Below are positions 1-64,000 of a stretch of 64,000 nt of DNA, one piece after another. Under the pieces are notes generated by a model. The model did no database searches and had not been told where the DNA came from. It worked only from the letters and a program-made list of their open reading frames with translations. The stretch covers positions 12,993 to 76,992 of the forward strand of contig DFKQ01000060.1 of the NCBI GenBank assembly GCA_002373875.1, given 5' to 3'. Within the stretch, counting starts at the first letter, position 1, and each line of letters begins with the position of its first letter. The position numbers were made by a program, and so were the translations under genes. Source of the DNA: Lachnospiraceae bacterium UBA3641 (GTDB lineage: Bacteria > Bacillota > Clostridia > Lachnospirales > Lachnospiraceae).

Positions 1-735
1 CAGCTTGGCCATTTCAACCATGAAGCACTCAAAAAAATACAGGGGACTGTATCCGTTATCCCGGTATATCCCATACTTTATCTTCACTCTTTTAAGAGCC
101 TTTTTCAGGTTTCTTTCATGCGAGGTACCGTTCATGGTAAAGTCAGCTATGACCACGTTTCTCACTACCGTTTTTGCCCCGGCTTTTCGAAGTCTTAAAA
201 CAAGATCATAGTCATCATGTATCGTCTCATTTCTGTATTTATATTTTTTATAAATATCTCCCGTAATAAAGGTCGTCGGATGATTCCAGTCTCTCGATGT
301 TGCGTATCTCCTGTATCTTGCCTTCTTGACAAAGGTTCCTCCCGATGGCATATGCATCAGAAGATCCGCGTAAAACATATCGAAGGGTTCCTCCGTATAT
401 GTCTTAACTACAGTCTCCACTGCACAGGGCTCATACCAGTCATCCGAATTGATCATCCCTATTATATCACCGGAAGCCATCCCTATACCCTTATTCATGG
501 CATCATAGATCCCCTCGTCCGGTTCCGATACTATCCTGTATCCGATACCCCTTTCTTCGAACGCCTGTCGATACCCCTCTGCAATATCAAGAGTATCATC
601 CTTCGACATACCGTCAACAATTATGTATTCGAGAGGACTCACCGTCTGTGCAAGAACAGATTCGACGGTCCTTGTCAGAGTAGCGGCGCTGTTATAGGTT
701 ACGGTTATTATCGAGACGGAAATATTATTTGTCAC
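1..735 (-). CDS. Family 2 (GT-A) glycosyltransferase, 3' end cut by the window edge
   Basis: Not in the ORF track because it runs off the left edge. My minus-strand translation starts at GTG 735. It reads VTNNISVSIITVTYNSAATLTRTVESVLAQT..EYIIVDGMSKDDT..DEGIYDAMNKG..MINSDDWY, a typical GT2 N-terminal fold signature. It overlaps the upstream stop by 11 nt. Confidence 0.75.
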   Translation of the reverse strand, partial: MTNNISVSIITVTYNSAATLTRTVESVLAQTVSPLEYIIVDGMSKDDTLDIAEGYRQAFEERGIGYRIVSEPDEGIYDAMNKGIGMASGDIIGMINSDDWYEPCAVETVVKTYTEEPFDMFYADLLMHMPSGGTFVKKARYRRYATSRDWNHPTTFITGDIYKKYKYRNETIHDDYDLVLRLRKAGAKTVVRNVVIADFTMNGTSHERNLKKALKRVKIKYGIYRDNGYSPLYFFECFMVEMAKL

Positions 736-2071
736 CGAAGGCCTCCGTCGATTCCTCTGCCTTAAATATCACCATAACGGTCTGGAAGAGAAGCTGTATG
801 TCCTTTATCAGGGAATAATTCTCAATATACATAAGATCAAGCATAAGCTTATCCTTTGATGATGTATTATACTTACCGAATATCTGGGCATATCCGGTAA
901 GACCTGCCTTCATCCTGAGCCTGTAGCGGAACTCCGGAAGCTCCTTCTCGTAATCCTTAACGTTTTCAAGCATTTCGGGACGTGGCCCCACCAAAGACAT
1001 ATCCCCCTTAACTATGTTCATAAGCTGGGGGAGCTCATCTATCCTGTACTTCCGAAGGACCCTGCCTACCGGAGTGATTCTGTCATCATCCTTGATCACC
1101 GACCGGTTCTCTACGTTTTCCTTCATTGTCCTGAACTTGTATATTTCAAAAACCCGTCCGTTGGCTGTTGCCCTTTTCTGCCGGAACAATACCTTGCCCC
1201 CGTCATTTTTCTTAATGCAAACAGCACTTACAAGCAATACCGGACTTAAGAGAATGAGCAGTGCCGCAGATATTATGATATCAGTAAGTCTCTTCACTAT
1301 CCTCTGTTCCCAGGAGATAAGGTGGAACTGCCAGGCGTAGAAGGATATGTCATCCATTATCATCTGCTGGGAATTGTGTTCAAGTATGTCGGCCACATTC
1401 GGATTATAGTAAATATTCTTCAGGTTCTGATAACACCAGTCGATGATATCTTTTCTTATATCAACCGGGACTTCATACATGATCACCGTATCCGACTCAA
1501 CTATCTTGTCCTTAAGAGCCGGATCGTCACTCTTTATAATATCGTAAACCGCATATCTTCTTGACAGATCACAGAGGGCTGCTACAACCCTGCTCACATC
1601 ATTATCACCGGTTCCTGTTACAACAAGGCATCTCTCCGGATCATTGATCCAGAAATAAAATCTGTTTCCGAGCTTTACGAAAACATAATAAATAAAAAAC
1701 TGTATTACCATCACCGAAATAAGTATCCCGACATTTTCTATCTTAAAGGTTGAGTTATTAGCCTCATTAGTCTTCATGATGGTAAGCTCGAAGTAGGTTA
1801 TAAGGTCAGTGATTATTCCCGATATCGTCAGCGATAAAAGGATATCCTTGTCCTTCTTCATTCCTATGGCATAGCTTCCGTATGTCCCCGACAACAGCAC
1901 AAGGATTATCGCATAGGTGGACATTGTTACCGCCGCAGTACGCGAAAGGACTATTATCTCCCTGTTATCTATTGCAAAGAGAAGAAAAAAAGTTGCAAAG
2001 GCAGCCGCATACATAACTATCTTCAATGCGAATACTATACTTTTTTCGAATTTCTTCATGAAACTTTTCAT
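725..2071 (-). CDS. Polyprenyl-phosphate glycosyl-1-phosphate transferase (WbaP/EpsE-type priming transferase)
   Basis: 448 aa. N-terminal TM helices, then a C-terminal bacterial sugar transferase domain (YKFRTM..RIDELPQLMNIVKGDMSLVGPRPE..AGLTGYAQ). Paralogue of 41439-42836. Confidence 0.9.
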   Translation of the reverse strand: MKSFMKKFEKSIVFALKIVMYAAAFATFFLLFAIDNREIIVLSRTAAVTMSTYAIILVLLSGTYGSYAIGMKKDKDILLSLTISGIITDLITYFELTIMKTNEANNSTFKIENVGILISVMVIQFFIYYVFVKLGNRFYFWINDPERCLVVTGTGDNDVSRVVAALCDLSRRYAVYDIIKSDDPALKDKIVESDTVIMYEVPVDIRKDIIDWCYQNLKNIYYNPNVADILEHNSQQMIMDDISFYAWQFHLISWEQRIVKRLTDIIISAALLILLSPVLLVSAVCIKKNDGGKVLFRQKRATANGRVFEIYKFRTMKENVENRSVIKDDDRITPVGRVLRKYRIDELPQLMNIVKGDMSLVGPRPEMLENVKDYEKELPEFRYRLRMKAGLTGYAQIFGKYNTSSKDKLMLDLMYIENYSLIKDIQLLFQTVMVIFKAEESTEAFGDK

Positions 2072-2076
2072 ATCTT

Positions 2077-3675
2077 TTATAATGCTTCATACACATTCTG
2101 TATGTATTCAAGGAACCGGTATTCCTTACTGTAAAGCTGGGCCCTTCTTAAACACATCTCCCTTGTATAGCACTGTCCCCCGCTGTCAAGTATCTTATCG
2201 ATTGCCGCCACAATTCCCTGAATCGAGTTCCTCTCAACAGCCTCTCCGCAGGTTTCGTCGATACTCTCCGGGCTTCCTCCGGCCTTATAGGTTATTACCG
2301 GCGTTCCGCATGCCAGTGCCTCCAGGTTTGTCGTGGGGAAGGTATCTTCAAGCGTCAGATTTATATAAATATCGGCCATGGAGTAAAGGGCTGCCAGCTC
2401 CTCTGTGCTGTCAGTTTTTTTAAGCCCTATTATTCCTCCCTTAAGTCCGTCCATCTGCTTATCATTAAGGCCCACAAGTATTATAGCGTATCTGTCCGTA
2501 AGGGTCTTTGAAAGCATATCAAACTGGGCAAGTCCCTTCCTGTCCCGCCAGGGATTGGCAACTCCCAAAAGAATGATCTTATTTCTAAGCCCCAGCTCAT
2601 TTTTAATATTAAACACAAGGTTATCCTCCGATACATTCTCATCATGAGGATAAAACTGCGCAAGATCTATTCCGGTCGGTACCACAACCACCGGATACTC
2701 CTTAAGAAATGACTGCTCCACCTTTTCCTTAAGCCACCGTGAGGGCGTCACCAGCGTGAGGTTATCTATTCCCGTGAAGAGCTGCTTCTTATCTTCGTAA
2801 TTCCCGGCCGAACTGTCGGTACCGAAGGATCTTGGGTACTCTCTCAACTGTTCGCATTTATAGCAGCCGTTCATCCACTTGGTACAGCCTATATATTCAA
2901 AATGGCTGCAGTGACCCGTAAAGGCCCAGCAGTCATGCAGAGTCCATATTATCTTCTTGCCGCAGGTCTGCAGATACTCAAACAGCACATCAAGGTTCAG
3001 ATAATAACCATGAATGTTATGGAGATGGATTATATCCGGATCGTATTCCTGCACCATATCAATAAAATCCATCGTAGCACGTCTTGAATAAAATCCATGC
3101 CTGTCAAAGAGCCTGCTCATCGCACCGTGTACGTAAACATCCATATCGGTTCCTATCCGGTATGCCCGTACATCAGATGGAGCCTCTCCCCTGCCGTAGG
3201 CAACAAGACATTCATACCCCGCCGCCGTAAGGGTATGATACAGCCCAACCACGAGCCGCCCGACACTTCCCGTACCGCAAACAGTGTTTATGAGCAGCAC
3301 CTTCCTCCCGGCAAAACCGTTCATTGCCGTAGCCGCATGAGACATCCTGGAATCGATGACCTCTCTGGGAACAATGGGCTGAACAGGGATGGCATTACCC
3401 GCGTATATATTATCCATATTTCCGTTAAGAGATATGGCTGAGGCATCATGCATTGAAGGCATTTCGGAAACAAACTGTCTCGCATTCTCCCTGATGATCT
3501 CGCCCTGTATATCCTGCTGCCTTAAATACTCCTGTTTAAGCTCTTCCTGTCTTGCTAAATATTCCTGTCTTCTCTGCTCCTCCTGCTGTTCCATGAGGAT
3601 CCGCGCATCCAGAAGGTCCTGGTCGTACTCCTTCCGGACATCTATCATTTGAAACTCTTTTTTATCCATCCGCAT
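2077..3675 (-). CDS. GT4-type (group 1) glycosyltransferase with a ~130-aa Q/E/R-rich N-terminal extension
   Basis: 532 aa. The core reads LLINTVCGTGSVGR..IIHLHNIHGYYLN..EDTFPTTNLEALACGTPVI (GT-B fold with an EX7E-like motif). The N-terminus EQQEEQRRQEYLARQEELKQEYLRQQ looks coiled-coil. Confidence 0.8.
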   Translation of the reverse strand: MRMDKKEFQMIDVRKEYDQDLLDARILMEQQEEQRRQEYLARQEELKQEYLRQQDIQGEIIRENARQFVSEMPSMHDASAISLNGNMDNIYAGNAIPVQPIVPREVIDSRMSHAATAMNGFAGRKVLLINTVCGTGSVGRLVVGLYHTLTAAGYECLVAYGRGEAPSDVRAYRIGTDMDVYVHGAMSRLFDRHGFYSRRATMDFIDMVQEYDPDIIHLHNIHGYYLNLDVLFEYLQTCGKKIIWTLHDCWAFTGHCSHFEYIGCTKWMNGCYKCEQLREYPRSFGTDSSAGNYEDKKQLFTGIDNLTLVTPSRWLKEKVEQSFLKEYPVVVVPTGIDLAQFYPHDENVSEDNLVFNIKNELGLRNKIILLGVANPWRDRKGLAQFDMLSKTLTDRYAIILVGLNDKQMDGLKGGIIGLKKTDSTEELAALYSMADIYINLTLEDTFPTTNLEALACGTPVITYKAGGSPESIDETCGEAVERNSIQGIVAAIDKILDSGGQCYTREMCLRRAQLYSKEYRFLEYIQNVYEAL

Positions 3676-3696
3676 ATTACCCGGTGAGTCAAGCGT

Positions 3697-5343
3697 TTAC
3701 TCTTCATCATCCGTATCATTAAGAATAAGGTGTATAACTCTTTCCTGCCCCTTGGAGAAATCCTTAAGAAGCTGAAGCCTTCTCATCTCGGATCTTACAT
3801 TCGGGGTCATTATCAGCCACTTTATGGTTGATATTATCGTGGAATCATCCTGTTCCCTTCCGATACCGAGATTGATGAAGCCGTTCTGTATTCCGGCAAA
3901 GACATGCTCAGCCTCACGCTCGTTCTGAGCAAGCACCACTGACGGAACACCCATGCTCGCAAGCTCGAATACGGTCCTTCCCTGTGAAGTTACCGCCAGA
4001 TCGGCCTTACTCATATAAGAGCTTACACGCCTCACATCATTATGTACGAAGATATTGTTCTCTTCATCCGTAACTATTTTGTCCTTATGCTCGTAAGCAA
4101 ACCCAAGAAGAAAATGGAACCTGATCTTCTTATACTCCTTGTGTATCTCCTTTACCACCTTATACAGCCTGCCCGTAAGGTCGCTGGGATCGGCACCGCC
4201 GAAAATGATGATCATGTTCTCCACCTTTTCGGAAAACTCCGAAGGCTCCTCCTCCAGAAATTCATCCCTTATGCAGAAATATCTGGAACCGTAATACTCA
4301 TTGTGGAGCTTCTCGCCCTTCTCATACAGGGCATTTATGACGGCATCCGCATACTTGGCTCCCGGACCTACATCCTCGAAGTTAACTACCCTTCCCGCAT
4401 ATCTGTTCACCATTGTCATGTAGGCAACGGATGTGTCCAATATATCGTTCACCAGGATATCCGGCCTCTCCCTGTCAAGCACCCTTTCAAAGTCATCCTC
4501 ATCATCAACGACTATAAGCGGGAAATTGGATTCATTTATCTTGTCTATACCTATATCACTGTCCTTATCCGCAACAAACACAATGTCATGACCCGTAAGC
4601 TTATAAGCCAGTGTAAGACACCTGTATATATGCCCCATACCAAGCTTCATCTTACCCACCGTCCTGAACATTATCCTCTTGCGTCTCAGTATATTCTCAC
4701 ACAGGACCCAGTCGGAATAGGTATCAATATCCACAGCCTCATCCTCGGGGATCTCAAAAATATTGACCTTCTTACCGATACGGCCTGTTTCGGTAACGCA
4801 TTCCCTTCTGGTTATGAGGAAGCCGCCCGTCTCAACATAATTGGCGGGAAGCTCCTGGGAATTAAGACGCTTATCATAATTCTTGACTATCTGTCCATCC
4901 TTAACGGACCATGACAGGTGTGGCTTGTTCATGGCGCTTATTACCGTGTCCCACCCGGAGCCTTCGAAGAATTCAACGGCGTTTTTTACGGTCTCTGCCT
5001 TAAGGGTCGGAGAAGTACACTGCATGGTGATCACAGTGTCATATCTGCACCTCTTCTTCTCCTCCATACAGGTAAGGGCATGATAGATAACCGGGTCAAG
5101 GGTAACCGAATCCGTTGCCAGCTCTGCCGGCCTTGCAATAACCTCAACCCCACGTTTCCTGACTATTCCCCCAAGCTCCTCATCATCCGTGGATACCGCA
5201 ACATCCACATCCATGTACTTCTTAAGGGATCTGGCATTCTCTATTGAATAAACGATAAGGGGCTTGCCGCACATGATGCGGACGTTCTTTCTCGGTATGC
5301 GTTTCGAACCACCCCTTGCCGGTATGATTATCAGTGATTTCAT
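3697..5343 (-). CDS. Fusion protein: CMP-sugar cytidylyltransferase domain (SpsF/PseF/NeuA-like) plus PseG/SpsG-like GT28-type C-terminal domain
   Basis: 548 aa. The N-terminus IIPARGGSKRIPRKNV is the acylneuraminate cytidylyltransferase signature. The C-terminal half (GMGHIYRCLTLAYKL...IIFGGADPSDLT...SQGRTVFELASMGVP) resembles PseG/SpsG. Confidence 0.7.
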   Translation of the reverse strand: MKSLIIIPARGGSKRIPRKNVRIMCGKPLIVYSIENARSLKKYMDVDVAVSTDDEELGGIVRKRGVEVIARPAELATDSVTLDPVIYHALTCMEEKKRCRYDTVITMQCTSPTLKAETVKNAVEFFEGSGWDTVISAMNKPHLSWSVKDGQIVKNYDKRLNSQELPANYVETGGFLITRRECVTETGRIGKKVNIFEIPEDEAVDIDTYSDWVLCENILRRKRIMFRTVGKMKLGMGHIYRCLTLAYKLTGHDIVFVADKDSDIGIDKINESNFPLIVVDDEDDFERVLDRERPDILVNDILDTSVAYMTMVNRYAGRVVNFEDVGPGAKYADAVINALYEKGEKLHNEYYGSRYFCIRDEFLEEEPSEFSEKVENMIIIFGGADPSDLTGRLYKVVKEIHKEYKKIRFHFLLGFAYEHKDKIVTDEENNIFVHNDVRRVSSYMSKADLAVTSQGRTVFELASMGVPSVVLAQNEREAEHVFAGIQNGFINLGIGREQDDSTIISTIKWLIMTPNVRSEMRRLQLLKDFSKGQERVIHLILNDTDDEE

Positions 5344-5416
5344 CTTTTCCTCTCTCTTATTATATTCAGAACAGATTCCGAATATTTAACTTCATTAGTA
5401 TATAGAATCCTTGAAA

Positions 5417-6853
5417 CTAAGTCAAATGCAGCCGTTTTCTGATATAATCCGCAAGCAGCCTGACATCCCTTCTGTTAATTACCGCAAACAGAGTCAGGGT
5501 CACGGCCGCGACCGAATATCTCATTACGATCATCTTCCTTCCGTCCCTGTAGAAGCAGCACATGGCAATACCTGCCGCCATACACACCCCCATTGCGGCA
5601 AACATGTAGGAATTGGCGTACACCCTTTCCTTAATAACATATGTAACTGCGATGTAATGAAAGAGCATGAGCAGGAGGTAACTTGCAAGCGTGGTATAGG
5701 CCGCAGCCACATAACCGTATCTGGGGATCATTACGGCATTCATTATGGTGTTGGCTATCGCTGCCATAACGGATGCTACAGCGATTATCGGTGTCCGTTT
5801 GAAGAAGAGTTCAATGTTAACGTAATTGGTATAGAAATACTGGGCCAGGGTTCCCAGCGCCACCGGAGGGATCACCCACTTCGCCACCCAATAATCTCTG
5901 GCCCTCGGAGCAAGAAGCATAAGGGCTTCGGGGGCTGCCGTTATAAAGCCGAGGGATAAGAAGCAACCCAAAAGGACCAGCTTTTTCTGAAGCTGTCTGA
6001 TCCTGTCACGGTTACCCGATGCCAGCTGGTCATTGAGCCAGGGAAGCCAGGCCTGACCTATCGCATTTGTAAATATTGCAAGCAGGGTTGAAATGGAGTA
6101 ACCGTAAATATACAGGCCGGCGTCCGCATCCGAGCACATATTCTTGATCATGATCCTGTCGATCTGGGCAAGTACCACGAGAGCCAGCGCATGAGGGATC
6201 ATCGGAAGGCCAATCCTTAAGGCATATCTCCAGTACTCCCGTTTGTAAAAGACCTTACCCTTTTTCAGTATGTTTATATAAAAACATATGCCCATAAGAA
6301 ATGTGGGAAGGATAGTACCCAGGATCTTGCCGATATATCTTTTATCATTGAAAAGATACATAAGTGTAATGGACAGTGCCACGGTTCCCACACAGGTTAT
6401 TACGGATATGGCTATGTTTTCCCTGTATTTATACTCGAACCTGCATTTCTCCTGCATGTACTGAACCGACGGATAGATGACAAGATAAGCAAAGAGAGCC
6501 ATCACAAGGGGGACCTCATACTTTATAATACCCGATATCTGCTCCCTGAAGACGGTCACGGTGATAAGCACACAAAAAGCGAAGGAGCTTGAGAGTCCCT
6601 GCATTGCGGACATATATTCATCAAACTTCTCCTTAAAATCTATCTTGGCCCTGCCTACAGAATAAACAACGCACAGGCAGGTTATTATATTGAACACTTC
6701 AACATATGAATTAAAGGTATTGGCGCGGCCGTAATCACCGGTCGTGAGCATTGCGGTATAGATCGGACTCGTAATTATGGCAACCGCTCTTATGGCTATG
6801 CTTGACAGGGTATACCAGATACCGCTCTTCAACACCAGATTCTTCTCGGACAT
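5417..6853 (-). CDS. wzx: Wzx-type oligosaccharide flippase (MOP superfamily)
   Basis: 478 aa with about 12-14 predicted TM helices. The N-terminus (LKSGIWYTLSSIAIRAVAIITSPIYTAMLTTGDYG) is typical of polysaccharide flippases, and the gene sits in a glycan locus. Confidence 0.85.
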   Translation of the reverse strand: MSEKNLVLKSGIWYTLSSIAIRAVAIITSPIYTAMLTTGDYGRANTFNSYVEVFNIITCLCVVYSVGRAKIDFKEKFDEYMSAMQGLSSSFAFCVLITVTVFREQISGIIKYEVPLVMALFAYLVIYPSVQYMQEKCRFEYKYRENIAISVITCVGTVALSITLMYLFNDKRYIGKILGTILPTFLMGICFYINILKKGKVFYKREYWRYALRIGLPMIPHALALVVLAQIDRIMIKNMCSDADAGLYIYGYSISTLLAIFTNAIGQAWLPWLNDQLASGNRDRIRQLQKKLVLLGCFLSLGFITAAPEALMLLAPRARDYWVAKWVIPPVALGTLAQYFYTNYVNIELFFKRTPIIAVASVMAAIANTIMNAVMIPRYGYVAAAYTTLASYLLLMLFHYIAVTYVIKERVYANSYMFAAMGVCMAAGIAMCCFYRDGRKMIVMRYSVAAVTLTLFAVINRRDVRLLADYIRKRLHLT

Positions 6854-6893
6854 TTATATAATTCTTTACCTTATATTCACTAAAATGCTATAC

Positions 6894-6928
6894 TATAGCA
6901 AACGAAATAAACAATTTCGTTCATTTTA
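6894..6928. promoter_or_regulatory. Palindrome TATAGCAAACGAAAT-N5-ATTTCGTTCATTTTA in the divergent wzx / moxR-like promoter region
   Basis: Read directly. The core arm AACGAAAT/ATTTCGTT is perfect. About 30 of 35 positions match a second copy at 34882-34916. It overlaps candidate promoters: plus strand TAAACA-17-TATAAC, and a minus-strand extended -10 TGTTATAAT at 6929-6937. Confidence 0.35.
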
Positions 6929-6967
6929 ATTATAACATAAACCGTTAAAGGACGAAAGATAAACGAC

Positions 6968-7891
6968 ATGAACGAAAACCTGATCGCAGTCAAAAATGAA
7001 ATAAAAAAGGTTCTTCGAGGCAAGGACGATATAATCGACATGGTCCTGTGTACCCTGCTGGCAGGAGGACACATACTCCTCGAGGACATCCCGGGCGTCG
7101 GCAAGACAACTCTTGCGGTTGCCCTGTCAAGATCCCTGGGCATCGGATATAAGAGGATGCAGTTTACACCTGATGTCCTCCCCTCCGATATTCTTGGCTT
7201 TTCAATGTATGACAGGGATAAAAATGACTTTACCTTTAAACCGGGAGCCGTATTTACCAACCTCTTCCTCGCGGATGAGATCAACCGTACATCACCCAAG
7301 ACTCAGGCCGCCCTTCTGGAGGTAATGGAGGAGAGACGCGTTACGGTTGAATCAACCACCTATAAGCTTAAATCTCCCTTTTTCGTAATAGCTACCCAGA
7401 ACCCCATAGGAGCCTCGGGAACCCAAAAGCTTCCCGATTCCCAGCTGGACCGGTTCTTCGTCCGTCTTACCCTGGGATATCCAGACCATCTGGCTGCCAC
7501 CGAGATCCTTAAGGGTAATTCATTTGAATCAATTGATTCGGTTAACAGGGTCATGGATGCAGGATCCATCATCGCTCTTCAGGCACAGGCCGCGAATGTT
7601 CATGCATCCGATGAGATATTCGATTATGTTGTGTCACTGAGTGAAGCTACCAGAAATACCGATATGCTCATTCAGGGAGTTTCACCCCGCGGCTCAATTG
7701 CCGTCTTAAAGCTCGCAAGGGCTTACGCCTGCTACGAGGGACGTGATTTCGTCATTCCCGAGGATATACACAGGGTAATACACCCTGTATGCAACCACCG
7801 CATAATATTGTCCACGAAGGCCAAGGCTTCAGGCAAGAGCGCCGAAGATATCATCAGTGATCTTCTTGATTTTGTTCCCGTACCGGTGTGA
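6968..7891 (+). CDS. MoxR-family AAA+ ATPase
   Basis: 307 aa. Walker A LLEDIPGVGKTTLA, Walker B FLADEINR, and the AAA_3 pattern VIATQNP..G...LP..QLDRF. Confidence 0.9.
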   Translation: MNENLIAVKNEIKKVLRGKDDIIDMVLCTLLAGGHILLEDIPGVGKTTLAVALSRSLGIGYKRMQFTPDVLPSDILGFSMYDRDKNDFTFKPGAVFTNLFLADEINRTSPKTQAALLEVMEERRVTVESTTYKLKSPFFVIATQNPIGASGTQKLPDSQLDRFFVRLTLGYPDHLAATEILKGNSFESIDSVNRVMDAGSIIALQAQAANVHASDEIFDYVVSLSEATRNTDMLIQGVSPRGSIAVLKLARAYACYEGRDFVIPEDIHRVIHPVCNHRIILSTKAKASGKSAEDIISDLLDFVPVPV

Positions 7892-8982
7892 GGAAGTTCC
7901 GTTTGAAAACACTCCATTCGAAAACATCACAGGATAAATTGATAAAACGCCGCCGTATTCTGGGCTGGTTCCTCCAAAAGACCAACTCGCCCGTTTCGGC
8001 GTGGGTATCTTATATAAGTGTATTTATCTTCTCCCTGCTTTTTTCTTTTTTCTATCTGCAGTCATTTTTCTATCTTATATCCATACTGCTCATAAGCCTT
8101 CCTGTTCTGTCATATAACATTACGAAATATGCATCGGGTAAGCTTACCGTATCACTCGAGCTGACTACGGACCTTCTTACACTTGGCATAAACAATCCCA
8201 CTTTTATACCGGTATCATGTGCGGATATAACGATCGACTTTTATTCGCTCTTCTACGGAGGGTATGAAAGCGAAACCCATTCCCTGTCGCTTAAGGCCCG
8301 GGGGATAAGCAGGCTGGACTTCCCTCTGCGGCTTGAAAAATACGGGATATACGAGGCTCATGCCGGTAATATGACCCTATACGATCCTCTTCATCTGTTC
8401 ACATTCGTGAAGGATATTAAGCTCACCGGGTCAATAACCCTGATGCCGGAAGCGATCCCTCTTGAAAAAAGGGTGGAAATAGTTTATGAGGAGGGCTTTG
8501 ATGAATTTACCGATACCGGCCGCAAGGGTAATGCTTCAAGCAACGTAACCGACATCCGGGAGTACCGGCCCGGAGACCGGCTGTCAAGGATCCACTGGAA
8601 GCTTACCGAAAAGCTCGATACACTTATAGTCAAGGAAAATGAAGCTACCTCATCCAATGACTTTACTGTCCTTCTGGAGCTGTACCAGCCTTCCCGTGAA
8701 GATTGCGATAAGGATCCTTCCCTGACCAGCACGCTTAACAACGCGATCAGGGAAGCCATGGCTGTATCGGACGAACTCCTCCGGGCAGGCGAACCATTTA
8801 TTTTTATGTTCTACAATGAGAAGGCTTCTGACTTTGTACAATTCAGGATAAATACGGAAGATGATCTTAATGAGGCGATGACACAGGCCTTCTACGCAGG
8901 CTGTTACGATAAGAAGGATCTGGCATTATCAATATACCGGAAATCCGGCCAGGATAAAGGAACCCTTATACATGTTAACTGA
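7888..8982 (+). CDS. DUF58-domain protein (MoxR partner)
   Basis: 364 aa. N-terminal TM helices and the DUF58 signature DIREYRPGDRLSRIHWK. The GTG start overlaps the moxR-like stop (GTGA). Confidence 0.85.
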   Translation: MRKFRLKTLHSKTSQDKLIKRRRILGWFLQKTNSPVSAWVSYISVFIFSLLFSFFYLQSFFYLISILLISLPVLSYNITKYASGKLTVSLELTTDLLTLGINNPTFIPVSCADITIDFYSLFYGGYESETHSLSLKARGISRLDFPLRLEKYGIYEAHAGNMTLYDPLHLFTFVKDIKLTGSITLMPEAIPLEKRVEIVYEEGFDEFTDTGRKGNASSNVTDIREYRPGDRLSRIHWKLTEKLDTLIVKENEATSSNDFTVLLELYQPSREDCDKDPSLTSTLNNAIREAMAVSDELLRAGEPFIFMFYNEKASDFVQFRINTEDDLNEAMTQAFYAGCYDKKDLALSIYRKSGQDKGTLIHVN

Positions 8983-11512
8983 CGAACTCTATTACGGATT
9001 TTCAAAAGGAGAGAATACAAGGCATGAGAAGAACAATGACCTGATCCACTGCCTTGTTGTCGGCATGCTTATTTTCTGTGCCTCGGCAGGTTGTGTACTG
9101 GGGATATTAAGTCAGTTTAAGATCGCGGCCAACTACCCCCTTATACTCATCATACTCCTGATCTTATCACTTTTCCTTGCCCTTATACATATATCCAGGC
9201 TCTTTTACAATGTTGGGTATTTCCTCTTCATGTTCCTCTTTGCCTACGGCCTTTTTGCCATGAGGACCTACGCCAATTCCGGCTATCAGGCCCTTTTAAA
9301 TATTGTTAACGAAGCTTATTCGGACTACTACCACCTATCCTCGATCCGTGAATATACGGAGATCATCCCGGACAGATATCTGACCATAACCACGGTCAGC
9401 ATTTTTCTGGGTATCTTCCTTGTCCTGCTGCTTAATGTCGATATATTTAACAACATGTACTATGCCACTGCCTTCTTTCTTACCTTTCTGCCCCTTCAGC
9501 TTGGCATTTTCATAGGCAGATACCCTTCGTATCTGTCCCTTAGCTTCCTCTTTTTCTCCTATTTCGGGATATTCCTGCTAAGACATTCCTGCCACTTCTA
9601 TTTTGTGCAGCCTGCAAGGCGGAAGAAGCCCCGGGAATACTCCTTTGATTATTACGATAAAAAGGGAAGACTCATCATTTTCCATAAGTCAAATGCTTTA
9701 TCGATGCTGTCCATATGCCTCTTCGCCCTGTGCGCTTCCCTCATCTTTTCGGCCTTTACCTCTTCCGTAATAACAGCATCGGAGAATGAAGCCGTTCTTC
9801 GTAAAAGCCCACTTAAGGCAAGGCTTGATGAAAATGTTAAAATTCTTACGCAGACCGGTATCATGGGCCTCTTTAACAGATATGAAGCCAAGGGCGGCAT
9901 AAGCGGGGGCAAGCTGGGCGGAGTGCGGAGCGTATCCCCCGATTACGAAACGGACCTTGAAGTAACCTTCGTTCCCTATTCCTTCGAAACCCTATACCTT
10001 AAGGGCTACACCTCCCGGTTATATACGGGAAGCTCATGGGAGGCACCCAAAAGGGGAAGCTCCTACGAGATCAAGCTTCCTCCGTCTTCAATGGCAGAGC
10101 TTCAGCCCGAAAGGAATCGTATATTAAGTGAGAGCCGGGCACTTCATCTTATGTCCGGTGCCAAAATGACGGACCAGGTCTCTGCCCGGATGAAGATAAA
10201 AAACATCGATGCCGACACGGGATACGTTTATACCCCTTATTTCCTGTCGTCAATTCCCGATAACGTGATCGTTGAACCTTCATCGATCCTTACAGGATAT
10301 TCGGCAACAGACAGCGAAAAAATCTATGAGTTCACTCCTTTTTCACAGAGCATCGCGGCAACCGTATTTGATGATCAGGACATACTACAGGGTCTGTACA
10401 ATGAAGAAGAGCTAAATGAACGTAATTCATATGATGAAGAGATCGCTGCCAACTACCTGCAGATACCGCCGCAGATAAGCGATGAACTTATGTCCTATCA
10501 TGAAAGAATAGGAACAGCCAATACTGTCCGTGGACAGATCGATCTTATATACAGCTTCTTTCTTGAAAATTACAGTTATGACATGGCTCCCGGCGCCACT
10601 CCCTACAACAGGGATTTTGTTACCTATTTTCTTGGTGAACAGAAACGCGGATACTGTGCCCACTTCGCATCGGCAGCAACTCTCCTGCTTCGTTCCTACG
10701 GGATACCCGCAAGATATGTGGAAGGGTACGTTATTACTCCTTCAGGCATTACCGAATCGGCAGTGGCAAGTGAAGGTGATACGGACTACTATTATACAGG
10801 TCCCAATCCCCTTGGTAATCCGTCCCTTATCACAACCGAAGTATCGGACGGTAACGCTCACGCCTGGACTGAAGTATATGTAAGCGGCTTCGGATGGCTG
10901 CCGGTTGATCTTACCGTTCCGGATACAGGACAGACAGGGGCATCCTATGCCGATTTCCTTACATCCCTGTCAAGGCTTTTGGATCCTGCATATATTCCGG
11001 AAAATGATGAGGCTGCCGGCGGAAATGATCCCATTCAGGATTTTAATCCGTCATCCTTCTTTAACCTTAATGATTTTTCGGCCTTTAATATTTTCGCCGG
11101 TCTCATTCTGTTTCTTATGCTTATCCCCGTATTTAAGCGAAGCTTCCTTGCTCTTAAGGATCACGGAAACAGACGACGTTCATATATGGCAGGTGATTAT
11201 GCACCTCTTGTCTCCCACATCTACAAAAAGGCCTGCAGGAAGCTTGCAAAAAAATACTCCGTAAAGCCTTCTGTCCTTACGGAAGAAAACTTCCTTCTCA
11301 TATCGCGCCTGATCGCCTCCGGTTCTAAAAAGGCATCAAGACTGACAGCCCTTACGGACGCAAACAACTTAAGCCTTGACGACATGCTCCTTCTTACCCG
11401 GACCTGCTTCTACGGAAGCAAAAAAATCAGCAGGCCGGAAGCCGACCTGCTGATAAGGTTCTATCGCTCAATCCTTGCTGCTTCTCCTGCCCATTATGCG
11501 AAGAAGCCTTAA
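8972..11512 (+). CDS. Transglutaminase-like multi-pass membrane protein
   Basis: 846 aa. Many N-terminal TM helices. Transglutaminase core with a Cys/His/Asp triad context (RGYCAHFASAATLLLRSYGIPARYVEGY..NAHAWTEVY..LPVDLT). Its start overlaps the DUF58 stop. Confidence 0.85.
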   Translation: MLTDELYYGFSKGENTRHEKNNDLIHCLVVGMLIFCASAGCVLGILSQFKIAANYPLILIILLILSLFLALIHISRLFYNVGYFLFMFLFAYGLFAMRTYANSGYQALLNIVNEAYSDYYHLSSIREYTEIIPDRYLTITTVSIFLGIFLVLLLNVDIFNNMYYATAFFLTFLPLQLGIFIGRYPSYLSLSFLFFSYFGIFLLRHSCHFYFVQPARRKKPREYSFDYYDKKGRLIIFHKSNALSMLSICLFALCASLIFSAFTSSVITASENEAVLRKSPLKARLDENVKILTQTGIMGLFNRYEAKGGISGGKLGGVRSVSPDYETDLEVTFVPYSFETLYLKGYTSRLYTGSSWEAPKRGSSYEIKLPPSSMAELQPERNRILSESRALHLMSGAKMTDQVSARMKIKNIDADTGYVYTPYFLSSIPDNVIVEPSSILTGYSATDSEKIYEFTPFSQSIAATVFDDQDILQGLYNEEELNERNSYDEEIAANYLQIPPQISDELMSYHERIGTANTVRGQIDLIYSFFLENYSYDMAPGATPYNRDFVTYFLGEQKRGYCAHFASAATLLLRSYGIPARYVEGYVITPSGITESAVASEGDTDYYYTGPNPLGNPSLITTEVSDGNAHAWTEVYVSGFGWLPVDLTVPDTGQTGASYADFLTSLSRLLDPAYIPENDEAAGGNDPIQDFNPSSFFNLNDFSAFNIFAGLILFLMLIPVFKRSFLALKDHGNRRRSYMAGDYAPLVSHIYKKACRKLAKKYSVKPSVLTEENFLLISRLIASGSKKASRLTALTDANNLSLDDMLLLTRTCFYGSKKISRPEADLLIRFYRSILAASPAHYAKKP

Positions 11513-12175
11513 GAACAGATTGATTATATCAAGGTAGATATCGAGCGCACAGTCAACTGCATTGTCAAGGGTAGGCGTATACTGCTGGGCCCTGTAAAAG
11601 TCATACCCTATATACAGCGAAAAGATAAGGGCACCGAACCAGGCAAAAGCATTAAACACTCCGTTTACGAACAAGCCGATCACAGAACCTATAACCACCG
11701 CTATGAGACCGAAGAAAAGGTATCTGCCCATGGACTCAAATACATTTGGCAGCAGCATGCTTGATGCGATCATGATCCCGGATATACAGAAGGTATAGAG
11801 AAAGGCCTGGCTTACAATATCACTCTCAAGTCCTCCATATACCTGTACAGCCATTGACACCACAAGACCACTGGGTACAACAACCATATTGTAACCGATA
11901 AAGCTTAATATGGGATTGGATGACCTTGCCGATATGACCGTTCCGGCTATCACCAGCACGATATAGCCGATAAAAAAGATCATGGGATTTATGAATTCAT
12001 AAACATTCGGTACTGCCTTGCATAAGATGTAATTGACCACAAGGCCGTAAACCACTATCCCGCCCATTATAAGGTTATACTTCTGTCTGTCGATAACATC
12101 ATTAAGATTATAATCGGCGTACAGTCTCTCATATTTACGATTGTCCAAAAAGCTCCTGCTTCCTTCATCAGCCAT
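11468..12175 (-). CDS. Bax inhibitor-1/YccA-family membrane protein
   Basis: 235 aa with 7 TM helices and the characteristic C-terminus ALDIYLDIINLFLRLLRI. It lies 2 nt downstream of the NeuB-like stop and overlaps the transglutaminase 3' end convergently by 45 nt. Confidence 0.8.
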   Translation of the reverse strand: MADEGSRSFLDNRKYERLYADYNLNDVIDRQKYNLIMGGIVVYGLVVNYILCKAVPNVYEFINPMIFFIGYIVLVIAGTVISARSSNPILSFIGYNMVVVPSGLVVSMAVQVYGGLESDIVSQAFLYTFCISGIMIASSMLLPNVFESMGRYLFFGLIAVVIGSVIGLFVNGVFNAFAWFGALIFSLYIGYDFYRAQQYTPTLDNAVDCALDIYLDIINLFLRLLRIMGRRSSKD

Positions 12176-12177
12176 CT

Positions 12178-13344
12178 TTATACCTCCGTATAATGTGTAT
12201 TGCCGGCTCCGTCATCATCAGCTGCCTTTCCTATCATATCAGCAGTGATGATGGTATCATCCTCTATATCCGTAAGAGCAGCCTTTCCCACAACTTCGAA
12301 AAGCCTGTCCGGCGATATTCCCGTTCCCGGTCTCTTGAAGGTCAGCATGGACTCGGTTATAACGGTCCCCACAGGAATATTTCCGTCCGCAACTATCGAA
12401 CGTCTTGCATTGGCCCTTGCCGTCATCTCCGTTTCAAGGCAGTTAAGTTCGCCGCTTCCTCTTATTATGTCAAGTTCATTTATCGCTTCAAGTATACGCC
12501 TTGCATCATAAGGATCCATGGCATGATAATGATCGTTACCCTTAAGTGTCTTATCAAGCGTAAAGTGCTTCTCGATACACTGGGCTCCCAGATTATATGC
12601 CGTCTTTATAACATCGCAGTTATCCGTAGGCTTGGTATGGTCCGAATACCCTATATAGAGTTCCGGGAACTGTCTCTTAAGCGACAGTATCTTCAGAAGA
12701 TTGGCATCCTTAAGGGGTGTGGGATATTCAAGCACACAGTGCATAAGGACAATGGGCTGCTCGCTTACCGCCCTTATGGTGTCAACAGCCGCTTCTATCT
12801 CGGGCAGATCGGATGCTCCCACCGACATGATGATCGGCTTGTTCTTCTTGGCCTGATGCTCTATAAAGGGAAGGTTGCTTAAATCCGATGAGGATATCTT
12901 GTAGACCTGCATAAGCTCATCAAGGTAATCGGCAGAATCATAATCGAAGGCTGTCGACAGAAACTCTATACCCGTCTCATCGCAGTACTCCTTAAGCTCC
13001 TTATACTCATCATATCCGAAGGAATCGAACTTTTTAAAAAGCTCGTATTGGGACCGTGTGGGTTCCTCGTTTATATCCCAGTAATAGGGTGATGCCTTGG
13101 CCGCAAGTGTTCCTGCCTTGTAGGTCTGGAACTTAACCGCATGGATACCGGCTTCCTTGGCTTCCCTTATCATGAGCTTGGCCGCTTCCATGGGAGTGAT
13201 ACCCTCCTTGGTCGCGATATCATAATAATTGACTCCGATCTCGGCAATGAGGACGAACTTATCCTCGGAAAGCCTGCGCATTATCGTGCTGGTTGTCGTG
13301 GTTAAATTATCGTTGCTACTGTCACTGTCCATGATTTCCTCCAT
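12178..13344 (-). CDS. NeuB-family nonulosonic (sialic/pseudaminic/legionaminic) acid synthase, SpsE-like
   Basis: 388 aa. TIM-barrel NeuB pattern (IAEIGVNY..AVKFQT..KISSSDLSN.P..MSVGAS..MHCVLEYPTP..YSDHT) plus a C-terminal SAF domain (RRSIVA..IP.GTVIT..MLTFKRPGTGISP). Confidence 0.85.
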   Translation of the reverse strand: MEEIMDSDSSNDNLTTTTSTIMRRLSEDKFVLIAEIGVNYYDIATKEGITPMEAAKLMIREAKEAGIHAVKFQTYKAGTLAAKASPYYWDINEEPTRSQYELFKKFDSFGYDEYKELKEYCDETGIEFLSTAFDYDSADYLDELMQVYKISSSDLSNLPFIEHQAKKNKPIIMSVGASDLPEIEAAVDTIRAVSEQPIVLMHCVLEYPTPLKDANLLKILSLKRQFPELYIGYSDHTKPTDNCDVIKTAYNLGAQCIEKHFTLDKTLKGNDHYHAMDPYDARRILEAINELDIIRGSGELNCLETEMTARANARRSIVADGNIPVGTVITESMLTFKRPGTGISPDRLFEVVGKAALTDIEDDTIITADMIGKAADDDGAGNTHYTEV

Positions 13345-13363
13345 ATTGTCTGTTGCATATATA

Positions 13364-13515
13364 TAATCCGCTTAGCGTCATACATTTCATCCGAACCGTC
13401 AGAGTACCGGAAAATAACTCGAATCCATTCTCGTTTTTTTCCTCTCCCCTCCATCCGGTCGGGGAGCACTCTTCCTCTCGGCTAAAATGTATGCCGCTTC
13501 GCTCATTTACAATTC
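13364..13515 (-). repeat. Structured intergenic repeat, copy A (short form); homologous to 50960-51203
   Basis: The reverse complement aligns with element B. Shared blocks are AGCGAAGCGGCAT.CATTT, GAGAGGAA.AGTGCTCCCCGACCGG, AAAAAAA.CGAGAATGGATTCGAGTT.TTTTCCGGTACT.TGA and GTATGACGC..AGCG. The terminal arms are inverted (CATACATTT/AAATGTATG). It is sense to the flanking genes. Confidence 0.5.
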
Positions 13516-13523
13516 AAAATGAA

Positions 13524-15233
13524 TTATGGGAGTTTCTTACTCCACCTGGCGTATCCTGCCTCGTAAAACCGCATGAGTTCACCAATCTGGGAAACGAACT
13601 TCTCATCGCGTTCCTCTTCGTGAGCCAGTATCTTCTCCGCCTTAGCCATGAGATAGAAGAGATCTATCTCGAAACCGACATCCTTTATTGTCTTAAGGTA
13701 GGCTGCGCAGGAATGGATGTTATCTATATCCCCGAAGTCCCTGATGAGGGCCGGAAGTTCTTCATAGCTGTGTACCTTGGTTATGCCGTCGATAAGCTCG
13801 AAGGGAACATCACCGAAGATGATCGACTTCCTTCCCAGAAGGGCTTCCTCATAGGCCGTTGTCCCCACTATGGTCACAACCCCTCTGGCGTTTATGATCC
13901 AGGGCTTGGGATCATGGTAATGGTTGACCTGCACAAGGCGTACATTGTGAAGCTGACGGACCTTCTTATAGAAGTCAACGCTCCTCTCACCAAGCATGGC
14001 CTGATGTTCCTTAACGTAGAGCCACCATCCCACCGGGAGTGACTTAGACACGGCTTCTATAAGGCTTAATTCATCCACATAGTAGGATGCCTTAACGAAT
14101 ACTGTCGACTCCGGTATAAGGTGCAGGGGCATGTATACGTAATTCTCACCCTCGAGGGGAGCTTCGAACAGCTTATTCTTCCCCATGAACTTACGCCTTA
14201 GGGTCATTACCTGCCAGTAGTGCTTAATATAGGGAAGGCTTGGGGCATACAGAAGCCTGTTGGTCTTCTTTATCTTATGGTTGCCCTTGCTTATATCCAT
14301 GTCGAAAAAGTAATGGAACTTGCCCCTCATGACCCGCAGTATCCAGATGATCGAATCCCTCTCATACTGAGAAGTCACTGTACCTGCAAATTCCTTATTC
14401 ATTATTGTGGATTTACTTCGGTAATCGTAGATATAATCGTATTCCTCTTTCAACGCTTCGGAACTTAGCTTCAGGTTTTCATTATACTGCTTCACCACAT
14501 ATTCGTCGATACCTATGGTATTTTGGAAGGTCGGATACTTATAATAGCCGAACTTACTGTACTCAACCGTTATATAAGGCACATTCTTCGAATAAGCCAC
14601 CTCGTTTATTATGGTTCTCTGCAGTTCCGCATTGTCAAAATCAAGTATCATGTCGGGCTTGAATTCCTCGAAGATACCAAGTATCTTCTTATAATTCAGC
14701 TCAAGCCAGAGCATGTTCTCATCAAAGTTGGTTACCGACCAGTAGTATCTGAAATGATAGTGCCTGGTATTCTCCTGCGAACACATAAGCTGCATGTTAA
14801 GGTTCTTAAAATGCGAGTAGTCCTTCTCTATCATCTCAAGATATTCCATATCTGCTATTGGTTTACGTTCATCACGCCTTGATAAAACCTTCTTATCCGG
14901 CTGGTATATCTTATTGAAGAGCTGGACCTGTCCCTTCTTCTTATATCCCGCCTCGTCAAGCCTTCTTGTGTATTCCTCGCATATGTCCCTTACATCGTAC
15001 AGTTTTATTCCGGGAAGTTCTTCCTTGAACCTGTAGTAGGTGTTCACGTTGTAGTAGCACTTATTGTAGCTGCACTCCGTGGACATTATAAAGAAGCAGG
15101 CAACATCATTGTCTTCCTTAAGCCTCTCGGCTATAAACCACAGGGGCTGGGAATAGGTCTCCCTGCACACAAAAAGAACTCTTTTATTCTTTATTCTTGT
15201 ATCTGTATCTTTCTCCTCGAAATTATGAGCCAT
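13524..15233 (-). CDS. Capsule_synth (KpsS/KpsC-like) family protein; candidate CMP-ulosonic-acid-dependent glycosyltransferase
   Basis: 569 aa. YVYMPLHLIPESTV and LYVKEHQAM resemble the PLQ..D.Q and K.HP motifs of KpsS/KpsC-type capsule enzymes. It sits directly upstream of the NeuB-like gene. The assignment rests on motif resemblance only. Confidence 0.4.
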   Translation of the reverse strand: MAHNFEEKDTDTRIKNKRVLFVCRETYSQPLWFIAERLKEDNDVACFFIMSTECSYNKCYYNVNTYYRFKEELPGIKLYDVRDICEEYTRRLDEAGYKKKGQVQLFNKIYQPDKKVLSRRDERKPIADMEYLEMIEKDYSHFKNLNMQLMCSQENTRHYHFRYYWSVTNFDENMLWLELNYKKILGIFEEFKPDMILDFDNAELQRTIINEVAYSKNVPYITVEYSKFGYYKYPTFQNTIGIDEYVVKQYNENLKLSSEALKEEYDYIYDYRSKSTIMNKEFAGTVTSQYERDSIIWILRVMRGKFHYFFDMDISKGNHKIKKTNRLLYAPSLPYIKHYWQVMTLRRKFMGKNKLFEAPLEGENYVYMPLHLIPESTVFVKASYYVDELSLIEAVSKSLPVGWWLYVKEHQAMLGERSVDFYKKVRQLHNVRLVQVNHYHDPKPWIINARGVVTIVGTTAYEEALLGRKSIIFGDVPFELIDGITKVHSYEELPALIRDFGDIDNIHSCAAYLKTIKDVGFEIDLFYLMAKAEKILAHEEERDEKFVSQIGELMRFYEAGYARWSKKLP

Positions 15234-15385
15234 CTTATCCTGCTTACTCTTTCTCTTGCTGGTTTTTTCTCCCTGAAGTTATAGATTATCTTATCCTGCT
15301 TACTCTTTCTCTTGCTGTATTTTTCTCCCTGAAGTTATAGATTATCTTATCCTGCTTCACCTTTCTCCTTCAAGATATAGGTTTT
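15234..15385. repeat. 56-bp tandem direct repeat (2 near-identical copies plus 1 degenerate copy) forming the 5' leader of the 13524-15233 gene
   Basis: The copies start at 15234, 15290 and 15346. Copies 1 and 2 differ at 2 of 56 positions. The proximal copy supplies the AGGA RBS and abuts the ATG at 15233. Confidence 0.85.
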
Positions 15386-15393
15386 TTTCCGGC

Positions 15394-16485
15394 TTAATCT
15401 TGCCTTCCCCCTCCGGGGGAAGGTGTCCGAAGGACGGATGAGGGGATCACACCCTGCCCTCTGAATGTGCCTTCCCAGTCAACTCCCGACCTGAAGGCCT
15501 TGTGCCCCTCAAGGAATTTCTTCCTCCTTGAAAGAGTCACCCATTTAAAAAGGACAGGGCTTATATTGCACATATCCATCTTGATCTTAAGGCTTCCCGG
15601 GACCCTCGGATCCTTCTTGACAAGCGGTGCGTGTTCCTTTACATACTTAAGATATTCCCTGTCATGGTCCCTTGAGAAGTTACCGTATAGGAAGGAATTC
15701 TGTATAACGCTTAAGTTCTCATTAACAAGAAAGAATTCAACAGCCTCTCTTATCTCATCTCCGAATTCCTCAAGCAGCTTATCGCATATCTCATGATCAG
15801 CCTTAAGAGACAGCCTCAGATTCTCCTCTATCCTGGAACCTGAATCCTCGCTTATCCTGAAGTAATATTTCGAGGCTGAATTATACACTATCCTTGTGGC
15901 CTTTGACAATATAAGATGGGCCATCTGCCTGTCTTCCACAAGCTTTCCTTCGGGAAACCTCACTCCGTCAAACAATTCCTTTTTATAAAGCTTATCCCAT
16001 AAATGAAGGAAGAATCCCTCCTGATAAAGTATTATCTTAAAGGCATCGGGCACACTCAGTACCTCTTCCCTGTTCTCCTCGCTTCCTTCTGCGCAGTTCT
16101 CGTAGAGGTAATACTTGCCGACGACCGATACATCCGCATCGTGTGACTTTGCTGCCCTTACCATCGTTTCGATCATATCGGCCTTAATGTAGTCATCGCC
16201 GTCAACAAAGGCTATATAATCACCGGTCACGGCTTCAAGTCCCTTATTCCTTGCATCCGCCGTTCCCCTGGGCTCAGCCTTAATAACATTTATCCTGTCA
16301 TCACGGGTCGCGAATTCATCCACTATATCCTCGCATGCCTTATCACCCTTACCGACCACACATATGATCTCAATGTTTTCATAGGTCTGGTTTATTACAC
16401 TCTCCAGGCATCCCCTTAAATATTTCGCAACCTTGTATATTATGATTATTATACTTACTTTTTCCATCTTTCCAAAATATCGCAT
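15394..16485 (-). CDS. Family 2 glycosyltransferase
   Basis: 363 aa. KVSIIIIIYKVAKYLRGCLESVINQTYENIEIICV...AFVDGDDY is the GT2 signature. The start may be the ATG at 16467 (MEKVS). The last ~10 codons are encoded by a GC-rich hairpin (15403-15423). Confidence 0.85.
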   Translation of the reverse strand: MRYFGKMEKVSIIIIIYKVAKYLRGCLESVINQTYENIEIICVVGKGDKACEDIVDEFATRDDRINVIKAEPRGTADARNKGLEAVTGDYIAFVDGDDYIKADMIETMVRAAKSHDADVSVVGKYYLYENCAEGSEENREEVLSVPDAFKIILYQEGFFLHLWDKLYKKELFDGVRFPEGKLVEDRQMAHLILSKATRIVYNSASKYYFRISEDSGSRIEENLRLSLKADHEICDKLLEEFGDEIREAVEFFLVNENLSVIQNSFLYGNFSRDHDREYLKYVKEHAPLVKKDPRVPGSLKIKMDMCNISPVLFKWVTLSRRKKFLEGHKAFRSGVDWEGTFRGQGVIPSSVLRTPSPGGGRQD

Positions 16486-16519
16486 TTACCGATATATCGG
16501 TTCAGGGCCAATGTGTCAC

Positions 16520-17602
16520 TTACAATCCCATGACCCTCTTCACTGCCTCAAGGTAGCCGTAGCCCCTGTATTCATCCGGTTCCAGCATTGCACCCTCTCC
16601 CCACTCATTCCAGGCATTTATGAAAACAAAGTCATTCTTATGACCTTCCTTTTTCTCCTTAAGTATCTTTAATGCTTCCTCAAATTTCTCAGGGGATGTT
16701 CCCTTGTAAACAAGGCCCTTATATCCCCTTCTCGGTGTATTGTCCCAGTCAGGTATAAGCCCCGGGAATTCATTCTCCTTATACTCCCTCTTCTTAATAC
16801 CGTCAAGTATAAGGTCGGCCCTTATGGACCTCTCAAGCTTCTTATTTGTCCTCAGCTTATTAAGCATGGTATTCCACAGTACGGATACATTGTATTCCAT
16901 CTCATGGATCTTGGAAAAATCATGCTTAAGCGTATAACCCGGTTCAAAATAATAGTAGCCGTCGATAAGTCCGGTCCTCATCTCCTGCTCCCCGGCCGTC
17001 CTGCCCGCGATCACGTATATCCCGTCATAGCCCTCGCCCTCGGCCCATTTATTAAAGCAGTTAAGCATCCTGTCAAGACAACCTATATCAAAAGACCGGT
17101 ATATCTGAAGAATCGGTTTATTGTCTATCTTTATGTATCTCTTATCGTTAAAGAACCTGAGCAGGTATTCGAAATGCCTGTACCAGTCCTCTTCTTCCCC
17201 GTAATCCTGCTGCATAAGTACCTGTTCGCTTAGTCCGTACCAAGTCCTCGTCCAGCTCTCGTTAGCCCAGCATATACAATAATTGATGTCTATTTCCGGA
17301 TGTTCAAGAAGTATCTCCATCGGGCGCTGCATAAGCTGCCTTCCCCGGAACCAGTACTGATAGAATGAAAAACCGTAAACACCGTATTTACGGGCTGTTT
17401 CTGCCTGCCATTTAAGTGTTTCCGGACCTTCATTTACAAGATCGTAGTAGCGGTTGTCAAGGGGAATTCTTGGCTGAACATGTCCATCATAAAGCGGTCG
17501 TCCCCGCCTGACCGCTGTCCACTCCGTATAACCCTTGCCCCACCACTCATCATTCTCCGGAAATGTATGATACTGTGGCAGATACATACACATGACTCTC
17601 AT
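16520..17602 (-). CDS. WbsX-family glycosyltransferase-like protein
   Basis: 360 aa. The N-terminus MYLPQYHTFPENDEWWGKGYTEWTAV and the C-terminal NAWNEWGEGAMLEPD are characteristic of the Glyco_tran_WbsX family. Confidence 0.8.
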   Translation of the reverse strand: MRVMCMYLPQYHTFPENDEWWGKGYTEWTAVRRGRPLYDGHVQPRIPLDNRYYDLVNEGPETLKWQAETARKYGVYGFSFYQYWFRGRQLMQRPMEILLEHPEIDINYCICWANESWTRTWYGLSEQVLMQQDYGEEEDWYRHFEYLLRFFNDKRYIKIDNKPILQIYRSFDIGCLDRMLNCFNKWAEGEGYDGIYVIAGRTAGEQEMRTGLIDGYYYFEPGYTLKHDFSKIHEMEYNVSVLWNTMLNKLRTNKKLERSIRADLILDGIKKREYKENEFPGLIPDWDNTPRRGYKGLVYKGTSPEKFEEALKILKEKKEGHKNDFVFINAWNEWGEGAMLEPDEYRGYGYLEAVKRVMGL

Positions 17603-18417
17603 GACTCTGCCTCCGTTACAGTTATTTCCGCAGATATCATTCCGACAGCATGCCAGAATACCGATGCTGTCAATTGAGCTGCAAGCATACCGGAACCTGC
17701 GGGCAGAAACAGAGCCGGCACAATGATACCAAGCTCAATACAGTACTTACGTATATCCCCGAAACACTTCCGCAGGCTTAAGATCATCAGATATATAAAC
17801 ATTGAGAAACCGATTATTCCCTGTTCACAGTACATCTTAATAAGCCTTAAGTCTTCTATGACATGGGCTCCATCAATGCCGGCCGCCAGCTGTCCGTTGG
17901 CACCGAGCCCGTTACCGAGCCATGTACTGTACATATTGTTGACCGCGGCGATCCACCGTTCGCTTCTCTCTCCTGCCACACCTGCCGCAGTCATTTGCCG
18001 GCCGCTTATAAACACCACCACTATGCATATTATCATCAATAAAATATTAACCAGCCTTATCTTACCGGTACTTAAGCCGCCTGCACAGGTCCTTCCCGCA
18101 TAATAGAAGATGACCGGAAGGAGTGATGTCATGAATTCCTGCTCATACACGCTAACGGGCATTCCTCCTTTTACAAGCCATATCACGGATACAGCATTAT
18201 ATATAAAGTAAGCCGCAACCAGCCTGTCCGCAAAGTCAACGAAGTTTAGCCTCTTATGTATTATAAGCTCACCCAGCACAACAAAAAGAAATACCGTCGT
18301 AAGCATACCCGGATAAGCCGACGGGATGAAAATATCAATCACATACAGCACCGATGCCAATATATAATAGATCCCGGCAAACCATATTCTGTTTGATCTG
18401 TTATCTTGATTTCTCAC
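17599..18417 (-). CDS. Short Wzy/O-antigen-ligase-like membrane protein (in-frame internally deleted paralogue of 28092-29336)
   Basis: 272 aa with a GTG start. It aligns with the 414-aa paralogue at both ends (LLPVIFYYAGR vs FLPMILYYAGR; ERSERWIAAVNNMYSTWLGNGLG vs ERSGSWVDAVNSMKNIWIGDGLG). It lacks about 140 central residues. Confidence 0.55.
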   Translation of the reverse strand: MRNQDNRSNRIWFAGIYYILASVLYVIDIFIPSAYPGMLTTVFLFVVLGELIIHKRLNFVDFADRLVAAYFIYNAVSVIWLVKGGMPVSVYEQEFMTSLLPVIFYYAGRTCAGGLSTGKIRLVNILLMIICIVVVFISGRQMTAAGVAGERSERWIAAVNNMYSTWLGNGLGANGQLAAGIDGAHVIEDLRLIKMYCEQGIIGFSMFIYLMILSLRKCFGDIRKYCIELGIIVPALFLPAGSGMLAAQLTASVFWHAVGMISAEITVTEAES

Positions 18418-18445
18418 ATCCGCTCCATCGTTGACCCGTAATATA

Positions 18446-19549
18446 TTAAATGCTGTCCTGCTTTGTCAGGATCCTGATTACCTTCTCCCAACTGCTTCCC
18501 GGAACACTTCCGACATACCGGTCATCGGTTGCAGCTTTGAAAAACAGTTCCTTCTTTATCGCCTTCTCCATAAGGTTCGCAAGCTCTTCCGGCTTAAAGG
18601 GATCAAAATAAGCCGCCTGCTCGTATCCGTTAAGCACCTCATGGCAGAAGGGGCAGTCAGATGCAAGTATCCTGCCCCCAACCGCTCTTGCCTCTGCCGG
18701 CGGATACCCGAAGGTTTCTATATATGACGGAAACAGGAGTATCTCCCTCCTGTAGCGTTCAAACACCTCATCCCTCGGAATACGCCCGATGTATCTTACC
18801 TGCTCATACTCCGGATACCTGCCAAGGGAGGGTATATCTCCCTTATTAAGGGTAAAAGCCACCTCGAAATCCGTTATTCCCCTGTTTATCAGGAGTCCTG
18901 CAGCCTCCAGTATACAGGCATGATTCTTATACAATATCTCTCCCGCCGGATAAAAAAAACGGTTTCGATCCTGCTTTTCATATACGGCAGAAGCCCAGTC
19001 CCTCTGCCTATCCGGAATGATAATATCCGGCAGTATACCGATCACTTTATCCCCGGCAACCCCGGTCTTGTCTATTACAGCCTTCCTCATCCATTCCGTC
19101 TGGACTATCACCTTATCCGCTCTCTTAACAGAAAGATCGATCATCCTGCCTATAAGCTTCTGGTACACGGCGTACTCCCGCTCCTCAGGCTTAAATAAGG
19201 AAAAGCTCTTCCATGTCTGATACGGAAGGGGCTGATGAACATACAGAACCTGCCTGCCCCTGTAGCCGCGCGGCAGCGTGTTCTGCATCGAAAACAGCAC
19301 ATCCGGCTTAAGGTTTTCCAGATAACGGGCACCGGTATGAAGATCGAACATAAGCCTGTTCTTACGGCTTGACTTCACATCATCCCGGACAAGCACCCGG
19401 ATATTGTCCCTTTCCTCAAGCAGCGTATCTCCCAGTACGAATACCCACTCATTTCCCTTATCATATCCCGCAACATAATTGTAGAAATCTCTCAATATCG
19501 ACAGGGCACCCGTCTTGCTCGCTGCTATATCATTTACAACTATCCTCAT
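18446..19549 (-). CDS. GT4-type (group 1) glycosyltransferase
   Basis: 367 aa. GT-B C-terminal domain with an EX7E-type motif (LLFPSYIETFGYPPAEARAVG). First gene of the 19549-to-11468 minus-strand block. Confidence 0.85.
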   Translation of the reverse strand: MRIVVNDIAASKTGALSILRDFYNYVAGYDKGNEWVFVLGDTLLEERDNIRVLVRDDVKSSRKNRLMFDLHTGARYLENLKPDVLFSMQNTLPRGYRGRQVLYVHQPLPYQTWKSFSLFKPEEREYAVYQKLIGRMIDLSVKRADKVIVQTEWMRKAVIDKTGVAGDKVIGILPDIIIPDRQRDWASAVYEKQDRNRFFYPAGEILYKNHACILEAAGLLINRGITDFEVAFTLNKGDIPSLGRYPEYEQVRYIGRIPRDEVFERYRREILLFPSYIETFGYPPAEARAVGGRILASDCPFCHEVLNGYEQAAYFDPFKPEELANLMEKAIKKELFFKAATDDRYVGSVPGSSWEKVIRILTKQDSI

Positions 19550-19593
19550 ATATCATCCACTATCCCGATACTGAACAGACAAATAAATATGCA

Positions 19594-19636
19594 AAAGCCG
19601 GCAATCCATTATAATTTACCATAGATTGCCGGCTTT
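19594..19636 (-). terminator. Intrinsic terminator-like hairpin separating locus II from locus I
   Basis: Perfect 13-bp stem AAAGCCGGCAATC / GATTGCCGGCTTT with a 17-nt loop. On the minus strand it is followed by TGCATATTTATTTG. The A/T flanks suggest it could act in both directions. Confidence 0.5.
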
Positions 19637-19931
19637 ATCAAATACGGTGATTTTTAATATACTTGACTATGACTTTCCGAATGCAAACAAGGAAATGCAT
19701 TCGGAAATCCCGCCTTCTGCGGGACACACCTCTGCTTTTGGCAGAGCCTGGTCGAATACGAATCCCGAAGTTCTGAAACTGATGGGAACCAAATCAGGAA
19801 ACTATTCCGTATATAGGGACAGGCTTATAAAACGCGGAGTTATCCTCGCAAAACAAGGCTATATCCGTCTCAATCCGCCATTTTTCGCAGAATATATCAA
19901 GAATTACGGAATGAGCGAAATGTTCTATTAA
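19626..19931 (+). pseudogene. Probable 3' remnant of an AAA-ATPase gene (C-terminal winged-helix-like tail only)
   Basis: The 101-aa ORF has no convincing RBS. Only the tail (SGNYSVYRDRLIKRGVILAKQGYIRLNPPFFAEYIKNY) resembles C-termini of ORC/Cdc6-like ATP-binding proteins as I recall them. The 5' part is occupied by perfect hairpins (for example TTTCCGAATGCA..TGCATTCGGAAA at 19674-19707). Confidence 0.3.
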
Positions 19932-19943
19932 TCGAATGAAATA

Positions 19944-21089
19944 TTATGATTTAAGCCACACCGTCCTGTTCACGATATCCGTATAGCTCTGGATTATTTT
20001 AACAACCTTTACCGACACGTTGGTATCGGCATAATCCTCTGCCATTACAGTTTCCTCTTTATTCTCATACATTGAAAGAGCAAGCTCCGTTGCCTGTTCC
20101 ACCGTACATCCCGTGATACCGCCTATCACAACCGTCCCCTTATCAAGCACCTCAGGTCTCTCGGTTGAAGTCCTGATAAGCACTCCCGGGAAATTCAGCA
20201 TTGCCGATTCCTCGGACAGGGTTCCGCTGTCCGAAAGGACACAGTAGGCATTCATCTGGAGCATGTTATAATCAAGGAATCCGAAGGGCTTCATATTGCT
20301 TACCAGCGGATGAAACTTAAAATTCCTCATCTCGATAAACTTCTTTGACCTTGGATGAGTGGAATATATCACCGGCATCTGATACTTTTCCGCAATATTG
20401 TTTATGGAATTCATAAGCTCCATGAAGTTATCTTCAAGATCGATATTCTCCTCCCTGTGGGCCGATACAAGTATGTATCTGCGTTTCTCAAGCTTCAGCC
20501 TCTCAAATACATCACTTTTTAAAATATCGTCCATGTGGTCACGAAGCACTTCGCGCATTGGTGACCCTGTTACAAACATGGTCTTTCCGTCAATTCCTTC
20601 CGACAGCAGATACCTTCTCGAATGCTCGGTATAGGGGAGATTAATGTCCGATATATGGTCCACTATCTTTCTGTTGATCATCTCCGAAACATTCCAGTCC
20701 CAGCAGCGGTTGCCGGCTTCCATATGAAAGATCGGGATCTTAAGCCTCTTGGCACTTATCGCAGAAAGCGCCGAATTGGTATCGCCAAGTATAAGCAGCG
20801 CATCCGGCTTGACCTCCTGCATAAGGGTATATGACTTTGCGATTATATTACCCATGGTCTCGCCAAGGTTAGCTCCTACCGATTCAAGATAATAGTCAGG
20901 CTCTCTCAGCTTCAGATCCTCGAAGAATATCTGATTAAGTGTGTAATCGTAATTCTGCCCCGTGTGTACAAGCACATGGTCAAAATATTTATCCGCGCAC
21001 TTTATCACCGCCGACAGCCTTATTATCTCGGGGCGTGTACCCACTATTGTCATTAATCTCAATCTGTCCATATGCACTCCATATCTCAT
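19944..21089 (-). CDS. fnlC: UDP-N-acetylglucosamine 2-epimerase, FnlC/CapG/WbjD type (UDP-L-FucNAc pathway step 3)
   Basis: 381 aa. LMTIVGTRPEIIRLS..HTGQNYDY..LILGDTNS is the non-hydrolysing 2-epimerase signature. It follows the fnlA and fnlB homologues. The likelier start is the ATG at 21071, which is preceded by GGAG. Confidence 0.85.
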   Translation of the reverse strand: MRYGVHMDRLRLMTIVGTRPEIIRLSAVIKCADKYFDHVLVHTGQNYDYTLNQIFFEDLKLREPDYYLESVGANLGETMGNIIAKSYTLMQEVKPDALLILGDTNSALSAISAKRLKIPIFHMEAGNRCWDWNVSEMINRKIVDHISDINLPYTEHSRRYLLSEGIDGKTMFVTGSPMREVLRDHMDDILKSDVFERLKLEKRRYILVSAHREENIDLEDNFMELMNSINNIAEKYQMPVIYSTHPRSKKFIEMRNFKFHPLVSNMKPFGFLDYNMLQMNAYCVLSDSGTLSEESAMLNFPGVLIRTSTERPEVLDKGTVVIGGITGCTVEQATELALSMYENKEETVMAEDYADTNVSVKVVKIIQSYTDIVNRTVWLKS

Positions 21090-21092
21090 TAT

Positions 21093-22208
21093 CTATCGTC
21101 TTACGGGTTCGTAGAAGGTATCCGGCCTGTCCGGGTTAAAAGCTTCGTTTGCCCACATAACGGTAACCATATCCTCATCACCTTCATTGGTAATGCAATG
21201 GGTATAACCCGTCGGTATATCAACGACCGTAAGTTCATCGCCGTTTACATGGTAATCGACCACTTCATCGGTTCCGTACTTCCTGAAGCTTATACAGCCC
21301 CTGCCGCGTACTACAAGGAACTTCTCATTCTTCGAATGGTGCCAGTGATTACCCTTGGTGATCCCCGGATGGCTGATATTCACCGATACCTGCCCCCTGT
21401 CAGGAGTCTTAATAAATTCCGTAAAGGAGCCCCTCTCATCCATGTTCATCTTCAGAGGGTAAGCAAGATCATCCACAGGAAGATAGCTTAAATACGTACT
21501 GTAGAGCTTACGTTCCAACTCATCGGCAAGATCGGGAAGCAGAAGCTTCTTCCTTTTCTCTTTAAAAGATGTGATGATCTCAACTATACGACCCAGGGTT
21601 GTCGTATGCACCGTAGGGATGGCACCGTATTTCCCTGTAAGATTGGCCCTTCCTTCCATGGCCGCAATGAACTCGGATACAACATCATCTATGTATACCA
21701 GCTTCATAACGACCGAAGCATCATTGACCTTTATCGGAAGTCCCGCCGCTATGTTGTTACAGAAGGTCGCCACTGCACTGTTGTAATTAGGTCTGCACCA
21801 TTTACCGAACACATTCTGCAACCGATAAACAAATACCGGTGACCCGGTTTCGGAGGAATATGCAAACATAAGCTCTTCGCCCGCCCGCTTGCTCCTGCCG
21901 TAAGGATTGTCAAGCTCGGCCTGTATCGAAGATGTAATGAGTACCGGTGCTTTATTTCCGTTATCCTTAAGGCTCTTAAGCAGGATGTCGGTAAATCCGA
22001 AGTTCCCGGTCATGAATTCATCTTCATTCTCGGGACGATTGACACCGGCAAGATGAAACACGAAATCACAGTCTTTCGTAAATCTGTCAAGCTCCGACAA
22101 GTCGGTATCCACGTCGTATTCGTATATATCATTGTATTTTCTGTTCTTAAGCTCCGCGATCAGATTCTTACCGATAAACCCGCGCGCACCTGTCACAAGG
22201 ATCCTCAT
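21093..22208 (-). CDS. fnlB: FnlB/CapF/WbjC-type reductase (SDR domain plus C-terminal cupin)
   Basis: 371 aa. N-terminal Rossmann motif MRILVTGARGFIGKNL. C-terminal cupin with GITKGNHWHH. This is the typical CapF two-domain layout. Confidence 0.8.
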   Translation of the reverse strand: MRILVTGARGFIGKNLIAELKNRKYNDIYEYDVDTDLSELDRFTKDCDFVFHLAGVNRPENEDEFMTGNFGFTDILLKSLKDNGNKAPVLITSSIQAELDNPYGRSKRAGEELMFAYSSETGSPVFVYRLQNVFGKWCRPNYNSAVATFCNNIAAGLPIKVNDASVVMKLVYIDDVVSEFIAAMEGRANLTGKYGAIPTVHTTTLGRIVEIITSFKEKRKKLLLPDLADELERKLYSTYLSYLPVDDLAYPLKMNMDERGSFTEFIKTPDRGQVSVNISHPGITKGNHWHHSKNEKFLVVRGRGCISFRKYGTDEVVDYHVNGDELTVVDIPTGYTHCITNEGDEDMVTVMWANEAFNPDRPDTFYEPVRR

Positions 22209-22237
22209 TCTCTCCCATCCTGTTCCGAATAGTTACT

Positions 22238-23284
22238 TCATCTTCTTGATTCGTTATAAGCCTCTATCTCATTCCTGATATATTCAAGCGAAAGCAGCTT
22301 CTCCTTTACCTGTTCCACATTCAATATCTCGGTATTATTTGAATTGAACTCGGTAAGCTTCGTTCTCTCCTGGTTACCCTCCACGAAATATTTATCGTAA
22401 TTAAGGTCTCTCTGATCACAGGGTACGCGGAAAAAGCCTCCCATATCAACAGCCCTTGCGCACTCCTCGTTGGTAAGCAGGGTTTCATACATCTTCTCAC
22501 CGTGTCTTATTCCTATGACTTTAACCTCGTTATCCGCATTAAAGAGCTCCTTAACAGCCTGAGCCAACACCTCGATGGTGCAGGCCGGAGCCTTCTGAAC
22601 CATGATATCTCCCGCCTGCGCATTCTCGAAGGCGAAGATCACAAGCTCCACCGCCTCTTCGAGGCTCATGATAAATCTTGTCATCTTAGGCTCGGTCACG
22701 GTAAGAGGCTTGCCTTCCTTTATCTGCTCGATAAACAGGGGGATGACAGAGCCCCGTGAGCACATGACATTGCCGTATCTTGTTCCGCAGATAAGTGTCT
22801 TATCGGGATCTACAGTCCTTGATTTTGCCACGAAAACCTTCTCCATCATGGCCTTGCTGGTACCCATTGCATTAACGGGATAAGCCGCCTTATCGGTGGA
22901 TAAGCATATCACCTTTTTGACGCCTGCTTCGATCGCGGCGGTAAGGACATTGTCCGTACCGATCACATTGGTCCTAACGGCCTCCATCGGAAAGAATTCA
23001 CAGGAAGGAACCTGCTTAAGGGCTGCTGCATGGAAAATATAATCAACCCCGTGCATAGCGTCCCTTACACTCTGGATATCCCTGACATTTCCGATATAGT
23101 ATTTGATCTTGGGATCATTATACTGATGCCTCATATCATCCTGCTTCTTCTCATCCCTCGAAAAGATCCGGATCTCCTTAATGTCAGTATCCAGGAAACG
23201 GTTGAGTACGGCGTTGCCGAAAGAACCCGTCCCTCCTGTTATAAGTAAAGTCTTGTCTTTAAACATCTTCTTCTCCTGTATCAT
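22238..23284 (-). CDS. fnlA: UDP-GlcNAc 4,6-dehydratase/5-epimerase, FnlA/CapE/WbjB type
   Basis: 348 aa. LLITGGTGSFGNAVL..IRIFSRDEKKQ..HAAALKQVP..STDKAAYPVNAMGTSKA..RYGNVMCSRGSVIP is the CapE/FnlA family pattern. Confidence 0.9.
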   Translation of the reverse strand: MIQEKKMFKDKTLLITGGTGSFGNAVLNRFLDTDIKEIRIFSRDEKKQDDMRHQYNDPKIKYYIGNVRDIQSVRDAMHGVDYIFHAAALKQVPSCEFFPMEAVRTNVIGTDNVLTAAIEAGVKKVICLSTDKAAYPVNAMGTSKAMMEKVFVAKSRTVDPDKTLICGTRYGNVMCSRGSVIPLFIEQIKEGKPLTVTEPKMTRFIMSLEEAVELVIFAFENAQAGDIMVQKAPACTIEVLAQAVKELFNADNEVKVIGIRHGEKMYETLLTNEECARAVDMGGFFRVPCDQRDLNYDKYFVEGNQERTKLTEFNSNNTEILNVEQVKEKLLSLEYIRNEIEAYNESRR

Positions 23285-23348
23285 ATCCCTTTAAAGCTTA
23301 AACGTCAGGTTCGTGATCGAAACCTTCCGGCAGAGCGCAGGCAGTATC

Positions 23349-24545
23349 CTATACTGTCCCCGCAGCATGACCACCGTATCTTTCAAGCAGGGACACGCTC
23401 CGGCTTACATCAAAATTAGCCTCCAGATACCTGCGTCCGTTCATTCCCATGGTGTTACGCCTCTTCTCATCCATCATTTCTTCAATGCATTTCCAGAAGG
23501 CGGGGACATCATCAGACCGGCACCAAAGTCCGCATTCAGCCTCTTTAGTTATCAGATCCTTTATATCCGTATTCGGATCCGTGCAGGCTATCATCGGCTT
23601 GGCCATGGACATATATGACAGTGTCCTTGATGGATAATTGGGAATGGTAAACCTTACATCCAGAGATACTATACCAATATCACAGGTATCCATAAGCTTG
23701 CTGTATTCATCCGGCGGAAGATAATCGAAAAACCTCGCATTTGAAGCCCCTTCACATGTCCGTCTCACAAGCTCCGCTTCACTTCCGTTACCGGCAAATA
23801 TGAATTCAACCTTATCATATATGGGTGATTTATCGTACTGTATTACCTTAAGAAGGTAATCGACCGCCTGAGGCTTACCCAGGTTACCGCCAAATACAAG
23901 CCTTAACTTCCTTCCGGTTATGAACTTAAGTTCCTCTTCCTTAAGGGGAGGTACCTTTATTGTATTCGGAAATACAATCATTTTATCTTCGCTTATTCCG
24001 GGATTATTATCCTTCAGATATCTTAAATTCCCTTCGGACATGCAGCCGATAACATCCGACAGGTCATACAACTTTTTCTCTTTGTTCCTGAAGAACCTGT
24101 GTATGATCCCGCCCTTGCCGAAGAGTCCGATATCGACGGCATTCTGGGGAAAAATATCCTTAAGCATAAGAAAGGCCCTGCAACCGTAAACCTTCTTGCA
24201 ATATCTGACCACATTTGCAAAGGTCACGGGCGGGGTTGCATATAGTACAAGATCAAAATGATCTCCCGAAAGGAATGACCTTACTGCCGATTTAAGCTTC
24301 GGCTCAAGCAGCAGTGTGTTTATTCCCTTCTTTATGAAATTGACTCCGAACACTTCACCTGTGGAAACCTTAAGTATACGGACACCCTCTTCTGTTACCA
24401 TTTTTGTTTGCGGGGTATTCCTCGGACTGTCGGCACAGGCTATCGTAACCTTATGTCCCGCTGCACTCAGCGCATTTATAAGATCCGGATATATCCCCGC
24501 TTCCTTAAGATCCGGTTTTTTTAGCGTTAGATATAATATGTCCAT
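23349..24545 (-). CDS. GT4 glycosyltransferase, WbuB-like (candidate L-FucNAc transferase)
   Basis: 398 aa with a GT-B fold. It lies directly upstream of fnlABC, the usual partner position of WbuB-type L-fucosamine transferases. Donor specificity is inferred from context. Confidence 0.7.
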   Translation of the reverse strand: MDILYLTLKKPDLKEAGIYPDLINALSAAGHKVTIACADSPRNTPQTKMVTEEGVRILKVSTGEVFGVNFIKKGINTLLLEPKLKSAVRSFLSGDHFDLVLYATPPVTFANVVRYCKKVYGCRAFLMLKDIFPQNAVDIGLFGKGGIIHRFFRNKEKKLYDLSDVIGCMSEGNLRYLKDNNPGISEDKMIVFPNTIKVPPLKEEELKFITGRKLRLVFGGNLGKPQAVDYLLKVIQYDKSPIYDKVEFIFAGNGSEAELVRRTCEGASNARFFDYLPPDEYSKLMDTCDIGIVSLDVRFTIPNYPSRTLSYMSMAKPMIACTDPNTDIKDLITKEAECGLWCRSDDVPAFWKCIEEMMDEKRRNTMGMNGRRYLEANFDVSRSVSLLERYGGHAAGTV

Positions 24546-24559
24546 ATTTTGATCATTAA

Positions 24560-25240
24560 CTAGCGAATGATCTTTACAAGATCTTCAAGTGAAGTCACCC
24601 GCGCCGTTTCTCTGTATCCTTCCCTGTATGGCCGGTCGGCATAGATACTCTCCGGCCTTATGATCCTTACCGTCATTATCGGAAAATCACGTCCTATGAA
24701 GAAATCCTTCTCGGGGTTGTCACCTACATAAACCATATCGGACCAATCAGTCAAAAATGCTTCCTTCATCATAATGAAGGGCCTTGGGTCCGGCTTCCAG
24801 TAATCCCGCCCAAGTTCATCGGTAATGATTATCTTGTCAAAAAGCCTCTTCCCGTTCACATTAAGAACCGTAAGCTTCTTGCGCTGCGCCACTGCATATC
24901 CATCCGATAAAATACCCAGCTTGATCCCTCTGTTCTTAAGGGAAGCAAGTGCGGGCTTTACATCCGGGTAGAAATGAACCTCCGGGGTATGCTCTCTGTA
25001 TACCTCAACCAGCTCCAGTATTTCATTTTCCTTATACGCAATATCGTGGGCACTAAGCAGGCGGTTAAATACCTTCTTTGGGCTCTCCAGATACAGATCG
25101 TAGAGCTGTCTTGCGCTCATGCGTTCATCCCATCCGTACATATCCTTAAGGAACCTGGATACCGCCCTGTAACCGCTCCGTATGTATTCATCCTCCGATA
25201 TCAGCGTATCATCAAGGTCAAATATTACTGCCTTCTTCAT
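24560..25240 (-). CDS. HAD-superfamily hydrolase
   Basis: 226 aa. Motif I VIFDLDDTL, motif III/IV ..VYVGDNPEKD. Confidence 0.8.
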   Translation of the reverse strand: MKKAVIFDLDDTLISEDEYIRSGYRAVSRFLKDMYGWDERMSARQLYDLYLESPKKVFNRLLSAHDIAYKENEILELVEVYREHTPEVHFYPDVKPALASLKNRGIKLGILSDGYAVAQRKKLTVLNVNGKRLFDKIIITDELGRDYWKPDPRPFIMMKEAFLTDWSDMVYVGDNPEKDFFIGRDFPIMTVRIIRPESIYADRPYREGYRETARVTSLEDLVKIIR

Positions 25241-26216
25241 ACTCGAGTACCATATCTTCGTTTAACATAATGCATGAATCAAAGCGCAGGAAGGTGATAT
25301 TCTCCCTGTAATCTTCGTTATATGTTAAAACCTCACCCTTAAGGAGACGGTACAGGTTCTTGCATGAATCGGCCCCTGCCATTATCGACATGGGCGCTCC
25401 GCCTCCGAAGCGAGGATTGATCTCGATATACTCGATACCTCTGTATGTTTTACGGCATTGTACCGTGATGTGACCTACAGGCTTAAGCTCTTCCATAAGC
25501 CTTCTCACATCCGCCATGATGTCCGCATCCTTTACGATACGGCCCTTCATTATCTCCCCGCTCCTTGTCGCGATACGAAGCCTGGGAACCATAGTAATGA
25601 TATTGCTGTCAAAATCAAGGAATACATCGATCGTATATTCCTCGCCATCCATATAATCCTGTACCATCGGATTCTTAACAAGCGTCAGGATGGCATCAAG
25701 CTCCGTCTTATCATTCACCCTGTAGGTGTCTATGCTGGAGCTTCCGTCTATCGGTTTAACAAAAAGAGGATATTTGGCATTACCGTTCCTTATCTCCTGC
25801 GCCGTATACAGGTGCGGAACCTTGAAGCCGTGCTCCTCCATATAACTCTGCGTATTAAGCTTATTCCTGCAGATATTTACAACTGAAAGGGATGATACAA
25901 GTATCCTGGCCCCTGTTGCGTCTTCCATTTTCTTCCTGTTTTCTGCCAGCAGGAGCAGTTCGGTATCTATGGTCGGAACTACCAGCGAAACCTTCTCTTC
26001 GTTACATATTTCGATAAGGGCCTTTATATAATCGCCCGAATCAATACGCGGAACCAGCCTGTACTTGTCCGCAAAATACAAGGCAGGAGCAGTAGGCGAA
26101 CAATCAACTGCGATCACACTGCCGCTTATATCGAGGTCTTTTGCAGCCTTCTTGAAGCACTTTACAAGCTCCACTCTTCTTCCCGCGCTCAAAATAAGCA
26201 CATTTATGTCCGACAT
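25218..26216 (-). CDS. ATP-grasp domain enzyme (carboxylate-amine ligase type)
   Basis: 332 aa. Pre-ATP-grasp N-terminus (VLILSAGRRVELVK), then KP.DGSSS..., DY..GEEYT.D, and E.NPRFGGG at the C-terminal end. Confidence 0.8.
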   Translation of the reverse strand: MSDINVLILSAGRRVELVKCFKKAAKDLDISGSVIAVDCSPTAPALYFADKYRLVPRIDSGDYIKALIEICNEEKVSLVVPTIDTELLLLAENRKKMEDATGARILVSSLSVVNICRNKLNTQSYMEEHGFKVPHLYTAQEIRNGNAKYPLFVKPIDGSSSIDTYRVNDKTELDAILTLVKNPMVQDYMDGEEYTIDVFLDFDSNIITMVPRLRIATRSGEIMKGRIVKDADIMADVRRLMEELKPVGHITVQCRKTYRGIEYIEINPRFGGGAPMSIMAGADSCKNLYRLLKGEVLTYNEDYRENITFLRFDSCIMLNEDMVLEYEEGSNI

Positions 26217-26224
26217 AACCCTAC

Positions 26225-26842
26225 CTATTCCTCTCCCTTGAAGAAATCCATCGTCGCAGATCCTTCCGGGCTTATACCTTCCTTTTTAAGCACGTTCCTT
26301 ATCGTCATAATTACTATCTTAAGATCCAGGATGAAGGATACCTTCTCGGTATACTCCACATCATATTCGAACTTCTGCGGCCAGGTCAGGGCATTTCTTC
26401 CATTAACCTGTGCCCAGCCTGTCAACCCCGGAAGAACGTCATGCCTGTGTTTCTGGCGTTCGTTGTACAGGGGCAGGTACTGCACCAGCAGGGGCCTCGG
26501 ACCCACAAGGGACATATCACCCTTCAGTATACAGAAGAGTTCCGGAAGCTCATCAAGGCTGCTGGCACGCAGCTTACGCCCAAAGGATGTAAGCCTGGCT
26601 TCATCCGGTTTAAGCACCCCGTTCTCATCACGCTCATCCGTCATGGAACGGAACTTGTACATGTGAAAGATCTTACCGTCCTTGCCCGGTCTGTCCTGAT
26701 GGAACAATACGGGACTCCCGAGCCTGACCCTCACCAGTACAGCCAGCACAATAAACACGGGCGACAGGACAATGATCGCGGACAGCGATAAGACTATATC
26801 AAGCAATCGTTTTATAAATCTTTTATATATCATCTTACACAA
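26225..26842 (-). CDS. Small monotopic phosphoglycosyl transferase (PglC/WcfS type initiating transferase)
   Basis: 205 aa. One re-entrant N-terminal helix plus the sugar transferase domain (YKFRSM..LDELPELFCILKGDMSLVGPRP..GLTGWAQVNGRN). Confidence 0.9.
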   Translation of the reverse strand: MCKMIYKRFIKRLLDIVLSLSAIIVLSPVFIVLAVLVRVRLGSPVLFHQDRPGKDGKIFHMYKFRSMTDERDENGVLKPDEARLTSFGRKLRASSLDELPELFCILKGDMSLVGPRPLLVQYLPLYNERQKHRHDVLPGLTGWAQVNGRNALTWPQKFEYDVEYTEKVSFILDLKIVIMTIRNVLKKEGISPEGSATMDFFKGEE

Positions 26843-27959
26843 ACAAGCTCCGGATGATCGTTATTATCCTGTCCATATCCTCACGGGTATTCTTAATGTC
26901 TGACGGCAGACATAGTCCGCGGTCGAATATCTTCTCGCAGAGGAACCCGTCCCCTGCGCCTATCATGTCCGAACCCTTATATACAGGCTGAAGATGCATG
27001 GGCTTCCATATGGGCCTGCTCTCAACATTCTCCTTCTCAAGCGCAAGCAATATATCAAGAGGCTTAACACTTGAACCTTCGTCGATCGTTATACATGATA
27101 ACCAGAAATTGGGCTCTGAGCATGACAGATATGGATTCATCCTTATCGCTTCAATATCCTTAAAGGCATCCTTGTATTCCATGTATATATCCTTTTTAAT
27201 GGATACATGTTCATCAAGATGCTTCATCTGCCCCCGGCCTATTCCCGCCACCACATTGGACATCCTGTAGTTGTATCCGATCTCCTTATGTTCATAGTGA
27301 CGTTCGGGTTCCCTTGCCTGGGTTGAGTAAAACCTGGCCTTCTTTATCTTATCTTCATCCATGCAGTAGAGCATTCCGCCGCCGGATGTCGTTATTATCT
27401 TATTACCGTTAAAGGAGAATATTCCATAGTCACCAAAGGTACCGGTCTGAGCTCCCTTATAGGTTGAACCGAGTGATTCCGCCGCATCTTCAATAAAGGG
27501 TACATTATGATCCTTACAGATATCTCTGATCTCGTCAAGCTTAGCCGGAGTCCCGTAGAGGTTGGCAGCTATAACTGCTTTAACTTCGGGATATTTATCG
27601 AAGGCCTTCTCAAGAGCCACCGGATCCATGTTCCATGTTTCTGCATCAGAGTCAATAAATACCGGCCTTGCGCCAACGTATACTATGGGATTAACGGTTG
27701 CCGAGAAGGTCATGGAAGGGCCGAAGACGATATCATCTCTTCCCACTCCCGCAAGTATAAGGGCAAGATGGATTGCCGCAGTTCCTGATGACAGAGCCGC
27801 ACAATAACCGCCGCCGACATAGGCTGCAAGCTCCTTTTCAAATTCATTGACATTAGGGCCCAGCGGAGCTACCCAGTTGGTATCAAAGGCTTCATTTATA
27901 TATTTAAGTTCTTCCCCATGCATCGTTGGACTGCTTAGGTATATTTTCTTGTTTGTCAT
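26835..27959 (-). CDS. DegT/DnrJ/EryC1/StrS-family sugar aminotransferase (PglE/WcfR-like)
   Basis: The start was moved to the ATG at 27959 (GAGGA RBS 6 nt upstream; MTNKKIYLSSPTMHG). It has the PLP-lysine context FSFNGNKIITTSGGGM. Confidence 0.9.
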   Translation of the reverse strand: MTNKKIYLSSPTMHGEELKYINEAFDTNWVAPLGPNVNEFEKELAAYVGGGYCAALSSGTAAIHLALILAGVGRDDIVFGPSMTFSATVNPIVYVGARPVFIDSDAETWNMDPVALEKAFDKYPEVKAVIAANLYGTPAKLDEIRDICKDHNVPFIEDAAESLGSTYKGAQTGTFGDYGIFSFNGNKIITTSGGGMLYCMDEDKIKKARFYSTQAREPERHYEHKEIGYNYRMSNVVAGIGRGQMKHLDEHVSIKKDIYMEYKDAFKDIEAIRMNPYLSCSEPNFWLSCITIDEGSSVKPLDILLALEKENVESRPIWKPMHLQPVYKGSDMIGAGDGFLCEKIFDRGLCLPSDIKNTREDMDRIITIIRSLFV

Positions 27960-28091
27960 GGTTGTTCCTCTGTATTTCCCATACAACACAGGCTCAAAAT
28001 ATATGTGTTGTCTGAACATATTGTCATATTATATCATAGAAAGTCAGACCTTGGCAAATTCGCCCCGGTCCACTCTCTAACACCATATATA

Positions 28092-29336
28092 CTAATTATT
28101 TACTCCACCTGTATCCTCCGGTTTTTCATTGATCTTAAGGACTGCCCTTCCGAGCGCAAAATAAACTATAGGAGCACATAGCTCCATCTCCAGCACATTG
28201 GATCCGATGGACATAAGGATGGCGGAAGTGATCACGGCAAGTTCCGGAACTATACCGCTAAGTTTTTTATTCCTTCCCGTCAGTGCCTTAATATATATCA
28301 TGACCACAACTGTTATTATCATAGCTGTTCCTATGATCCCCATCTCAGTGTAGAGTTTCACAAGTCCGCCGTCCGCCACAATATAGGGTTGTATCCCCGC
28401 AGCCCTGTGTCCGTGGCTTCCAAGCCCGTCGCCTATCCAGATATTTTTCATACTGTTAACGGCATCCACCCAGGACCCGGATCTTTCACCGAAACCATCA
28501 GGGATTGAAGCAAGCCTGATGTAGAATTTCTCGAAGACTCCCCTTGCAACTATAAAGACAGCAACAAGTATGGCAGCCACGCTTCCAAGAGCGATCCAGA
28601 TATATTTCATGGGTTTTCTCCTGTCCACCACAATATCGACAAACTCATAAAAAACAAGAAACAGGATAACGCAGAACATTGCCGATCTCTGATTTGCCAT
28701 GAAGGAAAAAAGGATAGATAATAAAAGATAAATGACACCTATGATCTTCGTCTTCTTTTCGTCTTTCCTTAAGAAAAATGCTGATACACAGGTTGAATAT
28801 GCCACAAAGGCTCCCATGGGCCCCGAACCGATTATTGAGTTCATCCTGACCCTCATCGTAGGTACATCAGCCTTGGATATGAATTCATTAACATATGAAA
28901 AATCAATGTAGAACCGGGGTGCCCAGATATAGAACACCGCCCCGATGGCCCCCATAAGCAGCGCAGCAACCATAAAGCCATGATAATACCTGGCTGCGTA
29001 TTCTTCATCAAATCCCCTGCCCGCATAATATAGTATCATCGGAAGAAAAGTTGTGGATACCTCTCCGACAAAAACGCTCAAGGGAATGCCGTAATGCACA
29101 CACCATATTCCCGAGATCAGATTAAACAGAACATACAGGGCAAACACCCTGTCGCAGGCAGTCGCAAAGGTCAGATGAAAGGCACAGATACCCACCACGC
29201 CTACGGCAAGAAAAAATGTCATGGTAATACCTGTCCTGATCGAACTGAAAAAAACATAAGCAAAATAAATAAGCGTGAACAGCGGATAGATAAAACAGAT
29301 ATATTCATTTACATACTTCTTAAGTTTTGTAGCCAC
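28092..29336 (-). CDS. Wzy-type polymerase / O-antigen-ligase-family membrane protein
   Basis: 414 aa with about 10-12 TM helices. The external loop motif GERSGSW..N...IWIGDGLGSHGH resembles Wzy_C proteins. Full-length paralogue of 17599-18417. Confidence 0.7.
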   Translation of the reverse strand: MATKLKKYVNEYICFIYPLFTLIYFAYVFFSSIRTGITMTFFLAVGVVGICAFHLTFATACDRVFALYVLFNLISGIWCVHYGIPLSVFVGEVSTTFLPMILYYAGRGFDEEYAARYYHGFMVAALLMGAIGAVFYIWAPRFYIDFSYVNEFISKADVPTMRVRMNSIIGSGPMGAFVAYSTCVSAFFLRKDEKKTKIIGVIYLLLSILFSFMANQRSAMFCVILFLVFYEFVDIVVDRRKPMKYIWIALGSVAAILVAVFIVARGVFEKFYIRLASIPDGFGERSGSWVDAVNSMKNIWIGDGLGSHGHRAAGIQPYIVADGGLVKLYTEMGIIGTAMIITVVVMIYIKALTGRNKKLSGIVPELAVITSAILMSIGSNVLEMELCAPIVYFALGRAVLKINEKPEDTGGVNN

Positions 29337-29342
29337 TGATTA

Positions 29343-29371
29343 TTTCAAACCTTTCTCTTTCATGTTATACT
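29343..29371 (+). promoter_or_regulatory. Candidate sigma-70-type promoter for the carrier-protein gene
   Basis: TTTCAA-17 nt-TATACT, with TG upstream of the -10 hexamer (extended -10). It lies about 85 nt upstream of the ATG at 29455. Sequence-only prediction. Confidence 0.3.
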
Positions 29372-29454
29372 GTAACTGTCCGGATCAATTATTCCCGACT
29401 GTTTCGGACGATCACCATCAACAATAACAAACATGGATCATAACGGAGGTTACT

Positions 29455-29679
29455 ATGGAAGAACTGTTAGAAATACTTAGGGATGTACGAGACGATATCG
29501 ATTTTGGGCAGGCTACCGATCTGGTAAGCTCCAAGCTGCTTACATCCTTCGATATCATTCAGCTTATCAGCACACTTGATGATGAGTATGATATCTCCAT
29601 TCCAGCATCCGAGATCGTCCCCGCCAATTTTGATTCTGCGCAGGCTATATATGCGCTGGTTCAAAGGCTGAAGGGTTAA
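29455..29679 (+). CDS. DltC-like acyl/aminoacyl carrier protein
   Basis: 74 aa and acidic. The GGAGG RBS lies 6 nt upstream. The helix-2 Ser context KLLTSFDIIQLISTL parallels DltC IIDSFQTV.LL. It is the only plus-strand gene in a 14-kb minus-strand block. Confidence 0.8.
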   Translation: MEELLEILRDVRDDIDFGQATDLVSSKLLTSFDIIQLISTLDDEYDISIPASEIVPANFDSAQAIYALVQRLKG

Positions 29680-31220
29680 CTGAGCTCAGACAGCCGGTGC
29701 CGGTCGATCTTGCCGTTTTTATTAAGCGGCATCTCATCAAGCTTCACCGTCTTACCGGGGATCATGAACTGCGGAAGCTTCTGCTTCAGGGCTTCTGTCA
29801 GTTCCCTCTTCTCCATTTCCCCGGTGTAGAAGAGCTCTATCCTCTTCTTCCCTGTGTTGTAGATGCAGCAGGCTCTTGTAATACCGTCCGCTGCCTGTGC
29901 CGCCGCCTCTATCTCCCCTAATTCTATTCTCTGTCCCATATGCTTTATCTGGAAATCCTTACGGGATACATATATCAGGTTCCCCTCTTCATCATACCTT
30001 CCTATATCACCGGTCCGATACATAAGCTCACTGAACCTGTCATTCAGGGGATTCTGCATGAACGCCTCCGCAGTTCTTTCGAAATCCCTGTAATAGCCCA
30101 GAGCCAGACAGGTACCCGAAACACATATCTCGCCGCACTTCCCGGACTCAACAACCCGGCGATCCGCTTCGTCAAGAAGGAACACCTTCTCATTTACAAA
30201 GGGAACACCGGCAGGTATCGATTCATCATTTTCATAATCACGGTCAAGGATATAGTAAGTGCAGTTGCAGGTTATCTCAGTAGGTCCGTACAGATTTACA
30301 TATGTCGCGTCAGGAAGAAATCTCCGCCACTTGTTAAGGTGCTTTACAGGCATGACCTCTCCGCTGAACATCACTTTATTTATGGTTTCCGGCGTCCTGT
30401 ATTCAAGTCCGTTCATTATGGACACAAAACACATTGCGGATACCGCCCATATCAGGGTAGTTACCTTATTGTCCGCCAGATAATCCATTAAAAGGACCGG
30501 GTTCGAGAAATAGTCCCTCGGGATCAACCAAACACTTGCTCCCGTGTACAGGCCGCTGTAGATATCCTTGACGGAAACATCAAAATCAAAAGGGGCCTGA
30601 TTGGCCAGTATATCTTCGTGGGTAATGTTAAATGTCCCGGTAAATACCCTGATAAAATCAATCACCGAACGATGGCTCACCGCTACCCCCTTCGGCGTAC
30701 CCGTGCTCCCGCTTGTGAAATTCACATAGAGCGGCCGTATGTCGCAGGCCTTCATCCCGGCTTCTTTAAGTAAACCTTCATCCGGTTCGCATTTTGCCGC
30801 ACATTCAAGAAGATCGTTTATCAGAACGATCTTGGGCTTAGGTTCATCTGCCTGTGCCATGATCCCCCTGAGAGCTTCCTCGTTTTCGATGTCCGTGACA
30901 ATAAGCTTCGGTGCAAGAATGCTTATTACACTTGCGGCACGCTCCGCAGGCTGCCTTACATCAATGAAGCTGTAGAAGGCCAGAGCCCGTACCGCACCCA
31001 ACATCACTCCCACCGCATCCGTACTTTTCTCCATGTAAAAGCCCACTCCGTCTTCTGCTTCAAGCGGGCCGAATCTCTCATCCCGCAAAAACAGCGTGGC
31101 AATCCTTAAAACAGTATCATTAAGTTCACCGTATGTGATGCTCTTATCCGGATCGGCAAAAGCAATCCTGTCTTTATGATCCATAGCTGCTTTTTCAAGC
31201 ATGGTGATCACATCAGTCAT
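29676..31220 (-). CDS. DltA-like adenylate-forming enzyme (carrier-protein ligase)
   Basis: 514 aa. A3 motif FTSGSTGTPKGV, the DltA-like FDFDVSVKDIY, A8 YRTGD and A10 NKNGKIDR. Its stop codon overlaps the carrier gene stop on the opposite strand. Confidence 0.85.
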   Translation of the reverse strand: MTDVITMLEKAAMDHKDRIAFADPDKSITYGELNDTVLRIATLFLRDERFGPLEAEDGVGFYMEKSTDAVGVMLGAVRALAFYSFIDVRQPAERAASVISILAPKLIVTDIENEEALRGIMAQADEPKPKIVLINDLLECAAKCEPDEGLLKEAGMKACDIRPLYVNFTSGSTGTPKGVAVSHRSVIDFIRVFTGTFNITHEDILANQAPFDFDVSVKDIYSGLYTGASVWLIPRDYFSNPVLLMDYLADNKVTTLIWAVSAMCFVSIMNGLEYRTPETINKVMFSGEVMPVKHLNKWRRFLPDATYVNLYGPTEITCNCTYYILDRDYENDESIPAGVPFVNEKVFLLDEADRRVVESGKCGEICVSGTCLALGYYRDFERTAEAFMQNPLNDRFSELMYRTGDIGRYDEEGNLIYVSRKDFQIKHMGQRIELGEIEAAAQAADGITRACCIYNTGKKRIELFYTGEMEKRELTEALKQKLPQFMIPGKTVKLDEMPLNKNGKIDRHRLSELS

Positions 31221-32154
31221 TTCCGCTCCCTTCCTCTGTGCCGAATCTTTTCTTAAATACCTGTATCAGTTCTTTTGTATACGCCCTGCGCCCCTTCGCC
31301 GACATGTGGTTCATGTCTTCAAAGAATTCAGGATCATCCGATTCAAAATCAACCTCATCTGCCAGGATATAGGGAGCGTTGTTCTCCTCAAGTATCCTGA
31401 TGTACTCTTCCCTGTATTTTATGAAGGTCGGATCCTTTTGAAGTCTGTGATAGCATGGACTTTCGAGAAAGACGAATCCCTGCCCGTCCTTTTGGCATTT
31501 TTGTATTATATCAACTACCGCATCTGCCTGAGCCTTGACCAATGACTTATCCGAAATATCAAATTCCTCACTTTCCAGCACAGCCTTCCCGGGAGATACC
31601 GTTTCGTCTGTCTTGGCACCTTTATAATACCTGGTCCCATAGAAGGGCTCCGTCACCGGAAATGTAATAAGGTCATCCATACCTGATGTCACAAAATACT
31701 CATAAAACATCGGAAAATCGGTATTCCCCGCTGCATACATGCTCCGCCACAGTTCTCTCTTACCTTCAAAGGTCAGGTCCCAGATCACCCTCGAATCCGA
31801 AAGCGCTACCTCCTGTGTAAGCATCATCGGTCCCAATTCGAAAACGATCAGGCCGTAATCATTGCCCGACCTGCGTTTCAATTCATCATACTGGATAGAT
31901 GTTGCCACAAGCTGGTTGCCTCCGTAGGAAATATCATATACCCTGCCGTCATAGGCTTCATCCATGGTCGGCATATCGATATTGGCCCTGAAAGTTGACG
32001 AACCGATAAACAGGACATCCAGATCACCGGTTTGTATTGCGTCATGGATTCCCCTGTTCCTTATCGGCATTTTGCACGAATATACATTTTTGAAGGCGAC
32101 GACAGCTGCTACAATGATAAGGGCCGCCGCAACGGTTATTATTACTTTTTTCAT
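31213..32154 (-). CDS. Membrane-anchored SGNH/DltD-like protein
   Basis: The start was moved to the ATG at 32154 (MKKVIITVAAALIIVAA signal anchor). Block I-like motif LFIGSSTF and block V-like DMNH (DxxH). It sits between the MBOAT and the adenylase. Confidence 0.5.
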   Translation of the reverse strand: MKKVIITVAAALIIVAAVVAFKNVYSCKMPIRNRGIHDAIQTGDLDVLFIGSSTFRANIDMPTMDEAYDGRVYDISYGGNQLVATSIQYDELKRRSGNDYGLIVFELGPMMLTQEVALSDSRVIWDLTFEGKRELWRSMYAAGNTDFPMFYEYFVTSGMDDLITFPVTEPFYGTRYYKGAKTDETVSPGKAVLESEEFDISDKSLVKAQADAVVDIIQKCQKDGQGFVFLESPCYHRLQKDPTFIKYREEYIRILEENNAPYILADEVDFESDDPEFFEDMNHMSAKGRRAYTKELIQVFKKRFGTEEGSGND

Positions 32155-32158
32155 GATC

Positions 32159-33586
32159 TTAAAATGCCTGGTACATAAAACTTGATTTTCCCGCCACACC
32201 GAAAAGTGCAATGATCGTTAACATCGCAAAAGCATATATATATCTGTGCCCGGTAAATGCCTTTTCGTCTTTTTCCTTTTTTATTTCTATTACGGCCTGG
32301 GCTGTCACAAGCACCAGGATTATGATGACAGAGGCTGCTGCCTGATTACCGTTTCCGAAGGGTGTCATCGCAGCCGCGATCTCGGCACCGTTTATCCGGG
32401 TGTTTGTAAATATTCCCTTAAATATGGCAACCATATCAGAAAAGCTCTCCGATCTGTAGATGATCTCGCCACAGCTCAATATAAGTAGCGTCCTGCATAC
32501 CTGAAAGATCTTAACAAAGATATTGTTTGTATTCCAATGTATCCTTGCATTTAATTTTTTTATATAAGACTGGGTACAGAATGAAAGAAGCATTATAAAG
32601 GCAAAATAGATACCCCAGCCAAGATATGAGAATTTCGCACCGTGCCATATTCCGGTCACTATCCAGACAAGCATCGTCGGAAATATGCACCTTAGTGTTC
32701 CTTTTTTGGCTTTTGTAAATATCTTCCCAAGCCCTCTTGAGAGCTTTCTGTTCCATCCGGCGGTAACCGAAGGCATGTAAAGATGGTTCATAAACCATTC
32801 ATTCAGTGATATATGCCATCTTCTCCAGTACTCAGGTATGCTATTTGACAGATAGGGCCTTTTGAAATTCTCTTTTAAATTGATGCCCAGCATTTTAGAT
32901 ACTCCGCATACAATATCCATATATCCCGAGAAGTCAGCGTACATCTCCACAAGATAAAATAATGTGGCCACAATAAGAGTCAGCCCGCCGCGGCCCACAG
33001 GCGATGAATAAACGGTATCAATATAAAAGCCCACTCTTCCGGCTATAACGAGCTTTTTAAATATTCCGATTATTATCCTGTATCCGCCCTCTTTTATATT
33101 CTGTCTGTTGTATCCATGATAAGCAACAAGCTGGTCGTGCATCTCCTGATATGTCCCTATGGGGCCCTGTGTCAGCTGGGGAAAGTAGGAGATAAAAAGT
33201 GCATAATGCCAAAGATCGTTACAGGGTTTGATCTTCTTATCATAGCAGTCATGGGCATAACCCAGGGTCATAAAGGTATAGAAGGATATTCCCAAGGGTG
33301 CGGCCAGATCCCTGACACCCAGATTCACGCTGTACTTAAAGACTATAAGAAGGCCCAGGTTTATTGCTATGGTCAATATGAAATTCCGCTTTACAGGGTT
33401 TCTCATAAGGAACCATGTAGACACGATCGAAATAATTATGAATATTATGTAAACCGGATTTGCCCAGACATAAAATATGGCATTTCCGACGAGAAGTGCC
33501 TTCCACTGGTGCTTTTCTCCCACCTTGTAATATATACAGAGGAAGCATAGCATGAATATGAAAAAGGGAAGCGATATAAGGCTCAT
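32159..33586 (-). CDS. MBOAT-family membrane O-acyltransferase (AlgI/DltB type)
   Basis: 475 aa and multi-pass. MBOAT signatures YWRRWHISLNEWF and the conserved His in GIWHGA. Confidence 0.9.
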   Translation of the reverse strand: MSLISLPFFIFMLCFLCIYYKVGEKHQWKALLVGNAIFYVWANPVYIIFIIISIVSTWFLMRNPVKRNFILTIAINLGLLIVFKYSVNLGVRDLAAPLGISFYTFMTLGYAHDCYDKKIKPCNDLWHYALFISYFPQLTQGPIGTYQEMHDQLVAYHGYNRQNIKEGGYRIIIGIFKKLVIAGRVGFYIDTVYSSPVGRGGLTLIVATLFYLVEMYADFSGYMDIVCGVSKMLGINLKENFKRPYLSNSIPEYWRRWHISLNEWFMNHLYMPSVTAGWNRKLSRGLGKIFTKAKKGTLRCIFPTMLVWIVTGIWHGAKFSYLGWGIYFAFIMLLSFCTQSYIKKLNARIHWNTNNIFVKIFQVCRTLLILSCGEIIYRSESFSDMVAIFKGIFTNTRINGAEIAAAMTPFGNGNQAAASVIIILVLVTAQAVIEIKKEKDEKAFTGHRYIYAFAMLTIIALFGVAGKSSFMYQAF

Positions 33587-33730
33587 GCCCCGCCTCCTTC
33601 CGATATCCTTATGATGAGAATTTCATATTTTATCTTTTGCTTTATATAAGACATCATTTTATTATAACCGGATATTTTAATCTCTGATCGCAGACAACTC
33701 TATGTATTTTACTGGATTTTCATATCAAAT

Positions 33731-33762
33731 GCAAGAAAGGTCCCGGCAAATCTGCCGGAACC
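33731..33762 (-). terminator. Rho-independent terminator after the acidic-protein gene
   Basis: Minus strand: GGTTCCGGCA-GATT-TGCCGGGACC (10-bp stem with one G-U pair) followed by TTTCTTGCATTTG. Confidence 0.65.
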
Positions 33763-33823
33763 TCAATTAAATTCATCCTTTTTTGCCGTTTTATTTACCG
33801 ATCCCGCTCTCTGATCCGGCTGA

Positions 33824-34714
33824 TCATACCTCACTCGCGGTTGCCGGATCGACTCCCAGAACCTCCTGCATCACCTTAAGCCGTCCGTTCTCTACTGCCC
33901 TGTCAAGAGCTTCCGATGTGATCCTGTCATTTTCCTCGGCACCGGCCAGCACGTTCATTCTTTCTATGAATTCATTATCAAGACCCATTTCCTCGGTTAT
34001 TATCCGTTTCCTGTTTTCATCGGCTTCATTTGTGACCGTCGGATTCTCATTTGCCTCGTCCCTCTCCTCTTCGTTTTGGACAGCCGCTTCATTTGCCCGC
34101 TTGTCACTTATCTCTTTGTTGGTGCTTACAACCTCATTGTCTCTCTTTGTGACCTCATTAACTCCGTACTCTCTCCTGTCCTCCATTGTACGGGCAGCTT
34201 CCTCATTGGTCTCCTTTTCTTCCTTTTCATCGTTGATTTCAGCCATTCTGGCATCGTTCTTCTCGCCCCTTACTTCTTCACGGCGTTCAAGTTCCTTATC
34301 CAACTGGTTGCTGTTTATCTCGCCCTGTAAGTACAGACGCTCCAGTTCATCCTTGGAATAAGACAGAAGCGAACTAACCTTACCGGGATCAGCCTTATCC
34401 TCATTGCCGGTCCTTCCCGCTTTTTCGGCATCCTCAGGCCTTACTTCCACGGGCTTTCTCATAACCAGACCTTCACTGATACTTTCCATTGCTTCCCTGC
34501 TTGCCCTGGCCTGATCTCCGTCCCTGCTTACTCCTATGGTCTCACGCCCGTCATTAATTTCGGGTTTTACGGCAGGCTGGTCTTTCGCCGGCTCCAAACC
34601 CTTGGGTTCTGCCCCGGCTCCCACCTTCTCGATCTGTATCTCAATCTCTCTGTTATCTACGGGTTTTATGTCTCTGTATGCAGGCATCATTTCATTTATC
34701 GGACTTATTTTCAT
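33824..34714 (-). CDS. Highly acidic, low-complexity (E/D/N/R-rich) hypothetical protein
   Basis: The start was moved to the ATG at 34714 (GGAGG RBS 8 nt upstream; MKISPINEMM). 296 aa, with no TM helix or signal peptide seen and no recognisable domain. It has its own promoter and terminator. Confidence 0.6.
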   Translation of the reverse strand: MKISPINEMMPAYRDIKPVDNREIEIQIEKVGAGAEPKGLEPAKDQPAVKPEINDGRETIGVSRDGDQARASREAMESISEGLVMRKPVEVRPEDAEKAGRTGNEDKADPGKVSSLLSYSKDELERLYLQGEINSNQLDKELERREEVRGEKNDARMAEINDEKEEKETNEEAARTMEDRREYGVNEVTKRDNEVVSTNKEISDKRANEAAVQNEEERDEANENPTVTNEADENRKRIITEEMGLDNEFIERMNVLAGAEENDRITSEALDRAVENGRLKVMQEVLGVDPATASEV

Positions 34715-34842
34715 ACCTTTCACCTCCGTTATTTCGGTTAAACGTAGCCATTCCCCACAAAACAAACCACAATATCTTGTATATGTTCTTTGTATTTGTA
34801 CTATCTATACATATCGTCACATAGATATACTTATGTGATTTT

Positions 34843-34871
34843 ATTATACTATATTTCCATGGTTTTATCAA
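34843..34871 (-). promoter_or_regulatory. Strong sigma-70-like promoter for the acidic-protein gene
   Basis: Minus strand: TTGATA-17 nt-TATAAT. It lies 10 nt downstream of the 35-bp palindrome. Confidence 0.45.
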
Positions 34872-34881
34872 TAAAGATTAT

Positions 34882-34916
34882 TATAGTAAACGAAATTACT
34901 TATTTCGTTTACTATA
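34882..34916. promoter_or_regulatory. Perfect palindrome TATAGTAAACGAAAT-N5-ATTTCGTTTACTATA (candidate operator or terminator hairpin)
   Basis: The 15-bp arms are perfectly complementary. It overlaps the stop codon of 34912-36105 and sits just upstream of the -35 of the next promoter. Near-copy of 6894-6928. Confidence 0.4.
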
Positions 34917-36105
34917 GAAATGAACCGAGGAACCGTCCCCCGGTTTTAAGATCCTCCTGTTTTACTCCACAGATCAATATGAGAAAGATAAGCGAAAATG
35001 GCGGAACGATAATATAATTTTCCATAAATGCCGGCAGCATCATTGCAAATACGCCTGCCATCGCGCACTTGTTAAGGTGTGATGAACAACCGGCCTCATG
35101 GCACTCCAGAAAACGTTTTATCAAGAACACTATCGTTACCGCAAAAACAGCGACGCCATGAACTATAAGTATATCAAGGAGACCGTTATGAACTTCAAAC
35201 AGGCCGTTAAGCCAGTCAAGCCGCATCTCATAGGATGATCCGATACCCGTGACCGGTTGTTTCATAAATGCTCCCCAAAGCTCCGACCATATCTCCTCCC
35301 TTCCCGAGATTATATCCTTGTAAAAGATCCTTATACGGAATGTATCCTTCATATACCCCAGCCACACATAAAGGAGGCTGAACAGCACCGACCCTATTGT
35401 GGTAGCAAGAGTTACAAGAAGATAAAATATCTTACTCTTCCATATCTTTACCGGAATAAGCATAAGAAAGGCAAAAGCCAGCAATCCCAAGAGCGCGCAC
35501 CGGCTTCTGTACCAGGCGATGATGTTATAGCCCCAGGCAAAGAAAAAAAGCGTAACAAGGATAAGCCATCTTGCCCCCTGTTTACCCTTTACGTTACAGA
35601 GATGATCCCTCAGATACTCAAGGATATATATTGTGAAAAAGAATCCGCTGATAAGGATCAGGCCACCATAGTTGGTATTGTATCCCTTGAAATAGCCCTT
35701 GACATCCACGGTCCAGTAGATAAAGAAAAAGCCGATATAGCAGGCCGATATGATAAACCATTTCCTGCTCAAACGGATCTTGTTTGCCAGATAAAGGATA
35801 AGGAGAAAGTCAGCTGCCGTCAGAAAAGCGCCCTTACCGGATCCCAGCAGGAAAAGATTTATCAGGGCAACAGCATCCGCACCCGCCATAAGAAGAAAGG
35901 CAGGATCCTTTAGCATCTCCCTTATATCAACATAGCAAAAGAGTGCGATAAGAAGGCCTGCTGTTGCGATAAGCGTCCCATATGGAGCCACCGCCTGATA
36001 CCAGGTATAGAAATGCCATTCAAGTGTCGTAAGCACAAACACCGATACAAGTATCGCCGCATTCCCGGCCGCTGTTCTCCTGTCACTCTTCCTTGTTATT
36101 TCCAT
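34912..36105 (-). CDS. O-antigen-ligase/Wzy_C-family membrane protein
   Basis: 397 aa and multi-pass. The loop motif FYKDIISGREEIWSELWGAFMKQPVTGIGSSY is typical of Wzy_C proteins. Paralogue of 37629-38930. Confidence 0.7.
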   Translation of the reverse strand: MEITRKSDRRTAAGNAAILVSVFVLTTLEWHFYTWYQAVAPYGTLIATAGLLIALFCYVDIREMLKDPAFLLMAGADAVALINLFLLGSGKGAFLTAADFLLILYLANKIRLSRKWFIISACYIGFFFIYWTVDVKGYFKGYNTNYGGLILISGFFFTIYILEYLRDHLCNVKGKQGARWLILVTLFFFAWGYNIIAWYRSRCALLGLLAFAFLMLIPVKIWKSKIFYLLVTLATTIGSVLFSLLYVWLGYMKDTFRIRIFYKDIISGREEIWSELWGAFMKQPVTGIGSSYEMRLDWLNGLFEVHNGLLDILIVHGVAVFAVTIVFLIKRFLECHEAGCSSHLNKCAMAGVFAMMLPAFMENYIIVPPFSLIFLILICGVKQEDLKTGGRFLGSFL

Positions 36106-36172
36106 AGTTACCCTTGCTTCCGTTTATTTCCTGCCGGAAATGATCTGTCTTTCAAGCAATCTTTCGCTGTTT

Positions 36173-37642
36173 TCAGGCTTCCCCTAAAGAGGAAGGCTTT
36201 ATAAGCTTACCCAGGATGCTTATGAACATCCTGAAATATATTACCACAATAACGGCAAAAATGATCCCGCAGGCAATATAAACCGGCATTTGTGACGAAA
36301 AAAAGCCTTCGCCCGCGATCATTATCACTGCCTCAGCTACAAGCAGCAAATATGCTGCATGATCCACTGCAAGCTTTACATCAAGCTTAACATACCCTGC
36401 CACCTTTCGATAGGCCATAAAATACATTGTAAAATATGATACTGCTGTAGCAGCGGCAGCGCCCATTGCTCCAAAGGGAGGAATCAAGAGGATGTTTAAT
36501 GCAATGTTGATCCCCGCTCCTATCCCTGTTGCCCACCCCATGGCCCGGGAATCCTTATAGGCAAGACATATCGATCCCAGAAACCCGGTGAGGGCACCGA
36601 ACACGACCGATATGAGAAGAGGCGGTACATACTGCCAGGCGGAATAGAAATCCTTTTTGAACATGAATGCCGCTACAGGCTTTACAACCAGAATAAGAAA
36701 TGAACAGCCGATAACCATGAAGGAATTATATCCCTTATACATTTCGGTAAAAAACTCCCTGCTGTTATCCTCTCCGTAGCTTTTGGCCGCCGACATCTGA
36801 AAACTCTGGGCAAATATCCTCTGAAACACGGTCAGTATGGCGGGTATCTTATATGCCACCGAATACACTCCGTTTACGGCCACGCCCTTTATAAGTGATA
36901 CCAGATACCTGTCAGCCGCATTATTTATCCAGCTTCCTGTTGAATAAGCTATCATCGGAACTCCGTAGGCAACCAGTTCCCTTTCGAATTCCTTATCTAC
37001 GCCTGTGCCTTCCTCGCTTCGCCTAAGCCTTACAGCATCCGGCACAGTCCTTCTTCCGAGCAGGAGCATAAGTGCCGATGCAAGTATATAGGCAAGCATC
37101 TGCGATAGCAGATATCCGTTAAGCCCAAGCCTTAAAAAAAGAAGACATACGATATTGGAACCGATCAGGATAACCGTTGAAAACACACTTCCGCATACAA
37201 CTATCTTAACCTGTTCACATCCCTGAAAAAAAAGGATCAGGAATTCATAGGTGCAGTTGGAGAGAAAGAGGAAAATGAAGAGAAAAAGATACCATCTTAC
37301 CGGTTCCTTTTGAATAAAGGCACTTCCGGCCATACATGCAAGGGCAACGGCAGCGGAAGCGATCGCAACAAACTTAAGACCCGTAACAAAGATATCCCTT
37401 CTCTTATCACTCCTGTCGATACCATACCTCAGTGCAGCCTCCCCCATGTTAAGTGTCAGCGCCGGCACAAGGAGCAGAAGGGTTGTCTGCATAACATCCG
37501 CAATTCCGTAATCCGCCGTGGTAAGCACATTTGTATAAAAGGGTACAAGAAGGAAGACCAGTATCTTGGACACGAAATTACTGACAGTGAAAAGGGCAAG
37601 ATTACCCGCAAAATATTTATAGTTGGATTTAGTGCCCGACAT
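36173..37642 (-). CDS. wzx: Wzx-type flippase (MOP superfamily)
   Basis: 489 aa with about 14 TM helices. The N-terminus FAGNLALFTVSNFVSKILVFLLVPFYTNVLTTADYG parallels the flippase at 5417-6853. Confidence 0.85.
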   Translation of the reverse strand: MSGTKSNYKYFAGNLALFTVSNFVSKILVFLLVPFYTNVLTTADYGIADVMQTTLLLLVPALTLNMGEAALRYGIDRSDKRRDIFVTGLKFVAIASAAVALACMAGSAFIQKEPVRWYLFLFIFLFLSNCTYEFLILFFQGCEQVKIVVCGSVFSTVILIGSNIVCLLFLRLGLNGYLLSQMLAYILASALMLLLGRRTVPDAVRLRRSEEGTGVDKEFERELVAYGVPMIAYSTGSWINNAADRYLVSLIKGVAVNGVYSVAYKIPAILTVFQRIFAQSFQMSAAKSYGEDNSREFFTEMYKGYNSFMVIGCSFLILVVKPVAAFMFKKDFYSAWQYVPPLLISVVFGALTGFLGSICLAYKDSRAMGWATGIGAGINIALNILLIPPFGAMGAAAATAVSYFTMYFMAYRKVAGYVKLDVKLAVDHAAYLLLVAEAVIMIAGEGFFSSQMPVYIACGIIFAVIVVIYFRMFISILGKLIKPSSLGEA

Positions 37643-38930
37643 TTTTCACCTCATCCATCGTCCCTGACCCTTCTTCCTTTTGCGGCAGAGTCGCCGAATT
37701 GATCACGCACAAAAGAAATATAAGGTTCAGGGCATAATCAGCCCAGATCAGATCCACATCGAAGAAGGATTCAAAAAAGACTGCCATAACCGCGCACATG
37801 GCACACATGGCCACCCTGCTGTCACTGATCCTTTTATGAAAGCCCTGCATACGTTTGCAGACAAAATATACTATCCCCAAAAAAACTATAAGCCCGTGAA
37901 TCACGAGAAAGTTGTACATGGCATTATGAACATTCTTCTCAAAGAAGCTCTTAAGCTCGAAACCCGTCCCTATTCCCGTAAATATCATATAAGGTCTTTC
38001 CCTGTTTGCCAACAGGCCAAAGAGCTCCTTCCATATGGCTTCCCTGCCGGAAAACACCTCTTTATAGAAGAATGGAAGCTTGAAGTTGGCGCCCGTTGTT
38101 CCTATGAGGACATACAGTCCCACAAAGACAAGGGACCCAAATGTTGCCAAAAGACACATGGCCGCGTAAAAGCTCCTGTTTCTCCAAAGCTTTCCCGGAA
38201 CAATATACCAAAACAGCATAAACAGAACAAGCATTATAAAGGCTCCTCTTGCCCGGTGCCACAGGGACAACTGGAAACCCTTAAGAAGGATCATGACCAT
38301 AAAGAGTCCCACAAGAGGTCCCCTGTCTATGTACATTTCAAGAAGAATAAAGGCACACAGCAAAGTATAAATGGTAAAGGTGGCTGCCGTATTGGTATTG
38401 TATTTGTAGTTCTCAAAGGTGGTAAAGAGCCCGGGATATGCGATAAAGAGATAAAAAAGAAGAAATCCCATATATAAGCCCGCAAAAACCTTCAGCTGTC
38501 CCGGGTTAAGGTACATTTTATCGGACAGATACCATATAAGGATAAAATTGACGGGTACAAAGAAGGCTCCCTTACCGGAATTCACTATAAACAGATTTAT
38601 CCCCGCAGTCAGGATGATCACTCCAAGCAGATATATTTCCCGGCTTCCCCTGCTCTTTAAATCGGACAATATCTGTCGTAACCCTTTATCCTCTCCCGAA
38701 AGCATCACATTATTTACAAAAAGGATAATGAGCATAAAAAAATTAACAAGCCCCGCATACGGATAAACTACATTTATCGTATCGTAGAACCTGGGCACGG
38801 TGAATGTGAGCGCGTATATTATGAACATAACGAGCATTACAGAGAAGTTGATGACTTCCCTGCGTCTTACCCTTTTTCCGTCAGAAGATCCTGAAGCTTT
38901 CTCCATAATTCCACTGTTCTTTTTTCCCAC
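37629..38930 (-). CDS. O-antigen-ligase/Wzy_C-family membrane protein (second paralogue)
   Basis: 433 aa. FYKEVFSGREAIWKELFGLL...FTGIGTGF. The start is uncertain (an alternative ATG lies at 38906). It overlaps the upstream GT4 3' end. Confidence 0.7.
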   Translation of the reverse strand: MGKKNSGIMEKASGSSDGKRVRRREVINFSVMLVMFIIYALTFTVPRFYDTINVVYPYAGLVNFFMLIILFVNNVMLSGEDKGLRQILSDLKSRGSREIYLLGVIILTAGINLFIVNSGKGAFFVPVNFILIWYLSDKMYLNPGQLKVFAGLYMGFLLFYLFIAYPGLFTTFENYKYNTNTAATFTIYTLLCAFILLEMYIDRGPLVGLFMVMILLKGFQLSLWHRARGAFIMLVLFMLFWYIVPGKLWRNRSFYAAMCLLATFGSLVFVGLYVLIGTTGANFKLPFFYKEVFSGREAIWKELFGLLANRERPYMIFTGIGTGFELKSFFEKNVHNAMYNFLVIHGLIVFLGIVYFVCKRMQGFHKRISDSRVAMCAMCAVMAVFFESFFDVDLIWADYALNLIFLLCVINSATLPQKEEGSGTMDEVKNVGH

Positions 38931-39880
38931 GAAACAGACTCCTTATCAAAACTCAATGCAAGCCTTGCTGCATTACCTTTTTTTAACAGGGCTTCTATCT
39001 TAAGTGCTATTTCGGCATCGTCATACCAGTTGTCAATGATATCCTTATCCTCCAGCTTCCGAAATAACTCTATCGCACCTACCTCTTTGGACATAAGTAC
39101 ACTGCAGCCGTTCACCAGAGCCTCCATAGGTGCCAGACCGAAGGTTTCAAAGCATGAATTCTGTACAAATAATGACGCCTTTCTGTACAGAGCTACTGTT
39201 GTATCGGCATCAACCAGACCCAGATTTTCAACAAAGGGATAGGAGCCTATCACCTCATCATCCCTGCCCTTATCTCCGATCACAACAAGCTTAAGTCCGG
39301 TCCCCCCTGCCTTTCTGTTTATAAGATCAACAGCTGCGCATATATGTTTTATCTTTTTCCTTGGCATGCCCCCGCCGATGGTAAGGATCAGGTTTTTATC
39401 CCTGCCCGGCATATCCGCCTTAATATCCGTATTATCAAAAAGACTTGTATCAACTCCGTTTACTGCGGCAGAAATCTTGTCGGAATACTCAGGATAATTG
39501 GTTTTAAGCCATGATGCGAAGCGGCCCGAAACCGCGTATATTGCATCACTCATCTCCATGGTCCTTCTCTCAACAAGATTCATGGTCTCATCAACACGAT
39601 CATTTATCGCATTCTCATGTTCAACGCATCCATGCATAAGATAAGCACATGGTTTATTTAGCATCCTTGCCCATTTAAGGGTAAGGATATTCTGTCTCGA
39701 ATAACCTGATATCAGGACAACCCGGCAGAAAGGCATCTTGATGATTATCTCCATGGCCCTTAAGAGTTTACTGGTAGAAATAAGGCGGGCCGTGTTCCCG
39801 GGAAACCTTAGCAGATATTCTTTTGTAACATTGGCGGGTCCGGTCCCCGTCCTGTAATCGCCAACTACAAAAACCCTCAT
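38867..39880 (-). CDS. GT4-type (group 1) glycosyltransferase
   Basis: 337 aa. GT-B C-terminal domain (SLFVQNSCFETFGLAPMEALVNGCSVL). Confidence 0.8.
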   Translation of the reverse strand: MRVFVVGDYRTGTGPANVTKEYLLRFPGNTARLISTSKLLRAMEIIIKMPFCRVVLISGYSRQNILTLKWARMLNKPCAYLMHGCVEHENAINDRVDETMNLVERRTMEMSDAIYAVSGRFASWLKTNYPEYSDKISAAVNGVDTSLFDNTDIKADMPGRDKNLILTIGGGMPRKKIKHICAAVDLINRKAGGTGLKLVVIGDKGRDDEVIGSYPFVENLGLVDADTTVALYRKASLFVQNSCFETFGLAPMEALVNGCSVLMSKEVGAIELFRKLEDKDIIDNWYDDAEIALKIEALLKKGNAARLALSFDKESVSWEKRTVELWRKLQDLLTEKG

Positions 39881-40686
39881 TTCTTTCCCTTTTCTTCCCT
39901 CAGGAATTCCCTTCTTCCCTTAAACATATATGAAAGTGCCCCGGGTATATCAAGTCCGTCCTTTTTATATATGCCTCGCTTCCTGATGGCGAACTGCCAT
40001 ATAAGCACATAGGAAAAAAATCCGGACATTGCCCCGTAATTCGCGCCTCTTGAGATAAAGAAATCCTTATCATATCCCTTAAACCAGGTTGATTCTTCCT
40101 CCCTCAATTCCGCTATCATGACCGGTTCATAATATATCTTAAGGCCCCGCTTCAAACACTCATACAGGAAGATGTTTTCCTCACCGCAGATGTACCTTCC
40201 TGACCCCGCTCCGAAACGTTCATCAAACATAATGTCCTTTACCGATTCCCTCTTAAATGCTATCTCCGGAGAAAAAATCTTAAGGGCCGAAAGATAACCC
40301 ATTCTCCTCGGCCTTGGGTAATTGGGTACTGGCTTTTCTTTTCTCTTAATATAAAAAACTATGAGATCGGCGTCCGGATGCTTAGAAAAGCCTTCCTTTA
40401 TCCTTATCTCATAATCGGGAAGATACTCAACATCATTATCACACAGGATGCATACATCAGCATCCGCAGCGGCCTTAGCCATGTTCCTGCTTCTCGACAG
40501 TCCTCTCTCCCTTGTCTCAATGTAGGTTATCCGCTGGTCATTCCCAACGGCCGATATCCTTGTGTGTGTATCCTTTTTATCACGGTCACACTGGTTGATC
40601 ACCACCGCGTCACCGGTTATATTCAATGAGTCGACATAGGAATCATCCTCAAGGAACATTGCCGACAGCAATACCTGAAACGTCAT
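39877..40686 (-). CDS. GT-A-fold glycosyltransferase-like protein
   Basis: 269 aa. LSRSRNMAKAAADADVCILCDNDVEY (DxD context). The family assignment is tentative. Confidence 0.55.
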   Translation of the reverse strand: MTFQVLLSAMFLEDDSYVDSLNITGDAVVINQCDRDKKDTHTRISAVGNDQRITYIETRERGLSRSRNMAKAAADADVCILCDNDVEYLPDYEIRIKEGFSKHPDADLIVFYIKRKEKPVPNYPRPRRMGYLSALKIFSPEIAFKRESVKDIMFDERFGAGSGRYICGEENIFLYECLKRGLKIYYEPVMIAELREEESTWFKGYDKDFFISRGANYGAMSGFFSYVLIWQFAIRKRGIYKKDGLDIPGALSYMFKGRREFLREEKGKK

Positions 40687-40687
40687 A

Positions 40688-41467
40688 TTACATTCTCCGA
40701 AGAACCGCCCTTACCGCCCAGAATACAAAGCAGTACGCGCTGTAAATAACATTCAGCCCCTCAACATTTCTGTACAGGTTCCATATCCTCCTGATCGCGG
40801 TCATCTTGTTGGATGAAAGAGTGCCTGTTCCCCTCCTGTAAAGCGTCAGGGCCTCATCAAGTCCGTAAGCCCTTCCGGTCTTCTTAAGGATCTTCCACCA
40901 GGTTGCCGTATCCTCAGAAGGAACAAGAGGCATCATAAGGTCTTCTTTATCAAGCTTATCCATATCAAACATTACAGTACTTGTAAAGATGGTGGTATTC
41001 TTAAGCGCCTGTCTGTAGCTTATTGTCTTCGGTACCCGTACTATCTTCTGAACTCCGATGCCGCTCTCATCGGCAAATTCATAACCTGTAAAAGAAAATG
41101 CGGCATCATTCTCATCCATAAATGCAAGCTGTTTCTCAAGCTTATCCGGAGACCACAGATCATCCGCGTCAATATAGCAGATATACCTGCCCTGTGCCAT
41201 TTCCACTCCCCTGTTCCTGGCATGGGCCGCACCCTGATTCTTCTCTCCCTCGTCAATCAGGATGATCCTCTCGTCCGAGAGAGCCAATTTTTTAATTATT
41301 TCTGCCGAATCATCCACAGACCCGTCATCAACAAGCAGCAGTTCGAAGTCCTTATAAGTCTGACTCTTAACCGACAGGATCGTATCCTCGATCCATTTGC
41401 CGGCATTATATACCGGCACGATAACACTGACTAACCCCTTACTCATTGTTATTCCCCTTTTCATCAT
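40688..41467 (-). CDS. Family 2 glycosyltransferase
   Basis: 259 aa. VSVIVPVYNAGKWIEDTILSVKSQTYKDFELLLVDDGSVDDS..YIDADDLW. Confidence 0.9.
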   Translation of the reverse strand: MMKRGITMSKGLVSVIVPVYNAGKWIEDTILSVKSQTYKDFELLLVDDGSVDDSAEIIKKLALSDERIILIDEGEKNQGAAHARNRGVEMAQGRYICYIDADDLWSPDKLEKQLAFMDENDAAFSFTGYEFADESGIGVQKIVRVPKTISYRQALKNTTIFTSTVMFDMDKLDKEDLMMPLVPSEDTATWWKILKKTGRAYGLDEALTLYRRGTGTLSSNKMTAIRRIWNLYRNVEGLNVIYSAYCFVFWAVRAVLRRM

Positions 41468-42836
41468 TTGAACCTTCCGACACTTCGGTCGGGGGCAATA
41501 TACCTTCAGAGATACCTTCTGTACTCTCTAATGTAAATATGGTCTTAACGGTAAGTATGATCAGACGAAGATCAAGCCATACCGAGAAATTCTCTATATA
41601 AAACAGATCAAGCTTAAGCTTATCGTAAGGAAGCGTATTATACTTGCCGTAAACCTGGGCATAGCCCGTAATGCCGGCCTTAACCTTGGTCCTGTACTTA
41701 AACTCGGGCATAGCCTCGGTATATTTCTCTATGATCGCAGGCCGCTCGGGTCTTGGGCCCACGAAAGACATATCCCCCCTAAGCACGTTAAAGAGCTGGG
41801 GAAACTCATCAAACCTTATCTTTCTGATCACCCGGCCCACCGGAGTTATGCGATCGTCATTTTTCCTGGCGAGCCTTGCCACTCCGTCCTTCTCCGCATC
41901 TACTATCATGCTCCGGAACTTGATGATCTCAAATTCCCGATCACCCTGCGTAACCCTTACCTGTTTATAAAGCACCGGCCCCCTGTCATAAAGCTTTATG
42001 CACAGAGCCGTGATCAGCATAAAGGGTGAAAGGATGATTATAAGGGCAAGGGAAAAAAGTACATCAAAGACCCTCTTTATAAGTACCTGCTCATACTCTA
42101 TCGGGCTGCTCTTAGTAAGCATGAGGGGTGAGTCGAAAAAGTGCAGGGTCTTGGCTCCCCTTAACACTATGTCCATGATCTTAGGCATAACATAGGTTTC
42201 CTTGCTCTGCCCGTAGCAGTACTTATGGAGCCTGTTTCTTGCATCGGTATTTATGTCCCACAGCATTACGGCCTCATGCTCGTCAATCCTGCTGCACATA
42301 TAGTCAAAATCATCCGATACCCGGATCGTTTCCCTTATCTCAAACTGGTGACGCCTGGTGCGTACCTTCTCAACAAAAAGATCCTTATGGACACCGTCAT
42401 AGATAAGGAGAACATCAAGCGGCGGAAAGAGCCCCCTGTAAAATGTCGTTGCAAAAAAGATCCATGCTCCGATAAGGAGACACTGTATGAGCATTGCCGC
42501 TATAAGCGGCAGTGGCGTCGGGAAATGGTAGGCAAGCATACATACCATTGCGTAAAAGAGGATATTGGTTAAAAAAGTCGCTATTATCTGTGAAAAAAAG
42601 AGCTCAAGCATCCTGAAGGAGCCTATTTTAAGGCCTCCGTACATGGAAGAGGCAAAAAGCAGCACGCACAGATAAACAACTGAAATAAAAACATGACCCC
42701 AGAAATAGTAAGCCTTGGGGAGCTCGGTATTATAAAAAACCACCCATACGAAGCTTACCACCAGGGTTTCAAGGAGCACGATAAGGCATGCCATTATTAA
42801 GTTATATATACGCTTGCGCGCCTGGACCTTTTGCAA
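41439..42836 (-). CDS. Polyprenyl-phosphate glycosyl-1-phosphate transferase (WbaP/EpsE-type), second copy
   Basis: 465 aa. TM N-terminus plus IKFRSM..RFDEFPQLFNVLRGDMSFVGPRPE..AGITGYAQ. The ORF-track start is TTG, and the true start is uncertain. Confidence 0.9.
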   Translation of the reverse strand: MQKVQARKRIYNLIMACLIVLLETLVVSFVWVVFYNTELPKAYYFWGHVFISVVYLCVLLFASSMYGGLKIGSFRMLELFFSQIIATFLTNILFYAMVCMLAYHFPTPLPLIAAMLIQCLLIGAWIFFATTFYRGLFPPLDVLLIYDGVHKDLFVEKVRTRRHQFEIRETIRVSDDFDYMCSRIDEHEAVMLWDINTDARNRLHKYCYGQSKETYVMPKIMDIVLRGAKTLHFFDSPLMLTKSSPIEYEQVLIKRVFDVLFSLALIIILSPFMLITALCIKLYDRGPVLYKQVRVTQGDREFEIIKFRSMIVDAEKDGVARLARKNDDRITPVGRVIRKIRFDEFPQLFNVLRGDMSFVGPRPERPAIIEKYTEAMPEFKYRTKVKAGITGYAQVYGKYNTLPYDKLKLDLFYIENFSVWLDLRLIILTVKTIFTLESTEGISEGILPPTEVSEGSNDEKGNNNE

Positions 42837-42861
42837 TTATATACTCCGCTTGTTAAGATAT

Positions 42862-43755
42862 TCACATTTTCCCTGTGATCCTTAGCATAACCTCACCCGG
42901 AAACCCCAGCATCTTCTGCCATACGGGTATTCCGGCAGATTCCTTAAGCCGGTGGCCTGCCATTTTGGCATACAATCTGTAAAACCCAAGATATTTAAGC
43001 TTAAGCACTGACATCGGTGTTATCCTGGCCCTCTGTTCGTAATACAGGTACCAGGCTTCCTTGTTATTTTCCTTAAGTGAGCGGACCGAATCCGTGTATC
43101 CCTCAGACACAAGTTCACACACGGTCAGGATCACCGGCATCACAATATATTCATATACGGCATCTATTTTATCATAAATATAGTCTTCAGGCACATATTT
43201 TTCACCATCTATCTCGGGAAAGGGATATTGCCTTAAGACCCCTGTCCTGAAAACAAGTGTGGTCTCACCCTTGAAGCCCTTAAGATAAAGCCCGTAAAGG
43301 GTTGTCCTCTTCTTATTTCCGGAAAGATATTCCGCAGGGAATCCGACCCCGTTTAAAAGCTCCTTCTCACTCTTTCCCTTATAGGAAATGATACCGGCTG
43401 TTTTACCTTCTTCACCTTCACTGAGCTTGTTTTCCTCTATACAGTTAATTATACTTCTTACCGCACCTTCAGCCAGCCTGTCATCCGAATCAAGACATAA
43501 GAACCATTCTGTCTTACAGTATTCCACGCCCCTGTTATGAGCCCGCATCTTACCGCCGTTTTCAGTATAGTGGTACTCTATGGGAATTATCCCTTCATCT
43601 ATCCATACCCTGACGAGTTCTCCCGTTCCGTCACCTGATCCATCATCCACTATAAGCCAGCAGAAGTCATGACAGGTCTGTGACTTTAAGCTCTCATAGG
43701 CCCGCTTCAGAAGCTCTCTTCGGTTGTAGGTGGGTGTGAAGACTGTCAGTTTCAT
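42862..43755 (-). CDS. Family 2 glycosyltransferase
   Basis: 297 aa. LTVFTPTYNRRELLKRAYESLKSQTCHDFCWLIVDDGSGDGT..LDSDD. Confidence 0.85.
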   Translation of the reverse strand: MKLTVFTPTYNRRELLKRAYESLKSQTCHDFCWLIVDDGSGDGTGELVRVWIDEGIIPIEYHYTENGGKMRAHNRGVEYCKTEWFLCLDSDDRLAEGAVRSIINCIEENKLSEGEEGKTAGIISYKGKSEKELLNGVGFPAEYLSGNKKRTTLYGLYLKGFKGETTLVFRTGVLRQYPFPEIDGEKYVPEDYIYDKIDAVYEYIVMPVILTVCELVSEGYTDSVRSLKENNKEAWYLYYEQRARITPMSVLKLKYLGFYRLYAKMAGHRLKESAGIPVWQKMLGFPGEVMLRITGKM

Positions 43756-44621
43756 TAGTATACCACGCTGTAATCGACAAGTTCGAAATCGTAAGGCTCT
43801 TTTATACTGTATTTAAAAACTATATGGTTCTCCGTTTCTTGTACCTTCTTAAGACCTGCAATAAGTAAAAACGAAGTCCTCGGATTATTCCTGTTAAGAA
43901 CAACATACTCCGTCTTTGTTGCTTCAAGGGCATCAAGAAATGCTTCTTCCTCAACCGGCTGCATCTTAACCAGGGCTGCCAGAAGACGGTATTGCGGATG
44001 CATCTCATCATTCAGCATCTCATCCGTATAGGTATTTCCCGCGGCATAGAGATAATCCTCCCTGTCTATCGTAAGAAGTATCTTCGGATCGTACTGACGC
44101 ATCTGCATATTGTACTCATATTCAAGGAAAGCCTTGGGATATTCCGCATCGGAATCATCATGGATCACCTCGGATATCTTAATAAGTTCATCCGGCATTT
44201 TATAAATATTCGTTGCGAGCTTAAGTCCATCCGAATAGACATACTTACCGGATACAAGACATATACACAGGATAAGCAGCGATATCGTGACCCTGTCAGT
44301 CCCCTTTGCAGCAGACAGAATAAGCTTCGCAAACAGATAGGGAACAAGGAATATTACGGGAAGCAGCCAGAAGAACCTGTAATATTCGTTGTTAACATCG
44401 AAAAACTTATCCAGTATAACGGGAGCCACGGGATTATATACTGTCAGTATAAGAAATACCGAGCATGGTATGAATATCTCCTTCTCCCGCCTGCTGCCCC
44501 TTAAGCAGATATAAACAAGCGCGGCAGCATACAGGCACAGATAGGCGCACTCCCCCGTGTACAGCGACAGACACGCCCACAGATAACCTATTCCCTTTTC
44601 AAAAACATTTAATCCCTGCAT
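43755..44621 (-). CDS. Membrane protein of unknown function (about 4 TM helices plus an extracytoplasmic C-terminal domain)
   Basis: The start was moved from 44696 to the ATG at 44621 (AGGAG RBS 4 nt upstream). The first 25 codons of the ORF-track model lie inside a tandem intergenic repeat. The C-terminal domain resembles the soluble domain of 45939-47339. Confidence 0.55.
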   Translation of the reverse strand: MQGLNVFEKGIGYLWACLSLYTGECAYLCLYAAALVYICLRGSRREKEIFIPCSVFLILTVYNPVAPVILDKFFDVNNEYYRFFWLLPVIFLVPYLFAKLILSAAKGTDRVTISLLILCICLVSGKYVYSDGLKLATNIYKMPDELIKISEVIHDDSDAEYPKAFLEYEYNMQMRQYDPKILLTIDREDYLYAAGNTYTDEMLNDEMHPQYRLLAALVKMQPVEEEAFLDALEATKTEYVVLNRNNPRTSFLLIAGLKKVQETENHIVFKYSIKEPYDFELVDYSVVY

Positions 44622-44629
44622 ATTTCTCC

Positions 44630-44824
44630 TAAAGGTAACATCATAAGGGCTCCTCCCATAAATGGGTCCCTCCTCATGAACAGTCGTAAAATCCATCCTG
44701 AATTATGCTTCGCATAATGGATTTTACTAAGGTAACATCATAAGGACTCCTCCCATAAATGGGCCCCTCCTCATGAACAGTCGTAAAATCCATCCTGAAT
44801 TATGCTTCGCATAATGGATTTTAC
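44630..44824 (-). repeat. Tandem duplication (2 x ~98 bp) of a two-hairpin intergenic element
   Basis: Copies 44630-44727 and 44728-44824 differ by 2 substitutions and 1 indel. On the minus strand each unit is GTAAAATCCA-TTATGCGAAGCATAA-..-TGGATTTTAC followed by TCATGAGGAGGG.CCCATTTATGGGAGGAG.CCTTATGA. Confidence 0.85.
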
Positions 44825-45930
44825 TTCGGAAAGGTGTAGAATACAAAATACCCTTTAACATACAATACATATATCATCGAAAATACAATGCCCGGAATAA
44901 CACAGGCCGCATATTTAAACAGCATTCCCCACCTCTTCTTCCTTACGATCATGGGAAGAAAGAGGACCGTAAGCTCCACCGGAAGGAGCATGTTGGCCGA
45001 TGAGGATATTGTTGCGGCTCCAAAGCACACAAGAAAAGTCATGAGCCAGGGCCTTACCGTAAGCGTATCATCATTCATGCTCATGAAAAGAAGGAATATA
45101 GCGGCCACCGCCAGATTACCCACTATAGCCTTGCCCTCATATGTCCTTGTCATAAGAAACAGGGATGATGTATAAATGGTGATAAAGGTCAGGTTTATTA
45201 TAAACATAAAAGCCATCATGACCAATACAGCCGCCTCTTTGTTTATCTTCCTGCCTTCGTTCTCTTCATCTACATAGGCAAACAGCTTGCCCGCGATCAT
45301 ATAGTAGACGATATTTGTGAGTATTATCACGGTTGTTGCCATTACCGACTTGGTCCAGATAAGGGCCGGAATATGTGTCGCCTGACACACAACAGCATCC
45401 TGGATCTGATAGGTGGCAAAGAAATACCTCATCTCGTAATGATCCTGCCAGGCTCCCGTGAAGGGGTCATATACATTCATCATATTTGTTTCAACGCTCG
45501 TAGCCACATTCGCAACATAGTAGGCCGCATCAAGAGTAAAATTATATGTAGCGGATACAAGAAATACCTGGGCAGCCACAAGCAGGACAATAAAAAGGCT
45601 GATAAGCGGGTGACTCTTAACATGATCTGCTGCTTCCTTTACAGCTTTAAGCCATGATCTGCCATTCATAACAAAAGATACCGCCACAACAATAACGGCA
45701 AAGGGTACCCATATCCCTGTCAGCATGGACAGGGGCCTGTAATACTTCATGGGACCTACACAGACAATGAAAAAAAGAAAATAATAGAAGAAGAACCCCA
45801 CTATCAGGGACAGAAGAAGCGGACATGTTTCCTTACTGCCCCCGGCCTTACGTGTTATAAATGATCCGAAGCTTAAATACAATATGAAATTGCAGATAAC
45901 CGAAAGGGCGATCAAAATCGCATTGCTCAT
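44821..45930 (-). CDS. Polytopic membrane protein of unknown function
   Basis: 369 aa with about 10 TM helices and no motif I can assign. It sits in a glycan locus. Confidence 0.6.
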   Translation of the reverse strand: MSNAILIALSVICNFILYLSFGSFITRKAGGSKETCPLLLSLIVGFFFYYFLFFIVCVGPMKYYRPLSMLTGIWVPFAVIVVAVSFVMNGRSWLKAVKEAADHVKSHPLISLFIVLLVAAQVFLVSATYNFTLDAAYYVANVATSVETNMMNVYDPFTGAWQDHYEMRYFFATYQIQDAVVCQATHIPALIWTKSVMATTVIILTNIVYYMIAGKLFAYVDEENEGRKINKEAAVLVMMAFMFIINLTFITIYTSSLFLMTRTYEGKAIVGNLAVAAIFLLFMSMNDDTLTVRPWLMTFLVCFGAATISSSANMLLPVELTVLFLPMIVRKKRWGMLFKYAACVIPGIVFSMIYVLYVKGYFVFYTFPK

Positions 45931-45938
45931 CCTGTTTA

Positions 45939-47339
45939 CTACTCCGACTTTTTTAATTCCTCTACCTGCTGCTGCAGGTTTACGGTGGTTTCATACAAGC
46001 TGTTTATCTTGCGGTTCATGACAAAAACAGCTCCCGCAAAGAGTATAATGACTATGATAAGGGCTATCGCAAGATTCCTTGAGTTTAGTATCTTATGATT
46101 CTTCATCTCCTCTTCCTCCCACTTGAAATCGTTGTTTATAAGAAGACCTGTTGCAAAGGGCAGAAACCCATGCAGGATAACCGATGCCGGCGCAAACCAG
46201 CAATAAAGCATGGTTACCGGAAGCAGGGCCGCAGACTGACACCCCCACAGATTTAATACGCATATGATAAGGACCATATATAAGGCCGGACCCTTATCCC
46301 TGAACAGACGGCGCGCGAGGCTGTAATAGGCATAATAATAAGCCGGTATCATGATGAAGGGAAGCACGGAATACAGAAAAATGAATCCGACCCTTCCGTA
46401 TACCCCATGCGCAAGCGCTGCGGGTTCATCATACGAAAAGATCACGACACCCGCTATCTGGCACAGAATCAGCAAGATCGTTAATGCCTTAAAAAGTACC
46501 GGAGCATCTTTCCCGTCTGACTTCTTTCGTGATCTCAGTGCATGAACAAGACAGAAGCCGGCAAAAACAAAACACAAGCCAAAGGTAAGCAGGGCCTGTA
46601 ATCTATCAAAGGCCCCGGAGGAAGAGGCCGCCCCGTTCCCTGTCTTATCCCTGTATATTCTATATCCTGACACATCTGAGATCAGTTCATAATCATATTC
46701 CTCGAAGGGGAGTTCAAAGAAGGTCTTCTGACTGTCATATATGATATGGTCATATCCTGCCTTACGGACCCTCTCCACCAACCTTGCCTGATCGGGTACA
46801 GACAGCGACATCTGCTCGTAAACGTATCTTGCATCTTCGTCTAGTCCGGCAGGATCATCGTTTGGGGGATAAGATAGCATAACATCAAATCTGTCACTGT
46901 AAACATTCATATAAGAACTTAATCCCGGGGGGGCAACTGCCCTTACAGTCCCTTCTTCACTCTTAAGCAGGCTGTCCATAACATCCACATAATCCTGCCT
47001 TATGTGCATCGGATTTTCAGCAGTATAATGATCCCTGTCGGAAAAGGTCCATCCCCCGGAAAGCATAAGCGTGATTATAACAAGAAGACCTGCAAGAATG
47101 CCCTCGGGAACCGTTCTTGACCCGAACCTGTTCAGGGCCCGGGAAAAAGCATATCCTATACCTGAAAGAGGGCTTAAGACAAAGAATAAGGGATTAATGC
47201 GGTCGTTACCCTCTGCTGCATCCTCCGTCCTGTTTAAAAGATAAATAATAAGAACAGAGACGAGAAACAGGGTCAGCCCCTTTCCCGTCCCGCGGTAATT
47301 GTCATATGTTGTTATTAAGGATGCCCATAATTCTTTCAT
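45939..47339 (-). CDS. Membrane protein of unknown function (TM - soluble domain - TM bundle - C-terminal coiled tail)
   Basis: 466 aa. The soluble domain (residues ~100-240) resembles the C-terminal domain of 43755-44621. No catalytic motif was recognised. Confidence 0.6.
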   Translation of the reverse strand: MKELWASLITTYDNYRGTGKGLTLFLVSVLIIYLLNRTEDAAEGNDRINPLFFVLSPLSGIGYAFSRALNRFGSRTVPEGILAGLLVIITLMLSGGWTFSDRDHYTAENPMHIRQDYVDVMDSLLKSEEGTVRAVAPPGLSSYMNVYSDRFDVMLSYPPNDDPAGLDEDARYVYEQMSLSVPDQARLVERVRKAGYDHIIYDSQKTFFELPFEEYDYELISDVSGYRIYRDKTGNGAASSSGAFDRLQALLTFGLCFVFAGFCLVHALRSRKKSDGKDAPVLFKALTILLILCQIAGVVIFSYDEPAALAHGVYGRVGFIFLYSVLPFIMIPAYYYAYYSLARRLFRDKGPALYMVLIICVLNLWGCQSAALLPVTMLYCWFAPASVILHGFLPFATGLLINNDFKWEEEEMKNHKILNSRNLAIALIIVIILFAGAVFVMNRKINSLYETTVNLQQQVEELKKSE

Positions 47340-47344
47340 AAAAG

Positions 47345-48289
47345 CTATCTTTCGGCACGCATCGGATTATTGAGAAAATCCTCATATGCAAGCCTGATAC
47401 CGTCTTCAAGCTCCGTCTTATACGTCCATCCGAGGGCAGTGGCCTTACTTACATCAAGCAGCTTCCTGGGTGTCCCGTTTGGCTTGCTTGTATCCCAGCG
47501 GATCTCACCCGTATAGCCGATCACCTTAGCCGTAAGCTCGGTAAGCTCCTTAATGGTAAGCTCCTTGCCCGTACCCGCGTTTACCGTCTCATCTCCTGAA
47601 TAATTATTCATAAGGAATACACACAGGTTGGCAAGATCATCCACATAGAGGAATTCCCTTAATGGGCTTCCGTCCCCCCAGCATGTCACATAAGGAAGGC
47701 CCTGCTCCCTGGCCTCATGGAAGCGCCTTATTAGGGCGGGCAGCACATGTGAATGGGTGGGATGGTAATTGTCATTCGGCCCATACAGATTGGTGGGCAT
47801 AACACTTATATAATCGGTCCCGTACTGCTTATTCAAAAACTCGCAATACTTAAGACCGGATATCTTGGCAAGGGCATAAGCCTCATTGGTCTTCTCAAGC
47901 TCCGATGTAAGCAGACAGGATTCCGGCATGGGCTGCGGTGCCATACGGGGATAAATACACGATGACCCCAGGAACTCAAGCTTCTTACATCCATTCTCGA
48001 AAGCGCTGTGTATAACATTCATCTCAAGGATCATGTTAAAGTACATGAAGTCCGCAAGGGCTTCACTGTTGGCCACGATCCCTCCAACCTTGGCAGCTGC
48101 AAGGAAGACATATTCGGGCTTCTCAGACGCGAAAAACTTCTCAACATCCGCCTGTCTGCACAGGTCAAGCTCCTTATGCGTTCTGGTAACTATATTTGTG
48201 TATCCCTGTCTCTCAAGCTCACGAACTATTGCGGAACCGACCATGCCGCGGTGTCCGGCAACATATATTTTGGCATTTTTCTCCATCAT
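47345..48289 (-). CDS. fcl: GDP-L-fucose synthase (GDP-4-keto-6-deoxymannose 3,5-epimerase/4-reductase)
   Basis: 314 aa. IYVAGHRGMVGSAI..LAAAKVGGI..GSSCIYP..YALAKI..PTNLYGPNDN is the Fcl/WcaG pattern. It lies directly downstream of gmd. Confidence 0.9.
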   Translation of the reverse strand: MMEKNAKIYVAGHRGMVGSAIVRELERQGYTNIVTRTHKELDLCRQADVEKFFASEKPEYVFLAAAKVGGIVANSEALADFMYFNMILEMNVIHSAFENGCKKLEFLGSSCIYPRMAPQPMPESCLLTSELEKTNEAYALAKISGLKYCEFLNKQYGTDYISVMPTNLYGPNDNYHPTHSHVLPALIRRFHEAREQGLPYVTCWGDGSPLREFLYVDDLANLCVFLMNNYSGDETVNAGTGKELTIKELTELTAKVIGYTGEIRWDTSKPNGTPRKLLDVSKATALGWTYKTELEDGIRLAYEDFLNNPMRAER

Positions 48290-48315
48290 CTCTGTTACTT
48301 CCGTTCTTTAATACT

Positions 48316-49395
48316 CTATTTGGCCGCTCTCTTGCCTTCTTTATATTCTTTTGCACTCACTCCGGCAATAGTCTTCATATCCGAATCGACCATCATTGAT
48401 ACAAGCCCCGGAAAATCAACCTTCCTCTTCCATCCAAGCTCCTTCTCCGCCTTGGAACAGTCGCCCCAGAGGAATTCAACCTCGGCAGGCCTGAAATATC
48501 TGGGATTTACATCAACAAGAAGACGGCCGGTTGCAGCGTCATAGCCCTTCTCGCTGACTCCTTTACCCTTCCACTCTATATCAATGCCAACCTCCTTGAA
48601 GGCCAGCTCAACGAATTCCCGTACGGTATGCGTTTCATTGGTGGCAAGCACATAGTCACCCGGCTTGTCCTGCTGGAGCATTCTCCACATACCTTCCACA
48701 TAATCACCGGCAAAGCCCCAGTCACGCTTGGCGTTCAGGTTACCCAGAGACAGCTTCTCCCTTTCATCGGCCATGATCGATGCAACGGCACGTGTGATCT
48801 TCCTTGTAACGAAGGTCTCGCCACGTCTCGGTGATTCATGGTTGAAGAGAATACCGTTGCAGGCAAAAAGGTTATAAGCCTCCCTGTAATTGACCGTTAT
48901 CCAATAGGCGTAAAGCTTAGCCGCTCCGTAAGGGCTCTTGGGATAGAAGGGGGTCTTCTCCGACTGGGGGGCAGTCTCGGGAAGTCCTCCGAACAGCTCG
49001 GATGTTGATGCCTGATAGAACTTGGTCTTAACACCCGACTTCTTGATGGCGTCAAGAAGCCTTAAGGTTCCGATACCCGTAGTCTCTGCCGTATACTCGG
49101 GAACCTCAAAGGATACGGCAACATGTGACTGGGCCGCAAGATTGTATATCTCGGTAGGCTGGATCTGTTCGATAAGCCTGTTTAAGTTGCTGGAATCCGT
49201 AAGGTCACCATGGTGAAGGAACATAGTCTTATCCCTCACTTCCCTGTCATAGTAAAGGTGGTCTATCCTGTCCGTACTTATACTGGAATGACGGCGGATG
49301 ATACCGTGCACCTCATATCCTTTATCAAGCAGAAGCTCTGCAAGATACGATCCGTCCTGACCGGTGATTCCCGTGATCAAAGCTACATTTCTCAT
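48316..49395 (-). CDS. gmd: GDP-mannose 4,6-dehydratase
   Basis: The start was moved to the ATG at 49395 (GAGGAG RBS). [60 protein letters not shown]. Confidence 0.95.
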
Positions 49396-49452
49396 TGTTT
49401 TCTCCTCTTTTAAATGCACTTTTTATATTGCCAATTCATTTTTGATGAGGGT

Positions 49453-49926
49453 CTACGGCAGTACATTGACCGAAACGAGCCCCACAATTATACCAAGAAT
49501 CGCTCCGCACAACACCTGAAGTGGTGTATGTCCGATAAGAACCTTGAGCTGTTCCTGATCGAATTCCAGTTTAAATTCACCGTTTTCCGGAAGCCTGAAG
49601 AACTCCATTATCCGGTTTAATATCTCAGCCTGATTACCTGTTTCCCTGCGGACTCCCCTTGCATCATACATTACTATTATCGCAAGGATCGTGGATACGG
49701 CAAATGCCGCGGAATCGAGTCCGTAATCATAGCCTGCCGCCACACACAGGGCACACACCGTGGCCGAATGGCAACTTGGCATACCGCCCGAACCCACAAG
49801 TCTTTCAAAATTGATCTTTTTGTTAAGGGCCATGTCAATAAGGGTCTTCACCACCTGGGCGATAGCCCAACCAAACACGGCAGCTAACAACATTCTGTTG
49901 TGAATAATATCTGTCAGATATTGCAT
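49453..49926 (-). CDS. Divergent PAP2 / DUF212 (YuiD-like) membrane protein
   Basis: 157 aa. GGMPSCHSATVCAL and GHTP.QV..G are DUF212 hallmarks. Confidence 0.8.
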   Translation of the reverse strand: MQYLTDIIHNRMLLAAVFGWAIAQVVKTLIDMALNKKINFERLVGSGGMPSCHSATVCALCVAAGYDYGLDSAAFAVSTILAIIVMYDARGVRRETGNQAEILNRIMEFFRLPENGEFKLEFDQEQLKVLIGHTPLQVLCGAILGIIVGLVSVNVLP

Positions 49927-49927
49927 T

Positions 49928-50800
49928 TTATAAATAATTTCCTATGTATTCCGATATGGCTTTTTCCCAGTCCGCATACATATGGTCCGTTGTAAGCCTG
50001 AACATATAATTCTCAAGAACCGAAAACCTGGGACGGTCAGCCGACTGTGGATTCATTTCCTTATACTGCTCACTGGTAACCGGTATAACCTCGGTTTTTT
50101 TACCTGCCAGAGAGAATATCTTCTTTGTAAAGTCGGCCCAGCTGCACTGCCCTTCACAGGTTCCGTGGAAAAGACCGTAATTCTCAGTAGGGAGGAGATA
50201 GGCAACCGCCTTGGCAAGTTCTGCCGTACTTGTGGGCGACCCCAGCTGATCGTTTACCACCGTGATCTTATCGTGGCTCTCCGACAGGCGAAGCATTGTC
50301 TTAACAAAGTTCTTACCATCACCGTAGAGCCATGCCGTCCTTATTATAAAGAAATCCTTCGCAAACTGCTTAACGAAATTCTCACCTGCAAGCTTGGTAA
50401 TGCCGTACATTGCCTTGGGACCCACGGGATCGAATTCCGTATACGGAACATTGCCGTCACCCGCAAAGACATAATCGGTTGAGATATGCATCATTTTGGC
50501 ACCCGTCTCGGTTGCCGCGATGCTTAAGTTCCTGGGGCCGATCGCATTGATCTTATATGCGGCATCCTTCTGGACCTCGCATGCATCAACCGCTGTATGG
50601 GCCGCACAGTTTATTACGGCGTATGGCCTTACTTCCTTAAAAAGGTCAAGACAGGAATCAAGATCCGTTATGTCAAGATCCCTTACGCCTTCAACCTTAA
50701 AATCGGTGTTTACAAGCTCGTATTCCTTATTTCCTTCATAGAGCTTATTTATCTCCCGACCCAGCTGGCCGTTGCAGCCGGTGATTATTATCTTCTTCAT
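49928..50800 (-). CDS. rfbD: dTDP-4-dehydrorhamnose reductase
   Basis: The start was moved to the ATG at 50800 (GGAG RBS; MKKIIITGCNGQLGREI). INCAAHTAVD..STDYVF..YGITKLAGE..RTAWLYG..DQ.GSPT is the RmlD pattern. The 50-codon extension in the ORF track runs into repeat element B's flank. Confidence 0.9.
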   Translation of the reverse strand: MKKIIITGCNGQLGREINKLYEGNKEYELVNTDFKVEGVRDLDITDLDSCLDLFKEVRPYAVINCAAHTAVDACEVQKDAAYKINAIGPRNLSIAATETGAKMMHISTDYVFAGDGNVPYTEFDPVGPKAMYGITKLAGENFVKQFAKDFFIIRTAWLYGDGKNFVKTMLRLSESHDKITVVNDQLGSPTSTAELAKAVAYLLPTENYGLFHGTCEGQCSWADFTKKIFSLAGKKTEVIPVTSEQYKEMNPQSADRPRFSVLENYMFRLTTDHMYADWEKAISEYIGNYL

Positions 50801-50959
50801 ATCCTGCTCCGTATGTAACACACTTTTGCGTACTTTCAAAATAAACCAACATATAGTATACTGAATTATGTGCTTTTTTTCAACTGTTTGTAAGTCCGCT
50901 TCAACCACGGAATATTTTACCGCGAACGGCCACCACTCCGGTAAGCTCACTGATTTGAA

Positions 50960-51203
50960 TATATAGTAAGCGAAGCGGCATTCATTTCGGACGAGAGGAA
51001 CAGTGCTCCCCGACCGGGTGGTAGTTCGTCATGAGGGGTACCGCGAAGCGGTGGAGTCCTTATGACAGTAGGAGAGCAAAAAAAGCGAGAATGGATTCGA
51101 GTTCTTTTCCGGTACTGTGATTTTGGGCATGAGGTGGCTGCGAAGCAGACGGAGTCCTGATGCCATTAGGTTCGTCCAAAATCGTATGACGCGCAGCGAA
51201 TTA
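50960..51203 (+). repeat. Structured intergenic repeat, copy B (long form with two nested hairpin modules), in the 5' leader of 51213-52820
   Basis: It aligns with the reverse complement of 13364-13515. It carries two inserted 37-nt hairpins, H1 at 51029-51065 (TCATGAGGGGTACCGCGAAGCGGTGGAGTCCTTATGA) and H2 at 51127-51163 (GCATGAGGTGGCTGCGAAGCAGACGGAGTCCTGATGC). Confidence 0.5.
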
Positions 51204-51212
51204 AGGTAAGAA

Positions 51213-52820
51213 ATGAAAAATATAAAATTCTGCATAATTACAATATTGGCGGTGATACATCAGGCAGTAACCGGTATCGCAGATCTTAAGATATTCACCG
51301 TTCCCATGAGCGCGAACCCTGTCGATTACGTGACATGTAAAATATCTGCCCTTATCGTAAGCTGGGCTTTTTTCTACATGCTCTGGCAGCTCTTTATGGA
51401 AAAGGACGGACTTATCAAAGGCCGGAAGGATGAGCGCAATACCATCTCCCGTGTGGTTATAAAGGCTCTTCCTTATCTTTTTATAATGATCCCTGTATGT
51501 ATATTTAAGCTTCGCGGCGGATACTTAAGCAATGACGAGACACTGATATATGAGAATGCCGTAACGCTTACTCATTACACATGGTTCTATTATATAACCA
51601 CTTACTACTACATCATAAGCCTGATGCTTATTCCACATATGTACGCCCCGATATTTGTCAAGCTCATTATTGAGTATCTGACCATCGGTTATGTTGTCCT
51701 CCGTTCTTCCGACTATTTTACTGCAAGGCAGTCCGGATTCTTTATAAAGAAACCTGTTAAGATAGGCTATGGCGCTCTGATAATGCTCCTCTTTGTGCTC
51801 TATCCCGTTATCGCTTATACAACAAGCGCCCACAGGCTGCCGATATATTTTCTTCTTTATCTCCTGCTCATAACCATGCTTCTTTTTGACAGGCTTGAGC
51901 AGGCAGCCCTTACCATACCGAGACTGCTGACGATAATAATACTGGGCTGTATCCTTACCCAGTGGCGTACGGAAGGGATCTATCTTCTGGTGCTCATCCC
52001 CGTCTTGGTACTTTTATGCTATGAAAATATCCAGCTTACCGGTAAGAGGACACTCAGGCTTAAGGATAAAAAGGTATTTGTTATATCTCTTATCATCTAC
52101 CTGATATGCCAGTACGTTATCTCCATCCCCCAGAACGGACTGATGGCAAAAGAGCTCACAGCTGCGGCAGATGACAGGATGAAGCCCTTCTATGCCTATA
52201 CGATCACAAACATGTACCGCAACGGCCTTGATAAAAATAAAAATGCCGACGACCTTGCGATCGTCGACAAATATATATCACTTGAATCCCTTGATGCCAT
52301 AAACGATTACTACGGAGACATTAATTATGAGGATGTACTGATCCTTTACCAGCCCGGTTTTGTCGGTGTCAGGGAGGAAGCCGGTGTGACCGAGTATTAT
52401 GACTTTGTCCTGGCTCTTAAGAGGATATTTAAGAACAATCCCCGGATATTTCTCCGCACCAGGATAGGAGCCTTCATCTATGCGGCCCTGCCATACCATA
52501 TAAGCTATACGGGTACCGATTTAAGGTCCCTCATCAGCCTGGCTTTCAGCGTTGTAAAGACCGTTTCCTACAACCTCTTCATCCCCCTTGTGATACTGCT
52601 CTTCTTATGCCTGTATTCGCTCGCAAGGGGAAGATGGTTTACCTTCTTCACAACAAGCGGTCTGCTGGCCCACTGGTTCATCGTCTTTATACTGGCACCG
52701 GCATCGTATTTTAAATATTATTTCCCGGTGTACATTACCGCATATCTTTACCTGTTTTTATTGATCATCGCACATCTTTACAACAGGAAACATTCCGTCA
52801 AGATAAAGATCCTGCAATAA
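51213..52820 (+). CDS. Polytopic membrane protein of unknown function
   Basis: 535 aa with more than 12 TM helices and one ~110-aa soluble loop. It is an isolated plus-strand gene, convergent with the S8 protease gene across a 10-bp gap. Confidence 0.6.
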   Translation: MKNIKFCIITILAVIHQAVTGIADLKIFTVPMSANPVDYVTCKISALIVSWAFFYMLWQLFMEKDGLIKGRKDERNTISRVVIKALPYLFIMIPVCIFKLRGGYLSNDETLIYENAVTLTHYTWFYYITTYYYIISLMLIPHMYAPIFVKLIIEYLTIGYVVLRSSDYFTARQSGFFIKKPVKIGYGALIMLLFVLYPVIAYTTSAHRLPIYFLLYLLLITMLLFDRLEQAALTIPRLLTIIILGCILTQWRTEGIYLLVLIPVLVLLCYENIQLTGKRTLRLKDKKVFVISLIIYLICQYVISIPQNGLMAKELTAAADDRMKPFYAYTITNMYRNGLDKNKNADDLAIVDKYISLESLDAINDYYGDINYEDVLILYQPGFVGVREEAGVTEYYDFVLALKRIFKNNPRIFLRTRIGAFIYAALPYHISYTGTDLRSLISLAFSVVKTVSYNLFIPLVILLFLCLYSLARGRWFTFFTTSGLLAHWFIVFILAPASYFKYYFPVYITAYLYLFLLIIAHLYNRKHSVKIKILQ

Positions 52821-52830
52821 GCCGCCCACT

Positions 52831-55800
52831 TTATCTGACCGTAATATTAATGGTGCATTTCCCGCTGCTTCCATCATTTGGAGCAATTGTAACCTTGTAC
52901 TTTCCCTTCTTATTACCGATAATATAGGCCCCATAAGCGGCTACTCCTCCGGAAGTGGCCTTTTTTATACCCAGTCCCTGCTTATTTACCTTGACATCGA
53001 ATTCATAACTCGGAGTTCCGGATAGATCAGCCAGACTTGACACAAATATTTTGGCGGCTCCCACTGTCCCGGTCTCATTAAGCTTAATAACTACATTTCT
53101 CGTATAAGGCACCATTTTTGTAATATTTGCGCAACAGTAAACGGAATATCGTGCCTGTACACCGCTTCCGTCCTTGGCCGTCGCCGTGATCGTAGCGTAG
53201 CCGACGGATGACTTAGCCTTAACCTTACCGCTTCCGTTAACACTTATACAAGACGGATTACTTGATTTATAAGTGAACTTTGTCGAGGCATTGCTTACAG
53301 GGCCATAGTCAGTCTCTATTATGGTTGACAGCTTTATGCTCTTGCCCCTCGCCAGATGATCAGACCTGCCCTCCGGAAGCGCAAGTCTTATGGCTGAAGG
53401 CGGATTCACAACCGTAACCTTTAACTCTTTCCTGATCCCCGATCCATCGGTCGAAGCCACCGTGATAATGGCTGTTCCCGTTCCTTTACCGGTAGCAAGA
53501 ACCGTAAGATAAGAAGCTGTACAAGCTGCAGTTACGATTCCCGGATTTGAGCTTGTCACAGTTAAATAATTCTTATCAGTTATCTTATCCCCCGAAGCAT
53601 TAATGGCCGAAATAACAACCTGCCCCCCATTCGGGCACGAATATGCATTTCTTACTCTGAAGATCGTAAGCTTCGAACTGCCCAGAGATATAGACTTTAC
53701 CCCACTCTTCGCTTCACGTATATAAAAGAGGACTCTGTTGTATACGTTGCTTCCATCTGCTGCCGTAGCCTGTATCCCATATTGCCCGGCCACTGTCTTG
53801 GCTGATGTCGTAACTTTACCGCTTCCCGGATTGACCTTAACGCCGCAGTCATCAATCGTGGTTGACGAGGGAACCACATATAATGACCAGGTTACCTTTT
53901 GGTCAGATGCCGCAGCAGGCAGCACCGCTGCCTTAGCCGTGAATCCCTTACCCGCTGTTATATAACCATTAACATTCGGATATGTTATATTTACACCTGT
54001 CACATACTGCTTAACCGTAACATTTACTTTTTTTACAATACCGCTCCCATCCGCTGCGGCAAGTGTCATCACTGCCTTACCGGACGAAACGCCCGTAATC
54101 TTGAGAGTTTTTCCGCTGATAGCGGCAGTTGCAACAGATGTGTCTGATGATGTCACCTTAACATACCCGCTTATGCCACCGGGTTCTGTCCCGTCGCTCA
54201 TGGTTACATCTATATCTGTTTCGACCGTTTTGCCATTATATACAGTCAGCTTATCCGACCTTGGTTTTATCGTTTTAACACACTTATCCGGCGAAGCGAT
54301 CGTTACCGTTAATGTTCCTGACTTATTGCTTCCGTCAAGGGTAGTGGCTGTTACAGTGCAGGAAGTGGCCTTAGCCCCTGCTGATACCATAAGGAGACCG
54401 GATGCGTTAATCGATATACCTGTCATGTCCGATGCGGTGACCGTCCATTTAACCTTTTTATCGGCAACATAGGCCGGCGACACAGCAGCCTCGATCTGCA
54501 GGTTAGCACCCCTTTTTACCGTATTAACTCTGTTTTTACCGCTTACCGTTACCGAGTCAGCCTTAGGCTTCAGGTTATAGGTAAACGCCACCTGCCTACT
54601 TGCAAGCCTGTTTGTATCACTTACGGTGAGAGCTCTCAGCACTGCCTTGGATGATCCCGTCATGCTTATTGTATTTCCCGCAGTATAAGCCTTCGCATTT
54701 GATGATATAACACCGGCCTTATATGTAATCCCACTCCCGTCAATGGTATAGTAGATCGTAGCTCCGGGAATCGAATTAAATTTAACATTGACCGATTTCC
54801 TGTCGTAGGTACCGGGCTTTGTGTCAACGCTCGGCTCTGACGGAGCCGATAAAGATGTTGTCAGTCCAAGACATTTGGCAAGATTTGGTGTTCCTTTACC
54901 TACTCCGGATTTAATACATCCCGATTCCATCCAGCTTTTGAGATTCTCGACCTTAGTTTCTCCGGTTCCCGTAACCCTGCCCGTACTAAGCAGCACTGCC
55001 CCGACACCTGCAATAGCAGGGGTTGCCTGACTGGTACCGCTCATGGAATCATATGAAGAGCTTGAATCATTTGCCACAGAATATATATCCACACCGGGAC
55101 CTGTAAAATCAATATCTCCCCGGTTTGAAAAATAAGTCAATTTGTTATTACGATCAACCGCCGCAACCGATATGGCACCCTTGTATCTGGCCGGATAACC
55201 GATAGCATTTGTTGATTCATTGCCTGCTGCGCAGAATACCGCCACTCCATTTTTATATGCGTTTTGTACAGATGTTTTAAGAGGTTCACTGTATGCGGAA
55301 CCCGTGATACTGATATTGATAACATCGACCTTGTAAGTGTTCACGGCATAGTCTATCGCACTGATCAGTCCGCTGTCGCTTATCGAATTATTACTTTTAT
55401 TAACATTTATAACATACAGAGAAGCTCCATAAGCTACCCCGCTGCCTCCCTTTAAGTTATTTCCGGTTGCCTTTATAATACCGGAAACATTTGTACCATG
55501 CCCGTTTATATCGGTAGCTGCGCTGATACCATCCTCTCCGCAGCCTCTTTTCCCGACAGTTGTAATATCCTCATGGCTGTCTATTATTCCCGTATCTATT
55601 ACACATACCTTAACACCTGCCCCGGTATAACCTGCCTGCCATGCGTATTTGGAGCCGATGAGATCATGATGCCACTGGTACATTTCATCTGTCGGCTTTA
55701 ACATGGGGTCATTGCCCTGATCGCTAATGCTGCCTCCGTCGGCAACTATTTCACCATCCTCATCATAGAATTCCACAGTCCCTCCGTCAGGACTTATTTC

Positions 55801-56493
55801 TATATCTTCGGGCGTCATGGCATACCAGGGAAGCTCTTCCTCATCCCCCTTATTCACGCAGGAATCCGTATCATTCTCCATATCAGGCTCAGAACCCTGA
55901 TCCGCAGCTTCCACTGCAGGCTTCGAAATGTCGGGCTCAATAATATCATCGCACAGATACCTGTAGTAATCAGGCCATGCCGCCGGAAGTCTTGTTCTTT
56001 CATCGGCAGACGCAACAACCGCATCGATCACAGTAGCTTCAGGCCTCTCCGGATCTTCATTAAGCTCGATCACGGCAAGATCGTTGTTATAGGATACAAG
56101 CTCACCGTTAAAAGCTTCAGCGTATTTCTCCGCTTCATCAGGTGCAGCTGCCTCAACAAGTATCCTGTCCTCAACATAATCCCTGCCTTCTTCAAGATCA
56201 TTGTTCTGATCTACATGCTCACTGAGCAGAGCCTTATCATCAAGCATCCGGGAGCTTATCGCAAAGCCGTCATCAAGTCCGGGAAACATTCCGTTATTTA
56301 TCTCATTTTGACTGACACCGATGTTACCATCAACCGGTTCTTCATCAAATATCTCAATTTCATCTGCGATTCCGTTCCCCGACACGGACAGCGCATCCTT
56401 CATTACGACATCTGCCGCACTTACGCTTTCGCCTGTCAGCATAACAATGCACATGACAATGGCAAGACATCTCGTCAGGTAATTCCGTTTCAT
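52831..56493 (-). CDS. Secreted S8 (subtilisin-family) serine peptidase with a long C-terminal array of Big_2 Ig-like domains
   Basis: 1220 aa. Signal peptide MKRNYLTRCLAIVMCIVML. Catalytic triad contexts VCVIDTGI (Asp), NGHGTNVSGII (His) and SGTSQATPAIAG (Ser). After residue ~560 there are repeated ~85-aa modules of the type VTSSDTSVATA..GKAVMTLAAADGSG..V.VTV. Confidence 0.9.
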   Translation of the reverse strand: MKRNYLTRCLAIVMCIVMLTGESVSAADVVMKDALSVSGNGIADEIEIFDEEPVDGNIGVSQNEINNGMFPGLDDGFAISSRMLDDKALLSEHVDQNNDLEEGRDYVEDRILVEAAAPDEAEKYAEAFNGELVSYNNDLAVIELNEDPERPEATVIDAVVASADERTRLPAAWPDYYRYLCDDIIEPDISKPAVEAADQGSEPDMENDTDSCVNKGDEEELPWYAMTPEDIEISPDGGTVEFYDEDGEIVADGGSISDQGNDPMLKPTDEMYQWHHDLIGSKYAWQAGYTGAGVKVCVIDTGIIDSHEDITTVGKRGCGEDGISAATDINGHGTNVSGIIKATGNNLKGGSGVAYGASLYVINVNKSNNSISDSGLISAIDYAVNTYKVDVINISITGSAYSEPLKTSVQNAYKNGVAVFCAAGNESTNAIGYPARYKGAISVAAVDRNNKLTYFSNRGDIDFTGPGVDIYSVANDSSSSYDSMSGTSQATPAIAGVGAVLLSTGRVTGTGETKVENLKSWMESGCIKSGVGKGTPNLAKCLGLTTSLSAPSEPSVDTKPGTYDRKSVNVKFNSIPGATIYYTIDGSGITYKAGVISSNAKAYTAGNTISMTGSSKAVLRALTVSDTNRLASRQVAFTYNLKPKADSVTVSGKNRVNTVKRGANLQIEAAVSPAYVADKKVKWTVTASDMTGISINASGLLMVSAGAKATSCTVTATTLDGSNKSGTLTVTIASPDKCVKTIKPRSDKLTVYNGKTVETDIDVTMSDGTEPGGISGYVKVTSSDTSVATAAISGKTLKITGVSSGKAVMTLAAADGSGIVKKVNVTVKQYVTGVNITYPNVNGYITAGKGFTAKAAVLPAAASDQKVTWSLYVVPSSTTIDDCGVKVNPGSGKVTTSAKTVAGQYGIQATAADGSNVYNRVLFYIREAKSGVKSISLGSSKLTIFRVRNAYSCPNGGQVVISAINASGDKITDKNYLTVTSSNPGIVTAACTASYLTVLATGKGTGTAIITVASTDGSGIRKELKVTVVNPPSAIRLALPEGRSDHLARGKSIKLSTIIETDYGPVSNASTKFTYKSSNPSCISVNGSGKVKAKSSVGYATITATAKDGSGVQARYSVYCCANITKMVPYTRNVVIKLNETGTVGAAKIFVSSLADLSGTPSYEFDVKVNKQGLGIKKATSGGVAAYGAYIIGNKKGKYKVTIAPNDGSSGKCTINITVR

Positions 56494-56516
56494 CTTGATC
56501 CCCTTTCAAATATGAC

Positions 56517-56918
56517 CTAATCCGCAAACCTTTTATAGTTGTACGACAGGGCAGGATATCCTTTTCTTACGCCATCTTCCATCATACTGTTTATATCAAT
56601 CCCATCATCTGCCAGAAATACAGCAAGTCCTTCATTGTAGCTGTCCAGCTCTATACCATACAGGGCAGCCGCTTCCTCAGCTTTATCCCTGCTATCAAAG
56701 CTCCCGATCAGCTGGATATACCCATCCGTTTTTACCATCATGGATTCCTGCACGAAATTGGAAGATAATGTCTGTTCCACAGGATATTCATATCTTCTTT
56801 TATTCATGTTGATAAAAATAATAATACCCGCAGCCAAAAGCACTCCGGCTGCGGATAATACAATACCAGTCATCCTCTTGCTCTTTTTTAAATCCGTTCC
56901 CGTTCCGTTATCAGGCAT
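56517..56918 (-). CDS. Small membrane-anchored protein with a protease-propeptide (I9-like) domain
   Basis: The start is uncertain (ATG at 56918 or 56873). It has one TM helix (GIVLSAAGVLLAAGIIIF). The C-terminal AEEAAALYGIELDSYNEGLAVFL parallels the S8 protein's N-terminal AEKYAEAFNGELVSYNNDLAVIEL. Confidence 0.5.
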   Translation of the reverse strand: MPDNGTGTDLKKSKRMTGIVLSAAGVLLAAGIIIFINMNKRRYEYPVEQTLSSNFVQESMMVKTDGYIQLIGSFDSRDKAEEAAALYGIELDSYNEGLAVFLADDGIDINSMMEDGVRKGYPALSYNYKRFAD

Positions 56919-57837
56919 TCGCAAGTTCACACAGTTCCTTAAGCATCTTGGGAAGTCCTTCATTCATGGTCTCATCCGAGAACTGGCAGGTACCCACCTT
57001 CTCATGACCGCCTCCGTTATACTTAAGCATAAGATGACCCACATTAACCTTGCAGGTCTTATTGAGTATGCTGTAACCGACTGCGGCAGAACATCCGTGA
57101 CCGCCTCGTCCGTTAACTATCCAGGCGGATATGTTCTGCTCAGGATACATGCTGTATATCATGAAGCGGTTTCCTGTATATATAGGGTCAACACCGCGCA
57201 GATCGCTTATTATTACATTCCCTTCCGTGCGGGTATGGGCCTTAACCATCTCCTTGAACTTGGCCGTCTGCTCCTCATAAACCTCTATACGCTCCTTAAC
57301 ATCAGGCATGGCAAGAATCTCGGCAGTTGACTTATCCTTGCAGGCGACCATCAGCTTCTCCATAAGCTGATAATTGGATACTGTGAACTGTCTCCATCTT
57401 CCAAGACCGGTCCTTGGATCCATAAGGAATCCCACAAGGATCCATCCCTGTGGATTCATGATCTCATCTATCGTAAGGTTGCCCGAATCAACCTTGTCAA
57501 CAGCAACCATCATTTCATCGAAGTTCGGAAATGTCTCCTTGCCGCCGTAATACTCGTATATGATACGGGCACATGAAGGAGTGATCCTGCTCTCTCCCTT
57601 GTATTTGCCCTCGAGCTGGTTGCGCTCAAATTCACTGGAATGATGATCAAACCACAGGCCGCATCCTTCCACATAAGGAACATTGGCAAGACAGTCATTC
57701 TCATTTATCTCCACAAGTCCATCCTGAAGATCCTTGGGATGCGCAAATGTCCAATGATCAACAACTCCTGCTGCAAGCAACAGAGCTCCGCAAGCCAGTC
57801 CGTCGAAGTCCGATCTCGTTACCAACCTCATAGCCAT
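56911..57837 (-). CDS. DHH-superfamily phosphoesterase (NrnB/exopolyphosphatase-related type)
   Basis: 308 aa. Motif I TRSDFDGLACGALL and the DHH motif LWFDHHSSE. Confidence 0.7.
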   Translation of the reverse strand: MAMRLVTRSDFDGLACGALLLAAGVVDHWTFAHPKDLQDGLVEINENDCLANVPYVEGCGLWFDHHSSEFERNQLEGKYKGESRITPSCARIIYEYYGGKETFPNFDEMMVAVDKVDSGNLTIDEIMNPQGWILVGFLMDPRTGLGRWRQFTVSNYQLMEKLMVACKDKSTAEILAMPDVKERIEVYEEQTAKFKEMVKAHTRTEGNVIISDLRGVDPIYTGNRFMIYSMYPEQNISAWIVNGRGGHGCSAAVGYSILNKTCKVNVGHLMLKYNGGGHEKVGTCQFSDETMNEGLPKMLKELCELANA

Positions 57838-57992
57838 AACAAAATACCTCCCGCTTAAGCTATTTCATTCTTTTATTGTAAAATATTTACATGTAATAAA
57901 TCAAGAGTATATTGAATAATTCTACCCTTATGCTCATCTGAACATCGTAAGAAGTACTCCGTACTTCTTTTGATACGCTCGCCGCTATGGCA

Positions 57993-58038
57993 TCATAAGG
58001 AATCCACCACTTGCTTCGCTTCGTGGTACCCCTTATGA
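57993..58038 (-). repeat. Hairpin module H3 of the intergenic repeat family
   Basis: Minus strand: TCATAAGGGGTACCACGAAGCGAAGCAAGTGGTGGATTCCTTATGA. It has the same outer stem and GCGAAGC tip as H1 and H2. The flank GATGCCATAG matches the H2 flank GATGCCATTAG. It abuts the stop of 58039-60642. Confidence 0.45.
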
Positions 58039-60642
58039 TCATCGAAACATCAGTCTGCCGCCACAGTAATACCTTGCGAAATCATCCGAATCGATCACAG
58101 CCCTCATTTCAAAGAGGCCGCCGGCCTTCTTGGCGTTCATTGGATCACCGGTACATAGGTAGTATTCCTTATCATCACCGGATGATCTGTAGTAATAATA
58201 GTCACCGTAATGGCTGTATACAGATGCTCCAAACTCTACAGGCATCATGATCGTGGGGTAGTTCTCATCATATGACATTTTTTTGATACAAATATCATTC
58301 GTATTGTTATGATCGGAAATACCACCGTCAAGGCCCATGTTCTGCTCGGGAATAAATGCATCAAGCTCCTGCTCTTCGCCGTTGCCATCCGTAAAAAAGA
58401 AGATTCCGTCTTTAATATATGAGTCCGCGCCCAACATTGTCATCTCACTGCCGTAAATATTCTCTATGTTTCTGTATTTGAAGCCATGCCTTCCGTTGTT
58501 TGCCCCAAGATATCCGGTGCAATAGCCAATGCTTCCGGTTTTACCCGTTTTGGAAGGGTAGGAGGCTATAACCGTTTCGCCGGCCCTTATATCTATCGGC
58601 TCACCGTCAAAACTGATCTCTATATGGCCCCCATCTGTTACAACCGATGTTATCTCCCTGCAGGCTCCGCCTTCGATCCCGTTTTCATCCTCATCTTCTG
58701 TCCTATCGGCCCTCTGCATGACTTCTTCGGTTCCATTCGGACCTCCCGCATTCTCCAGAGCTCCCCATCCGTCAGAAGCGGTCAGAAATACAACCGACGA
58801 TCCTTCTTCAAGCTTTTGAGTAGCATAGAAGTCATTCACAACTATCTTGTTGGAGGCTTGCATGCTTTGCAGGGCTATGGCCGTATTTTTGTTATTGTAA
58901 TCCTTGATCTGACTGTAATAGTATAGATCCTGTTCACCTGCCATTAAGGAGGTCGCGTCCATACACCCTGTTTCCACCATGAAAAGCTTCTGTATCGCAG
59001 AATACATGTTATAGCCCAGGGCCCGGTAACCGTCCCCATTGCTCCTTGCCATTACCCTCATATCATCATACTTCATATTTACAGCCGGATAAACACCTGC
59101 CTTGCTTAGAAGCACATCATTCTCCACACTCCCCAGATAAGCTCCGATGTAAACATGCTCTTTTTCTTCACCACCGTCCAAAAATACCGGATCTATAACG
59201 TAACCGTCATGTTCTGTTCCGCTTATCCATATCTGTTCCGTATCATCTGTTTGGATCCTTTTAATATAAAACTTCGGGATCTCAACCATTACATTTCCGT
59301 TTGTACCATCATCGGAGTAGCCCGGCTGTCCCTGATATACCACCGTCATCCCGTTTTCATCATTCACCAGATTACACAGTCTGATCTCCGACCACGGATA
59401 AGCCAGATCAAAATCATTCCCTGTACCGCCTACCCATTCATTATCGGCATAGTAATCAAAGTGCATACCTACGGCATCCCCAAGCCTGCGTCCCGCCGAA
59501 ATCCCGCGAGACGTCGAAAATTCCACGCCATACTCCGCATCAACGCTGCCGGTAGTTCTCTCACCCTTCTCTTCAACTATGACTTTACCGCACACTTCAC
59601 CCTGCATAAATATTCCTGCTCCGTCATAAATTGCAGGGGGAACAATGTCAAGATCCTGCATATACGTTCCATTAACATACAGGGACCATTTACCGTCCTC
59701 GTATCTGACCGACTGGCCGCTCGTCAGGTCCGGGAGTTCACATGAACTTGCTCCCGAATCCGAGAAACCCTGCAGCATTGTGCCGTAATACATTACGATT
59801 CCCCTGCTGTCGGAAAATGTTCTTCCGTCTATTGATTCATCTGCGTAAGTAACACGGCATTTTACAGCATCTTCAGGGATATTCATTATTGAATAAGACC
59901 TGTTATTAAGTTCTATCGACCCCATTCTGCACAGGACATTCTCACCTTCCTCCTGTGTATTTTCCTCTTCCTCCTCATTCTCTTCATAATAAAGGTCTTC
60001 TATATTCGAAATCTCACCATTTGCATTCATAAACTGCCATACCGCACAGTTCATATCGCCCGTAAGTATTATCGAGCCCTTACTCTTGTCAACTTCCGTC
60101 CATGGGGTTGTCCTGCAGCCCTTCTCATCCGTGAGTTCATCTCTTATGCCGTTCACCCTGCCCGTATCATAACCCTCGGGCGTTATGTCTTCACCCTTGA
60201 AGATCAGTTCCATCCCCTGCGTGAAGCCGACTACCGGCTCTATCGTAATGCTCACCGAATCACTTTCAACATGATAGAAGGGTTCATTCACCGATATCTC
60301 ATTCCCGGCATAATCAGCCATTCCCACGGCAAGCTTATATGTCTTAATTGCGTTTACTTCATCACCAAGCTCCTTATACCATCCCGCAAGCTCTATCTCC
60401 TCTTCAAAGACATCATCCCTGTTGAGACAATAGTATTCCATCTGAGTGACTGCCTTCTTGATATCTCCTTCTTCATAGAACTTATGGGCATGTTCAAGCA
60501 TCTCATCACGATTAAACGTGACAGATCTGCCCTTCTTATGTGTGCCGTATACAACGATTCCCACGCACACAAGTACCCCTATAAGTACCGTTATCAAAAC
60601 AATTCTGACATTTGACCGTTCAAAACTCATATTCTTCCCCAA
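58039..60642 (-). CDS. Large membrane-anchored extracytoplasmic protein of unknown function
   Basis: 867 aa. One N-terminal TM helix (VRIVLITVLIGVLVCVGIVVY), a short TPR-like segment and an acidic linker (EENEEEEENTQEE). The remaining ~600 aa have no motif I can assign. Confidence 0.65.
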   Translation of the reverse strand: MGKNMSFERSNVRIVLITVLIGVLVCVGIVVYGTHKKGRSVTFNRDEMLEHAHKFYEEGDIKKAVTQMEYYCLNRDDVFEEEIELAGWYKELGDEVNAIKTYKLAVGMADYAGNEISVNEPFYHVESDSVSITIEPVVGFTQGMELIFKGEDITPEGYDTGRVNGIRDELTDEKGCRTTPWTEVDKSKGSIILTGDMNCAVWQFMNANGEISNIEDLYYEENEEEEENTQEEGENVLCRMGSIELNNRSYSIMNIPEDAVKCRVTYADESIDGRTFSDSRGIVMYYGTMLQGFSDSGASSCELPDLTSGQSVRYEDGKWSLYVNGTYMQDLDIVPPAIYDGAGIFMQGEVCGKVIVEEKGERTTGSVDAEYGVEFSTSRGISAGRRLGDAVGMHFDYYADNEWVGGTGNDFDLAYPWSEIRLCNLVNDENGMTVVYQGQPGYSDDGTNGNVMVEIPKFYIKRIQTDDTEQIWISGTEHDGYVIDPVFLDGGEEKEHVYIGAYLGSVENDVLLSKAGVYPAVNMKYDDMRVMARSNGDGYRALGYNMYSAIQKLFMVETGCMDATSLMAGEQDLYYYSQIKDYNNKNTAIALQSMQASNKIVVNDFYATQKLEEGSSVVFLTASDGWGALENAGGPNGTEEVMQRADRTEDEDENGIEGGACREITSVVTDGGHIEISFDGEPIDIRAGETVIASYPSKTGKTGSIGYCTGYLGANNGRHGFKYRNIENIYGSEMTMLGADSYIKDGIFFFTDGNGEEQELDAFIPEQNMGLDGGISDHNNTNDICIKKMSYDENYPTIMMPVEFGASVYSHYGDYYYYRSSGDDKEYYLCTGDPMNAKKAGGLFEMRAVIDSDDFARYYCGGRLMFR

Positions 60643-60696
60643 AAAGCTTTATAATCTTCAGCCTGTCATCACATACGCGCCCGAAGAGCGCTGCAC

Positions 60697-60725
60697 AAAA
60701 AAACTGGGGGCATATCTCAGCCCCC
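60697..60725 (-). terminator. Rho-independent terminator after 60821-61408
   Basis: Minus strand: GGGGGC-TGAGATAT-GCCCCC followed by AGTTTTTTTG. Confidence 0.7.
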
Positions 60726-60820
60726 GTCTGCCACAAGCCTTTTGAACTTTGATTAATCACGCGTGACTAATCTCATCCCCGTTCACGGGACGAGAAAAAG
60801 TTTATTACTAAAAAACCGTA

Positions 60821-61408
60821 TTACTTAGGTGCTACTGCATTACATACAATAGCAATAGATGCTATAGGACCTGCAGGCTTATTATAAGTGAGCTTGCCAT
60901 TTTCTATCTTGGTCGGAGTAACAAATTCAACCTGACCGGTAGGCCTCTGTATCATTACGGTATAACTTAACCCATTAACAATAAGACCATTACTTACAAC
61001 GTCTTTACCTGCCTTACCGGAAGGAACAAATGCAGTTACAAGCGCAGCATTCATTCCGATAGCCCTCAGATAATTACTGTATGCAATGATAGTGGTCTTG
61101 CTTACAGGTGCAACTGCCCCGGTATTAGACTGCGATGCAGCAAGAAGAGCAATTAGGCTGTCGGTTATAGGCTGACCTGTGGGAGTTGTGAACACAGGCT
61201 CCTTAGCCGGTTGGCTGCTTGTCGAGCCGGAACTCGAAGAACTGCTGCTCGATGATCCTGAAGATGAATCATTGCTGTCAGGTACCACTCCCCAATAACC
61301 GCCGCCATTTGGTGAAGTCTGGACAAATACACGCTTAGCCGATACCGGTACACACATTGAAATAATGAGCAGAGAAGCGATAACCACTGACATAAATCTC
61401 TTTTTCAC
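60821..61408 (-). CDS. Secreted protein with a poly-Ser linker, unknown function
   Basis: 195 aa. GTG start with a GGGGGA RBS. Signal peptide MKKRFMSVVIASLLIISMCVPVSA, then SSSGSSSSSSSSSGSTSS. No sortase sorting signal was seen. Confidence 0.65.
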   Translation of the reverse strand: MKKRFMSVVIASLLIISMCVPVSAKRVFVQTSPNGGGYWGVVPDSNDSSSGSSSSSSSSSGSTSSQPAKEPVFTTPTGQPITDSLIALLAASQSNTGAVAPVSKTTIIAYSNYLRAIGMNAALVTAFVPSGKAGKDVVSNGLIVNGLSYTVMIQRPTGQVEFVTPTKIENGKLTYNKPAGPIASIAIVCNAVAPK

Positions 61409-61450
61409 TTTGCGAAGTCCCCCTTTCTAAAGAGTGCTTGTGACTTAAAC

Positions 61451-61478
61451 ATTATACACTAAAATTTACTAGTTTGCA
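61451..61478 (-). promoter_or_regulatory. Candidate promoter for 60821-61408
   Basis: Minus strand: TGCAAA-16 nt-TATAAT, with TG immediately upstream of the -10 hexamer. Sequence-only prediction. Confidence 0.3.
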
Positions 61479-61480
61479 TC

Positions 61481-62596
61481 TCATCTGTCAACTTCTTTAT
61501 AAAAGAGCCTTATTACAAGAGCCCTTAAAGCCTCCTCATCCGGATAAAAATGCTCATATCCGTCATCCTTAAGTATCGTTTCACCTTCCATCGTATATAT
61601 ACCGTCACTGTCAAAAGAGAATCCGGCATATTCAGATGCCAGAAAACTCATCTCATCTACCGTAAGATCAGTTACGATATATTCCTTGAGCTTACTGTAT
61701 AAGCTTATCGGAAGCGTGATATCCTCTTTCGTTTCATCTCTCAGCTTTTTAACCAGCTCAGTAAGATAGAGCTTCTGCCTTGCCAGTCTCTTCCTGGCAC
61801 TTTCGAACTCTTCCGTATCTCTCTTTCTTACAAAATCAACAGAATCTTTACCGTTTAATGTAACCGTGGCCCCGGCTATCCATGCGCTGTTTATCTTAGG
61901 AAGATCATCCATCCCCTCAGGTATGGTAAGAGTTACTCCTCCGATCGCGTCGTTTATCTTTGGTATCGCTTCATATCCTACGGACATATAGGCATGTATC
62001 GGCATATCAAAAATAAGCTTGCTAACGGCATCCCTTGTAAGTGTACAGGAGTACTCACCGCCTCCGCCAAAAGCATGCTGAATGGCTATCGGACCGTCAT
62101 ATATTACATCTGCGTCATTTTGTCCCATAGAAGCCATAGTTATCGGCACTTCCGTATTTCTGTTAACTGCCAGAATCCTGATGGTCTCATCCACAGGATT
62201 GATTATCACAAGAAAAAGGCCGTCTGCCTGTCCACCGCTCGTCTTAGCGACAACTTCAGGGTCCGTTGCCTGATTATGGGCATTATCTATTCCCATGACA
62301 AGAAAAGTTCGTATCCGGTCGTTATACTCATAAACCTTGCCGTCAAGGCTCACCCATCCGTCCTGCCAGTCACTTGAGTAGATCGACTCTGTCTTCATCT
62401 GCGAATTCTCTTCCTCCGTGATGGAAGGTCCTTCACTGTTCGCATTCTTACTGAGCCTGTCTCTTCCAAGGATAATCATTATCTTAACCGTTGCGGCCAG
62501 GATCACGATCACGGCAAGAATACACCCAAATATTATCAGGACCCGCCTAAGTATGTATTCGCTTCTTGTCACTCCTCTTCTACCCATTCTCATCAT
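61481..62596 (-). CDS. LytR-CpsA-Psr (LCP) family glycopolymer-to-peptidoglycan phosphotransferase
   Basis: 371 aa. N-terminal TM anchor. LCP core FLVMGIDN...GQADGLFLVIINPVDETIRILAVNRNTEV. Confidence 0.85.
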   Translation of the reverse strand: MMRMGRRGVTRSEYILRRVLIIFGCILAVIVILAATVKIMIILGRDRLSKNANSEGPSITEEENSQMKTESIYSSDWQDGWVSLDGKVYEYNDRIRTFLVMGIDNAHNQATDPEVVAKTSGGQADGLFLVIINPVDETIRILAVNRNTEVPITMASMGQNDADVIYDGPIAIQHAFGGGGEYSCTLTRDAVSKLIFDMPIHAYMSVGYEAIPKINDAIGGVTLTIPEGMDDLPKINSAWIAGATVTLNGKDSVDFVRKRDTEEFESARKRLARQKLYLTELVKKLRDETKEDITLPISLYSKLKEYIVTDLTVDEMSFLASEYAGFSFDSDGIYTMEGETILKDDGYEHFYPDEEALRALVIRLFYKEVDR

Positions 62597-63452
62597 CCTC
62601 TACAAAACCGCCGATGAATTTGGCCTGAACAAGAAACCTCCGATCGTCCTTCCCGATAATTCCTGTTGACAGTGTAAGTATCTTATCCTGTCCCGACGGC
62701 CAGCTTCCTTCATTAACATTGTAGCTGACGCCTGCGATCTCCTTAAGTCTCTGCAGATATATCTGATACATATCATTATCCTGAGTTCCATAAAAGACCA
62801 CAATGAGTTTATCATCCGATTCATAGGCGGCAAACGTTTCATAAAGAAGGATCGCGTTTTCCGTATACACAAAAATATAGGGATGCGACTTAAAAAAGGC
62901 AGGGTCCGCATACAGATTAAGATTGGAGAAACCCTTGCCGTCTCCACCGTTATGGCCGTATATCACGGTAACATTATCGGAAAAATCCTTATTATTGAAC
63001 ATCTGGGTAAAGAGTGCCCCTTCTCCGTCATCCTCGCCCTTGCTGTTGTGGGTTGTATAATAAAAAACATCTTCAGGGTGTTGAAGCACCTCTTCGTCGA
63101 TTCCTGTATCCGGAATATACAGCCAGGCATATATGTCTTCATTTACAGTATTCCTAAGCCCGGCAATATCTATGTTCTTATCTGCCGGAAGAAGGCTCTC
63201 GTACGACCATGCACTATCATCATTCGTAACCGCAACCTCCGGATCTTCTGTATCACTTACGGATGGAGCCTTCTCTTCCGCTTCCGACCTGGCTTGAGTC
63301 TGGGTTAACTTATTATCATCTTCTTCATTTCTTATAAGCGCCCTGTTGTCCAGATACATCAATGTACCAAGAACGATACACAGCACTGCTGCCAGGCTCA
63401 CCAAAACTATAAGCACACCCATGGGCATGCTCTTTTCTTCTCTTCTGCTCAT
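62580..63452 (-). CDS. Class B sortase-like protein lacking the catalytic cysteine
   Basis: 290 aa. TM anchor, then the SrtB-type pattern NEDIYAWLYIPDTGIDEEVLQ, YYTTHN and VIYGHN. The expected TLSTC motif reads TLSTG (ACA GGA, checked in the DNA). The conserved Arg context RRFLVQAK is present. Confidence 0.7.
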   Translation of the reverse strand: MSRREEKSMPMGVLIVLVSLAAVLCIVLGTLMYLDNRALIRNEEDDNKLTQTQARSEAEEKAPSVSDTEDPEVAVTNDDSAWSYESLLPADKNIDIAGLRNTVNEDIYAWLYIPDTGIDEEVLQHPEDVFYYTTHNSKGEDDGEGALFTQMFNNKDFSDNVTVIYGHNGGDGKGFSNLNLYADPAFFKSHPYIFVYTENAILLYETFAAYESDDKLIVVFYGTQDNDMYQIYLQRLKEIAGVSYNVNEGSWPSGQDKILTLSTGIIGKDDRRFLVQAKFIGGFVEDDENG

Positions 63453-63458
63453 CTGTTT

Positions 63459-63797
63459 CTACACATCCGTCTTCCATAATCCGTGGAGATTACAGTATTC
63501 ATAAGCTGCCACAGGCTTCTCATTTACCCTGAATACCGCTTCGGGCTTCATCCCCGGCTTAAGATAATGCATCTGGAATCCACCCTCGGTAACAAGAACG
63601 ATCCACTCAATGTAATGAGCATCAAGGCTGGGATGCTCTACGGAACCCACCTTCACGGTCACGGTATCGTCAACCACAGAAACAACCGGGACATGCTTCT
63701 CGCCGGCAGCATCTGTCGTGTTGGGAATAAGCTCCGTTCCGACGGTAAGCGACTTATCACTTATAATTACCTGATCTTCTAACTTATAAAACTTCAT
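63459..63797 (-). CDS. Superoxide reductase (neelaredoxin / desulfoferrodoxin centre-II domain)
   Basis: The start was moved to the ATG at 63797 (GGAGG RBS). 112 aa. EKHVPVV...HP....HYIEWI...YCNLHGLW provides the His/Cys ligand pattern of 1Fe-SOR. Confidence 0.85.
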   Translation of the reverse strand: MKFYKLEDQVIISDKSLTVGTELIPNTTDAAGEKHVPVVSVVDDTVTVKVGSVEHPSLDAHYIEWIVLVTEGGFQMHYLKPGMKPEAVFRVNEKPVAAYEYCNLHGLWKTDV

Positions 63798-63839
63798 CTC
63801 GTACCTCCTTTGGTCAAAAAATCCCTTTTTATGGCTATA

Positions 63840-63868
63840 ATCTACCATAAATCAGATGGTTTATCAAT
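63840..63868 (-). promoter_or_regulatory. Candidate promoter for the superoxide reductase gene
   Basis: Minus strand: TTGATA-17 nt-TAGATT, with an extended -10 TG (TGGTAGATT). Confidence 0.4.
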
Positions 63869-64000
63869 TGCCCGTATCCGATGACCACCTGCAGCTTGAT
63901 CTTCAGTTAGGATTCACAGCCACTGTGACTATATGTCTCCTAACGAATTTGAAGAACTATATGAGAGGGTTATGGTTGCACCTGCTGCATAAGCAGGTAA

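Follow-up and report, generated by a model that had tools for sequence, protein, structure and literature searches.

The bcr1 element (Group A bcr repeats) of the Bacillus cereus group is, by analogy, the closest described counterpart of the intergenic element that we analyzed in this study. It is a repeat of ~155 bp with 5-bp flanking direct repeats, its location is not conserved between strains, and it is transcribed into a cruciform RNA that is kept via compensatory changes (PMC3184786). The element in our window, by which we mean the whole 64-kb stretch of DNA under analysis, resembles bcr1 in its length of ~150 to 155 bp, its Firmicute host, a fold that resembles a cruciform and contains two internal stem-loops, a strain-variable location, short flanking direct repeats, candidate compensatory changes, and the lack of coding capacity (PMC3184786). 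In contrast, bcr1 reaches tens of copies per genome and has a defined 5-bp direct repeat, whereas the window contains two copies in 64 kb and their direct repeat is ambiguous at 3 to 6 nt (CGC or AAGCGG). No sequence similarity between the two was established, and transcription of our element would follow from its position.

The ERIC/IRU elements of the Enterobacteriaceae are similar to ours as imperfect palindromes of ~127 bp that lie in transcribed intergenic regions, are present or absent at orthologous sites, and occur in either orientation (PMC3184786). These elements belong to another phylum, have no sequence similarity to the element described here, and have TA flanks that we did not see. 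Longer ERIC variants have reportedly arisen from extra sequence at internal sites, and one of our two copies, copy B, is also lengthened by internal insertions. A third comparison is offered by the Correia elements (CREE/NEMIS) of Neisseria, which are MITEs of 100 to 157 bp with long terminal inverted repeats that form mRNA hairpins, often lie 5' of genes, and are polymorphic between strains (PMC3184786). Correia elements differ in having conserved 26-bp terminal inverted repeats (TIRs), a TA target duplication, an IHF site, promoters, and hundreds of copies, whereas the arms are the most variable part of our element and no internal promoter was predicted.

Structured RNAs of glycan operons provide a different kind of precedent. 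Like copy A, the eps-associated RNA (EAR; epsC in Rfam) and similar leader or intra-operon RNAs are structured RNA candidates between genes of an exopolysaccharide operon. Unlike EAR, the element lacks an Rfam match at E ≤ 10 beyond the chance matches given below, has just one to two genes downstream of each copy, is missing from orthologous operons, and is not conserved in orientation.

Two homologous intergenic elements border a surface-glycan gene region

The window sequence is identical to a 142.5-kb ENA metagenome contig, and its relatives are uncultured rumen or gut Lachnospiraceae MAGs. Nearly all of its ORFs encode surface-glycan functions, including three priming transferases, flippases, Wzy, many glycosyltransferases, nucleotide-sugar enzymes, LytR-CpsA-Psr, and sortase. 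A transposase or recombinase Pfam domain was found in 0 of the ~50 ORFs in these 64 kb. Copies A and B occupy intergenic spacers that border this large surface-polysaccharide gene region (Table 1). Copy A fills a 179-nt same-strand spacer between the stop of a gene for a 569-aa protein (13524) and the start of a neuB-like gene (13332/13344), and copy B is located in the 412-nt spacer that separates an rmlD-like gene (true start at 50800) from a divergently oriented gene for a 535-aa membrane protein (51213).

The 569-aa protein (13524-15233, minus strand) is always encoded directly 5' of neuB, and the 535-aa polytopic membrane protein (51213-52820, plus strand) is always encoded divergently from rmlD. 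Each has hundreds of homologs and is well conserved in Lachnospiraceae. Neither protein family matched Pfam or NCBIfam, and both are likely uncharacterized glycan-assembly proteins. Three tandem 56-nt repeats (15203-15370; 75 to 80% identical) cover the beginning of the 569-aa gene, namely its start codon and first codons, and continue upstream, where the units resemble degenerate copies of the 5' end of this gene.

The original prediction had described two homologous intergenic elements, and the reverse complement of 13361-13508 (copy A) indeed matches 50964-51206 (copy B). Alignment of the reverse complement of 13345-13523 with 50940-51215 by MAFFT and blastn produced one block of 53 nt at 89% identity and another of 50 nt at 92% identity (each E ~1e-14), which are also the two longest inverted repeats (I1 and I2) recovered by a repeat search of the window. 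The proposed blocks were thus correct in place, but the homology extends ~25 nt past the proposed 5' end and ~15 nt past the proposed 3' end. The block-wise match to copy B likewise held, but copy B is ~95 nt longer than copy A because of two inserted hairpins of ~47 nt each. Neither a four-sequence nhmmer profile nor a covariance model detected further copies in the window.

The copies have a common architecture in which a long terminal stem of ~22 pairs (P1) is followed by a 7- to 8-bp stem (P2) and then by hairpins P3 (CTCCCC-GACCGGRTGG-GGGGAG) and P4, the latter an A/U stem around an invariant loop, CGAGAATGGATTCGAGTT. Terminal inverted repeats are present in that the P1 arms of 21 to 22 nt are complementary, though imperfectly, in every copy. 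The inverted termini proposed for copy A, CATACATTT and AAATGTATG, are located at 13485-13493 and 13379-13387, and the proposed coordinates of the internal stem were exact. Within its 7 bp, one pair is G:C in copy A and C:G in copy B, and the G-U pair is invariant, as described.

Table 1. Positions of the two element copies, their structural parts, and the inverted segment in the window
Feature	Position	Strand	Sequence or partner	Support
Copy A core, ~148 nt	13361..13508	-		R1 covariance model 176.9 bits; MFE -58.7 to -62 kcal/mol, z = -6.3 (for the -62 kcal/mol fold)
Copy A larger repeated unit (core plus flanks homologous to B locus)	13352..13521	-	5' TCATTTTGAATTGTAAATGAGCGAA; 3' GATTATATATATGC	Alignments
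Copy A P1 5' arm	13477..13497	-	GCGGCATACATTTTAGCCGAG	
Copy A P1 3' arm	13375..13395	-	TTCGGATGAAATGTATGACGC	
Copy A P2 5' strand	13466..13472	-	AGAGTGC; partner GTACTCT, 13401-13407	
Copy A P3 hairpin	13444..13466	-	CTCCCCGACCGGATGGAGGGGAG	
Copy A P4 hairpin	13409..13442	-	GGAAAAAAACGAGAATGGATTCGAGTTATTTTCC; 18-nt loop CGAGAATGGATTCGAGTT, invariant in all copies	
Copy B (core plus two nested hairpin inserts)	50964..51206	+		R1 127.4 bits; alignment
Copy B P1 5' arm	50975..50995	+	GCGGCATTCATTTCGGACGAG; partner TTCGTCCAAAATCGTATGACGC, 51171-51192	
Copy B P2 5' strand	51000..51006	+	ACAGTGC; partner GTACTGT, 51112-51118	
Nested insert 1, in copy B P3 loop	51022..51068	+	Small hairpin family, CATGAGG...GGAGTCCTTATG	Not in L077
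Nested insert 2, between P2 and P1 3' strands of copy B	51121..51168	+	Same family, CATGAGG...GGAGTCCTTATG	Not in L077
Segment inverted relative to L077 and L078 (core, ~30 nt of spacer, and 33-nt block 50909-50941)	50900..51197			blastn

Presence and absence of the element in related loci

At the A locus, we found the element in the window and in the related loci L001 (96% identical), L083, and L085. In L084 (NeuB 90% identical), the 569-aa gene and neuB overlap by 11 nt so that there is neither a spacer nor an element, and in L093 (569-aa protein 91% identical), the genes are separated by a 12-nt spacer, again without an element. The larger repeated unit of copy A has no counterpart at either of these orthologous sites. 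Furthermore, the SKKLP* C terminus of the window 569-aa protein is encoded in inserted DNA and was found in 0 of the 59 homologs inspected. Based on the empty sites in L084 and L093 and on this C terminus, we consider the element at the A locus to be a derived insertion, which evidently separated two tightly joined genes and placed a copy of the GGAGG ribosome-binding site (RBS) before neuB. The copy A core is flanked by AAGCGG...AAGCGG, and the A/B homology continues past these repeats. The insertion in L085 has a distinct 3' junction, and the empty sites in L084 and L093 imply different junctions. A 5-bp target duplication, TGGAG, that emerged from comparison with L084 was ruled out after the closer empty site in L093 gave another junction.

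At the B locus, three contigs (L076, L077, and L078) encode an identical 535-aa ortholog that is 91% identical to the window protein. L077 contains the element without the two small hairpins. L078 is 99.96 to 100% identical to L077 over 7.7 kb, except that a 128-nt core is missing. This 128-nt indel corresponds to the core and is bounded by a 3-nt direct repeat, CGC, past which the homology between A and B continues. The L076 contig ends exactly at the edge of the element. In the more distant L082, L079, L080, and L088-L092, the orthologous spacers are much shorter and contain no core. We left L081 (535-aa protein 96% identical) out of the B comparison because it is possibly chimeric, with an upstream region that is unrelated and AT-rich. 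Between window copy B and the L077 copy, the core is ~94% identical, and the neighboring spacer is far more diverged.

The orientation of the element varies as well. In blastn alignments, window 50907-51198 aligns in reverse to L077 2223-2418, with both flanks collinear. The element in L077 is inverted together with ~60 nt of spacer, and its sense strand therefore faces rmlD and is antisense to the 535-aa gene. For the spacer segment, the window and L079 have one orientation and L077, L078, and L080 have the other, which does not follow the protein phylogeny. As an observation on the locus as a whole, the rmlD/535-aa spacer (50888-51212; L077-L082 and L088-L092) is hypervariable: its length beyond a constant promoter block (ending in ...TTTTTCAAC) ranges from ~50 to 330 nt, and it contains nested indels and an inverted segment of ~300 nt.

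Taken together, the alignments show that at both loci the element is inserted where close relatives lack it, and that near-identical strains differ by gain or loss of its palindromic core at a 3-nt direct repeat. As judged from the same alignments, the element takes either orientation and accepts a nested second hairpin repeat.

Small hairpins and other repeats in the window

The inserts nested in copy B belong to a family of small hairpins of ~35 to 45 nt with five copies in the window (51030-51064 and 51128-51162 on the plus strand; 57994-58037, 44739-44775, and 44642-44678 on the minus strand). Family members have a conserved outer stem (CATGAGG/CCTTATG), a conserved 3' internal-loop sequence (GGAGTCC), and an inner stem that varies in sequence between copies with pairing kept. 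Two copies are those nested in copy B, one follows the 867-aa gene at a site that is conserved in L076-L078, and two reside in a perfect-register tandem duplication of a 97-nt unit (44632-44825; 98% identical) between two DUF6077-region genes. Each 97-nt unit contains one small hairpin and one terminator-like hairpin, ATTATGCGAAGCATAAT. On inspection, we rejected both a possible K-turn within the small hairpins and an ORF of 33 codons spanning insert 1 to insert 2 as misfits to the consensus or coincidental.

The GCGAAGC heptamer, a very stable GNA-loop mini-hairpin, occurs 14 times in the whole window (5.0 ± 2.3 expected), mostly in intergenic hairpins that include the 5' end of copies A and B and both nested inserts. 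We also observed a further dispersed intergenic repeat of 41 nt (83% complementary; hairpin AAACGAAAT...ATTTCGTTT), with one copy (6893-6933) upstream of a flippase gene (5417-6853) and the other (34877-34917) just downstream of a Wzy-like gene (34912-36105). In a 394-nt gap between a GT1 gene and a UDP-GlcNAc 2-epimerase gene, a near-perfect 28-nt palindrome with a 1-nt gap (19587-19643; ATATGCAAAAGCCGGCAATCC...) may be a bidirectional terminator or an operator.

Searches for related elements

Consistent with the original prediction, which had not recognized any RNA family, a search of Rfam 15 over the window returned 0 matches at gathering score, and matches at E ≤ 10 around both copies were limited to chance miRNA and snoRNA matches. 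Known IS and MITE sequences, as far as they could be searched, did not match the element, and blastn against plasmid and phage collections also gave no match; no parent IS or transposase with shared termini was found among the window ORFs. A remnant of a retron, a bridge RNA, an omega RNA, or a group II intron was also rejected, as no RT, IS110, TnpB, or intron ORF was found nearby and Rfam gave no match.

An exact-pattern scan of GTDB representatives recovered only the ortholog of copy A, in a ruminal Lachnospiraceae MAG. The corresponding scan of JGI metagenomes recovered one contig identical to copy B, one partial copy, and chance seeds, and two viral-contig scans gave chance 15/16-mers only. 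Neither nhmmer nor the covariance model detected another copy, diverged or not, in ~220 kb of related loci. The partial copy, at the end of contig L069 (positions 1-40), is a homolog of the P4/P2 region (32/36 nt). It immediately precedes an unannotated 152-aa ORF, to which it is antisense and which is followed by a HAD hydrolase gene. This partial copy hints that the family may also occur at non-glycan loci in another organism. In addition, four independent assemblies (L083, L085, L076, and L087) break off within the element or its nested hairpins or at their edges; such contig ends are typical of repeats or polymorphic sites in assembly and may hint at repetition. Since we found two copies in 64 kb and the scans yielded this species and one partial match, the high copy number typical of MITEs is not shown for this element.

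A probable low-copy dispersed insertion repeat

Because the element is present or absent at two unrelated sites, even between strains that are >99.9% identical, varies in orientation, and carries a nested repeat, we favor reading it as a small dispersed insertion repeat. On balance, it is probably a low-copy dispersed palindromic insertion repeat of an uncultured rumen Lachnospiraceae bacterium that represents a new family in the MITE/bcr1/ERIC-like class. The original prediction had considered a simple DNA repeat to fit less well than an RNA element, and the comparative data reverse that preference.

In the proposed model, a unit of ~170 nt would have been copied into two spacers, the 569-aa/neuB junction and the rmlD/535-aa divergent spacer, with a core of ~128 to 150 nt predicted to form a near-perfect long hairpin with two internal stem-loops. 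Spread and loss would occur by DNA-level mechanisms, either transposition in trans by some enzyme or microhomology-mediated copying, and loss could alternatively result from hairpin-stimulated replication slippage. Slippage across hairpins between short direct repeats is outlined as a principle in PMC4134008, and by analogy, the core may simply have been lost by hairpin-stimulated slippage between the 3-nt repeats. The ends of the mobile unit are undefined because the A/B homology passes the indel boundaries.

Copy A lies inside a same-strand operon, and neither a promoter nor a terminator was predicted around it; we therefore infer that copy A is co-transcribed with the operon. The co-transcribed element would then fold into a cruciform-like structure (~-58 kcal/mol). 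In this model, the A-locus hairpin would most plausibly act as at most a passive mRNA processing or stability element, with neuB translation kept by the duplicated GGAGG RBS, and the compensatory changes would represent upkeep of the hairpin itself at the level of RNA or single-stranded DNA and not gene-specific regulation.

Several observations speak against an insertion repeat. There is no transposase or recombinase in the window and no clean target-site duplication. Between copy A and the L077 B copy, the P1 arms are more divergent (10/52) than the interior (5/81; p = 0.03), which is the opposite of what is expected of transposase-bound terminal repeats; a comparison of two B orthologs gave the opposite trend, with more divergence in the interior than in the P1 arms. 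Moreover, the sense strand is the stabler strand, and the nested inserts, located in a loop and at a junction, spare all stems, both of which fit selection on an RNA fold.

Fold, covariation, and the case for a cis-acting RNA

These last observations lead to the alternative that the element is a functional cis-acting structured RNA module for surface-glycan genes, such as a leader, a processing or stabilizer element, or an antitermination-type element. A duplication may have brought this module to a second glycan gene. We consider this alternative, which includes the leader or riboregulator of the original prediction, to be unlikely but to have some support. A branched secondary structure is shared by both copies as predicted, and its three-way-junction fold is common to four distinct sequences, with 95.4% of cells paired versus 35 to 43% in slid controls. 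The sense fold is better than the antisense fold by 12 to 18 kcal/mol for A, L001, and B. In addition, the stems contain three compensatory pairs and two G-U pairs that do not vary, neither the P3 loop nor the 18-nt P4 loop differs between copies, and both copy B inserts avoid the stems. The higher conservation of the B core relative to the adjacent spacer also counts for a cis-acting RNA, as do the orientation of both window copies in sense to the next gene and the placement of copy A inside an operon, where it would be transcribed. The structure of the element is real and partly maintained.

Statistically supported covariation, however, cannot be claimed. Of the compensatory changes, one is in P2 and two are in P1, but all three of these double-sided changes fall on the single branch between the A and B lineages, on which three other P1 pairs are broken. 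In a shuffle control, the observed number of double-change pairs was reached in 439 of 500 runs. Substitutions are equally frequent in paired (11/98) and unpaired (4/35) positions, and a higher conservation of loops than of stems is thus not supported. The G-U pairing was predicted to be kept in the sense orientation only; the P2 G-U pair is invariant, but one U-G pair of copy A is a C.A in the B lineage, which would be a G-U pair on the other strand, and the strand asymmetry is therefore not absolute.

The comparative data further argue against an RNA tied to its downstream gene. Orthologous sites are empty at both loci (L084 and L093 for A; L078 and L082 for B), including in the >99.9% identical strain, and neither position nor orientation upstream of the 535-aa gene is conserved, the element being absent or inverted in L078, L082, L079, L080, L088-L092, and L077. 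A sense orientation relative to the downstream gene is true of both window copies but not of the L077 copy; there the flipped sense strand is antisense to the 535-aa gene and is found upstream of the rmlD promoter that was predicted. Such a lack of fixed orientation was among the outcomes that the original prediction had named as refuting it. We found no expression platform at either copy, neither a terminator nor an anti-SD or RBS-sequestering helix, and no Rfam relative. No terminator-like site was predicted near either copy, and the GGAGG RBS of neuB is at least 25 nt outside the copy A fold and is unpaired in the MFE structure. As a separate matter, a sigma-70 promoter within the element was considered, with TTGAAT...GCATAC conserved in A and B, but was rejected for its poor -10 box and for not being flagged by the promoter scan.

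Inversion of the rmlD/535-aa spacer and other alternatives

The flipped segment raises the question of whether the B locus is an inverton, with the arms of the element (TATGACGCGCAGCG and its complement) serving as the recombination sites, an arrangement that we hold to be improbable. To the same low degree, we would credit the associated proposal that each flip turns a small segment with a promoter from the rmlD glycan operon to the 535-aa gene or back. Invertons are reportedly enriched at polysaccharide loci. The ~300-nt inversion between the window and L077/L078 with collinear flanks fits this scheme, as does an orientation distribution that is not phylogenetic. In L079, a 19-nt, 84% inverted repeat flanks 71 nt, and one of its arms is the 3' end of the element. 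However, the left inverted repeat is degenerate in the window, and at the boundaries of the flipped segment, no inverted repeat of at least 10 nt was found in the window or L078. No invertase or recombinase gene lies within the 64 kb, and all five contigs that encode the exact window 535-aa protein have one arrangement (two shown and three flagged as similar). Furthermore, the good promoter-like sites of the rmlD/535-aa spacer are found only in the constant part beside rmlD, outside the flipped segment, and copy A has no orientation variants.

We give a similarly low probability to a segmental duplication in which an intergenic hairpin was copied just once, through either ectopic recombination or template switching. 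Such an event would involve neither mobility nor function and would explain the losses as palindrome-stimulated deletions. The A/B homology does exceed the indel-defined core and enters sequence that is kept by core-less B loci, only two loci are documented in this species, and the indel is bounded by just a 3-nt direct repeat, as in the slippage across hairpins that PMC4134008 outlines. A single duplication is less easily reconciled with the partial homolog in the unrelated gene context of L069, with an A insertion in several lineages (the window, L001, and L085 with its distinct 3' junction), or with a fold retained via compensatory changes.

Least probable of all is a portable structured-RNA module with a fold under selection beside two surface-glycan units and a rmlD/535-aa segment invertible via the arms of the element itself; if true, flipping would place the same RNA on the sense strand of one or the other of two divergent glycan operons, and such a union of inverton and cis-RNA would have no described precedent.

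Implications

The dispersed insertion repeat that we favor carries a caution for RNA-motif discovery, in that a paralogous pair with compensatory changes and G-U asymmetry can mimic a riboregulator until orthologous empty sites are checked. Small structured repeats are barely catalogued in Lachnospiraceae and other uncultured rumen Firmicutes. The element described here marks a hypervariable, promoter-proximal spacer that is partly inverted between relatives and breaks metagenome assemblies at glycan loci. It also illustrates how surface-polysaccharide spacers are remodeled, with overlapping genes split, a protein C terminus rewritten, and an RBS duplicated.

Follow-up and report, generated by a model that had tools for sequence, protein, structure and literature searches.

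A carrier-linked MBOAT–SGNH cassette between polysaccharide gene clusters of a Lachnospiraceae genome

Described systems for acylating surface polymers

In the Dlt system (DltX-A-B-C-D), which D-alanylates teichoic acids, an adenylase charges a phosphopantetheinylated carrier with the amino acid, an MBOAT brings the group across the membrane to the tyrosine of an FxYxxF motif, and an anchored SGNH protein delivers it to the polymer (PMC12148441). The other MBOAT/SGNH pathways, in which PatA/PatB, AlgI/AlgJ(F,X) and WssH/WssI O-acetylate peptidoglycan, alginate and cellulose, respectively, start from acetyl-CoA and have no carrier protein (PMC12148441). The FxYxxF motif was defined in the same work, which also documents that DltX and PatA shuttle acyl groups on tyrosine, PatA by way of acetyl-Tyr (PMC12148441).

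The cassette described here lies in a 64-kb stretch of DNA that was analyzed as a whole (the window). At the level of its genes it has an adenylase, a small carrier, an MBOAT, an FxYxxF tyrosine and a membrane-anchored SGNH protein in common with Dlt. With PatA/PatB, AlgI/AlgJ(F,X) and WssH/WssI it shares two extra C-terminal MBOAT helices followed by the FxYxxF shuttle, an N-terminally anchored SGNH partner, a presumed glycan acceptor, and carrier-less relatives of the pair within polysaccharide clusters, but it differs from them in that the pair is genetically tied to a dedicated carrier and amino-acid adenylase.

Parts of the scheme occur elsewhere. AlmE/AlmF/AlmG of Vibrio cholerae put glycine on lipid A, a glycolipid and not a teichoic acid, via a Dlt-like adenylase and carrier, but there an LpxL-type acyltransferase makes the transfer at the cytoplasmic face, with no MBOAT, SGNH protein or tyrosine shuttle. 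Among the butirosin side-chain proteins BtrI/BtrJ/BtrK, likewise, a ligase charges a carrier, and the amino-dicarboxylate tethered to it is the substrate of a fold-type III PLP decarboxylase; VinN/VinL/VinO follow the same scheme for the vicenistatin starter unit. Both are cytoplasmic antibiotic pathways that lack an export arm with MBOAT or SGNH proteins. In addition, the loading enzyme BtrJ is of the ATP-grasp type and not an adenylation domain, and the window lacks the decarboxylase. An uncharacterized triad of TIGR03098 ligase, TIGR03099 decarboxylase and ACP also links ligase, decarboxylase and carrier to exopolysaccharide loci, namely those with exosortase-A (PEP-CTERM). To our knowledge, these proteobacterial loci are without an MBOAT–SGNH pair, and the window ligase (192 bits, cut-off 592) and the decarboxylases of related loci (148–181 bits, cut-off 478) score far below the triad models. 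Our literature search yielded no carrier-dependent MBOAT–SGNH polysaccharide acylation system like this cassette, in agreement with the preliminary description of the locus.

The four cassette proteins

The four ORFs (Table 1) are real, and all motifs previously quoted for them were found, including TSGSTGTPKGV, FDFDVSVKDIY, YRTGD and NKNGKIDR in the ligase. The set of genes is shared by 43 genomes at species level, far beyond chance, which confirms it as an observation. The apparent single transcription unit of the earlier description needs correction: the carrier is encoded on the + strand, antisense to the MBOAT, SGNH and ligase genes, and its stop codon overlaps that of the ligase gene tail-to-tail, so there is no uninterrupted co-directional operon in the window. 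The carrier gene has a GGAGG ribosome-binding site 7 nt 5' of its ATG. The hairpin upstream of the MBOAT gene has a 12-bp stem with 7 G-C pairs and a T-rich tail.

Table 1. Features of the cassette and its surroundings, in window coordinates
Feature	Position	Strand	Basis
Downstream polysaccharide genes	19944-28019	-	Pfam and NCBIfam matches
Wzy/WaaL-fold membrane protein (Wzy414)	28092-29336	-	structure match, homologues
Carrier protein, 74 aa	29455-29679	+	PP-binding E = 2e-3
Stand-alone amino-acid adenylation enzyme (ligase), 514 aa	29676-31220	-	Pfam AMP-binding E = 4e-60
SGNH transferase with membrane anchor, 313 aa (start Met20)	31213-32154	-	homologues, AlphaFold, Foldseek
MBOAT acyltransferase, 475 aa	32159-33586	-	Pfam MBOAT E = 3e-15
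FMYQAF, fused FxYxxF "acyl shuttle" motif, MBOAT C-terminus	32162-32179	-	motif conservation
Terminator-like hairpin, between upstream cluster and MBOAT gene	33737-33764	-	consensus match only
Upstream polysaccharide cluster	34912-50950	-	Pfam matches

No cassette protein reaches the cut-off of any NCBIfam Dlt model. The ligase scores 247–260 bits on the DltA models (cut-offs 476–560) and 316.9 bits on the amino-acid adenylation domain model TIGR01733 (cut-off 317.4), and its top PDB matches are the NRPS A domains of LgrA and PheA, with DltA at 177 bits. Its pocket, read off against verified PheA and DltA sequences, consists of D214, V215, K218, I257, M284, S286, L310, C318, N319 and K504 (DVKIMSLCNK), and has only Asp235 and Lys517, i.e., 2 of 10 positions, in common with the DltA code DLMTLCTVAK. 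The retention of these two residues fits an amino-acid substrate, and the Cys position that determines D-Ala in DltA is Ser here; D-alanine is unlikely to be the amino acid activated. Family ligases are 58–79% identical overall (near-identical L002 left out), yet the code is the same in 28 of 30, and the remaining two vary at position 278 only.

The carrier scores 26.9 bits on the DltC model NF003464 (cut-off 68). Its predicted phosphopantetheine site is Ser31 (29545-29547) in LLTSFDIIQ, of which SFDIIQ is kept in 38 sequences.

For the MBOAT, DltB (6bug/8jem) was the sole match among PDB sequences (79 bits, residues 33–334), and the predicted catalytic His315 (32642-32644), within GIWHG, aligns with the His of the DltB FWHG motif. 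On the NCBIfam DltB model (cut-off 375 bits) it reaches 146 bits and a carrier-less relative 174 bits. Two extra hydrophobic helices precede the terminal FMYQAF, whose predicted acyl-accepting residue is Tyr472 (32171-32173), and an FxYxxF C-terminus is present in 40/41 family MBOATs and in 7/7 further relatives examined. The window has no other credible DltX-type motif than FMYQAF; ten further matches to a loosened pattern at window ORF ends were unlike the DltX microprotein. Thus, the AlgI-like size of the MBOAT and the missing DltX-like mini-ORF, both correctly noted before, are explained by fusion of the motif to a PatA/AlgI-type MBOAT, whereas Dlt has a separate microprotein.

Comparison with homologues makes Met20 the most likely start of the SGNH gene. 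Its product has an N-terminal transmembrane helix and a predicted triad of Ser52, Asp280 and His283 (GSST...DMNH); G51-S52-S53-T54, G78-G79-N80, D280 and H283 are invariant across 27 homologues. It matched no Pfam or NCBIfam family and, at sequence level, no PDB chain. The AlphaFold model (pLDDT 90.1) has an SGNH fold, for which Foldseek returned DltD (7dxm/6pfx/3bma, E about 2e-4, TM 0.45–0.49), PatB and acetyl-xylan esterases. The predicted fold is DltD-like, but the protein has some 80 aa fewer than DltD and no similarity to it in sequence. Instead of the complete Dlt machine first described, the cassette has a Dlt-like donor arm (ligase and carrier) joined to a PatA/AlgI-type membrane arm.

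Genomic setting and conservation of linkage

Both flanks of the cassette hold polysaccharide genes. Downstream are a DegT/LegC-like aminotransferase, a PglC-type initiator, ATP-grasp, HAD and GT4 proteins and FnlA/B/C-like enzymes; upstream are RmlD-like, GDP-mannose dehydratase and epimerase genes, two DUF6077 genes, GT2s, Bac_transf, GT4, Wzx and Wzy_C. Either cluster is a candidate acceptor pathway. Each type hosts the cassette in other genomes: in L011 the cassette sits mid-operon in a fully co-directional DegT-PglC-...-fnlABC operon, and in L056 the cassette and a decarboxylase are inserted within a syntenic copy of the window's upstream cluster, with proteins 46–91% identical to those of the window. 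PglC and ATP-grasp genes lie directly upstream of the MBOAT gene in 9 related loci. With the carrier antisense and both cluster types able to host the cassette, its placement at the head of the downstream operon, as first described, is uncertain.

Wzy414, the membrane protein next to the carrier gene, had been called a Wzy. The window protein has no Pfam match, and its AlphaFold model (pLDDT 80) has WaaL (7tpg, E = 4e-6) as its only significant structural match in the PDB; some homologues carry PF04932 Wzy_C or bear the name "O-antigen ligase family". It is a Wzy/WaaL-fold protein. Its homologues adjoin the cassette at 14/43 loci, some of which are stand-alone cassettes among housekeeping genes.

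Linkage was assessed in 43 rumen Lachnospiraceae genomes at species level. The MBOAT and SGNH genes are adjacent in 42/42 loci that include upstream sequence. A carrier is present in 37/43, mostly directly beside the SGNH gene, and a ligase in 30/43, at times kilobases from the cassette; order and orientation of the two differ among loci. In four loci whose 10-kb flanks are complete, the carrier occurs without a ligase. About a dozen cassettes lie within a polysaccharide operon, whereas those of L017, L022, L033, L035, L041 and L057 stand away from any polysaccharide cluster. The stand-alone cassettes combine MBOAT, SGNH and carrier genes with a Wzy/WaaL-like gene, while ligase and decarboxylase may be present or absent, and in L017, L022, L033 and L057 the carrier is still beside the SGNH gene with no other sugar genes nearby. 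A decarboxylase adjoins the ligase in 17/43 loci and is encoded apart from the cassette in L055. The top PDB match of the family decarboxylase is BtrK, an L-glutamyl-[ACP] decarboxylase (108.9 bits, vs. 88.8 for DAP decarboxylases). Since the ligase code is the same in loci with a decarboxylase and in the window, which has none, the group transferred is uncertain.

Among more distant relatives of the MBOAT–SGNH pair, neither a carrier nor a ligase is encoded within 10 kb, and the pair is therefore presumably able to work from acyl-CoA. The carrier-less relatives examined on contigs of useful length are all within a GT-rich or sugar-nucleotide cluster. The nearest outgroup has one tight co-directional block in which the genes for an FkbH loader and an ACP immediately precede those for the MBOAT and the SGNH protein, which shows independently that this MBOAT–SGNH lineage couples to carrier proteins.

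Interpretation and proposed mechanism

The locus is probably a carrier-protein-dependent MBOAT–SGNH system that acylates a cell-surface polysaccharide, with amino-acyl groups esterified to wall or capsular polysaccharide, a reading in which we have moderate confidence. The sequences show the domain identities, the conserved catalytic residues, the fused shuttle motif, a pocket unlike that of DltA and conserved gene linkage; we infer each chemical step, the amino acid and the acceptor, with the gene context as the ground for acyl transfer to polysaccharide. The earlier interpretation, esterification of a secreted heteropolysaccharide, is partly supported, in that ordinary teichoic-acid D-alanylation does not fit and polysaccharide loci host the cassette (L011, L056).

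Alternatively, the MBOAT–SGNH pair may simply O-acetylate a polysaccharide from acetyl-CoA, as PatAB/AlgIJ-type enzymes do, with ligase, carrier and, where present, decarboxylase forming a separate cytoplasmic pathway that makes an acyl or amino-acyl substituent of a sugar precursor, e.g., by N-acylating the 4-amino sugar that DegT produces. The PatA/AlgI architecture of the MBOAT, the distant relatives without carrier and ligase, and the loci with a remote or locally absent ligase are in line with this. So are the DegT, PglC, ATP-grasp and HAD genes that often adjoin the cassette, and the matches to the TIGR03098/TIGR03099 models, which belong to a ligase/ACP/decarboxylase triad associated with exosortase-A EPS loci and not known to include an MBOAT. 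We nevertheless consider it unlikely, as the carrier is the immediate neighbor of the SGNH gene in most carrier-bearing loci, the stand-alone cassettes lack sugar-nucleotide genes and any other acyltransferase able to use the carrier, and the outgroup keeps FkbH, ACP, MBOAT and SGNH in a single block.

It is also rather improbable that the system is carrier-dependent as proposed but acts on an acceptor other than the neighboring heteropolysaccharides, such as peptidoglycan, a membrane glycolipid or a glycan handled by the co-traveling Wzy/WaaL-fold protein (e.g., a glycoprotein glycan). The six stand-alone cassettes away from polysaccharide clusters speak for such an acceptor, as does the Wzy/WaaL-fold gene that accompanies them, for WaaL-type proteins include ligases and also O-oligosaccharyltransferases. 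PatAB, moreover, acts on peptidoglycan (PMC12148441). On the other side are the dozen or so cassettes inside polysaccharide operons and the carrier-less relatives examined on contigs of useful length, all of them in GT-rich or sugar-nucleotide clusters.

A divergent but functionally ordinary Dlt system, D-alanylating LTA or WTA made elsewhere in the genome, would share the parts list (adenylase, carrier, MBOAT and an SGNH protein with a DltD-like fold), the DltA, DltB and DltC models among the top NCBIfam matches and DltB as sole PDB sequence match of the MBOAT, and lipoteichoic acid is reported from some Lachnospiraceae (Butyrivibrio); but it is very improbable given Dlt equivalog scores far under cut-off, a carrier-less relative that outscores the window MBOAT on the DltB model, the divergent pocket code with Ser for Cys, the shuttle motif on the MBOAT, the SGNH protein unlike DltD in sequence, a decarboxylase in many relatives for which D-alanylation has no place, and the embedding in heteropolysaccharide operons. 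The Pfam-scanned window ORFs also gave no match to teichoic-acid synthesis families (e.g., Glyphos_transf, LicD or an LtaS-type sulfatase), which bears out the earlier remark that the 64 kb hold no teichoic-acid genes.

In the carrier-dependent acylation of surface polysaccharide that we favor, the adenylation enzyme would activate one specific amino acid and thioesterify it onto the phosphopantetheine arm at carrier Ser31. Rather than D-alanine, this would probably be an amino-dicarboxylate of the Asp/Glu type, partly held by pocket Lys218. At the cytoplasmic face, the MBOAT would take the acyl group from the carrier and, via His315, pass it to its own Tyr472 at the outer face, from where SGNH Ser52 would receive it and esterify a sugar hydroxyl. 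This hydroxyl may belong to a wall or capsular polysaccharide of the Wzy-dependent kind or to its lipid-linked repeat unit. In sister lineages with a BtrK-like PLP decarboxylase, the amino acid would be decarboxylated on the carrier before transfer, and the ester formed would be a cationic one of the beta-alanyl or GABA type.

Architecture of the cassette and comparison with Dlt

Every sequence motif listed in the preliminary description was found in the window ORFs. That description had read the cassette as the full logic of a Dlt machine, which does not hold, as none of the proteins attains the cut-off of a Dlt equivalog model. The window ligase scores 246.8 bits with the DltA (D-alanine ligase) model TIGR01734 (cut-off 559.85) and 260 bits with NF003417 (cut-off 476), and in a PDB search it matches NRPS A domains with higher scores than DltA. 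The carrier adopts a carrier-protein fold in which Ser31 is conserved, and it is not a DltC equivalog (NF003464, 26.9 bits versus 68; TIGR01688, 18.2 versus 52.35). DltB is an MBOAT of about 400 aa without C-terminal shuttle helices, whereas the longer window MBOAT ends in a fused FMYQAF. With the DltB model TIGR04091 it scores 146 bits (cut-off 375), less than the 174 bits of the MBOAT from a carrier-less relative; the match says no more than “bacterial MBOAT”. The SGNH protein gives a confident AlphaFold model (pLDDT 90) with an SGNH fold. As for DltD, this fold matches 7dxm, 6pfx, and 3bma (E about 2e-4, TM 0.45-0.49), with PatB, acetyl-xylan esterases, and generic SGNH esterases matching equally well. 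No Pfam (including DltD), NCBIfam, or PDB-sequence match was found for this protein, the PDB having been searched with a profile of the SGNH family, and the DltD likeness is therefore one of fold only.

FxYxxF is an “acyl shuttle” motif, which Dlt systems carry on the microprotein DltX. All other bacterial MBOAT-SGNH systems have it as part of the MBOAT itself, where two additional C-terminal helices bear it; in PatA, the motif Tyr is auto-acetylated and then hands the acetyl group to PatB (PMC12148441). The window MBOAT ends in GKSSFMYQAF after two extra hydrophobic helices. This is the sole credible occurrence of a DltX-type motif in the window, and no separate DltX-like microprotein ORF was found across the 64 kb. 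The AlgI-like MBOAT size and the absence of DltX, both noted earlier as departures from Dlt, are explained by the fused motif. Of 41 family MBOATs, 40 have kept FxYxxF, as have all of the more distant relatives examined, and His315 in GIWHG aligns with the catalytic His of DltB and is predicted to be catalytic.

The membrane arm therefore has the features of the PatAB/AlgIJ type: an MBOAT that has the conserved His and finishes with FxYxxF after two additional C-terminal helices, and an adjoining SGNH partner with an N-terminal anchor (residues 2-28 in the model) and a predicted Ser/Asp/His triad. Invariant residues of the SGNH protein are Ser52, Gly78/79, Asn80, Asp280, and His283. MBOAT/SGNH pathways other than Dlt have no carrier protein because they use acyl-CoA (PMC12148441), whereas here a carrier is present in 37 and a ligase in 30 of 43 related loci. 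Judging from its genes, the system is a putative hybrid in which the donor arm is of the Dlt type and the membrane arm of the PatA/AlgI type, and if carrier and MBOAT work together, the cassette is an exception to the carrier-less rule.

A GGAGG ribosome-binding site precedes the carrier gene, whose stop codon overlaps that of the ligase tail-to-tail on opposite strands. Homologues in 37 other loci confirm that the carrier is encoded on the plus strand, and a 65-aa minus-strand ORF overlapping it has no family match in a Pfam scan. The window thus lacks one uninterrupted co-directional operon, and the place at the head of an operon proposed earlier for the cassette is uncertain. A search for flanking inverted repeats that would make the antisense carrier gene an invertible switch gave nothing beyond short matches of the size expected by chance. 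When the window and four loci were scanned with Rfam, no T-box or riboswitch naming an amino acid was revealed, only a tRNA gene in two of those loci. Between the Wzy_C gene of the upstream cluster and the cassette lies an ORF for a very acidic protein of low complexity with many E, D, N, and K residues, which has no Pfam or NCBIfam match and is followed by the strong terminator-like hairpin.

Features of the window and of related loci (L-numbers) from other genomes or contigs
Locus	Feature	Position	Strand	Remarks
Window	MBOAT	32159-33586	-	475 aa; Pfam MBOAT E = 3e-15
Window	SGNH protein	31213-32154	-	313 aa from Met20 of a 332-aa ORF; all homologues start at Met20
Window	Adenylating ligase	29676-31220	-	514 aa; Pfam AMP-binding E = 4e-60
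Window	Carrier	29455-29679	+	74 aa; PP-binding E = 2e-3
Window	Terminator-like hairpin, strong	33764..33737	-	Between MBOAT and its upstream gene
Window	Acidic ORF	33824-34765	-	313 aa
Window	Wzy/WaaL-like protein	28092-29336	-	
Window	Downstream cluster		-	Wzy/WaaL-fold protein, DegT/LegC-like aminotransferase, PglC-type initiator, ATP-grasp, HAD hydrolase, GT4, FnlA/B/C-like, further glycosyltransferases
Window	Upstream cluster			RmlD-like, GDP-mannose dehydratase/epimerase, two DUF6077, GT2s, large Bac_transf initiator, GT4, Wzx, Wzy_C
Window	Two adjacent DUF6077 membrane proteins	44821-47339	-	In upstream cluster
Window	Third cluster (low-coordinate end)	725-13344		Bac_transf initiator, GT4, cytidylyltransferase-GT28 fusion, Wzx, NeuB-family synthase
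Window	NeuB-family synthase	12178-13344		In third cluster
Window	S8 subtilase	52831-56493	-	1220 aa; Big_2 domains
Window	LCP (LytR-CpsA-Psr) ligase and sortase	61481-63452	-	Window end opposite NeuB
L002	Ligase split into two ORFs	8185-9776		
L017	Stand-alone cassette	8571-12348		MBOAT, SGNH, carrier, Wzy/WaaL-like gene
L022	Stand-alone cassette	8572-12357		Same genes
L035	Stand-alone cassette	8355-12334		Same genes
L041	Stand-alone cassette	8567-12378		Same genes
L020	tRNA-Ser(GCU)	9938-10025		
L028	tRNA-Ser(GCU)	9582-9670		
L030	tRNA-Ser(GCU)	7417-7506		
L032	tRNA-Ser(GCU)	5577-5664		
L043	tRNA-Ser(GCU)	16072-16159		
L055	Cassette-family decarboxylase	8001-9224		
L051	FkbH-domain loader, ACP, MBOAT, SGNH	3296-7835		Co-directional

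Conservation of the cassette and the ligase pocket

The 43 loci were obtained by scanning one genome per species, and all belong to rumen or gut Lachnospiraceae, one of them (L009) from a cultured isolate, Lachnospiraceae bacterium AC3007. The MBOAT gene lies directly upstream of the SGNH gene in all 42 loci with upstream sequence, and the carrier gene immediately adjoins the SGNH gene in most carrier-bearing loci. The carrier and ligase genes differ widely among loci in their order and orientation, and a Wzy/WaaL-like gene is present in 14 of the 43 loci. In locus L011, all genes are co-directional, running from dehydratase, DegT, PglC, ATP-grasp, and HAD through MBOAT, SGNH, ligase, and carrier to GT4, Wzy-like, FnlABC, and then glycosyltransferases. 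In locus L056, a cluster syntenic with the upstream one of the window (proteins 46-91% identical) has the cassette inserted between the GDP-sugar genes and DUF6077/GT2/Bac_transf. Six other loci (L017, L022, L033, L035, L041, and L057) have a stand-alone cassette in a housekeeping neighbourhood, e.g., near LepA and HemN, near genes of glycolysis, or near a GGDEF-EAL protein. Its occurrence in two cluster types or by itself thus indicates a portable decoration unit. For four of the stand-alone cassettes (L017, L022, L035, and L041), the flanking 10 kb to both sides contain no ligase. In five loci, a tRNA-Ser(GCU) gene lies directly upstream of a ligase-decarboxylase-carrier operon, which is probably conserved synteny within one clade.

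Conserved linkage and the embedding in polysaccharide clusters point to a wall or capsular polysaccharide being esterified with amino-acyl groups in a carrier-dependent way, which we consider the probable function; to this extent the preliminary description is supported, and the identity with a Dlt machine is not. The acyl group would pass via the fused Tyr shuttle of the MBOAT and then the SGNH transferase to the polysaccharide. An ordinary acetyl-CoA MBOAT-SGNH pair beside an unrelated ligase/carrier pathway is unlikely; the fused shuttle and the variable placing of carrier and ligase are compatible with it, and the adjacency of the carrier and SGNH genes speaks for a joint function.

With the amino-acid adenylation model TIGR01733, the window ligase reaches 316.9 bits against a cut-off of 317.4. 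Ten pocket residues were extracted by aligning it to PheA and B. cereus DltA, references which had been checked residue-for-residue against PDB 1AMU and 3DHV. The codes are DAWTIAAICK for PheA, DLMTLCTVAK for DltA, and DVKIMSLCNK for the window ligase, which thus shares two of ten positions with DltA and differs in eight, with Ser at the Cys position of DltA. Asp235 and Lys517 are retained, which fits a predicted amino-acid substrate and counts against a fatty or aryl acid, the pocket type that the preliminary description had named as evidence against its reading.

Of 30 family ligases, 28 share this code exactly, and the remaining two differ at position 278 only. As overall identity is 58-79%, leaving aside the near-identical copy in L002, the near-invariant code implies that the ligase family loads one defined substrate. 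The L002 copy is split, with undetermined residues in its translation, on a MAG contig 99% identical to the window, and probably reflects an assembly gap rather than a pseudogene. Among the NRPS specificity codes compared, the code comes nearest to the Ser type (D-V-x-x-x-S-L-x-x-K) and, in Lys239, to one Glu code; neither resemblance is close enough for a substrate call.

A fold-type III PLP decarboxylase lies directly beside the ligase in 17 of the 43 loci, and none occurs in the 64-kb window, which in this respect differs from BtrIJK/VinNOL-type on-carrier decarboxylation. The best PDB match of the family decarboxylase is BtrK, the L-glutamyl-[BtrI acyl-carrier-protein] decarboxylase (108.9 bits versus 88.8 for diaminopimelate decarboxylases), and it falls below the cut-offs of both LysA and the exosortase-A-associated TIGR03099. 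BtrIJK decarboxylates a tethered amino-dicarboxylate attached via its distal carboxyl, leaving the alpha-amino-carboxylate free, and VinN/VinL/VinO likewise handle a distal-carboxyl-tethered amino-dicarboxylate. Since on-carrier decarboxylation demands a free alpha-amino-carboxylate and the Lys at pocket position 239 of the window ligase would fit a second carboxylate, a substrate of the Asp/Glu type is favoured, with a beta-alanyl- or GABA-type ester where the decarboxylase is present, an assignment that remains rather doubtful. The pocket code is identical in loci with and without the decarboxylase. In L055, a cassette-family decarboxylase (55% identical to the copy in L015; LysA model 152 bits, below cut-off) adjoins histidine-biosynthesis genes and a PAS-GGDEF-EAL protein, with no MBOAT, ligase, or carrier within 8 kb, and the genome of the window may therefore encode one elsewhere.

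Flanking polysaccharide clusters and the acceptor

The membrane protein described earlier as Wzy has no Pfam match, and some of its homologues have Wzy_C. Its model (pLDDT 80) has the O-antigen ligase WaaL 7tpg (E = 4e-6) as sole significant structural match, which places it in the Wzy/WaaL superfamily, as either a polymerase or a ligase. Opposite-strand MoxR, DUF58, and transglutaminase genes interrupt the third cluster, the content of which suggests a polymer containing a nonulosonic acid. DUF6077 genes occur both in the upstream cluster of the window and after the cassette in L056. A large subtilase is encoded in the window as well, and the LCP enzyme near the window end would fit the attachment of polysaccharides to the cell wall.

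Both flanking clusters host the cassette elsewhere, so the acceptor is not assignable by position alone. The terminator-like hairpin upstream of the cassette and the co-travelling Wzy/WaaL-like gene downstream make us lean towards the product of the downstream cluster. That the cassette is carrier-dependent and has a different acceptor is somewhat less likely still than the acetyl-CoA explanation; the stand-alone cassettes would suit it, and the cassettes embedded in polysaccharide clusters argue for the polysaccharide. A divergent Dlt acting on teichoic acid, which the DltD-like fold would allow, is highly improbable, as the equivalog scores are low and no teichoic-acid synthesis family was matched among the window ORFs scanned.

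Origin of the MBOAT-SGNH pair and implications

The SGNH profile matches only 382 clusters among 1.84 billion representatives. In the four distant members examined (L044, L047, L049, and L053), the SGNH protein is paired with an MBOAT of 468-496 aa ending in FLYANF, FIYANF, FLYAGY, or FLYAQF, and three of the four lie in glycosyltransferase-rich or sugar-nucleotide clusters. No carrier, ligase, or decarboxylase occurs in their flanks (10 kb; less on the short L053 contig). The nearest outgroup, L051, encodes an FkbH-domain loader (269 bits with TIGR01686, cut-off 146.65) together with an ACP of 79 aa that has a DSL motif; its MBOAT has 525 aa and the C-terminus FIYMQY, and an SGNH protein completes the block. 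It is a predicted second kind of carrier-linked MBOAT-SGNH system, for which a glyceryl-type acyl group would be the expected cargo. The pairs of this lineage thus appear to be polysaccharide O-acyltransferases that gained carrier proteins as donors, served by two or more kinds of loader.

No description of a carrier-dependent fused-shuttle MBOAT, or of a Dlt-like module in a polysaccharide locus, was found in the searchable full-text literature. We tentatively propose an unrecognised class of carrier-dependent MBOAT-SGNH glycan acyltransferases in rumen Lachnospiraceae, which may attach amino-acyl, beta-alanyl/GABA-type, or glyceryl groups as esters to Wzy-dependent polysaccharides of the wall or capsule. 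Its interchangeable loaders may be an A-domain ligase alone, a ligase with an on-carrier BtrK-like decarboxylase, or an FkbH glyceryl-ACP loader. In the current model, Dlt combines a carrier donor with a separate DltX shuttle and all other systems combine an acyl-CoA donor with a fused shuttle. The cassette mixes both types, and donor type and shuttle architecture would then be independent, with fused-shuttle MBOATs, now thought to use acyl-CoA only, able to take acyl-carrier-protein donors. The invariant adenylation pocket and the defined Ser, His, and Tyr residues offer a concrete handle for tests, and loaders that can be exchanged point to a natural toolkit with which different acyl groups could be placed onto extracellular glycans.

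If the proposal is true, Gram-positive surface charge could be tuned independently of teichoic acid, and new amino-acyl or decarboxylated amino-acyl esters are predicted on the polysaccharides of gut and rumen bacteria. Such esters would alter surface charge, antigenicity, phage and host-lectin recognition, and cationic-peptide resistance in abundant, little-studied gut anaerobes.
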